This document shows, piece by piece, positions 1 to 32,000 of a stretch of 32,000 nucleotides of DNA. Numbering within the stretch: position 1 is the first letter of the stretch; every line of letters begins with the position of its first letter. The position numbers were made by a program, and so were the translations under genes. Source of the DNA: an uncultured Methanoregulaceae archaeon. GTDB taxonomy: Archaea; Halobacteriota; Methanomicrobia; Methanomicrobiales; Methanospirillaceae. The notes under the pieces were generated by a model. It was not told where the DNA came from and made no database searches. It saw only the letters and a program-made list of their open reading frames with translations. The DNA lies in the NCBI GenBank assembly GCA_963841015.1, contig CAWJAX010000004.1, positions 12,040-44,039 of the forward strand. Reading direction: 5' to 3'.

Positions 1-1
1 G

Positions 2-895
2 AAGAAGACCACGGTTCTTGCCCGCATCCTCCCGGAGCACAAATACCGGGTGGTGAAGGTGCTGCAGGAGCACGGGGAGATCGTGACGGTGACCGGCGAC
101 GGTGTGAACGATGTGCCGGCGCTCCGGGCCGCCGATCTCGGCATTGCCATGGGCTCCGGCTCGGAAGCGGCCAAGAGTGCGGCCAAGATGGTGATTGTGG
201 ACAACAATCTCTCGGTCATCGTTGATGCAATCCGGAACGCCCGGGTGATCGTAGACAACATCCGCAAGGTGATCTATTACCTGATATCGACCTCGATCAC
301 CGAGATCGTACTCATCAGCACAACCGTCTTTGCCGGTCTCCCGCTCCCGCTCCTTCCCATCCAGATTCTCTGGGTCAACCTTGTCACAGACGGCGTGCAG
401 GACAAGACGTTCCCCTTCATTAAAGAAGAGGGGAACGTGATGGCCCGGCCCCCGAAAGACCCCGCAAAACAGTTCTTTGATGGCAGGCAGACGCGCCGTA
501 TCATGACCTTCGGTCTGGTCATGGGAGCCCTTGCAGCGGTCATGTTCTGGTACCTTCTCGGAAGATACCCGTACGAACTTACCGTATCGATCATATTCAC
601 GTCTGTTGTCTGCTTGCAGTGGTTCAACGGCCTCCAGGCCCAGCTGGAACACGAGCCGTTCCTGCTGGACATCAAAAAAAGCCTCACCATCAACCCGTAT
701 ATCTTCTATGGTATCGGCGTGGGCATCGTGCTCCAGCTGATTGCCATCTATATTATTCCGGGAGTATTCGGTGTTGTTCCTCTCGCCCTCGAACACTGGG
801 TATATGTAATCGCACTTTCACTGACTGCGTTCTTTGTCGTTGAAGCGATCAAATGGCTGGAGTACCGGGGCAGTCATCCGAAGGTCCCTATCTGA
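2..895 (+). CDS. C-terminal part of P-type cation-transporting ATPase (5' end outside window)
   Basis: Frame open from base 2 (KKTTVLARILPEHKYRVVKVLQEHGEIVTVTGDGVNDVPALRAADLGIAMG...); TGDGVNDVPAL hinge motif followed by the C-terminal membrane domain. Confidence 0.93.
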   Translation, partial: KKTTVLARILPEHKYRVVKVLQEHGEIVTVTGDGVNDVPALRAADLGIAMGSGSEAAKSAAKMVIVDNNLSVIVDAIRNARVIVDNIRKVIYYLISTSITEIVLISTTVFAGLPLPLLPIQILWVNLVTDGVQDKTFPFIKEEGNVMARPPKDPAKQFFDGRQTRRIMTFGLVMGALAAVMFWYLLGRYPYELTVSIIFTSVVCLQWFNGLQAQLEHEPFLLDIKKSLTINPYIFYGIGVGIVLQLIAIYIIPGVFGVVPLALEHWVYVIALSLTAFFVVEAIKWLEYRGSHPKVPI

Positions 896-1010
896 ATGAG
901 CATAGAAACCATGGAGCGCTGGTCATCTCATATTGGGTTTATTCTTGCCGCGGTTGGCGCAGCTGTCGGTATTGGTAACATCTGGCGAAATCCGGGGATC
1001 CCGGGGTTGC
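896..1010 (+). pseudogene. Truncated N-terminus of sodium:neurotransmitter symporter (SNF) family transporter
   Basis: MERWSSHIGFILAAVGAAVGIGNIWR is the characteristic SNF N-terminal TM1 sequence; similarity stops after about 30 aa and the rest of the ORF (to 1243) is antisense to the Usp gene. Confidence 0.75.
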
Positions 1011-1012
1011 TT

Positions 1013-1882
1013 TCAGGTTTGCTTCCCATTCCTGATGATAAGAACTGGTTTCCTGGTCCTTCTCACTACGGTGAACGTAGTGCTTCCGAGGACCAGATTG
1101 CGCAGCCAGTCCGTGCCGTGGGCATTCATCGCGATCAGGGATACACCCTCCTCTTCCGCAACGGACAGGATCATCTCCGTTGGATCGCCGACGCGGACAC
1201 GAGGATTTGCCGCAATACCGGCACCGGCAAGGTCCTTTTTTAGTGCTGCAAGTCGGGCCTGAGCATTTGTGATGCATTCATCAATCTCTTCTTTGGTCTC
1301 CGCCCGGCTGACAACATGCAGGAGTTCGACATTTTCCATTCCCTCAAGTGTTTTTAAAACTGATATTACATCATCGGCGGGTCTGGAGAAATCCGTGGGA
1401 ACGAGAACATTTGAAAACAATGGGCGGGGAGCTGCCGGCCCGGCACCCGAAATCTGATCGGGGCGCATGACGAGAACATTCATCTTTGCATTCCGCAGCA
1501 CGGTGGAGGATACACTCCCCAAAAGCAGTTCCTGGATAGGATTGATTCCACGGGCTCCGACGATGATGAGGGACACATCTTCAGTTTTCGCAACACCCAG
1601 GATTGCCTGCGCAATAGTGCCCTGGGTAATTGCGTTGACAATCACGTCAACATTGATGCGTACCTTCAGCCCGAGATTTTCAAGAACCTCTTTTTTCTCT
1701 GCCATGAGAAGCTTGGTGTTTTCGATATGCGGCCCGTGTGTCCATCCGAGTCTTGAAGGGCGCGTTGCATCCACAACATGGAGGAGCACCACTTCCTGAA
1801 TACCAGGAATCTCGGAAACGCGGTCAAGGATTTTTTGCGAATACGGTGAAAAATCAAGAGCAACAAGCACTTTCTCAAACAT
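1013..1882 (-). CDS. Universal stress protein with two tandem UspA domains
   Basis: 289 aa; MFEKVLVALDFSPYS..., GARG-x-LLGSVSSTVLRNAKMNVLVM nucleotide-binding motif; second domain VLVPTDFSRPADDV... Confidence 0.93.
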   Translation of the reverse strand: MFEKVLVALDFSPYSQKILDRVSEIPGIQEVVLLHVVDATRPSRLGWTHGPHIENTKLLMAEKKEVLENLGLKVRINVDVIVNAITQGTIAQAILGVAKTEDVSLIIVGARGINPIQELLLGSVSSTVLRNAKMNVLVMRPDQISGAGPAAPRPLFSNVLVPTDFSRPADDVISVLKTLEGMENVELLHVVSRAETKEEIDECITNAQARLAALKKDLAGAGIAANPRVRVGDPTEMILSVAEEEGVSLIAMNAHGTDWLRNLVLGSTTFTVVRRTRKPVLIIRNGKQT

Positions 1883-2033
1883 AATGCCTCCGTAGGGGAT
1901 TCCAGTATCCTAGAATACATACTGTGTTTTAATAAAATGATTGGAGGAAACGAAGAGGAATTCTGAATTAGATGCAGATCGCTTATCGGTTAATTGGTCC
2001 TGAAAAATTTGAAAAAAGTGTAAAGTTGCCTTC

Positions 2034-3548
2034 TCACGATTTCTGGATATACCAACCAGTCAGTGTTTCGTCAAGTAATTTCTCGCTGTGCGGGGGTGTT
2101 GCAAGACTGATCGCGATCATTGCAACGACCGAGATGATAAATGCATAGAAGGAAAAGTGCACTGGCATGGGGATAAGGTTGATCTTGAAATAACTCAGGC
2201 CGCCAAAGAAGAGCGACGTAGCAAGACCAAGCCCCATGGCTGCAAGTGCTCCCTGACGGGTCGCCCTCCTCCAGTAAAGTCCTGCCAGGAGGGGAACGGA
2301 AAAGGTGGCGAACATGATCCCGATCCCTGCCCAGATCAGCCAGACCAGCATGTCGGGCGGGTTCAGGGCGAGCAGCAGGGTGACAATAGCAGCAGTCAGT
2401 ACCGAGATCTGGCTGATGAGAACTACCTTCTTTTCCGGAGCGTCGGGGTGGAGGATTTTCTTATAGATATCCCATGCGAAGTATGTCCCGATGGTCAGCA
2501 TCAGACGGTCGGTCGTGGACATAACAGCGGCAAGGATGATCACCGCAAAGATCCCCCAGAGTGCAACGCTGGGAAGGGAGGCCTGGACTCCATAGACAAA
2601 GACGAAGTCGGAAGCATTCTTAACCGCAGGCAGCGTCATGAGCCCTTCCTGGACCATAACAAACCCGGCAAACCCGGAAAATTTTAACAGGAACATTACG
2701 AACCCGTAGATACCAAAGGCAACCAGCGGAGACCACTTGAAAACTTTCACATCCCTGACCGCAAGGATGTTATTGATCACGTGCGGGGCACAGGCAAGAC
2801 CTATCGTCAGGAGCAGGAAGAACGATACGATATAGGGGGGTGTGAATACGGCACCCGCCCCGGAAGCCCACGGGTCGACACTAACCGGGTTCGCTGCAGC
2901 CATTACCTCGTTGATATGAGTCATTCCTCCCGCAGCCATGATCACGATCGGGGCCATGATAACAACACCAATGATCAATATCGCGCCCTGCACGAGCGTT
3001 GTCCAGGCAACCGCGTACAACCCTCCGATAACAGTATAGACTGTCACGATTGCAGCGCCAATTAAAAGGGCGATCCAGTGGGGAAGACCAAAAAGCCACA
3101 TCAGCACGATGCTGATGGCCGTGTACTGCCCGGCAAGGTATATCATAGAGACAACGATGCCAGCAATTGCCGACAAACCCCTGAGCTGTACCTGGCTTTC
3201 ATACCGGTGCGCAAGGTAGTCCTGTACGGTCAGGTATCCTGACTTCTTTGCCACTTTCCACATCTTGACGCCAAAGAAGATGATACAGAACGCGATCGAG
3301 AGCGGTACAGCGATCTGCTCCCAGATCGTGGGCCAGGCGAATTTGTAACCAAGGCCGGACACACCGAGAAGTGACATCCCCGAGCAGACCGATCCGATCA
3401 TCAGCATGGTGAAGACCCAGAAGTCCAGCGATCGGCCGGCGACAACGTAATCGGTCATGTTATGGATCTTTTTGCTTGCCCAGATGCCAATAGCGAGCAA
3501 GCCAATACAGTAGATAATGATAAGACCCGCCGCAACAGGATCGATCAT
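2034..3548 (-). CDS. Sodium:solute symporter (SSF) family protein
   Basis: 504 aa, multi-TM; DYVVAGRSLDFWVFTMLMIGSVCSGMSLLG, YTVIGGLYAVAWTTLVQG, typical of SSF. Confidence 0.92.
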   Translation of the reverse strand: MIDPVAAGLIIIYCIGLLAIGIWASKKIHNMTDYVVAGRSLDFWVFTMLMIGSVCSGMSLLGVSGLGYKFAWPTIWEQIAVPLSIAFCIIFFGVKMWKVAKKSGYLTVQDYLAHRYESQVQLRGLSAIAGIVVSMIYLAGQYTAISIVLMWLFGLPHWIALLIGAAIVTVYTVIGGLYAVAWTTLVQGAILIIGVVIMAPIVIMAAGGMTHINEVMAAANPVSVDPWASGAGAVFTPPYIVSFFLLLTIGLACAPHVINNILAVRDVKVFKWSPLVAFGIYGFVMFLLKFSGFAGFVMVQEGLMTLPAVKNASDFVFVYGVQASLPSVALWGIFAVIILAAVMSTTDRLMLTIGTYFAWDIYKKILHPDAPEKKVVLISQISVLTAAIVTLLLALNPPDMLVWLIWAGIGIMFATFSVPLLAGLYWRRATRQGALAAMGLGLATSLFFGGLSYFKINLIPMPVHFSFYAFIISVVAMIAISLATPPHSEKLLDETLTGWYIQKS

Positions 3549-3652
3549 GCTGATGTCTCCTTAAACGTAAGAGCCCAGTAGGTAAGCGCAATCACGATGA
3601 CGAGGATTACTACCCCGACGCAAGCAGTAGTGAGGAACGGTAGTCCGAACAT
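3545..3652 (-). CDS. 35-aa single-TM small protein, probable symporter accessory subunit
   Basis: MFGLPFLTTACVGVVILVIVIALTYWALTFKETSA*; stop overlaps the SSF start codon (ATGA). Not in the supplied ORF track. Confidence 0.55.
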   Translation of the reverse strand: MFGLPFLTTACVGVVILVIVIALTYWALTFKETSA

Positions 3653-3850
3653 TCTATCCCAGAGGTGTGCGATCTGTTAACATTTAACAAGTTCGAAATT
3701 ATTCCGATATTTTTTTAAAAAATAGTATTACTATGATTATTTATGGTTAGGACATGAAATCCCGTTTCATTATTAGTTTTTTAGATATCTTCAAGCCTGT
3801 AAAATTAAAATCGATTTATTGATATTTTCAAAAAAGTGAATGGGTGAAAT

Positions 3851-4009
3851 ATGCCAAAGCATTTTTGTCCGGTTTGTCTGGAGGATATCACCTGTAAGCG
3901 CTGCAAAGGCTCTGGCAAATATTACCCCCCTTATTCAACTCATAAAATTGTTCATGATGAATGCCATGGCACGGGGAAGATGCCCCACAATCATGAAGAA
4001 AATTATTGA
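3851..4009 (+). CDS. 52-aa Cys-rich protein resembling a DnaJ-type zinc finger
   Basis: MPKHFCPVCLEDITCKRCKGSGKYYPPYSTHKIVHDECHGTGKMPHNHEENY*; CPVC, CKRCKGSG and CHGTG motifs; GGGTGA upstream as possible RBS. Not in the supplied track. Confidence 0.55.
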   Translation: MPKHFCPVCLEDITCKRCKGSGKYYPPYSTHKIVHDECHGTGKMPHNHEENY

Positions 4010-4332
4010 ATATTCACAAACTAAAAAAAAAATCTTTGCACACGAAGTTGTCAATCGAAAGAATGACATAAGCGTATTTTTAACATCTTATAATTGCCGA
4101 AACATGGTATGAGGAATGAAATCCAATAAGAAGCCGGTAGTACTCGCCATATATTGAACCATTTTATGAGAATTTACTAAAGAACATACAGTCCGCGGTG
4201 CAAGTAACCTGAACAAGAATAAGATGAGGAACTAAAATATTAATTGCGAGAGGTTAGGGGTCTTGCTATTGACCGGCTGCATATCAGTGACTTAAGGACG
4301 ATTCTTTAAATTAAAACTCCACAATACACCAT

Positions 4333-4851
4333 ATGACCCTTGAGAGAACGATTGCGCAGCTGTTCAGGATGGACGATGCAACCTGGCTGCGGCATGCCAA
4401 TCCATGGAGCGGGATCCTGCGCAATACGGCGCTCCCTCTCCTCATTATCGCATTCTGGAGCCGGCTCTGGCTTGGGTGGTGGGCAGTCATCCCGGTTGTT
4501 ATTGCACTCCTCTGGACCTGGTACAACCCCAGAATCTTCCCGGCACCGCAATCGCTCGATCACTGGATGTCAAAGGCTGTACTGGGAGAGCGGGTCTGGC
4601 TGAACCGGGATGCGGTTCCTGTGCCAGAGTATCACCGTAAGGTACCAAATGTTCTTTCAGCAGTTGCCGCTATCGGTTTGGTCTTTATCATTTGGGGTGT
4701 TTTCAGGTTCGATCTTTGGCCTACCCTATTTGGGACCTTGATGGCGTATATGGGCAAGTTATGGTTTGCTGACCGGATGGTCTGGATCTGGCAGGATATG
4801 CAGGAAGCTTCACCGGAATACCGGAACTGGCGGATTCTCAGGCATGAGTAA
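4333..4851 (+). CDS. Conserved membrane protein (DUF6653-like)
   Basis: 172 aa; DDATWLRHANPWSGILRN...FWSRLWLGWWAVIPVVIALLWTWYNPRIFPAP; family name from memory. Confidence 0.7.
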   Translation: MTLERTIAQLFRMDDATWLRHANPWSGILRNTALPLLIIAFWSRLWLGWWAVIPVVIALLWTWYNPRIFPAPQSLDHWMSKAVLGERVWLNRDAVPVPEYHRKVPNVLSAVAAIGLVFIIWGVFRFDLWPTLFGTLMAYMGKLWFADRMVWIWQDMQEASPEYRNWRILRHE

Positions 4852-5050
4852 TTCTCCTATGAAATAATTAGTCCGTGGCTGATGATCACTACAGCCCTCC
4901 TCTGATATTGTTTTTTCATAACACAATATTTCCGAACACCTGCATGATGATTGATTCCTGCTTCGCGACTGTTCATTGGAATGCCCCTTTATTTCCAGTG
5001 GAGAAATAGCCAATCGGGAAGAAATTTTTGTAAAACCCCATTTTTTAGAC

Positions 5051-5262
5051 CACCGTCAGAAAAAACGATCCTTATATTCGGATTCCGGAAGCCTTTCCGG
5101 GATCCGGTGGGGTAAATTAGGTGGCAAAAATCACCTCGATTTAATGGCCTTTGGTGGCTTTTCAGTGAGGTACAAATCAGCCGTATTTTGGCAAACAGGC
5201 GTAAACCTCTGTTTCAATACACACCGAAACGGACGTTATTACGGGGTTTCCCGGATCAATGT
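5051..5262. repeat. Dispersed repeat copy A (3'-truncated)
   Basis: Shares GGTAAATTAGGTGGCAAAAA..TTTAATGGCCTTTGGTGGCTTTTCAGTGAGGTACAAATCAGCCGTATTTTGGCAAACA with copies at 9650 and 24988. Confidence 0.8.
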
Positions 5263-5425
5263 CAGGAAAGAGTACGCTGTTTCAATTCTCGCTATCCGGA
5301 GAAAAGGAGAGGTTATTGCAAACCCTTCCGGGGAAGTTACCCTTGAACCAGCTGATGAGGTGATCGTGATCGGTGCACCGCAGCTGATATATTACGCTTA
5401 TCTCAGGTATTCCACCCGGAGATAA
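5262..5425 (+). pseudogene. TrkA-C (RCK_C) domain fragment
   Basis: INVRKEYAVSILAIRRKGEVIANPSGEVTLEPADEVIVIGAPQ resembles a TrkA-C domain; the 5' part of the protein is missing and replaced by repeat copy A. Confidence 0.65.
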
Positions 5426-5790
5426 AACCAGAGTGAGCATATCAGCCGTACAAAAATATGCCAGATTATCTTTGTAAGTATTCCTCCCATTGCCATGATC
5501 TACCTGATATTTCATATCCTGAACCGGCACAGGTCTTAAATTGATGAATTCATATCTATGATTAAATGGATAGAAGAAGATGACGAGTATTATCTGGTAT
5601 ATCTATAATGAAGCGCTCAAGAAGGAGCGGGAGCTGCTGGAAAAAGTAAGAAAAAAAGAACGGGATCGACTGGATCGTATCAGAAATATTGGCAAGGACC
5701 CCGGCTCATCTCACGATAAGAAATAATGCTGAGAACTTATTGAACGCTAAAACCCCGTTTATTAAAATAACAAAAACGTACATGAGAAGG

Positions 5791-7806
5791 TTATTTCCTG
5801 TCTTTCTTTTGGGTAAACAGGTATGTACCCTTCGCAACATCTTCCGGCTTTGCATAAATAATCGCATTATCCCCTGCCTCAATCCGGGTCTCGCCACCGA
5901 TACCCGTGATTACCTCTTCTCCCCGCCGGATGGCCAGGACGAGAAGGTTGTGTCGTTTTCTCAGATTGATTTCTCCGAGCGTTGTGCCGGCAAGCAGGGA
6001 CCCGGGTTCAACCGTAAGGGTAGTTATACTGACCTCGGGGATATACCGCACGAGATCCGGCAGCGTTCCCGGCACCGTGCTCGTTGTACGCAACATCTGG
6101 TACCCGTCAGCACGAACATCGGTAATAAACGACTCGATCCGGTCCCGCGGCACGAAATACTTGTTCAGAACGACAGTAAAGATCTCCACAGACGTTTCAA
6201 ACTCCTCGGCAATGACCTCATCGGCCCCAATCTCATGGAGTGCCTCAACTTCACTGACATAGCGTGTCCTGACGATAATAGTCAGTTCAGAACTGAGGCC
6301 GCGGCAGGTGCTGACAATCTTTCGGACCGCAACGGGATCATTGATGGCCACGACGGCGATCCGTGCAGTCGGGATTCCCGCATGAGAGAGCACACCTTCG
6401 CTGGTTGCATCCCCAAATATGATGGGCTCACCCTGCTTCCGGGATTCCATGACAAGGTCAGGATTGAGCTCGATAATCGTATAATCGATACCAGCCCTGC
6501 GGGCAGTGCGGGCGAGGTTCCTGCCGGTGACACCATACCCGATGATAACCAGATGATCTTTCTTCGTCTTGCGTGATGCGGGATCATCAATACTGCACGT
6601 TCCCCGCGTGATAAGGGAGAGGGCAGGTTGTTGACAGAGCCATCCGGCGACCGGTGGGCCAATACCGATCACAAACGGCGTAACTGCCATGGTGATGAGA
6701 GCAACAATGAGGAAGGTCTGGTAGGTTTCAAAGGGAAGAATACCCGTAATAAATCCACTCTGGGCAATAATCAACGAGAATTCTCCGACCTGTGCAAGGG
6801 CAAGTCCTGTCATCAATGAGGTCCTCAGGGGGTATCCGAGTGCGAGAGGAGCAGCAGTGGCGAGCAGGGCCTTGACCACAATCGCAAGAACGATCAGGAA
6901 TGCAATGATCCAGAAATTTTCAAGCAGGAACCGGAAATCCACCAGCATGCCGACGGAGATAAAGAAGAAGCTCGTGAAAATGTCCCGGAACGGGAGGACG
7001 ATACTGGAGGCCTGGCGGCTGTATTCCGATCCTGAGATAAGTAATCCGGCAAAAAGGGCTCCGATAGCAATAGAGATCCCGGACAGGGAGACCAACCATG
7101 CCACGCCAAAACAGACCAGGATGACAAAGAGTAAGAAGAATTCCTGGTTGCGGGTTCGTGCAATCTCGTGCATGAGCCGGGGTATTACCCATCTTGCAGA
7201 TACAACAAGGACCAGCACAATGAGGAGATCCTGGATTACCAGGGTCACCAGGGAATCCGCTGAAAGCAGGGGTGTAGGATCGAACAGGGACAGGCTCGCG
7301 AGGAAGGGGATGGCCATGATCATGGGAACTGCCATGAGGTCCTGGAAGATCAGGATGCCGAGCGCAATGCTGCCATGCGGGGAATCCATATCCCCTTTGT
7401 CGTGCAGGATTTTCAGAACGATGGCTGTACTGGACAACGAGAAGAGAAAACCCATCAGGATCGCTTCACCGGCAGGAAGCCCCAGCAACAGGGCAAGTCC
7501 GCAGAAGAAGGCAAAGGAGAGGCCGACCTGCAGTGCGCCGCCGGCAATTGCGATGAGCCGGATCTTCCAGAGGTCCTTGAAAGAGAATTCAAGTCCTATC
7601 GTAAAGAGCAGGAGGATTATCCCAATCTCGGCAAGATTTTTTACCTGCTCCTGCCCCTGGATAATGCTCAATCCATACGGTCCGACGATGACACCCGTAA
7701 GGATATATGCCACAAGGGGAGGTACCTTAATCCTGTTGAAGATCATCCCGACTATAAGCGCTATGGCAAAAACAATCAGGATGTCCGTTAAGAGTTCAAA
7801 AACCAT
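5791..7806 (-). CDS. Monovalent cation:proton antiporter (CPA2/Kef type) with RCK_N and RCK_C domains
   Basis: 671 aa; VVAYILTGVIVGPYGLSII, GxGxxG motif in HLVIIGYGVTGRNLARTARRAG, C-terminal TrkA-C. Confidence 0.93.
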   Translation of the reverse strand: MVFELLTDILIVFAIALIVGMIFNRIKVPPLVAYILTGVIVGPYGLSIIQGQEQVKNLAEIGIILLLFTIGLEFSFKDLWKIRLIAIAGGALQVGLSFAFFCGLALLLGLPAGEAILMGFLFSLSSTAIVLKILHDKGDMDSPHGSIALGILIFQDLMAVPMIMAIPFLASLSLFDPTPLLSADSLVTLVIQDLLIVLVLVVSARWVIPRLMHEIARTRNQEFFLLFVILVCFGVAWLVSLSGISIAIGALFAGLLISGSEYSRQASSIVLPFRDIFTSFFFISVGMLVDFRFLLENFWIIAFLIVLAIVVKALLATAAPLALGYPLRTSLMTGLALAQVGEFSLIIAQSGFITGILPFETYQTFLIVALITMAVTPFVIGIGPPVAGWLCQQPALSLITRGTCSIDDPASRKTKKDHLVIIGYGVTGRNLARTARRAGIDYTIIELNPDLVMESRKQGEPIIFGDATSEGVLSHAGIPTARIAVVAINDPVAVRKIVSTCRGLSSELTIIVRTRYVSEVEALHEIGADEVIAEEFETSVEIFTVVLNKYFVPRDRIESFITDVRADGYQMLRTTSTVPGTLPDLVRYIPEVSITTLTVEPGSLLAGTTLGEINLRKRHNLLVLAIRRGEEVITGIGGETRIEAGDNAIIYAKPEDVAKGTYLFTQKKDRK

Positions 7807-7896
7807 AGGAATACGTTAGATTACCTTTGTCGGGAAATACAAAAAATTATTCGCAGATTAGAAAAAGTAGTGGGCTTACTTAAAAAAAATGAGAAA

Positions 7897-8647
7897 TCAG
7901 GGAGCCTGCCGGACGATAACCGAGGCCGACTCGTCAAACGGGTTCTTCCGCAATGCAAGGTTGAAGAGATAAGGGTAATGGTTTTAAGATATTCCATATA
8001 GATGATCCACTCGTGGATCAACCGGGTATACGCACGCTGGATATCGGGGGTGAGATGGCTTTTGTCGGATGGAGGCAATGCGGACAAGTCGCCCCGTGCT
8101 TTCAGCTCTTCGGTCAGGTGGCTGAGCGCAAGAATAAGGTCCGTGAATGATTCGTGCTCAAAGACCATGGGGTTTTCCACCAGGCGCAAAAGGAACTCCT
8201 CGTGATCGATCAGAAACCTCCGGAAATCTTCCAGGTCAATCCGGGTAAGTGAGGCACTGCACGAATAATCATCAAGGCATTTTTGCATATCCTTAAACCT
8301 TGCCATATCCCAGGTGGCAGTGACTACCAGGCGTTTTTTCACCGGACCAATACGTTCATCGCCACCGGTCAACCGGGCAAGAAGCGGCGTCCCGAACGTG
8401 GAAAAGAAGGTGCCGATGACCATGTTCAGCTTCTCCACTTCTGCTGTTTTTCCCGGGATTCCAGCAACGGGTCAATGATAAGCGTGACAATCAGCACTTC
8501 TATCGGTATGAAAGCCAGGTCCCCGACAAAGAAGATGGACAGATGGTGCTCATCATGAAAGATCAGGTAATGGGCAGTAAACAATACAAGAGACAGGAGG
8601 ATGAGCCCTGATGCAATAATCAGTTTCCACCAAGTGTCTTCTTTCAT
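7897..8647 (-). CDS. Conserved membrane-anchored protein, interrupted by two frameshifts
   Basis: ORFs 8426-8647 (MKEDTWWKLIIASGLILLSLVLFTAHYLIF...) and 7821-8438 (MEKLNMVIGTFFSTFGTPLL...) are continuous as one protein; a second frame change near 7995 gives HYPYLFNLALRKNPFDESASVIVRQAP*. Confidence 0.7.
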
Positions 8648-8696
8648 TTACCTTCTCCGGTTACCTTGTTGAGCGAGCAGACAATGGACCACAAGG

Positions 8697-9560
8697 ATGA
8701 GAGATATATCTGGGAGAAAAGAGAAAATGTCTGCTATGACATCAGGGGAGAAAACAGAGAGTCACACAGACCCGAAAAAATCCTGGAGATGCACCGTATG
8801 TGGTTTTGTCCTTGCAGGTGAAAAGCCGCCTAAGGGCTGCCCCGTATGCCACAGCCCGTCCCATGAATTTATTCAGGAAACGGACCGGGTACACCTCACC
8901 TATGAGGGTAAGCCATTTGATGTCCTGCTGATCAACGGCAGCACGCACCGCGCCGGAAACACCGGTTACATGGCCGATATTGCTGAAGAGTATCTCCGTG
9001 AACGGGGGGTGAGTTATCGCAGGTATAACCTGAGCGAGTACCGCATCGATCCCTGCTGGTGTTGTTATGCCGTGCGGGCTCAGTCCTGCACCTACCCGTG
9101 CCGGAACAAGTATGACGATACGCCCGCCTTCCACGAGATGCTTGTCGCATCGAAAGCCGTCATTGTTGCCTCACCGATCAACTGGAACGGTATGTCGGCA
9201 CGCCTCAAGATCTTCCTTGACCGGACGACCTGTCTTGAAAATCTCTACCACCTCAACAAACCCGGCCTGACCGAGGGGAAGGTGGCGGGTATCCTTGTCT
9301 GCGGCCACGAAGACGGAGCGATAAAGACCTCCATGGATATCTGGCTGAATTTCCAGCAGATGGGATATGTACTTGCGCCATTCGGTATTGCATTCAGGAC
9401 GCACGGGTCGCAGTTCAACAGCAGCACGGACCGGGAATTCTTCCGGAACGATGAGCTGATTGTACGCCAGACAAAGGGCGTTGTGAACAATGTGATCGAA
9501 CTCATGAGGCTCGGTAACGAATCACAGCTGAAAGGGAAACTCGTGCCGGTCACTGAATGA
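8697..9560 (+). CDS. Rubredoxin-like domain fused to NADPH-dependent FMN reductase/iron-sulfur flavoprotein-like domain
   Basis: WRCTVCGFVLAGEKPPKGCPVC rubredoxin-type pairs then DVLLINGSTHRAGNTGYMADIAEE flavoprotein domain; start may be at 8727. Confidence 0.85.
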   Translation: MRDISGRKEKMSAMTSGEKTESHTDPKKSWRCTVCGFVLAGEKPPKGCPVCHSPSHEFIQETDRVHLTYEGKPFDVLLINGSTHRAGNTGYMADIAEEYLRERGVSYRRYNLSEYRIDPCWCCYAVRAQSCTYPCRNKYDDTPAFHEMLVASKAVIVASPINWNGMSARLKIFLDRTTCLENLYHLNKPGLTEGKVAGILVCGHEDGAIKTSMDIWLNFQQMGYVLAPFGIAFRTHGSQFNSSTDREFFRNDELIVRQTKGVVNNVIELMRLGNESQLKGKLVPVTE

Positions 9561-9649
9561 ATAGTAGCCAGAAGGGTATTATCCCCATGAAAGGGTATCC
9601 TTCTGAAACGAGTCCTGAAGAAATTTTTATAATAATCCTTTTTTTATCA

Positions 9650-9930
9650 ACCATCGGAAAAAACGAGCCTCATATTCTCGTTCTGGCTGGGTTTCTGAGG
9701 CCAGGATGGGATAAGTTAGGTGGCAAAGTTCTCCTCAATTTAATGGCCTTTGGCGACCTTTCAGTGAGGTGCAAATCTGCCGTATTTTGGCAAACAGAGC
9801 GAATATATGGCGTATTTTCCACAGGAACCGAAAAGGAGCATAATCCAGAGATTTCAGAATTTGTCCGGTATAAAAGACGGAAAAACGGAGCCCAATTTGG
9901 GCTTATTTCCCCATTGATACCATTATCCCT
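9650..9930. repeat. Dispersed repeat copy B
   Basis: GAGCCTCATATTCTCGTTCTGGCTGGGTTTCTGAGGCC...TTTGGCAAACAGAGCGAATAT...GGAGCCCAATTTGGGC; matches copies A and C. Confidence 0.8.
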
Positions 9931-9970
9931 CATAGCATCTTTTCCTGTCTCAACAATTCAGAATTAACAG

Positions 9971-10693
9971 CTAACCGTAAATCGTAATGATATAGTATAT
10001 CCCGACTACGATGAAAACCAAAGCAACCGCCCTCCGGATCCAGACCTCCGCTATTCCTATTCTCTGCACAGTTCCTTTGCACTTTCCTGCGCCTTTTACA
10101 AGAAGATATGAAATTAGAATGACCGGCAATCCTGTCGCAAGTGCGAACACCGCCGGGATGACCAGCGGATCCCCCGCACCAATCGCGAGCGGGATGAGCA
10201 TGGCAAAGAAGAGTACGGCGGAAAACGGACAGAAACTCAGCGCAAAGATAACCCCCAGCAGGAATGCCCCCAGGTATCCCTTGTCTGCAAGCCGTGCCGG
10301 TATCCCGGACGTGAACCCGGAGAACCAGTCTCCTCCGGGAAGCCGATCGAAATGGAAGATATCGAGAAGATAAATGCCGCACAAGACCAGGAACGGTCCG
10401 AGCAGAAGTTCCCCGTAATGCTGGAGTCCCAACGCCAGGGTCTGGAGATTCATCCCAAAGAATACAATAGCTGATGCGACTGCGATATACGCCGCCATCC
10501 TGCCGAGGGTGTACACGAACCCGGTGAGCAGGGTATGACGGCTGTTGTCAATCCTCTTCGAGATATAGGCAATGGCGGTGATATTGGTCGCAAGGGGGCA
10601 GGGGCTGATAGCGGTCATCAGCCCGAGGAAAAAAGCGGCAATAACAGGGACGGGGCTTTCCCCCATCGTCCCGAGAAATTGCAGGAGATCCAT
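9971..10693 (-). CDS. arsG: CcdA/DsbD-type permease, ArsG-like (aminobenzylarsenical efflux family)
   Basis: 240 aa; FFLGLMTAISPCPLATNITAIAYISKR, FALSFCPFSAVLFFAMLIPL; directly downstream of an ArsF-like gene. Confidence 0.75.
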   Translation of the reverse strand: MDLLQFLGTMGESPVPVIAAFFLGLMTAISPCPLATNITAIAYISKRIDNSRHTLLTGFVYTLGRMAAYIAVASAIVFFGMNLQTLALGLQHYGELLLGPFLVLCGIYLLDIFHFDRLPGGDWFSGFTSGIPARLADKGYLGAFLLGVIFALSFCPFSAVLFFAMLIPLAIGAGDPLVIPAVFALATGLPVILISYLLVKGAGKCKGTVQRIGIAEVWIRRAVALVFIVVGIYYIITIYG

Positions 10694-10694
10694 T

Positions 10695-11195
10695 TCAGGT
10701 GAGATCCCCGTTCAGGCGCCGTGAGATAACATTTGTGAGATATGCCTTGTATTTCTCTTTATCCCCGGTCAAGTACCAGACGTCCATATTCTGTTGCCGG
10801 TGAAAACCGTTGGTATCGTAAATTCCAAACCAGAGTGAGGACCCGGTCACACCATATTTTGCTGAAAGGACAGCGTTCTCCGGCAGATCATAGTTGACAT
10901 GCGCAAAGACAAGTCGGCCTGAAACAAGTTCGTCTTTGAAATTGGCATTCACTGTTTTTTCCGCGAGGTCCCCGACTGCGATGCAGGATGAACACTGGTT
11001 GTTGCCATGAAAGTGGTAGATCTCCACCCGTTCAACGGAGCTGTTGATACCCGTTGCTCCGGGTGGTGATGTGTACTGCTGATTGACGGCAGGTAATTTC
11101 GCAGGCGAAGTGCACCCGGCTGCTAAACCGCTAGCAACAATCAGGGCGATAAACAATACTACCAGGTAAATTCGTTGAAGGTCTGTCATAATCAC
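10695..11195 (-). CDS. arsF: ArsF-like lipoprotein with thioredoxin-like CxxC
   Basis: 166 aa; signal/lipobox (ASGLAAGCTS), VEIYHFHGNNQCSSCIAVGDLAEKTV; adjacent to ArsG-like permease. Confidence 0.7.
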   Translation of the reverse strand: MIMTDLQRIYLVVLFIALIVASGLAAGCTSPAKLPAVNQQYTSPPGATGINSSVERVEIYHFHGNNQCSSCIAVGDLAEKTVNANFKDELVSGRLVFAHVNYDLPENAVLSAKYGVTGSSLWFGIYDTNGFHRQQNMDVWYLTGDKEKYKAYLTNVISRRLNGDLT

Positions 11196-11467
11196 TCGTT
11201 ATCCGCAAGCAGCGAACGCATCACACCGGAAACTTCTGAAGACAGGTCGTCAGTTTGTATCAGCGAGAGGCAGCAGATAGTATCCTCCTTCATCCAGCTG
11301 ATAAGAGCAAGCTTGTCACCGTCTCTGATGTTCGCTTTTTTCCGGATCTCTTTGGGAAGCACAATCTGCCCCCGGTTATCCATTGAAAGTACTGCTTCGA
11401 CCTGGCACGCCAGATTGCTATCAGATGTACAAGATCTGTCTGAGCGGTTTGGGTTCATTTGGGTCAC
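11192..11467 (-). CDS. AbrB/MazE/SpoVT-type small protein (HgcC-like)
   Basis: 91 aa; VEAVLSMDNRGQIVLPKEIRKKANIRDGDKLALISW; overlaps both neighbours by 4 nt. Confidence 0.8.
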   Translation of the reverse strand: MTQMNPNRSDRSCTSDSNLACQVEAVLSMDNRGQIVLPKEIRKKANIRDGDKLALISWMKEDTICCLSLIQTDDLSSEVSGVMRSLLADNE

Positions 11468-11850
11468 GCACTCTCATAAGCGAACTTCTGTCCCTTCTCT
11501 GTAAGCCGGTAGATGATCCAGTTACCATGCTGTTCTCCTTCTATAAGATCAACTCTTTTAAGCCCCGTGAGATGGTACGAGAGTTTCGAATCTGCAATTC
11601 CAATACAGTCCTTGATAATGCAGACACAGAGCGGCTGGATGGCAAGCAGGTAGAGGATAGTCAACCGGACAGGATCGGAAAGTGCGTTATGTATCGCGCT
11701 CATCTCCATGATATTTTTTGGTTTCGGCAGGTGTCTGCACAGCCCATTCACCCCTCCGACTGCATCGAGATTACAGGGTACTGAAGCGGGTATATCTATC
11801 CTGTGCACGGCCTCCTTTTTGGATTTTACCGCTGGTCTTTTTATCATCAA
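11464..11850 (-). CDS. arsR: ArsR-family transcriptional repressor
   Basis: 128 aa; ALSDPVRLTILYLLAIQPLCVCIIKDCIGIADSKLSYHLTGLKRVDLIEGEQHGNWIIYRLT wHTH with CVC. Confidence 0.9.
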   Translation of the reverse strand: MMIKRPAVKSKKEAVHRIDIPASVPCNLDAVGGVNGLCRHLPKPKNIMEMSAIHNALSDPVRLTILYLLAIQPLCVCIIKDCIGIADSKLSYHLTGLKRVDLIEGEQHGNWIIYRLTEKGQKFAYESA

Positions 11851-11919
11851 AAAATCCCCCGGCTATTTCAAACAAACATGAAATGCGTAGCTATAAATAT
11901 CTTGCCCGACAATTTTGGA

Positions 11920-11935
11920 TTCAATTAAATTTGAA
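11920..11935. promoter_or_regulatory. Candidate ArsR operator 1: TTCAATTAAATTTGAA
   Basis: Inverted repeat TTCAA-N6-TTGAA upstream of the ArsR gene; 14/16 match to each of the two sites at the second ArsR promoter. Confidence 0.55.
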
Positions 11936-12117
11936 ATTTCCTGAATGAGGATGACGAATAGTGGCTCTCTGTGAAGGATGCGTTGGGTGGGGCGAGGATC
12001 CCCCGGCTCTTTTTTTGAAACGGCAATAATTTTGGAAATATTTCGCTTAAGATACAGAATTGGAAATCTATCTTTCAAAATCACGATGATATCGGATTAA
12101 CAAAGAGGAAAATATCC

Positions 12118-14789
12118 ATGGATAAAAACGATCTTAAACCGGCGATTGAGACAGTCACGCTCCAGATTGGTGGAATGGACTGTACCTGCAACGCCGATCT
12201 GCTAGCCAGAAAACTGGATGCTCTCACCGGCATCCGTAGCCACGAGATTACGCCGGTTACCGGCCAGGCCCGGGTCAGCTACGATCCCGAGGTTATCAGC
12301 GTCCAGGAAATCATAAGGACCGTCGCGGAGGCGGGGATGACAGCCTCACAGATCCGCAGCGAGGGACGGACGAGCACCTGGTGGCGGGAGCCACAGCAGC
12401 TGGCACTCTATGGTTGCGGGATTATCGCCCTCATCGCGTTCATCTCGGGCTACTCCGGTGCTCCGATCCTTGTCACCAATGGGCTCTACCTGCTCGCCGT
12501 CATTGTCGGGGTCTACTACCCGGCACGGAAGGCGCTGATCGCACTTCGCGCCATGACGCCAACGATCCACCTGCTCATGCTGATCGGCTCGGTCGGCGCG
12601 ATGGCACTCGGACTCTGGGGCGAAGCTGCTGTCCTGATCTTCGTCTACTCGCTCGGCGACGTCCTCGAGTCCTATGCCGTGGACAAGGCCCGCGGTGCGA
12701 TCCGGTCGCTCATGGAGCTGATGCCGAAAGAGGCGCTGGTCAGAAGAAACGGTTGCGAGTCTGTCTGTGCGGTTGAGTCGATCGGTGTCGGCGAGGTTGT
12801 CATCGTTCGTCCGGGCGAGCGGATCCCAGTCGATGGCACCGTTGTCGCAGGGTCGTCTTACGTAAATCAGGCTGCAGTTACCGGAGAGCCCGTGCCGGTA
12901 CGGTGCGAACCCGGCTCTGATGTTTTCGCCGGGACGATCAACCAGAACGGGTCTCTCGAGGTCCGGGTCACCAAGCCGGCGTCCGAGACGATGCTCTCGC
13001 GGATCATCCTCTCGGTTGAGGAGGCACAAGCACAGCGGACCTCGTACCAGCGGTTCTCGGACTCCTTCGGAAAATGGTATACGCCGGCAATGTTCGTCCT
13101 CGGCATACTCGTCGCCACCGTACCGCCGCTCTTCTTCGGCGCCGAATGGTACCCGTTCATCTACCGTGGGCTCGTTGTCTTCGTGGTCTCGTGTTCATGC
13201 GGTCTCGCCCTCTCGGTCCCCGTCGCAGTGGTGGGAGCGATGGCAAACGCAGCAAAGCAGGGAACGGTCTTCAAAGGCGGGGTCTATCTCGAGACGGTCG
13301 ATAAGGTGAAGGTGATCGCTTTTGACAAGACCGGGACCCTTACCATCGGCCGTCCTGCGGTTACGGATGTTGTAACTTTCGGTGATCTCCGGGAGGATGA
13401 ACTGCTCGACCTTGCCGGATGCATCGAGTCCAGATCCGGCCACCCGTTGGCAGCCGCAATCGTCCGGAAGGCTAAAGAAAGCGGTAAGTTCTCAGCCAGA
13501 CCTGCCTGAGAACTTCGATGAGATTGCAGGACGTGGGGTCTCGGCCACTATCGATGGACAGGCCTTCCGGATCGGCAGCCCCAGTGCCCTGCTCGAACAG
13601 GGTGTTGATACCCGCCGGGCTGAAGAAGACATTGTCCGGCTTGAGAACGAAGGCCGGACCGTTGTCCTGGTCAGTCGCGACGGTTCGCTCGCCGGACTTA
13701 TCGCGATTGCCGATGAAGTGCGGGCCGGTGCAGTCGAGGCCCTGCAACGCCTCTCCCGTGCCGGTGTCCGGACCATCATGCTGACCGGTGACAATGAGCG
13801 GAGTGCGCAGGCTATCGCACACCGTATCGGCGTTGACGAGTACCGGGCCCATCTCCTGCCAACTGACAAGGTCGACGTTGTGCGGCAGCTCAGGAAACAG
13901 TACCGGACCGGTCGCCATGGTTGGCGATGGGATCAATGACGCACCGGCCATGGCCGTTGCGGATGTCGGTATCGCCATGGGTGCGGCAGGCACGGATATC
14001 GCGATCGAAGCCGGGGACATTGTCCTGATGTCCGACGACCTCGGAAAGATCGCGTACGTCCGGGAGCTCTCCCACCGGACCGTTTCCACGATCCGGCAGA
14101 ACATCGCTGTCTCATTGATCAACGTCGCGTTCATGGTTATCGCAGCCCTCCTTGGTTACCTCGGTCTGGTCACGGGCTTGCTCCTCAACGAGGCGAGCGC
14201 TGTCTTTGTGATCCTGAACGCCCTGCGGTTGCTGAAATGGAAGAGCCCGGCAGATACCGGGAAACCGGTGGTTACGGGAGTAACTGTCACCGCTCAAGGC
14301 AAACCGAAACGGTTCCGATGGAAACGCTGGCGTCACCCGCGAATGGGGGAACCTGCTGTTCCTGCACGGAGACAACCCCGGTTGTGTCAAAGTCAATCCC
14401 AGAAACCACTAGTGCGGTAGAATCCTGTTGTTCCTGCACAGCCTCACTCGCTGAAGCACCGGCCCCGGTTGCAGAGGTTGCAAAAAGTTCCTGTTGCTGT
14501 TCCAGTGAGGCACAACCGACCGGAGCATCCGCTCCTGTTCCTAAGACCAACAATGCGAATGAACCGGGGGCATTGGAGATTGCAAAGTTCCGGATCGAAG
14601 GGCTTGGTTGTTCCTGTGAAGGCCAGATCGTTGAGAAGCAGGTAAAATCTCTTCGTGGGATTGTCAGCTTTCGGTCTGAACCCCATCACCAACAAAATGA
14701 AGGTCAGTTACGATCCCTCGATAGTTTCTATCCAGGATATTGAAGCAGCGGTGACAAAAGCGGGTGTAACTGCCATACCCTTGAAGTAA
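12118..14789 (+). CDS. Heavy-metal P-type ATPase with N- and C-terminal HMA-like domains and Cys-rich tail; about 4 apparent frameshifts
   Basis: [24 protein letters not shown] in TM, DKTGTLT at the end of ORF 12118-13509; continues in 13382-13939 (IMLTGDN), 13788-14420 ([12 protein letters not shown]), 14237-14743 (CCSC tail) and frame 0 to the stop at 14789 ([36 protein letters not shown]). Confidence 0.85.
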
Positions 14790-14972
14790 AAATGACGTAT
14801 CAAAAACATGGGCAGGGAATCATCTGGCCAGATACTTGTAGACTGATGTATTATTCCATATATTTTTAGTATAAAAAACCTGATGAAAAACTCAATCACT
14901 TTTTACGTTGATTTTCGTCAAATTACACGTCTAAAACAGTTATTAATCAGGATTATTGAGCATATCCTGACG

Positions 14973-15371
14973 TTACTTCTCCAGACGTTCTGTGCACTTC
15001 AGCGCCTGGCGCCCATTATCAGTGATGGAATAGATGATCCAGTTTCCCTGTTGTTCACCGACAATGAAGTCCTGTTCTTTAAGGATGCTGAGGTGATAGG
15101 ATAGTTTTGAGTCTGCAATTTTAACGACCTCTTTAATGACACAGACACAAAGCGGCTGGGAAAGAAGGGAGTACATAACGGTGAGCCGGATAGGGTCCGC
15201 AAGTGCCTGGTGGAGCCGGCTGCTTGCATGAAGTGCAGATGCATCTGGTATCCGGGCAAGAAGTCCTTCCATCCCTCCTTTTTTTTCGAGTTCTTTTTGT
15301 ATAGTCTCCGGGAGATCTTTGGAAAATTCGCAGCATTTTTCCTTCATGGAAGGCGTCCGTTTCCGTGCCAT
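14973..15371 (-). CDS. arsR: ArsR-family transcriptional repressor
   Basis: 132 aa; HQALADPIRLTVMYSLLSQPLCVCVIKEVVKIADSKLSYHLSILKEQDFIVGEQQGNWIIY; alternative start at 15347. Confidence 0.9.
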   Translation of the reverse strand: MARKRTPSMKEKCCEFSKDLPETIQKELEKKGGMEGLLARIPDASALHASSRLHQALADPIRLTVMYSLLSQPLCVCVIKEVVKIADSKLSYHLSILKEQDFIVGEQQGNWIIYSITDNGRQALKCTERLEK

Positions 15372-15377
15372 GGCAGA

Positions 15378-15393
15378 TTCAAATTTATATGAA
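15378..15393. promoter_or_regulatory. Candidate ArsR operator 2: TTCAAATTTATATGAA (reverse TTCATATAAATTTGAA)
   Basis: 14/16 identical (minus strand) to the 11920 site; immediately upstream of the ArsR start. Confidence 0.55.
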
Positions 15394-15430
15394 ATAACAA
15401 ACTATATATGTTTTCCATAACAATGATGTT

Positions 15431-15446
15431 TCAAGAAAATTTGAAA
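15431..15446. promoter_or_regulatory. Candidate ArsR operator 3: TTCAAGAAAATTTGAA
   Basis: 14/16 identical to the 11920 site; upstream of the permease-led operon and downstream of a TATATAT element at about 15403. Confidence 0.55.
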
Positions 15447-15503
15447 TCTTTGCTGCACATGCAGCGGGAACACGATTCAACAGATTGCATACCCCAATGA
15501 GAG

Positions 15504-16586
15504 GTGAATAATCACATGACAGATCCCATAACCGGCTCACTCCTGCTGGGGTGGACAACGCTGCTTGAGTACCTCTCGCAGCATGTCGTCACCTGCCTGA
15601 TCCCGGCGTTCTTTATTGCCGGTGCTATCGCATCTTTTATCAAAAAAGAAGCGATCCTGAAATACTTCAGCCCGGAAACGAAGAAGACCACTTCCTACGG
15701 GATTGCTTCGGTGTCAGGTACCGTGCTTGCTGTTTGCAGCTGTACGATTCTCCCGATGTTTGCCGGAATTCTCAAGAAAGGAAGCGGGCTTGGCCCGGCA
15801 ATCACATTCCTGTACGCGGGACCTGCGATCAATATCCTTGCCATAGTCTATACCGCAAAAGTGCTCGGGTTCGATCTCGGTATCGCCCGGGCAGTATCAG
15901 CAATCGTACTCTCGATTGTAATCGGTCTGATCATGATGAAACTGTTTCCACAGCATGACGTGGATACCACAAAAACGTTTGGCGCCGCCCGGAAAGCGGC
16001 TATCGCATGTGCGGACACCCGGCCCAATTGGGTCATTCCGGCATTCTTTATCTTCCTGATCGCGATCCTTTTGATCGGTACGTCAGCGCTGGATGTTTTC
16101 CTCAGGCTCCTGATCGTGTACTTCCTCTCCATGGCTGTTGCCTTCCTGTTGATCTACTATTTCACCCGTGAAGAAGTCACTGACTGGGGATATGAGATCT
16201 GGGACCTGACCAAGAAGATTTTCCCCATCCTGGTCATCGGTACATTCGCCCTTGGGGTCCTTGCATTCTTCATCCCCCCGGAGACGTTCAAGCCGTTCTT
16301 CGGTACCAACTCGCTGCTGGCCAACTTCCTCGCAGCCTTAGTCGGAGCAATTCTCTATATGCCCACCTTGCTTGAAGTGCCGGTCATCGGCACAACACTA
16401 GGCTATCTCTCTGGTGACATGGCAAAAGGCCCGGCTCTCTCCCTGCTCCTCACCGGCCCGAGTATCAGCCTGCCGAGCCTTCTGGTGCTGTACCGGATTA
16501 TTGGCGGAAAGAAGACCCTTGCATATGCCGGCCTGGTTGTTGGGTTTTCGACAATGGCCGGTTTCATATTCGGGAATTTTTTCTGA
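15504..16586 (+). CDS. ArsP/DUF318-type permease
   Basis: 360 aa; SGTVLAVCSCTILPMFAGILKKGSGLGPAITFLYAGPAINILAI and a second half-repeat LLLTGPSISLPSLLVLYRIIG. Confidence 0.9.
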   Translation: MNNHMTDPITGSLLLGWTTLLEYLSQHVVTCLIPAFFIAGAIASFIKKEAILKYFSPETKKTTSYGIASVSGTVLAVCSCTILPMFAGILKKGSGLGPAITFLYAGPAINILAIVYTAKVLGFDLGIARAVSAIVLSIVIGLIMMKLFPQHDVDTTKTFGAARKAAIACADTRPNWVIPAFFIFLIAILLIGTSALDVFLRLLIVYFLSMAVAFLLIYYFTREEVTDWGYEIWDLTKKIFPILVIGTFALGVLAFFIPPETFKPFFGTNSLLANFLAALVGAILYMPTLLEVPVIGTTLGYLSGDMAKGPALSLLLTGPSISLPSLLVLYRIIGGKKTLAYAGLVVGFSTMAGFIFGNFF

Positions 16587-16598
16587 GGTGAAGAACAT

Positions 16599-16859
16599 AT
16601 GAGCGATGATAAACCCTGCTGTGCCGCTGACGCGCTCCGGCGCATACGGCAGGTGAAGATTAACGGGATCCTGACGGGTATCACACTGCTCGATGAGAGC
16701 ATTGCAGAAATACGAACGCAGAACTATGGGAGCGAACCGGAGATCCGTGTCGCTCTCCTGAAGAAGATCCGGATCTACAATTACGTTCCCAAAAGCGTTG
16801 AAGATGAATATGCAAGGATCCTGATGGAAGAATATAAAAAAGCCCTCGCAAAAAACTAA
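16599..16859 (+). CDS. 86-aa conserved protein of unknown function
   Basis: MSDDKPCCAADALRRIRQVKINGILTGITLLDESIAEI...YEYARILMEEYKKAL-like; 12 nt after the permease stop. Confidence 0.75.
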   Translation: MSDDKPCCAADALRRIRQVKINGILTGITLLDESIAEIRTQNYGSEPEIRVALLKKIRIYNYVPKSVEDEYARILMEEYKKALAKN

Positions 16860-16892
16860 TACAAAAAAATTTGAATAACTTCTGGAGATACC

Positions 16893-17129
16893 ATGACAAA
16901 AATCGAAATTCTCGGAACCGGGTGCGCCAAGTGCAAACGGCTCTTTGCCAATGCCGAGCAGGCAGTAAAGGACCTGAAGATTACGGCAGACGTGGTCAAG
17001 GTTGAGGACCTGGATGCGATTGTCGAGGCGGGTGTCATGCTGACACCTGCACTCTTCATCAATGGCGAACTGCGGGCTGAAGGCCGGGTTCCCTGTGTGG
17101 AAGAAATCATAGCAATGCTTAAGGAGTGA
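16893..17129 (+). CDS. Thioredoxin-family protein (redox-active disulfide protein type)
   Basis: 78 aa; IEILGTGCAKCKRLFANAEQAVKDL...TPALFINGEL. Confidence 0.9.
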   Translation: MTKIEILGTGCAKCKRLFANAEQAVKDLKITADVVKVEDLDAIVEAGVMLTPALFINGELRAEGRVPCVEEIIAMLKE

Positions 17130-17599
17130 AAAGAGTGGCAGAAACACCAACATGTTCATGTGGACAAAACGAACCGAAACGGATAATCTTTCCCTGTGCC
17201 GGGCAGGCTAACACCGGGCAGCTTACGAACCTTGCAGCTATTCAGCTGACGGAAGAAGGCTACGGGAGTATTGCCTGTGCTTCGCTGCTAGCAATCGGTT
17301 CTGAAGGTCTGGTTAAGAATGCAAAGGATGTCGATGAAGTTCTCGTCCTCGACGGCTGCCCTATGATGTGCGGCAAGAAGATTGCAGAGGCGCAGGGTGT
17401 GCCGGTGGGACAACACCTTGTCATGACTGAACTCGGTATCACCAAAGGGCCGTCGAAATCCTATACCGAAGCTGACGTCGAGAAGATCGTTGCTGCGTGC
17501 TGGAAGGGAGAAGGCCGGAAGAAGGATGCAGCAAAACCGGGAAAAAAGAGCGGTGGAAACGACAGCGGGTGCGGCTGCGGGTGTGGCGGGACCTGCTGA
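17126..17599 (+). CDS. DGC-domain putative zinc-binding protein with CGCGC tail
   Basis: 157 aa; VLVLDGCPMMCGKKIAEAQG plus C-terminal SGCGCGCGGTC; GTGA overlap with thioredoxin gene. Confidence 0.8.
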   Translation: MKRVAETPTCSCGQNEPKRIIFPCAGQANTGQLTNLAAIQLTEEGYGSIACASLLAIGSEGLVKNAKDVDEVLVLDGCPMMCGKKIAEAQGVPVGQHLVMTELGITKGPSKSYTEADVEKIVAACWKGEGRKKDAAKPGKKSGGNDSGCGCGCGGTC

Positions 17600-17624
17600 T
17601 TGCGGATAGTGAGCACCGGGGCGG

Positions 17625-17929
17625 ATGGAAACGACCGAAGAAGACGAGATGCGTACCTGGGCTGAAGAGTACGCAAAAAAGAATGGCTGGGTGCTGAACC
17701 CGGATAAGAAGATACTGGATACCGTCATCCGGGGGCTGGTCCGCAATAAGAAGAAATTCGGAGAGCAGTACTGCCCGTGCCGGCTCGGTCCGGGGACAAG
17801 GAGAAGGACCGGACGATCATCTGCCCATGCATCTACCATAAAGACGAGATCGCACAGGACGAGCACTGCCACTGCCAGCTCTACTATCGGAAGAATGACG
17901 CCGAGCAGATGAAACGGGAGAAGAAGTGA
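17625..17929 (+). CDS. Ferredoxin:thioredoxin reductase catalytic-subunit-like protein, one frameshift
   Basis: KNGWVLNPDKKILDTVIRGLVRNKKKFGEQYCPCR, then in another frame DKEKDRTIICPCIYHKDEIAQDEHCHCQLYYRKND*; CPC/CPC/CHC arrangement of FTR. Confidence 0.85.
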
Positions 17930-17945
17930 CCTGAGGTCAATCCGT

Positions 17946-18356
17946 ATGATACCACCACGATACAAGCGTCTGGAGATTGAATGGAAACATTTCGCGGTTG
18001 GCGATGCAACCTGTGAGCGATGCGGGAATACCGGTGAAGCGCTCAAAGAGACTGTCGAAGAACTAAAGCGTGAGTTTGCTCCTGCAGGAGTGAAGATCAA
18101 CCTGACCGAGACGCTCCTTGACAAAACACGCATAGCGGAGTCAAACGAGATCCGGATGAACGGGATGTTGATCGAAGACCTGCTCGCTGCCGGGGTTGTT
18201 TCGACCGACTGTCCTTCCTGTGGTACACTTGCGGGGGAGAGTACCTGCTGCCGGGCGATAGAGATTGACAATGAACGATTCGAGGATATACCGGCAGAAA
18301 TGATCAAGAAAGCAGTGTACCTCGCATTGAGCATGAGCACCCCTTCTAAAAAGTGA
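17946..18356 (+). CDS. DUF2703-like protein (thioredoxin-like, Cys-rich)
   Basis: 136 aa; [50 protein letters not shown]...[10 protein letters not shown]. Confidence 0.8.
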
Positions 18357-18393
18357 ACTAACTATTGAAGAAAAAAGGCATCCAGGATTACGT

Positions 18394-19470
18394 ATGACAA
18401 CGACAAAACAACTCTCCTTCCTTGACCGCTACCTGACCCTCTGGATTTTCCTTGCGATGGCTGTCGGTATCGGTATTGGGTACTTTTTACCTGCGGTACC
18501 GCTCGTGATTACGGGCCTTTCGGTCGGGACAACGTCGATTCCGATTGCCATCGGGCTCATCCTGATGATGTACCCGCCGCTCGCTAAGGTGAAGTACGAG
18601 GAGCTTGGGAAAGTGTTCCAGGATCGGAAGGTGCTGGGCTTATCGCTCGTCCAGAACTGGATTGTCGGACCGGTACTGATGTTTGTCCTTGCCGTCATCT
18701 TCCTCCGCGACCAGCCAATGTTCATGTATGGCCTGATCCTCGTCGGCATTGCCCGCTGTATCGCGATGGTTATTGTCTGGAATGATCTCGCTGAAGGCGA
18801 CTGTGAGTACTGTGCTGCTATTGTGGGCCTGAACTCGGTTTTCCAGGTCTTTTTCTACTCGGTCTATGCATGGTTCTTCATCACCTACCTGCCCCCGCTG
18901 CTTGGCATTGGGACGGGTTCTGAGGTCTCGATCACGATGCTCCAGATTGCCGAGAGTGTCTTCATCTATCTCGGCATCCCGTTCATTGCCGGCATTGTCA
19001 CGCGTTATATCCTGATCCGCGTGAAATCAAAGGCGTGGTACGAACAGGTATTCATCCCGAAGATCTCCCCGATTACGCTGATTGCCCTGCTCTTTACGAT
19101 CATCGTGATGTTCTCCCTGAAAGGGGAGTATATTGTCAACGTCCCCCTTGCTGTCGTCCAGGTTGCAATCCCGCTGCTCTTCTACTTCGTCATCATGTTC
19201 TTTGCGAGCTTCTGGATGTCCTGGCGTCTCGGTGTTGATTACCCTAAGTCGGCATCGCTCTCATTCACGGCGGCATCCAATAACTTCGAGCTTGCAATTG
19301 CAGTTGCCATTGCTGTCTTTGGCATTGCATCACCAGCGGCATTCGCCACGGTGATCGGGCCGCTTGTCGAAGTGCCCGTTCTGATTTCACTCGTGAATGT
19401 CTCGTTCTGGCTTAAGAAGAGATGGTATGGCGGGAAGAGTGATGATACGTGCAGCCCTTCGTTACGGTGA
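18394..19470 (+). CDS. acr3: Acr3-family arsenite efflux transporter
   Basis: 358 aa; [50 protein letters not shown]. Confidence 0.97.
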
Positions 19471-19486
19471 AAAAACAGGTGGTCTG

Positions 19487-19900
19487 ATGAAAAAGAAAGT
19501 CTTGTTTATCTGCACCCATAACTCGGCCCGCTCACAGATGGCAGAAGGGTATATGAAGGCAAAGTATGGTGACCGCTACGAAGTATCCAGTGCCGGAACT
19601 GAAGTAACCCGGGTCCACCCGATGGCAATTGAGGTCATGAAGGAGATTGGAATCGACATCACCAGTCACCGTTCGAAACTAATCGATGAGTTCTTCGGTA
19701 AAGGAATAGGTACCGTAGTGACGGTCTGCGATTCTGCACAGAAAGCCTGTCCGTTTTTCCCGGGTGCAAAGGAAGAAATTCACCGGAGTTTTCCGGATCC
19801 TTCGGCATTTAATGGGTCTGATGAGGAGATCCGGGCCGGGTTCCACCGCGTGAGAGATGAGATTATCCAATGGATCGATGAATATTTTACAAGAAGGTAA
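19487..19900 (+). CDS. arsC: Thioredoxin-coupled type arsenate reductase (LMW-PTP fold)
   Basis: KKVLFICTHNSARSQMAEGYM P-loop; VTVCDSAQKACPFFPG cysteines; start at ATG 19487. Confidence 0.95.
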   Translation: MKKKVLFICTHNSARSQMAEGYMKAKYGDRYEVSSAGTEVTRVHPMAIEVMKEIGIDITSHRSKLIDEFFGKGIGTVVTVCDSAQKACPFFPGAKEEIHRSFPDPSAFNGSDEEIRAGFHRVRDEIIQWIDEYFTRR

Positions 19901-19904
19901 AACC

Positions 19905-20741
19905 ATGACTGACGAACACGAAATACGGAAACAAGTACGGAAAAGCTACGCAAAGGTTGTTGAAGGGAGTAGCGGATGCAGCTGCGGCCCAAATTCCTCT
20001 TGCTGTGGCGGAGCGACAACGGCAGAACAGATAAGCGCGAAGGTCGGCTACTCAGCCGAGGAGATGGGGGCTGTCCCGGAGGGGGCAAATCTCGGCCTCG
20101 GGTGCGGGAACCCGCTTGCCCATGCAGCGATTCATGAAGGGGACACAGTCCTAGATCTGGGATCCGGTGCCGGGTTCGATTGTTTCCTTGCTGCCCGGAA
20201 AGTCGGAAAGACAGGACGGGTTATCGGGGTTGACATGACGCACGAGATGCTGCTGAAAGCACGGGAAAATGCGAAAAAGTCGGGTGCAACCAATGTAGAG
20301 TTCCGGCTCGGGGAAATCGAAGCCCTGCCGGTTGCTGATAACTCCGTTGATCTTATCATCTCAAATTGTGTTATCAATCTCTCTCCTGACAAGGCGAGAG
20401 TCTTCCGCGAGGCATTCCGGGTGCTGAAGCCGGGGGGATTGCTCATGGTTTCAGATATTGTCCTGACCCGTGAACTTCCGGAATCAGTGCGTACTTCGAT
20501 GGAAGCCTATGCCAGCTGCATCGCGGGTGCGAGCCTGAAAGATGCCTATCTTGACCTGATCCGAAAGGCACATTTTTCCGATGTAGCGGTACTTGAGGAA
20601 ACCGCCGTACCTTTCGGGCTGGCAGTGGCAGACCCCCTTATAAAAGCAGGTTTTGAGTCCCTGTCCCTTTCGAAAGATGAATACACACAAATCACGGAAT
20701 CGGTGAAGAGTGTGAAGGTAAAGGCGATAAAAAGAAGATGA
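19905..20741 (+). CDS. arsM: Arsenite methyltransferase
   Basis: Starts MTDEHEIRKQVRKSYAKVVEG; GLGCGNPLAHAAIHEGDTVLDLGSGAGFDCFLAA SAM motif; conserved Cys in LIISNCVINLSPDK and YASCIAGA. Confidence 0.96.
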   Translation: MTDEHEIRKQVRKSYAKVVEGSSGCSCGPNSSCCGGATTAEQISAKVGYSAEEMGAVPEGANLGLGCGNPLAHAAIHEGDTVLDLGSGAGFDCFLAARKVGKTGRVIGVDMTHEMLLKARENAKKSGATNVEFRLGEIEALPVADNSVDLIISNCVINLSPDKARVFREAFRVLKPGGLLMVSDIVLTRELPESVRTSMEAYASCIAGASLKDAYLDLIRKAHFSDVAVLEETAVPFGLAVADPLIKAGFESLSLSKDEYTQITESVKSVKVKAIKRR

Positions 20742-20774
20742 CTGTTAGATTATAATCCAATCCTTTGAATCAAG

Positions 20775-21140
20775 GTGAGAGAAATTACTGACGAAAGTCC
20801 ATTGATCCTTATCACCTGCTCGGGTGTTTCCAATACCGGGAAACTGACGGCACAGGTCGCGGGAATCCTTGCGCAGAAAGAACCGGATCTCTTTGAGGGG
20901 CACGTGCATGTAAAGCAGTCCACCCGCGATATGGAAGCGGTAATCAATGGTGGTAAGGTGGTGGTGATTGACGGATGCGGAGATCGGTGTGCAGCAAAGA
21001 AACTCAAAAGTTTTTTCATTACCCCCCATATCCATATCATCGCGACTGAAGAGGGAATCGAAAAGAACGGAATGGGTGACCCGAAGTTCGAAGAGATTGA
21101 AACGCTCATCGCGGCGGTTCGCAGGGAAGTTCGGCGATAA
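20775..21140 (+). CDS. Second DGC-domain putative zinc-binding protein
   Basis: 121 aa; LILITCSGVSNTGKLTAQVAGIL, VVVIDGCGDRCAAKKL; GTG start. Confidence 0.8.
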   Translation: MREITDESPLILITCSGVSNTGKLTAQVAGILAQKEPDLFEGHVHVKQSTRDMEAVINGGKVVVIDGCGDRCAAKKLKSFFITPHIHIIATEEGIEKNGMGDPKFEEIETLIAAVRREVRR

Positions 21141-21317
21141 TCCAGATCGTGTATGTAAAAAATGAATAGATGAATTATGGAAATGGTGAAGAAATACTGA
21201 ATTTCCTGTACTCAGTTAAAATTTTTGCGGGGGACTGGAAGACCACAAAAAAATCTTTCATGCCCGGATTTGAATGATCGATAAGAAACTCGCCTGTTTG
21301 AAATCAGTGACGGAATC

Positions 21318-22235
21318 ATGAACGCTATAGAAGCCGGGCATCTCATCAAAAGATTTGGTACGGTAACCGCAGTGAACGATGTCAGCCTTACGGTGCGTGA
21401 GGGAGAAATCTTCGGGTTCCTCGGCCCCAACGGGGCCGGAAAGACGACGACGATGCGCCTGCTCACCAGCGTTCTTACTCCGGACGCAGGAACAGTCCTC
21501 ATCAACGGCATTGATATCCACCGTCATCCGCTGGATGCCAAGATGCAGATGGGTGTCATCCCGGAGAACAGCTCGGTCTACGCAGACATGTCCGCGGAGC
21601 AGAACCTGCATCTGAGTGGGCAGATGTACGGCATGTCCCGGGCACTCCGGGAAGAGAGGATCGATGAGATACTCTCAAGGATGGGCCTTTCTGAGAAACG
21701 ACGCCTCCCGGTCCGTACATTCTCGAAAGGGATGAAGCAGCGTGTAAGTATCGCATGCGCCATCATCCACCGGCCTAAAGTCCTGTTTCTCGATGAGCCC
21801 ACAAGCGGCCTTGACGTGCAGAGTCGCAGACTCGTGATCGAGACGATTCGTCAAATGAACGAGCAGGGAAGTACAATCTTCCTCACCACGCATAACATCG
21901 AAGAGGCAAACACGCTCTGCCAGACAGTCTGCATCATTAATAAAGGGAAGATCGTTGCACAGGACAGTCCCGAACGGCTTAAAAAGATGTTCGATACTAC
22001 GCAGTCCGTAGAGGTTTCCTTTGACCGGGCTGTAACCCGGGACTTGTTCGCAGCGGAAGGGATTTTGCGGGCGGAGCAATGCGGTGACAAGTGGAGGTTG
22101 TATACGGACAATCCGGACATGATCCTGAAATACCTTGTCGGGCGTGCCGAACGCGAGTCCATTGGCATCACATCCCTCACGACCTCCGGTCCGAGCCTTG
22201 AAGAGGCATTTGTCACGCTAACGGAGTGTGCATGA
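21318..22235 (+). CDS. ABC transporter ATP-binding protein
   Basis: 305 aa; GPNGAGKTTTMRLL Walker A, FSKGMKQRVSIA signature, VLFLDEPTSGLD Walker B. Confidence 0.97.
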   Translation: MNAIEAGHLIKRFGTVTAVNDVSLTVREGEIFGFLGPNGAGKTTTMRLLTSVLTPDAGTVLINGIDIHRHPLDAKMQMGVIPENSSVYADMSAEQNLHLSGQMYGMSRALREERIDEILSRMGLSEKRRLPVRTFSKGMKQRVSIACAIIHRPKVLFLDEPTSGLDVQSRRLVIETIRQMNEQGSTIFLTTHNIEEANTLCQTVCIINKGKIVAQDSPERLKKMFDTTQSVEVSFDRAVTRDLFAAEGILRAEQCGDKWRLYTDNPDMILKYLVGRAERESIGITSLTTSGPSLEEAFVTLTECA

Positions 22236-22981
22236 TGGAGATACCGATATTCCTTCGCGGTATCCTCGTCATTACCGAAAAAAACATGAGGCTGTATTAC
22301 ACCAAACCGCCAGTCCTTATGTTCGGGCTCCTCTTCCCGCTCTTCATGTTCTTTGCGTTCTTCGTCGGGCGTAAACTCGAGCTGACCACCTATTTTCCGG
22401 CGTTCCTGGCGATGATGCTGTTTTTCACTGCGTCATCGGTAGGCCCGCTGATCACACCATGGGAGAAACGGGATAAGACGTATGAACGGCTCCTCTCGTA
22501 CCCGGTAACGCAGGACATCATCATCCTCGGCGACGTTGCAGCGGGTGCGATCTTCGGGATTGGGATCTCCCTGCTTATATGGATTTTGAGTTCCCAGTTT
22601 ATTCCAATTGCAGTCACGAGCCTGGGGTTATTTGTCCTTGCGTTTGTCCTCGGCACGCTTTCCTGTTCCGCGATGGGGGTCCTAATCGTATCGCCGGGAT
22701 CCGACAACCCGCCCAACGTGATGATCTTCTCAAACCTGATCCGGTTCCCACTTATCTTCATCTCCGGCATCTTTGTTCCCCTCGCGGATATGCAAGGATT
22801 GGCCCTTACGCTCGCGTATTTTTCACCTCTGACGTACCTTGTCGACTTGTTCAACGCTGCCATGAACGGAATATCAGTATTTTCACCGGCTGTTGATTGT
22901 GGGGTGCTCATTGGTATCTTCGCCGGTTTTCTCCTTGCTGCACGGTTCATTCAGAAACGGAATCTGATGAAGGGAATGTGA
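22226..22981 (+). CDS. ABC-2 type transporter permease
   Basis: 251 aa, about 6 TM segments; overlaps ATPase gene by 10 nt. Confidence 0.93.
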   Translation: MCMMEIPIFLRGILVITEKNMRLYYTKPPVLMFGLLFPLFMFFAFFVGRKLELTTYFPAFLAMMLFFTASSVGPLITPWEKRDKTYERLLSYPVTQDIIILGDVAAGAIFGIGISLLIWILSSQFIPIAVTSLGLFVLAFVLGTLSCSAMGVLIVSPGSDNPPNVMIFSNLIRFPLIFISGIFVPLADMQGLALTLAYFSPLTYLVDLFNAAMNGISVFSPAVDCGVLIGIFAGFLLAARFIQKRNLMKGM

Positions 22982-22999
22982 GGATAAAACAGCAGGGAA

Positions 23000-23630
23000 T
23001 TATGGTCTCCAGACCTCCACCATCGATTGATCACCGTGGTATCCAAGGAACTTCTGGAGAGCGGGAAGCTCGATTTTTCTTTTTTTGGGATTGGTATCAA
23101 GGGGATTGTTGAAGTACATGAATTTGTCATTGATTCCGGTCACTACAACCCAATGAGGGAGGTCTTCTTTGCTGAAAAACAAGGAATTCGTCACCACCAG
23201 GGGAACATGGTTCGAAAACAGAGATTTGAAAATGGTTTTTCCGGTGATGGTTTCTCGTTTTTCCCTGACCCCCAGTTTTCTGCATCTGGTTCTTCGTTCG
23301 TAAAACTGGTCCTTGAGCATCTCCATATCCGGGGCGTTCAGTGGTGGAACGAACTGTTCAGCAAAATCAATTCCACCACTATTGCTGGTAACTCTTGCGG
23401 AAAATCCACGAACTGCTGCAGAAAAAGCCAGACCATACCTGCTTGTTCCATAGACAGCTGACAAGGGTTCCTTCCCTCCAGAGGTCCAATTCCAACTCTT
23501 TTCCGAGGCGCACTTCCTTATCCAGGTACTTCATTGCCATCATCAATGAAGCCGGGCCGCAGGTGAAGTCATAATGCTGCCGGTAAAAGGGAATATTCAG
23601 TTGGATAGACGCTCCGTTGTCAGCCTGCAT
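23000..23630 (-). CDS. C39-like peptidase domain protein, one frameshift
   Basis: MQADNGASIQLNIPFYRQHYDFTCGPASLMMAMKYLD...EGTL / SAVYGTSRYGLAFSAAVRGF...PHWVVVTGINDKFMYFNNP; frame change near 23465. Confidence 0.8.
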
Positions 23631-23804
23631 GTCCTGTCCCCTTTTTTGTATGTGGATTGGATGAACCTTTCTTCGATGGTGCTTTTTATTGAATACCGCT
23701 ATAATTCTGAAACTTCCTGGTGATCTGAAACAGCTCATGAAAGAATGCTGCTGCAATCAAACATGGATAATCCATCATAAAATGATATCCCGGTACATAA
23801 TCCA

Positions 23805-24059
23805 TCAGCATTGCTGTTCCGATGTTTTTATTTGTGGAGTAATCCGTATGCGTTTCAGGTCATACCATCCCTTCCCCAGCACGACGAGTCCAATCACGAT
23901 AAAAAAGCAGGAATGAACTCCATAGACCCAGGTCTCAAAACCGGAATTTCCGGAAAATAAACTCATCCAGAAGAACGGGCATACCAGACCAAAGAGGGCA
24001 AGTCCTGCACCTACTTTTACCTGGCTTTTTATCTGTTGTTCGCTGGGAGGCATTTTCAT
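23805..24059 (-). CDS. Small membrane protein, paralogue of the next gene
   Basis: 84 aa; QVKVGAGLALFGLVCPFFWMSLFSGNSGFETWVYGVHSCFFIVIGLVVL. Confidence 0.7.
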   Translation of the reverse strand: MKMPPSEQQIKSQVKVGAGLALFGLVCPFFWMSLFSGNSGFETWVYGVHSCFFIVIGLVVLGKGWYDLKRIRITPQIKTSEQQC

Positions 24060-24102
24060 TACCCTGAGGTGTTCAGCAAATCAATCATTATCAGATACCG
24101 AT

Positions 24103-24537
24103 TCATGGATTTTCATTAAATTCACGTGCCTGTTCGTTTCTCAGCTGAATCCGGTACATTATCACGAACCCGAGACCGAATAGGAATACAAGGGACGAGT
24201 GCACGGCATTGAACATGAGTTCGTTTCCCCGGGCGCCGGACAGAAATGAGATCCAGAAGATCGGGCAGAATATCCCGATGAGCATTATACCATACCCGAT
24301 TTTTATATTGCTTTTCAGGTGGATTTCCCGGTTGGTGTTCCATTCAAGGGGTGTTCCCGTTTCCCCCCGCAGGAACTGGAGGACCTTTTTGCCAAGCATT
24401 GTGTAGGGACAGCAGGAGATCAAAAAACTGATGAATCCGCGTAGCCCTTGTTTTTGTCCCACCGATGACTCTGATACCGGGCAGCGGATCCCGGGTGCAT
24501 CACCGGAACAATTCTGTCTGATGAGCTGTCCTTTCAT
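24103..24537 (-). CDS. Small membrane protein, paralogue of the previous gene
   Basis: 144 aa; NIKIGYGIMLIGIFCPIFWISFLSGARGNELMFNAVHSSLVFLFGLGFV; true start may be internal. Confidence 0.65.
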   Translation of the reverse strand: MKGQLIRQNCSGDAPGIRCPVSESSVGQKQGLRGFISFLISCCPYTMLGKKVLQFLRGETGTPLEWNTNREIHLKSNIKIGYGIMLIGIFCPIFWISFLSGARGNELMFNAVHSSLVFLFGLGFVIMYRIQLRNEQAREFNENP

Positions 24538-24555
24538 TATTCAAATGTGTGACAT

Positions 24556-24598
24556 TACTAAATTTATAGGGGATACTAATTTAGATTTAATATACTAA
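24556..24598. promoter_or_regulatory. Three TACTAA repeats with embedded CTAAATT-N13-AATTTAG palindrome
   Basis: TACTAA at 24556, 24574 and 24593; lies between divergent 24103-24537(-) and HxlR 24620(+). Confidence 0.45.
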
Positions 24599-24619
24599 CA
24601 AAAAACATAGTGATATTGC

Positions 24620-24991
24620 ATGATGAAAGATCCTTCCTGTTATTTTTGCCCGGTGGAAGGCACACTCGATGTGATCGGCGGCAAATGGAAACCGCTGATC
24701 ATCTGGTTCCTGAGAAAACGTGTCCTGCGGTTCAGTGATCTCAGGCGGTCGATTCCCGGCATCACCGATGTGATGCTGACAAAACAGTTACGGGAATTGG
24801 AACAGGATGGTATTATCAGACGAAAAGTGTATACCCAGGTCCCTCCCAAGGTCGAATATTCACTTACACCTCTTGGGATGACGGTTATCCCGCTCCTCAA
24901 TGCTCTCTGCGATTGGGCGATCGAGCATATGAAGATCCCGATGATTGACGATAATGAAATTATTGTGTGTGGAAGAAAGAAGAAAAAATGA
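24620..24991 (+). CDS. HxlR-family transcriptional regulator
   Basis: CPVEGTLDVIGGKWKPLIIWFL...LRFSDLRRSIPGITDVMLTKQLRELEQDGIIRRKVY. Confidence 0.95.
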   Translation: MMKDPSCYFCPVEGTLDVIGGKWKPLIIWFLRKRVLRFSDLRRSIPGITDVMLTKQLRELEQDGIIRRKVYTQVPPKVEYSLTPLGMTVIPLLNALCDWAIEHMKIPMIDDNEIIVCGRKKKK

Positions 24992-25255
24992 GCCTCATAT
25001 TGGCGTTCTGGCAGGGTTTCTGAGGTCCGGAGGGGGTAAATATGTGGTAAAAACAATCTCGATTTAAAGTCCTTTGATGGCCAATAGGCGAGGTGAAAAT
25101 CTGCCTTAATTTGGCAAACAAAGCGAATATTGGGCATATTCTCCATACGAAACGAAAAGAAGCGTTTTACGGGTTTTTCCGGTATTGGTAAAATATATCT
25201 GGACGGGAAAAGGAGTCCATTTTGGGCGTATTTTCTCTCATGGCACTTAGCATCC
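24988..25255. repeat. Dispersed repeat copy C
   Basis: GAGCCTCATATTGGCGTTCTGGCAGGGTTTCTGAGGTCC...TTTGGCAAACAAAGCGAATAT...GGAGTCCATTTTGGGCGTATTTTC; shares both ends with copy B. Confidence 0.8.
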
Positions 25256-25258
25256 AAA

Positions 25259-25744
25259 TTATTTCTGCCCAATCCGCTTTTGTGTAGTTATGAGGTATTT
25301 TGTCACATCCTTCAAACAGCACCCGCCGGAGGGGTTGTTCCGCTCACAGTTGCACCCAGCTGTTTTCATCCTGCTCATGATATCCTCAACCGCCAGACTC
25401 TTTCCGGTCCGGGTAATCTCATCATCGATCTTTTTCTGTGTCCATCCATAACAGTAGCATAGAGGGACAGGATCTTCGGTCTCCTTGATACCGACCCGTA
25501 CATTCACGTCTCCTTTTTCAATATACTCGTCAGTGTCGTTGTTGAAGTAAACCACCGCACAGTCCGGTGTGTGGCAGAATGAAAAGCCATCCGGAGATGC
25601 CAGCAGGGACCGGCGTTTTTCTCTTACGAGTGATTCCACGGAGATCCTTGTTACCGGAGTACCGGGATTCCCGCACACCAGGCATACTGGTTTTATATCG
25701 GGCTTTTTCGGGCCACAACAACAGGAGTGCTGGTTTTTTTCCAT
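25259..25744 (-). CDS. CopZ N-terminal-domain-like 2Fe-2S/zinc metallochaperone
   Basis: 161 aa; CLVCGNPGTPVTRISVESLV, FSFCHTPDCAVVYF, VRVGIKETEDPVPLCYCYGWTQKKIDDEI, CNCERNNPSGGCCLKDV. Confidence 0.85.
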   Translation of the reverse strand: MEKNQHSCCCGPKKPDIKPVCLVCGNPGTPVTRISVESLVREKRRSLLASPDGFSFCHTPDCAVVYFNNDTDEYIEKGDVNVRVGIKETEDPVPLCYCYGWTQKKIDDEITRTGKSLAVEDIMSRMKTAGCNCERNNPSGGCCLKDVTKYLITTQKRIGQK

Positions 25745-25934
25745 TTTAAATTCTCCTTATATAGTACTACAGATTTTTGTTCTCATGCTTTATGAAAGAT
25801 AATCCCTGAAAATCTACCTGAAATTATCTGCATGATAAAATATTTTCTCACTAGCGATTTTTGAAAATCAGGGGAGGGAATATATACCCCGTTAACGGAT
25901 AACCAGTTATCAACTGCCAGTGGAAGGATGCGTT

Positions 25935-27894
25935 ATGACCGAAGAACCAAAACCCCAGCTGATACGGGAGAAGCTCGATGTCTGCGAGCTCGATAAAGCC
26001 CGAATGGCAATCCTGAATCCTGCATTAATTGAGCAGAAGAAGAATGATCGTACAATCGACGAGAATGCTAAACCAGTCCTTGAACTGATGTTGCGGGAAG
26101 GCATCGAGACGGTCTGGGACCGGTTCGAGATGCAACAGCCTTCGTGTAAATACTGTCTTGCCGGAACATCCTGTTCGCGCTGTACCATGGGACCCTGCCG
26201 TATCATCCCGCCTAACCGTATCCGTGGTGTATGCGGTGCAGATGCCGACCTTATCGTTTCCAGGAACCTCCTGGACCTGATAGCAACCGGTTCCGCAGCC
26301 CATTCAGACCACGGCAGGGACATTGCTGAAACGCTCTATCTCGTAGGTACGGGGAAAACCAAGGATTACACCATTTCTGATCCGGTAAAACTTAAACGAA
26401 TATCAGAAGAGTTTGGGATAAAAACTGACGGGAAAAAACCAGAGCAGCTCGCTGCCGAGCTTGGCGGGGCCATGCTGGATGAGTATGGTATGCGAAAGAA
26501 TACCCTCCAGTTTCTCAACCGTGCCCCGAAAGCGACACGGGAGATATGGACAAAACTGGGCATCACCCCCCGGGGGATTGACCGTGAAGTGGTAGATTCG
26601 ATGCACCGCGTCCAGATGGGTGTTGGTGCTGACTATGTCAATATCCTGCTCCAGGGGCTGCGTACCAGTCTTTCTGATGGATGGGGCGGCTCGATGATCG
26701 GCACCGAGGTGTCGGATATCCTGTTTGGCACACCGACAATACAAAGCTCAACGATGAATCTTGCAGTCATGAAAGCAGATCATGTGAACATCTCGGTGCA
26801 TGGTCATAACCCGGTGCTCTCTGAAGTAATCGTGAAGGCGGTAGCTGATCCAGAGATGAAAGCACTCGCGCAAAAATACGGTGCAAAAGGAATCAATCTT
26901 GTCGGGATGTGCTGCACGGGCAGCGAACTGCTGATGAGAAAAGGCGTCCCGATGACCGGTAACCATCTCAACCAGGAACTGATCATTGCAACCGGCGCCC
27001 TTGAAGCGATGGTGGTGGACTACCAGTGTATTTTCCCATCGCTTCCCCGGACCGCAAGCTGTTTCCATACCCTGATCATATCAACAAGTTCGAAAGCTGA
27101 CGATACCTGGTTCGTACTTCTTCGACTTCCACGCTGAGGATGCATATCTGACAGCAAAAGCAATCGTGCGGATGGCAGTGGAGAATTTCAAGAACCGGAA
27201 CCCGCAGCGTGTCCTTATCCCGGGAGAACCCGTACCGGTTATGTCAGGATTCTCCAATGAGGCGATCAAGAACGCACTTGGAGGTTCATTTAAACCACTG
27301 ATCGACCTTATCGCTGCTGGCAAGATCCGGGGAGCAGTAGGCATTGTCGGGTGCAACAACCCGCACATTAAGCATGATTCCGGCCACATCGCTCTCACAA
27401 AAGAACTCATTAAGAAGAACATTCTCTGTGTTGAGACCGGTTGTGCTGCAATCGCATCAGGAAAAGCCGGGCTGCTGAGACCAGAAGCTGCATCGCTCGC
27501 AGGTAATGACCTCCGGGCGATATGTGAATCTCTCAAAATCCCCCCGGTGCTCCACATGGGCTCCTGCGTTGACAACTCCCGTATTCTCGTGCTCGCTGCT
27601 GAACTTGCCAATGCCCTCAACGTCCCGATCCATAAGTTACCTATCGCAGGTGCGGCGCCGGAATGGTATTCACAGAAAGCTGTCTCTATCGGAGCATACT
27701 TTGTTGCATCCGGTGTCTACACGGTGCTCGGGGTGATGCCTCATATCTCCGGAAGTCCTCCGGTAGTATCGCTGCTCACCGAAGGACTGAAAGGTGCCGT
27801 TAATGCGAGCTTTTCCGTTGAACCGGATCCGGTCAAGGCATCTGTGCTTATATCGGACCACATCGAACGCAAGCGGACTGAGCTCGGGATTTAA
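25935..27894 (+). CDS. cooS: Anaerobic Ni-CO dehydrogenase catalytic subunit, one frameshift near 27100
   Basis: CKYCLAGTSCSRCTMGPCRI; AAHSDHGRDIAE; MVVDYQCIFPSLP; then in another frame PGSYFFDFHAEDAYLTAKAIVRMAVENF ... GCNNPHIKHDSGH ... HMGSCVDNSRI. Confidence 0.93.
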
Positions 27895-28806
27895 GTGTCC
27901 CCAACCATTAACCGTGCACAATCAACAGAAAAAAGCCATCTTTCCCCTCCTGGCGGAACGGGAATCCGGATCGTAATTACCGGAAAGGGCGGGGTCGGTA
28001 AAACCACCATTACCGCTCTTCTGGCCCACCTGTTTGCACAGGAAGGGTTCAGGGTCCTCGCTGTTGACGGGGATCCTCAGCAGAACCTTGCAGTCACCAT
28101 GGGTATTCTGCCGCAGGATGCAGAGCGGATAGTACCGGTTTCGCAGAGTACTGATTACCTTCGGGAAAAAACCGGCGCCGGCCCGGGAATATCCCCGGGG
28201 GGACTTCTTACCCTCAATCCTGATGTCAGTGATGTCATTGACCGGTTCTCGGTCAGCGTTGCCAAAAACCTCCGGCTCCTAGTGATGGGTGGCGTCAGCC
28301 AGGCTGGTGGCGGTTGTCTCTGTCCTGAGTATACGCTCCTTTCAGCTATCTTCCGTCATATGCGTCTTCTTCCTGATGAAGTAGTCCTTCTTGACACCCC
28401 GGCGGGAATGGAGCATTTCGGCAGAGCGGTCGCAGACGGTTTTTCCTGTGCGCTGGTCGTTGCTGACCCGTCCTATAATGCGCTCGCTGTCGCAGAGGAA
28501 TCTGCAGGGCTTGCACAGCAGCTGGGAATCCAGGATAGAATCCTGGTAGTAAACAGGGTACACAAGCAGGCAGAGGTTGATAAAATACAAGAAATGATGG
28601 AGGCAGTTACAGGATTTTCCCGGATGGTTTTTTTACCCTGTGATCCTGAAATAATTCATCTCGAACCTGCAGTCAACCGGCTCCTTTCACGTGAATCCGT
28701 GTTTATTGATGAAATGCGTTTACTTGCAGCAACAGTTGCTGCACAAGAAGAGAACAGGCCCTCAGCAGTGTTGAAAAAAAATTGCAGACAGGAACTGTCA
28801 AGATGA
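27895..28806 (+). CDS. cooC: CooC-type Ni-insertion ATPase
   Basis: 303 aa; IVITGKGGVGKTTITALLAHLFAQEG, VDGDPQQNLA, GGCLCPEYTLL, immediately after cooS. Confidence 0.9.
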   Translation: MSPTINRAQSTEKSHLSPPGGTGIRIVITGKGGVGKTTITALLAHLFAQEGFRVLAVDGDPQQNLAVTMGILPQDAERIVPVSQSTDYLREKTGAGPGISPGGLLTLNPDVSDVIDRFSVSVAKNLRLLVMGGVSQAGGGCLCPEYTLLSAIFRHMRLLPDEVVLLDTPAGMEHFGRAVADGFSCALVVADPSYNALAVAEESAGLAQQLGIQDRILVVNRVHKQAEVDKIQEMMEAVTGFSRMVFLPCDPEIIHLEPAVNRLLSRESVFIDEMRLLAATVAAQEENRPSAVLKKNCRQELSR

Positions 28807-28896
28807 TGAAGCCTTGCTAAAAACATAATCTCCGTTTAAGATGAGCAGATCATTCCTGCCCATTGTCCTTTTTTTCCTTTGCTATTACAAAGCCAT

Positions 28897-29301
28897 TTAT
28901 GGGGTTTTCGGTTTCCCATGCCTATGATCGCCCGGTACCCACCGTCCCCCATCCTTTGTCAGCTCTTTTTTCCAGATGGGAACACCGGCTTTGATTGCCT
29001 CAATAATAAACCGGGATCCGGCGTAAGCCTCTTTTCGGTGTCCTGCAGCAACAATGATGATCAGTATATTCTCACCCACCGCAAGCCGCCCAATACGGTG
29101 GATGATATCGACATGCAGGAGCCGGAACTGTTCAGTCGCGTCTTTGGCAATTTTTTCCAGTTCCTGTGTTGCGACATCTTCGTACGCTTCGAGTTCCATC
29201 TCGGTAATATCGTCATCTCTGACGATACCATCGAAGACCACCACAGTCTCCCGTCCCCTGTTTCTTTGCTGCCTGAATGAGACCCCCGATATCGACATCA
29301 T
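28897..29301 (-). CDS. moaE: Molybdopterin synthase catalytic subunit-like
   Basis: 134 aa; ELEAYEDVATQELEKIAKDA, HRIGRLAVGENILIIIVAAGHRKEAYAGSRFIIEAIKAGVPIWKKE. Confidence 0.92.
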   Translation of the reverse strand: MMSISGVSFRQQRNRGRETVVVFDGIVRDDDITEMELEAYEDVATQELEKIAKDATEQFRLLHVDIIHRIGRLAVGENILIIIVAAGHRKEAYAGSRFIIEAIKAGVPIWKKELTKDGGRWVPGDHRHGKPKTP

Positions 29302-29328
29302 CTGTCTGGATTGAAATCATGCTTCACC

Positions 29329-29610
29329 TTAATTATCCTCCCGCAACCGGGGGAAAACTGCAATCTCATCACCATCGGTAACCGGGGTTTTTGCCGCATC
29401 AGCGATATCGATCCGTTTACCGTTTTTCATAAGGATGACAAACTCCCGAAACTCGCCTTTCTCATCAAAGATAGCAGCGTATCCCTCGGGATTTTTCTTT
29501 GCGACCGTGGTAATCAGCGGGGTGAACATTGTTCCCGCTGCCACATCAGTCATGATATCGCTCCCGAGCAGTTCACGGAACCGTGCAAAAAACCGGATCT
29601 TAACGCTCAT
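29329..29610 (-). CDS. moaD: MoaD/ThiS-like sulfur carrier protein
   Basis: MSVKIRFFARFRELLGSD...DGDEIAVFP; start set at MSVKIRFF. Confidence 0.7.
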   Translation of the reverse strand: MSVKIRFFARFRELLGSDIMTDVAAGTMFTPLITTVAKKNPEGYAAIFDEKGEFREFVILMKNGKRIDIADAAKTPVTDGDEIAVFPRLREDN

Positions 29611-30361
29611 TTTTTCTCCTTGCTGGTGTCTTCTTTTCCATACCACCACACGCTACGCAGGCTGGGTTGCGTTCCACGCATATCTCCTCTGCGTGCGCCA
29701 GTAATCCATCCCAGATGATGAGACGCCCCGTGAGCATTTCACCGATACCGAGCAGGTACTTCAGTACTTCATTGGCCTGAACCGTGCCGATGATTCCTGC
29801 TGTCGCACCCACCACCGGGAATATTTCCTGTGGCGGGGGTTTGGGAAAGATGCATTTCAGGCACGGGGTTGTTCCGGGAATGATGGTGGTTGCCTGCCCG
29901 TAGAATCCCCGGATACCTCCATGGAAGAGCGGGATCTCCTCTGCAATTGCGACCTCGTTGAGCAGGTAACGGGCAGGATAGTTGTCCAGGGCATCTACAA
30001 TCCCATCAGCTTCCCCCACCAGGTCAGCAGCATTGGTTTCATCAATCTTTATATCGATGGCGTGGATCGTGATGTCCGGGTTTATTTCCTGTAATTTTTC
30101 CTGAGCGGACTCGGTTTTCTTCCTGCCGATATCCCGGTCGAAATGGAGGATTTGTCGGTTCAGGTTCGTCCGGTCAACCACGTCCGTATCGACAATGGTG
30201 ATTGTTCCTACACCCGCGACAGCAAGATAGAGGGAAACCGGTGATCCGAGGCCCCCCGCACCTGCTATGAAGATATGCGCTTTTTTAAGTCGTTCCTGTC
30301 CCTCATCCCCGAAGAGCAACATCTGCCGCTTGTATCGTTCGCGTTCACGTTCTGAAAACAT
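29600..30361 (-). CDS. ThiF/MoeB/HesA-family adenylyltransferase
   Basis: 253 aa; GAGGLGSPVSLYLAVAGVGTITIVDTDVVDRTNLNRQILH; PCLKCIFP, PACVACGG cysteines. Confidence 0.93.
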   Translation of the reverse strand: MFSERERERYKRQMLLFGDEGQERLKKAHIFIAGAGGLGSPVSLYLAVAGVGTITIVDTDVVDRTNLNRQILHFDRDIGRKKTESAQEKLQEINPDITIHAIDIKIDETNAADLVGEADGIVDALDNYPARYLLNEVAIAEEIPLFHGGIRGFYGQATTIIPGTTPCLKCIFPKPPPQEIFPVVGATAGIIGTVQANEVLKYLLGIGEMLTGRLIIWDGLLAHAEEICVERNPACVACGGMEKKTPARRKNER

Positions 30362-30400
30362 TGTTCACCGGAATTTTGGATTTGTTCCTGCAGTCCTGCC

Positions 30401-30835
30401 TTAATGATCGCAGGTGAGATCTTCAGCATGATCATGGGAATGGGGATGTTTCTCCTCCCATGGTTCCAGCCCTTTCTTTACACGGTAATCGTTGATTGCC
30501 TTGTGAATGCCTTCTTCGGCCAGAACCGAGCAATGCATTTTGATAGGGGGCAGACCATCAAGCGCCTCTGCGACTGCTTTATTCGAGAGATCCCATGCCT
30601 CCTCCAGCGTCTTTCCCCTGACAAGTTCAGTTGCCATGCTGCTGGATGCAATTGCTGCTCCGCAGCCGAACGTTTTGAACTTCGCATCAACTACGATGTT
30701 GTTTTCGATCTTCAAAAAGATCTTCATGATATCCCCGCAAACCGGGTTCCCGACCTCGCCAACCCCGTCAGGGTTTTCAATCTCCCCAACATTTCGGGGA
30801 TTCCTGAAATGATCCATCACCGTGTCACTATACAT
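30401..30835 (-). CDS. nifU: NifU/IscU-type Fe-S scaffold
   Basis: MYSDTVMDHFRNPRNVGEIENPDGVGEVGNPVCGDIMKI...FKTFGCGAAIASSS; start at 30835 within the longer ORF. Confidence 0.93.
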   Translation of the reverse strand: MYSDTVMDHFRNPRNVGEIENPDGVGEVGNPVCGDIMKIFLKIENNIVVDAKFKTFGCGAAIASSSMATELVRGKTLEEAWDLSNKAVAEALDGLPPIKMHCSVLAEEGIHKAINDYRVKKGLEPWEEKHPHSHDHAEDLTCDH

Positions 30836-32000
30836 TGCATCCCCCTTCTTTTCCGCTCTTTTGGTAGAGCGGGGACATGTCCCGTAGTTTTTGTACGACT
30901 TTGGGGAGAATGTCGAGCACAATATCCACATCCCCTTCCTTATTTGCATCGCCCAGCGTGAGGCGGAGCGAGCCATGCGATATTTCGACCGGAAGCCCGG
31001 TCGCAAGTAATACGTGTGAGGGTTCAAGGGAACCGGATGTACAGGCACTTCCGGTTGATGCGCAGATACCTTCATCGTCCAGCCAGAGCAGCATCGACTC
31101 GCCTTCAATAAATTCAAAACTCACATTGAAGTTACCCGGCAGCCGTTTCTCAGGGTGCCCGTTCAGCCGTGCATTGGGAATTTTTTCCAGCACGCCTTTG
31201 AGGAGACGGTCCCGCATCGCTGTGATCGCTGCGTTGTGTCCCGGGATATCCGCAGTGGCAAGTTCGATAGCTTTCCCCAGACCGACAATACCGGCAATGT
31301 TCTCTGTTCCCGCACGACTTTTGCGTTCCTGGCCTCCACCATGAATAAGATTCTCGATCCGGACACCCTTTCTTATATAGAGTGCCCCTGCTCCTTTCGG
31401 GCCATAGAATTTGTGGGCAGAGAGGGAGAGCAGATCGATGTTTTGTGATTTCACATCAATCGGAATATTCCCTATAGCCTGCACCGCATCAGTATGGAAG
31501 TATATCTTGTGATTCCGGGCGATTGCACCGAGATCTCCAACGGGTTCTATTGTTCCGATCTCATTGTTGGCATACATAACCGAGATCAGGATCGTCTTTT
31601 CCGTGATAGCATTTTCCAGATCTTCAGGATTAACAAGACCGTACTGGTCAACCGGAAGATAGGTGACTTCAAAGCCTTCCTTTTCGAGAAACTTGCAGGT
31701 GTGGAGTACTGCGTGGTGCTCGATCTGTGTCGTGATGATGTGGTTACCACGCTTCCGGTTCGCAAGTGCCACTCCCTTGATCGCCCAGTTGTCTGATTCA
31801 CTCCCGCCAGAAGTAAAATAAATCTCGTCCGGGTCTGCACCCAATGCCTTTGCAGTCTGTACCCGGGCTGTTTCAATTGCCTTTTTCGAATGCCGGGCAA
31901 TGCTGTAAATGGAGGAGGGGTTGCCAAAATATTCCGTGAAGTAGGGGATCATGGCCTCCAATACCTCTGGTTTTACAAACGTGGTTGCAGCGTGATCCAG
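30828..32000 (-). CDS. nifS: NifS/IscS-type cysteine desulfurase (N-terminus outside window)
   Basis: LDHAATTFVKPEVLEAMIPYFTEYFGNPSS...; SLSAHKFYGPKG lysine motif; GSACTSGS active site; overlaps nifU by a few nt. Confidence 0.95.
   Translation of the reverse strand: MDHAATTFVKPEVLEAMIPYFTEYFGNPSSIYSIARHSKKAIETARVQTAKALGADPDEIYFTSGGSESDNWAIKGVALANRKRGNHIITTQIEHHAVLHTCKFLEKEGFEVTYLPVDQYGLVNPEDLENAITEKTILISVMYANNEIGTIEPVGDLGAIARNHKIYFHTDAVQAIGNIPIDVKSQNIDLLSLSAHKFYGPKGAGALYIRKGVRIENLIHGGGQERKSRAGTENIAGIVGLGKAIELATADIPGHNAAITAMRDRLLKGVLEKIPNARLNGHPEKRLPGNFNVSFEFIEGESMLLWLDDEGICASTGSACTSGSLEPSHVLLATGLPVEISHGSLRLTLGDANKEGDVDIVLDILPKVVQKLRDMSPLYQKSGKEGGCNV

Follow-up and report, generated by a model that had tools for sequence, protein, structure and literature searches.

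The 32,000-nucleotide stretch of DNA from an uncultured Methanoregulaceae archaeon analysed here (the window) encodes two ArsR/SmtB-family regulators, and the initial annotation had proposed that three 16-bp palindromes at their promoters form one operator, read by both proteins and tying three transcription units together. This raises the question of whether these repeats are operators of the adjacent arsR genes and, if so, which genes they would control. Judging from the sequence and its relatives, we think it very probable that four near-palindromes with the core TTCAA-N6-TTGAA are autoregulated operators of the ArsR/SmtB type, placed on compact bidirectional archaeal promoters. The features of the locus are collected in Table 1.

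Table 1. Genes, candidate operators and promoter elements of the two arsR loci (positions in the window)
Feature	Position	Strand	Sequence	Basis or remark
ArsG-family permease	9971-10693	-		NCBIfam NF040495, 267.6 bits
ArsF-family protein	10695-11195	-		NCBIfam NF040494, 102 bits
HgcC-like AbrB protein	11192-11467	-		NCBIfam NF040962, 100.1 bits
arsR1, ArsR/SmtB-family regulator, 127-128 aa	11464..11850	-		Pfam HTH_5, NCBIfam NF033788
arsR1 proximal candidate operator	11867-11882		forward TTCAAACAAACATGAA, minus strand TTCATGTTTGTTTGAA	exact TTCA-N8-TGAA
TATA-like element	11892-11900		TATAAATAT, minus strand ATATTTATA	between arsR1-side operators; sequence read
arsR1 distal candidate operator (site 1)	11920-11935		TTCAATTAAATTTGAA	sequence read, pattern search
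Conserved micro-ORF	11961..12029	+	(V)ALCEGCVGWGEDPPALFLKRQ-stop	18-28 codons, CxxC...DPP
P1B-type heavy-metal ATPase, divergent from arsR1	12118..14790 (3' end approximate)	+		TIGR01525
arsR2, ArsR/SmtB-family regulator, 132 aa	14973..15371	-		Pfam HTH_5, NCBIfam NF033788
arsR2 proximal candidate operator (site 2)	15378-15393	-	TTCATATAAATTTGAA	sequence read, pattern search
TATA box	15403-15409		TATATAT	between arsR2-side operators; conserved in modules
arsR2 distal candidate operator (site 3)	15430-15445		TTCAAGAAAATTTGAA	sequence read, pattern search
Divergent ars-associated gene set	15516..21140	+		Pfam matches
One-mismatch near-site	16860-16875		TACAAAAAAATTTGAA	pattern search allowing mismatch

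Two ArsR paralogues and two pairs of dyads

Both proteins score above the family profile cut-offs, with 38.1 (ArsR1) and 43.8 bits (ArsR2) for HTH_5 (cut-off 22) and 68.8 and 70.8 bits for NF033788 (cut-off 55). The AF2 model of ArsR2 (pLDDT 80.6) shows the ArsR winged-helix fold, with helices at residues 44-51, 60-71, 76-83 and 87-99, strands at 103-108 and 111-116 and a further helix at 118-131, and its best Foldseek matches are CadC, NolR, HlyU, SmtB, SqrR and CzrA. Neither a Pfam search nor the ArsR2 model revealed a second domain in these proteins of 127-132 aa. ArsR1 starts at TTG 11850 or ATG 11847. The two are paralogues, 50% identical over 104 aa, and the segments they had been reported to share are indeed identical, namely PLCVC, GNWIIY and the recognition-helix segment IADSKLSYHL. 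In addition to a PLCVCV motif, ArsR2 has a CC pair in its N-terminal part. Among its orthologues C75 and C77 do not vary and C13 and C14 hardly do, which makes all four candidate ligand residues. As a guess from gene context and these Cys motifs, As(III)/Sb(III) is most likely the inducer, and ArsR1, beside a Cd/Zn/Pb-type ATPase, may sense a different metal.

An exact search of the 32-kb window for TTCA-N8-TGAA gave four matches against 0.85 expected, a number reached in 1 of 100 shuffles. All four are confined to the regions upstream of arsR1 and arsR2, where they form two pairs with spacings of 53 and 52 bp, respectively, and by our own arithmetic the chance of such an arrangement at arsR genes is of the order of 1e-7. 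With one mismatch allowed, the window yielded 11 rows, both strands counted, against 6.9 expected, which is not a significant excess. Sites 1 and 2 lie where the initial annotation had placed them, whereas site 3 has the sequence reported for it but begins one base earlier (15430-15445, not 15431-15446); as described, two of the 16 bases of site 1 are changed in site 2 and two in site 3, and the TATATAT noted near 15403 was found. A fourth site, at 11867-11882, had been missed. It lies between the TATA-like element and the arsR1 start, and it is this site that adjoins arsR1; site 1 is upstream of arsR1, as had been said, but as the distal member of the pair, facing the divergent micro-ORF/P1B ATPase unit. 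Site 2 ends 6 nt before the arsR2 ATG, and site 3 faces the permease-led ars operon. The description as 16-bp palindromes holds for the outer arms, TTCAA/TTGAA, but not for the asymmetric central 6 bp. The transcription units involved would potentially number four, on two bidirectional promoters, instead of three.

The gene set divergent from arsR2 begins with an ArsP_1-type permease, an 86-aa protein, a thioredoxin-like protein, a DGC protein and a frameshifted FeThRed_B, followed by DUF2703, Acr3, ArsC (LMWP type), an ArsM-like methyltransferase and a second DGC protein. A Shine-Dalgarno sequence, GAGGTGA, lies 8 nt before ATG 15516, and from the orientation and spacing of the genes we infer a single operon. 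Within it, the one-mismatch near-site follows AATATAAAAA by 20 nt and precedes the thioredoxin-like gene by 17 nt. This near-site, possibly a weak internal operator and promoter, belongs to a block, TAATACAAAAAAA(T/A)TTGAATAAC, that is kept in loci L001, L014, L021, L074, L018, L034 and L052, also where their flanks are different. On the other side, arsR1 is the first gene of arsR1-hgcC-like-arsF-like-arsG, and the order after arsR1 is repeated behind its orthologues in L081, L083 and L086-L089. The N-terminal piece of the divergent P1B ATPase matches TIGR01525 with 339.9 bits. The gene is broken by at least three frameshifts (~13506/13508, ~13903/13905 and within 14330-14705), pointing to a pseudogene or to assembly indels; its orthologues are uninterrupted and run off the locus end after 859 aa (L086/L087) or 892 aa (L091).

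Conservation across Methanomicrobiales

The comparison covered loci that encode the ArsR recognition helix, 80 from Methanomicrobiales genomes and 80 from metagenomes. Since all 160 were retrieved via the recognition-helix peptide, the comparison shows co-occurrence of helix and motif, with loss of the motif beside a differing helix represented by a single case. A site was present within 150 bp upstream of arsR in 70 of the 80 genome loci, and motif density there was 8.9/kb, compared with 0.58/kb in the remaining non-ORF DNA and 0.10/kb where ORFs cover the sequence. Among the independent metagenome loci a site was found in 72/72 and a pair in 49, with 8.9/kb against 0.064/kb elsewhere. Beside arsR the motif is enriched ~15-fold relative to other non-ORF DNA and up to 140-fold relative to all other DNA, well above the background frequency that would have spoken against the initial proposal, and it keeps its position and spacing in orthologous promoters while the flanks drift. 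Specificity and conservation together support the proposed reading of one operator shared by both ArsR paralogues.

The pairs themselves are highly regular. Their spacing is 51-53 bp in 47 of 49 distinct pairs, the T preceding TGAA is invariant in proximal and distal sites alike, and in 37 of 49 modules 8-9 nt separate the end of an AT hexamer from the proximal operator. In an information-content profile of 32 modules, the only conserved parts are both dyads, the TATA hexamer and a short TT.ccAT block, with no second conserved TATA-like block between the dyads. In 18 of 23 arsR2 orthologues the site begins 16-22 nt upstream of the inferred ATG; for the other five (L003, L004, L006, L012, L016), at -31 to -49, the offset was counted from the start of an incomplete tblastn match. 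All of the 23 except L009, where the upstream DNA is too short to show it, have a second site 51-53 bp further upstream. The arsR2-type consensus is TTCATATTAATTTGAA for the proximal and TTCAAATTTTNTTGAA for the distal site. arsR1 orthologues keep the proximal site as TTCATGTTTGTTTGAA or TTCAT(A/T)TT(A/T)GTTTGAA and the distal one as TTCAAATTTAATTGAA, and the TATA-like element is kept as ATATTTATA in L081-L097. The cassette is constant beside arsR, while the divergent gene varies (ArsP permease, FTR-beta, DGC, Trx3, 86-aa protein, ArsC or Acr3), the partners being drawn from one pool of ars-associated genes. What is found is a 16-bp dyad that is sized for one dimer, sits at the regulator's own promoter, is conserved in orthologues and is rare elsewhere.

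A proposed switch around a shared TATA box

The cassette consists of the distal TTCAA-N6-TTGAA, ~21 bp, TATA, ~9 bp and the proximal TTCAT-N6-TTGAA, with the arsR start ~6-20 nt further on. In orthologues as in the window, the proximal site separates TATA box and arsR start, and it would overlap the transcription start; the element at 11892-11900 is, by its sequence, presumed to be the TATA box of the arsR1 side. Each module has one conserved TATA-like block, as expected of an archaeal bidirectional promoter, and in several loci the divergent start codon is just 5-14 nt past the distal site, which leaves no room for a separate TATA box. As the hexamer is off-centre between the dyads, the two operators would sit differently relative to their start sites. 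By eye, purine-rich BRE-like sequence flanks the TATA on both sides.

In the mechanism that we propose, one ArsR dimer would bind each 16-bp dyad via its two recognition helices (residues 87-99, DSKLSYHLSILKE), and the single TATA box would serve transcription either way, as it does at bidirectional promoters known from archaea. Sharing the TATA box would set the two transcription starts ~52 bp from each other, within the operators or at their edges, where bound repressor would block recruitment or initiation of RNA polymerase. The targets would be arsR itself and the divergent unit; for arsR2 this is the ars permease operon, for arsR1 the micro-ORF with the P1B ATPase. Binding of a thiophilic metal or metalloid to the conserved Cys residues (N-terminal CC and alpha-3 CVC) would release the repressor. 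Because recognition helix and half-sites are the same in both paralogues, each can probably occupy the operators of the other. For some divergent genes the AT-rich distal dyad could itself serve as TATA box.

The part of this scheme most open to another interpretation is the distal dyad, which might be bound by ArsR as an auxiliary site for cooperative autorepression, or might overlap the divergent gene's own TATA so that ArsR competes with TBP. The spacing of 52 bp corresponds to about five helical turns by our arithmetic, as would suit two dimers, and the 42 bp found in locus L082 to one turn less; the centre of the distal dyad is AT-rich and TATA-like, and with an ATG 13-14 nt past the site in some loci a leaderless start ~22 nt from the dyad centre is conceivable. 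We nevertheless consider this unlikely. A Shine-Dalgarno-like sequence stands between distal dyad and divergent start codon, both in this window and among orthologues, which implies a transcription start at the dyad or ahead of it, the spacer lacks a second conserved TATA-like block, and 52 bp matches the published start-site spacing of shared-TATA promoters (bioRxiv 10.1101/2020.01.31.928960).

Less probable again is that ArsR is a passenger gene and the dyads are bound by another regulator, either the HgcC-like AbrB protein after arsR1 or a global factor. The arsR1 operon does encode this AbrB-type DNA-binding protein; however, arsR is the sole gene that constantly adjoins the cassette while the divergent partner varies, most arsR2-type loci have the pair without an hgcC-like gene, and a 16-bp dyad with half-site centres ~11-12 bp apart suits an ArsR-family dimer. 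To our knowledge, such dyads are not typical targets of AbrB-type swapped-hairpin proteins. We see very little prospect that the dyads act in RNA, as small hairpins in transcript 5' ends: each can form a 4-7 bp hairpin and would be partly transcribed if transcription starts there, but the predicted stems are weak (-0.5 to -3.7 kcal/mol), the half-sites are invariant and without covariation, a search of Rfam gave no family match, and most of the proximal dyad is located ahead of any plausible start site for arsR. That the dyads are chance or generic AT-rich archaeal intergenic or core-promoter features without a specific regulator is hardly credible, for although the regions are AT-rich and the one-mismatch count is unremarkable, exact sites occur in the window only at the arsR promoters, and the enrichment, fixed spacing and invariant half-sites extend across the 160 loci.

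On the arsR1 side, the autoregulated bidirectional switch that we favour faces an additional element. The conserved micro-ORF, with the pattern M-A-L-C-x-G-C-V-G-W-G-E-D-P-P-x-L-F, is preceded by a Shine-Dalgarno-like GAGGATGA and occurs in 13 instances, each 29-36 nt past the distal operator, with codon-level conservation and synonymous changes. Its Trp-Gly and Pro-Pro codons form a GC hairpin followed by T6-T8, in the window a terminator-like GGGG/CCCC hairpin and T7 in the 3' part of the ORF (~11988-12016). Family searches with the micro-ORF returned no match, and covariation support for the hairpin was not found. The ATPase starts 183 bp from site 1, past this hairpin and T-tract, and control by site 1 would therefore be indirect at best. 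It is tempting to speculate that the micro-ORF acts as a leader-peptide attenuator coupled to translation, or as a metal-binding micro-protein with attenuation as a second role, gating a heavy-metal ATPase or permease, and that it is layered on a portable arsR-borne twin-operator switch with a shared TATA, an idea to which we attach a low probability. We know of no demonstration of leader-peptide attenuation in archaea, and our literature search returned bacterial cases only.

Significance and comparison with known systems

Paired dyads around a shared promoter would be an ordinary, well-conserved kind of genetic switch, a known design extended to a new clade that leaves current understanding intact. 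No description of a binding site for this widespread Methanomicrobiales ArsR clade turned up in literature searches, and TTCAA-N6-TTGAA, paired 52 bp apart around a TATA, is now a candidate operator for it. Methanoregula, Methanoculleus, Methanospirillum and Methanolinea dominate wetlands, paddies and digesters with arsenic and mercury transformation, and the motif would make their metalloid regulons predictable from sequence alone. A compact arsenic-responsive bidirectional promoter could be used for archaeal genetic tools or biosensors, and would provide a clean natural case of a shared-TATA promoter in archaea that is functional rather than noise-generating.

Among the closest parallels are SqrR/BigR, pI258 CadC with cadO and R773 ArsR, which are, as we propose for the ArsRs here, winged-helix dimeric repressors encoded beside their own operator, a 16-bp dyad that overlaps the promoter and has tetramer or pentamer half-sites 6-8 bp apart. 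The SqrR core, ATTC-N8-GAAT, bound by one dimer per 22 bp (bioRxiv 10.64898/2026.05.15.721447), has the same geometry as the present dyads. Here, in contrast, the half-sites are TTCAA/TTGAA, the host is an archaeon with TATA/TBP promoters, and the sites form a fixed-spacing pair around a single TATA. ArsR2 also differs in a conserved ~50-aa N-terminal extension with two extra helices in the AF2 model, and its sequence matches to solved family members are weak, none better than E 6e-8. The alpha-3 CVC and N-terminal Cys residues presumably resemble alpha-3N sites (CadC) and the As(III) sites of the Corynebacterium type.

SmtB, CzrA and AztR, which belong to the same protein family, use 12-2-12 imperfect inverted repeats, single or paired near the start site of divergent regulator/efflux genes (PMC8790569). 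We rejected assignment to this class (TGAACA-N2-TGTTCA type), as tetramer polarity is reversed, TGAA...TTCA there versus TTCA...TGAA here, and the spacing differs. Methanogen MsvR shares with the ArsRs studied here the type of host, an ArsR-like N-terminal wHTH and a near-identical dyad geometry, one base per half-site being different. Several MsvR boxes, TTCG-N7-9-CGAA, occupy a divergent intergenic region, overlapping one promoter at its TATA/BRE and the other at its start site, and MsvR is autoregulated (PMC3729527). MsvR, however, carries a C-terminal V4R redox-sensing domain and controls oxidative-stress genes, whereas the proteins here are single-domain and ars/metal-linked; with half-sites TTCA/TGAA (fourth base A/T versus G/C) and no V4R domain, an MsvR regulon box was likewise rejected.

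One TATA between divergent units is also known from Thermococcus kodakarensis, where divergent start sites on one TATA box have a dominant spacing of 52 bp (bioRxiv 10.1101/2020.01.31.928960), and from Pyrococcus furiosus, where they are 49-50 bp apart (PMC6640164); the ~52 bp reported here is an operator spacing and serves as a proxy for start sites. In the literature such promoters are mostly described as generating antisense RNA without function, whereas here both directions enter genes and both have a candidate repressor site. Finally, the circuit proposed by the initial annotation corresponds to the ArsR1/ArsR2 'bifan' of Pseudomonas putida, in which two paralogues of one genome, as here, have their own promoters and each repress the promoter of the other in vitro (PMC7994332). 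The binding sequences in P. putida are not identical, whereas half-sites and recognition helices are the same here, and to judge by this identity cross-talk between the two methanogen paralogues should exceed that of P. putida.

Paired dyads at the two arsR promoters

The two arsR genes of the window, both on the minus strand (arsR1, 11464-11850; arsR2, 14973-15371), encode paralogous regulators that both exceed the curated ArsR/SmtB family cut-offs in a profile search. The initial annotation had pointed to segments common to the two proteins, and alignment bears this out: the 104 aligned residues of ArsR1 and ArsR2 show 50% identity, and IADSKLSYHL, PLCVC and GNWIIY are unchanged between them. 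The AlphaFold model of ArsR2 (pLDDT 80.6) has the canonical fold, in which residues 87-99 form the recognition helix, and carries two additional N-terminal helices as well as a disordered tail with a conserved Cys-Cys pair. A model-based structure search returned CadC, NolR, HlyU, SmtB, SqrR and CzrA as structural neighbours; the sequence similarity of ArsR2 to any solved member is weak. Conserved cysteines are found in alpha-3 (C75 and C77) and, in ArsR2 orthologues, at C13 and C14. At its N-terminus ArsR2 is extended by about 50 conserved amino acids (residues 1-50), which is unusual in the ArsR family, and an invariant DLP...GG.(E/N)GL...P motif on two predicted helices of this extension is common to both paralogues.

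All three near-palindromic sites listed initially are present upstream of these genes, the third lying one base further left than recorded. A pattern search for TTCA-N8-TGAA in the 32-kb window gave exactly four matches, against 0.85 expected from shuffles, and so added a dyad on the arsR1 side that had been overlooked. The four dyads form two pairs, each consisting of a proximal site on the arsR side and a distal site on the side of the divergent gene, with a spacing of 53 bp at arsR1 and 52 bp at arsR2. A single TATA-like element lies inside each pair; the TATATAT reported between the arsR2-side dyads was found by reading the sequence at 15403-15409.

Features of the two arsR promoter regions (window coordinates)
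Feature	Sequence	Position	Strand	Source
Distal dyad, arsR1 (site 1)	TTCAATTAAATTTGAA	11920-11935		sequence read
Fourth dyad, between TATA-like element and arsR1 start	TTCATGTTTGTTTGAA	11867-11882	-	pattern search
TATA-like element, arsR1 side		11892-11900		
Proximal dyad, arsR2 (site 2)	TTCATATAAATTTGAA	15378-15393	-	sequence read
Distal dyad, arsR2 (site 3)	TTCAAGAAAATTTGAA	15430-15445		sequence read
Micro-ORF, divergent side, just past site 1	(V)ALCEGCVGWGEDPPALFLKRQ	11961-12029	+	

The dyads are unlikely to act as RNA hairpins, as their folding energies are weak and they show no covariation; an Rfam search of 11700-15700 gave no match. When one mismatch was allowed, the only extra matches in the window were a coding-region site at 10097 and a near-site at 16860-16875, and the count was not significant. 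The near-site has the sequence TACAAAAAAATTTGAA, with the thioredoxin-like gene 17 nt further downstream and AATATAAAAA 20 nt before it. Seven comparison loci whose ArsR has the segment IADSKLSYHL (L001, L014, L018, L021, L034, L052 and L074) keep the block TAATACAAAAAAA(T/A)TTGAATAAC at this position between divergent flanks, and the near-site may serve as a weak operator and promoter inside the gene cluster.

Conservation of the module across loci

We scanned one genome per species for relatives with the same recognition helix and examined the 80 Methanomicrobiales loci listed. In 70 of these, the 150 bp upstream of arsR contain TTCA-N8-TGAA, and its density there is 8.9 per kb compared with 0.58 in other non-ORF DNA and 0.10 in ORF-covered DNA. 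Metagenomes were scanned independently, starting from ArsR1; each of the 72 listed loci whose upstream DNA measured 160 bp or more contained a site and 49 contained a pair, the density being 8.9 per kb near arsR and 0.064 per kb elsewhere. In these loci the motif is thus neither at background frequency nor lost from orthologous promoters, two of the outcomes that the initial annotation had named as speaking against an operator, and the enrichment in both sets, together with the count in the window, rules out chance or AT-richness as the source of the dyads. Among the comparison loci there is a single ArsR-like gene with a different recognition helix (L074, 4385-4780), and it is without an upstream motif, one gene being too small a sample for a negative control.

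Among the listed genome loci, the dyad pair is present at 22 of 23 ArsR2 orthologues (70-93% identity), the upstream DNA of the remaining one (L009) being too short for a distal site. For 18 of the 23, the distance from the start of the proximal site to the inferred ATG is 16-22 nt; the other five have larger offsets, counted from an incomplete match start. Pairs also occur in many relatives at 46-59% identity, and the arsR1 pair of the window is nearly base-for-base the same in ArsR1 orthologues (75-86% identity). The spacing in 49 distinct pairs from the listed genome loci is 52 bp in 32, 53 bp in eight and 51 bp in seven. Beyond the bases fixed by the search pattern, the T preceding TGAA is invariant in these pairs, and the core is therefore TTCAA-N6-TTGAA at distal sites and TTCAT-N6-TTGAA at proximal sites. 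An information-content profile of 32 modules showed conservation only in the two dyads, in a short TT.ccAT block and in a tATAtA hexamer whose end lies 8-9 nt short of the proximal dyad; neither the flanks nor the GC-richer spacer are conserved. One arsR1-type module (L082, around 2921-2978) deviates from the usual 52-53 bp: its putative operators are separated by 42 bp, roughly a helical turn less, and the TATA box is thereby symmetric between them.

Gene neighbourhoods and the micro-ORF

A profile search placed arsR1 first in an arsR1-hgcC-like-arsF-like-arsG unit. On its divergent side come a micro-ORF and the gene for a P1B heavy-metal ATPase. Divergent from arsR2 is a predicted operon that starts with an ArsP_1-type permease gene and continues with thioredoxin-like, DGC, FTR-beta-like (ferredoxin-thioredoxin-reductase-beta-like), DUF2703, Acr3, ArsC and ArsM-like genes. 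Across loci the arsR side of the module is constant and the divergent gene varies (ArsP permease, FTR-beta-like, DGC, thioredoxin-like, an 86-aa protein, ArsC or Acr3), all variants being drawn from the gene pool of the window's ars operon; the operator-TATA-operator-arsR unit thus behaves like a movable regulatory cassette. A segment of about 6.8 kb (7853-14702) between the Na/H exchanger gene and arsR2 of the window is lacking in Methanoregula sp. UBA247 (L001), the closest genome locus among the matches listed; the segment comprises a flavoprotein gene, arsG, arsF, the hgcC-like gene, arsR1 and the ATPase gene. Two other loci (L014 and L021) have arsF-arsG directly after arsR2. This arrangement suggests that the arsR1/ATPase cassette was inserted or rearranged.

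The AbrB-type gene inside the arsR-arsF-arsG unit (11192-11467, minus strand) matches the NCBIfam entry 'HgcAB-associated protein HgcC' with 100 bits. An archaeal 'TA-like' gene has been described upstream of hgcA (PMC10349881); a link to mercury methylation, to which the HgcC-like gene had pointed, was rejected here, there being no hgcAB within the window. The P1B ATPase gene (12118-14790, plus strand) has at least three frameshifts (around 13506/13508, around 13903/13905 and within 14330-14705) relative to orthologues in L086, L087 and L091, whose uninterrupted frames of 859-892 aa are open at the locus end, and its region has a G+C content of 0.58-0.63 compared with about 0.45-0.55 nearby. 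The FTR-beta-like gene (17625-17929, plus strand) has one frameshift, around 17774-17807, relative to its L090 orthologue. The frameshifts in these two genes reflect either gene decay or assembly indel errors. A Prismane/CO-dehydrogenase-family gene is split into two adjacent plus-strand ORFs (25920-27137 and 27166-27894), which span profile positions 2-306 and 330-512; possible causes of the split are a stop codon, a recoded one or a frameshift.

The micro-ORF follows the pattern (V/M)ALC(E/N/Q)GCVGWGEDPPxLF over 18-28 codons, with an SD-like sequence upstream, and matches no Pfam, NCBIfam or Rfam family. Each of its 13 instances lies 29-36 nt past the distal dyad of an arsR1-type cassette, with either the P1B ATPase or a distant ArsP_1-like permease downstream. 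The invariant residues are L3, C4, C7, G9, W10, G11, D13, P14, P15 and F18, and changes at third codon positions are often synonymous. Its 3' part holds a terminator-like GGGG/CCCC hairpin, TGGGGCGAGGATCCCCCG, with a T7 tract (11988-12016, plus strand; T6-T8 across instances), which is built from the Trp-Gly and Pro-Pro codons and kept in all orthologues; a covariation test of seven pairs found no compensatory changes. The DPP motif is a potential ribosome-stalling sequence, and the micro-ORF may act as a leader-peptide attenuator, encode a small peptide that binds metal, or do both. The direct repeat ATCCCCCGGCT (11854 and 11998) was considered as a duplication scar, but coincidence fits better: one copy belongs to the Shine-Dalgarno region of arsR1, the other to the micro-ORF's Asp-Pro-Pro-Ala codons. 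A further two direct repeats, TTGGAAAT(A/C)T(A/T)TC..., lie 28 bp apart (12032-12081, plus strand) in the stretch that separates the micro-ORF from the ATPase start, and by inspection the surrounding sequence looks similar in ATPase-linked orthologues; these repeats may represent a promoter of the ATPase gene itself or a regulatory site of another kind.

Proposed promoter architecture and relation to known systems

Judged from sequence comparison, the dyads are a putative autoregulated operator of the ArsR/SmtB type, and such a predicted archaeal ArsR operator is well supported by the comparative evidence. Each module has one conserved TATA-like block between dyads 52 bp apart, Shine-Dalgarno-like sequences follow the distal dyad, and at several loci both start codons lie 5-14 nt from the outer edges of the dyads. 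In archaea, TBP binds a near-symmetric TATA box, which often makes promoters bidirectional; the spacing of the divergent starts is mostly 52 bp in T. kodakarensis and 49-50 bp in P. furiosus. We infer, as the most economical reading, that one TATA box would be shared by two start sites, each in or at the edge of an operator. By our own arithmetic the starts would lie about 26 bp from the TATA centre. Transcription of arsR would thus begin within the proximal dyad, in its outer half, with a very short leader, and divergent transcription where the distal dyad has its inner edge. With both dyads occupied by ArsR dimers, polymerase recruitment would be blocked in both directions; the putative inducer is deduced from gene context and the conserved Cys residues. 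The TATA box is off-centre and the two operators are therefore placed non-equivalently. In a less likely variant of the model, the distal dyad would be a cooperative auxiliary site or a TBP-competition site.

A literature search for archaeal or Methanomicrobiales ArsR operators gave nothing specific, and no operator description was found for the ArsR clade studied here. The dyads fall outside the SmtB/CzrA 12-2-12 consensus class because the polarity of the tetramers is reversed. They share the geometry of the SqrR operator core, ATTC-N8-GAAT, with tetramers 8 bp apart, to which one ArsR-family dimer binds in successive major grooves. The boxes of the methanogen regulator MsvR, TTCG-N8-CGAA, are of near-equal geometry and span a divergent promoter at which TBP/TFB or the start site is blocked; the dyads described here are not MsvR boxes, since the half-site base differs and these ArsR proteins are without a V4R domain. 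For the proposal that the two paralogues may share operators, the ArsR1/ArsR2 bifan of P. putida provides a bacterial precedent.
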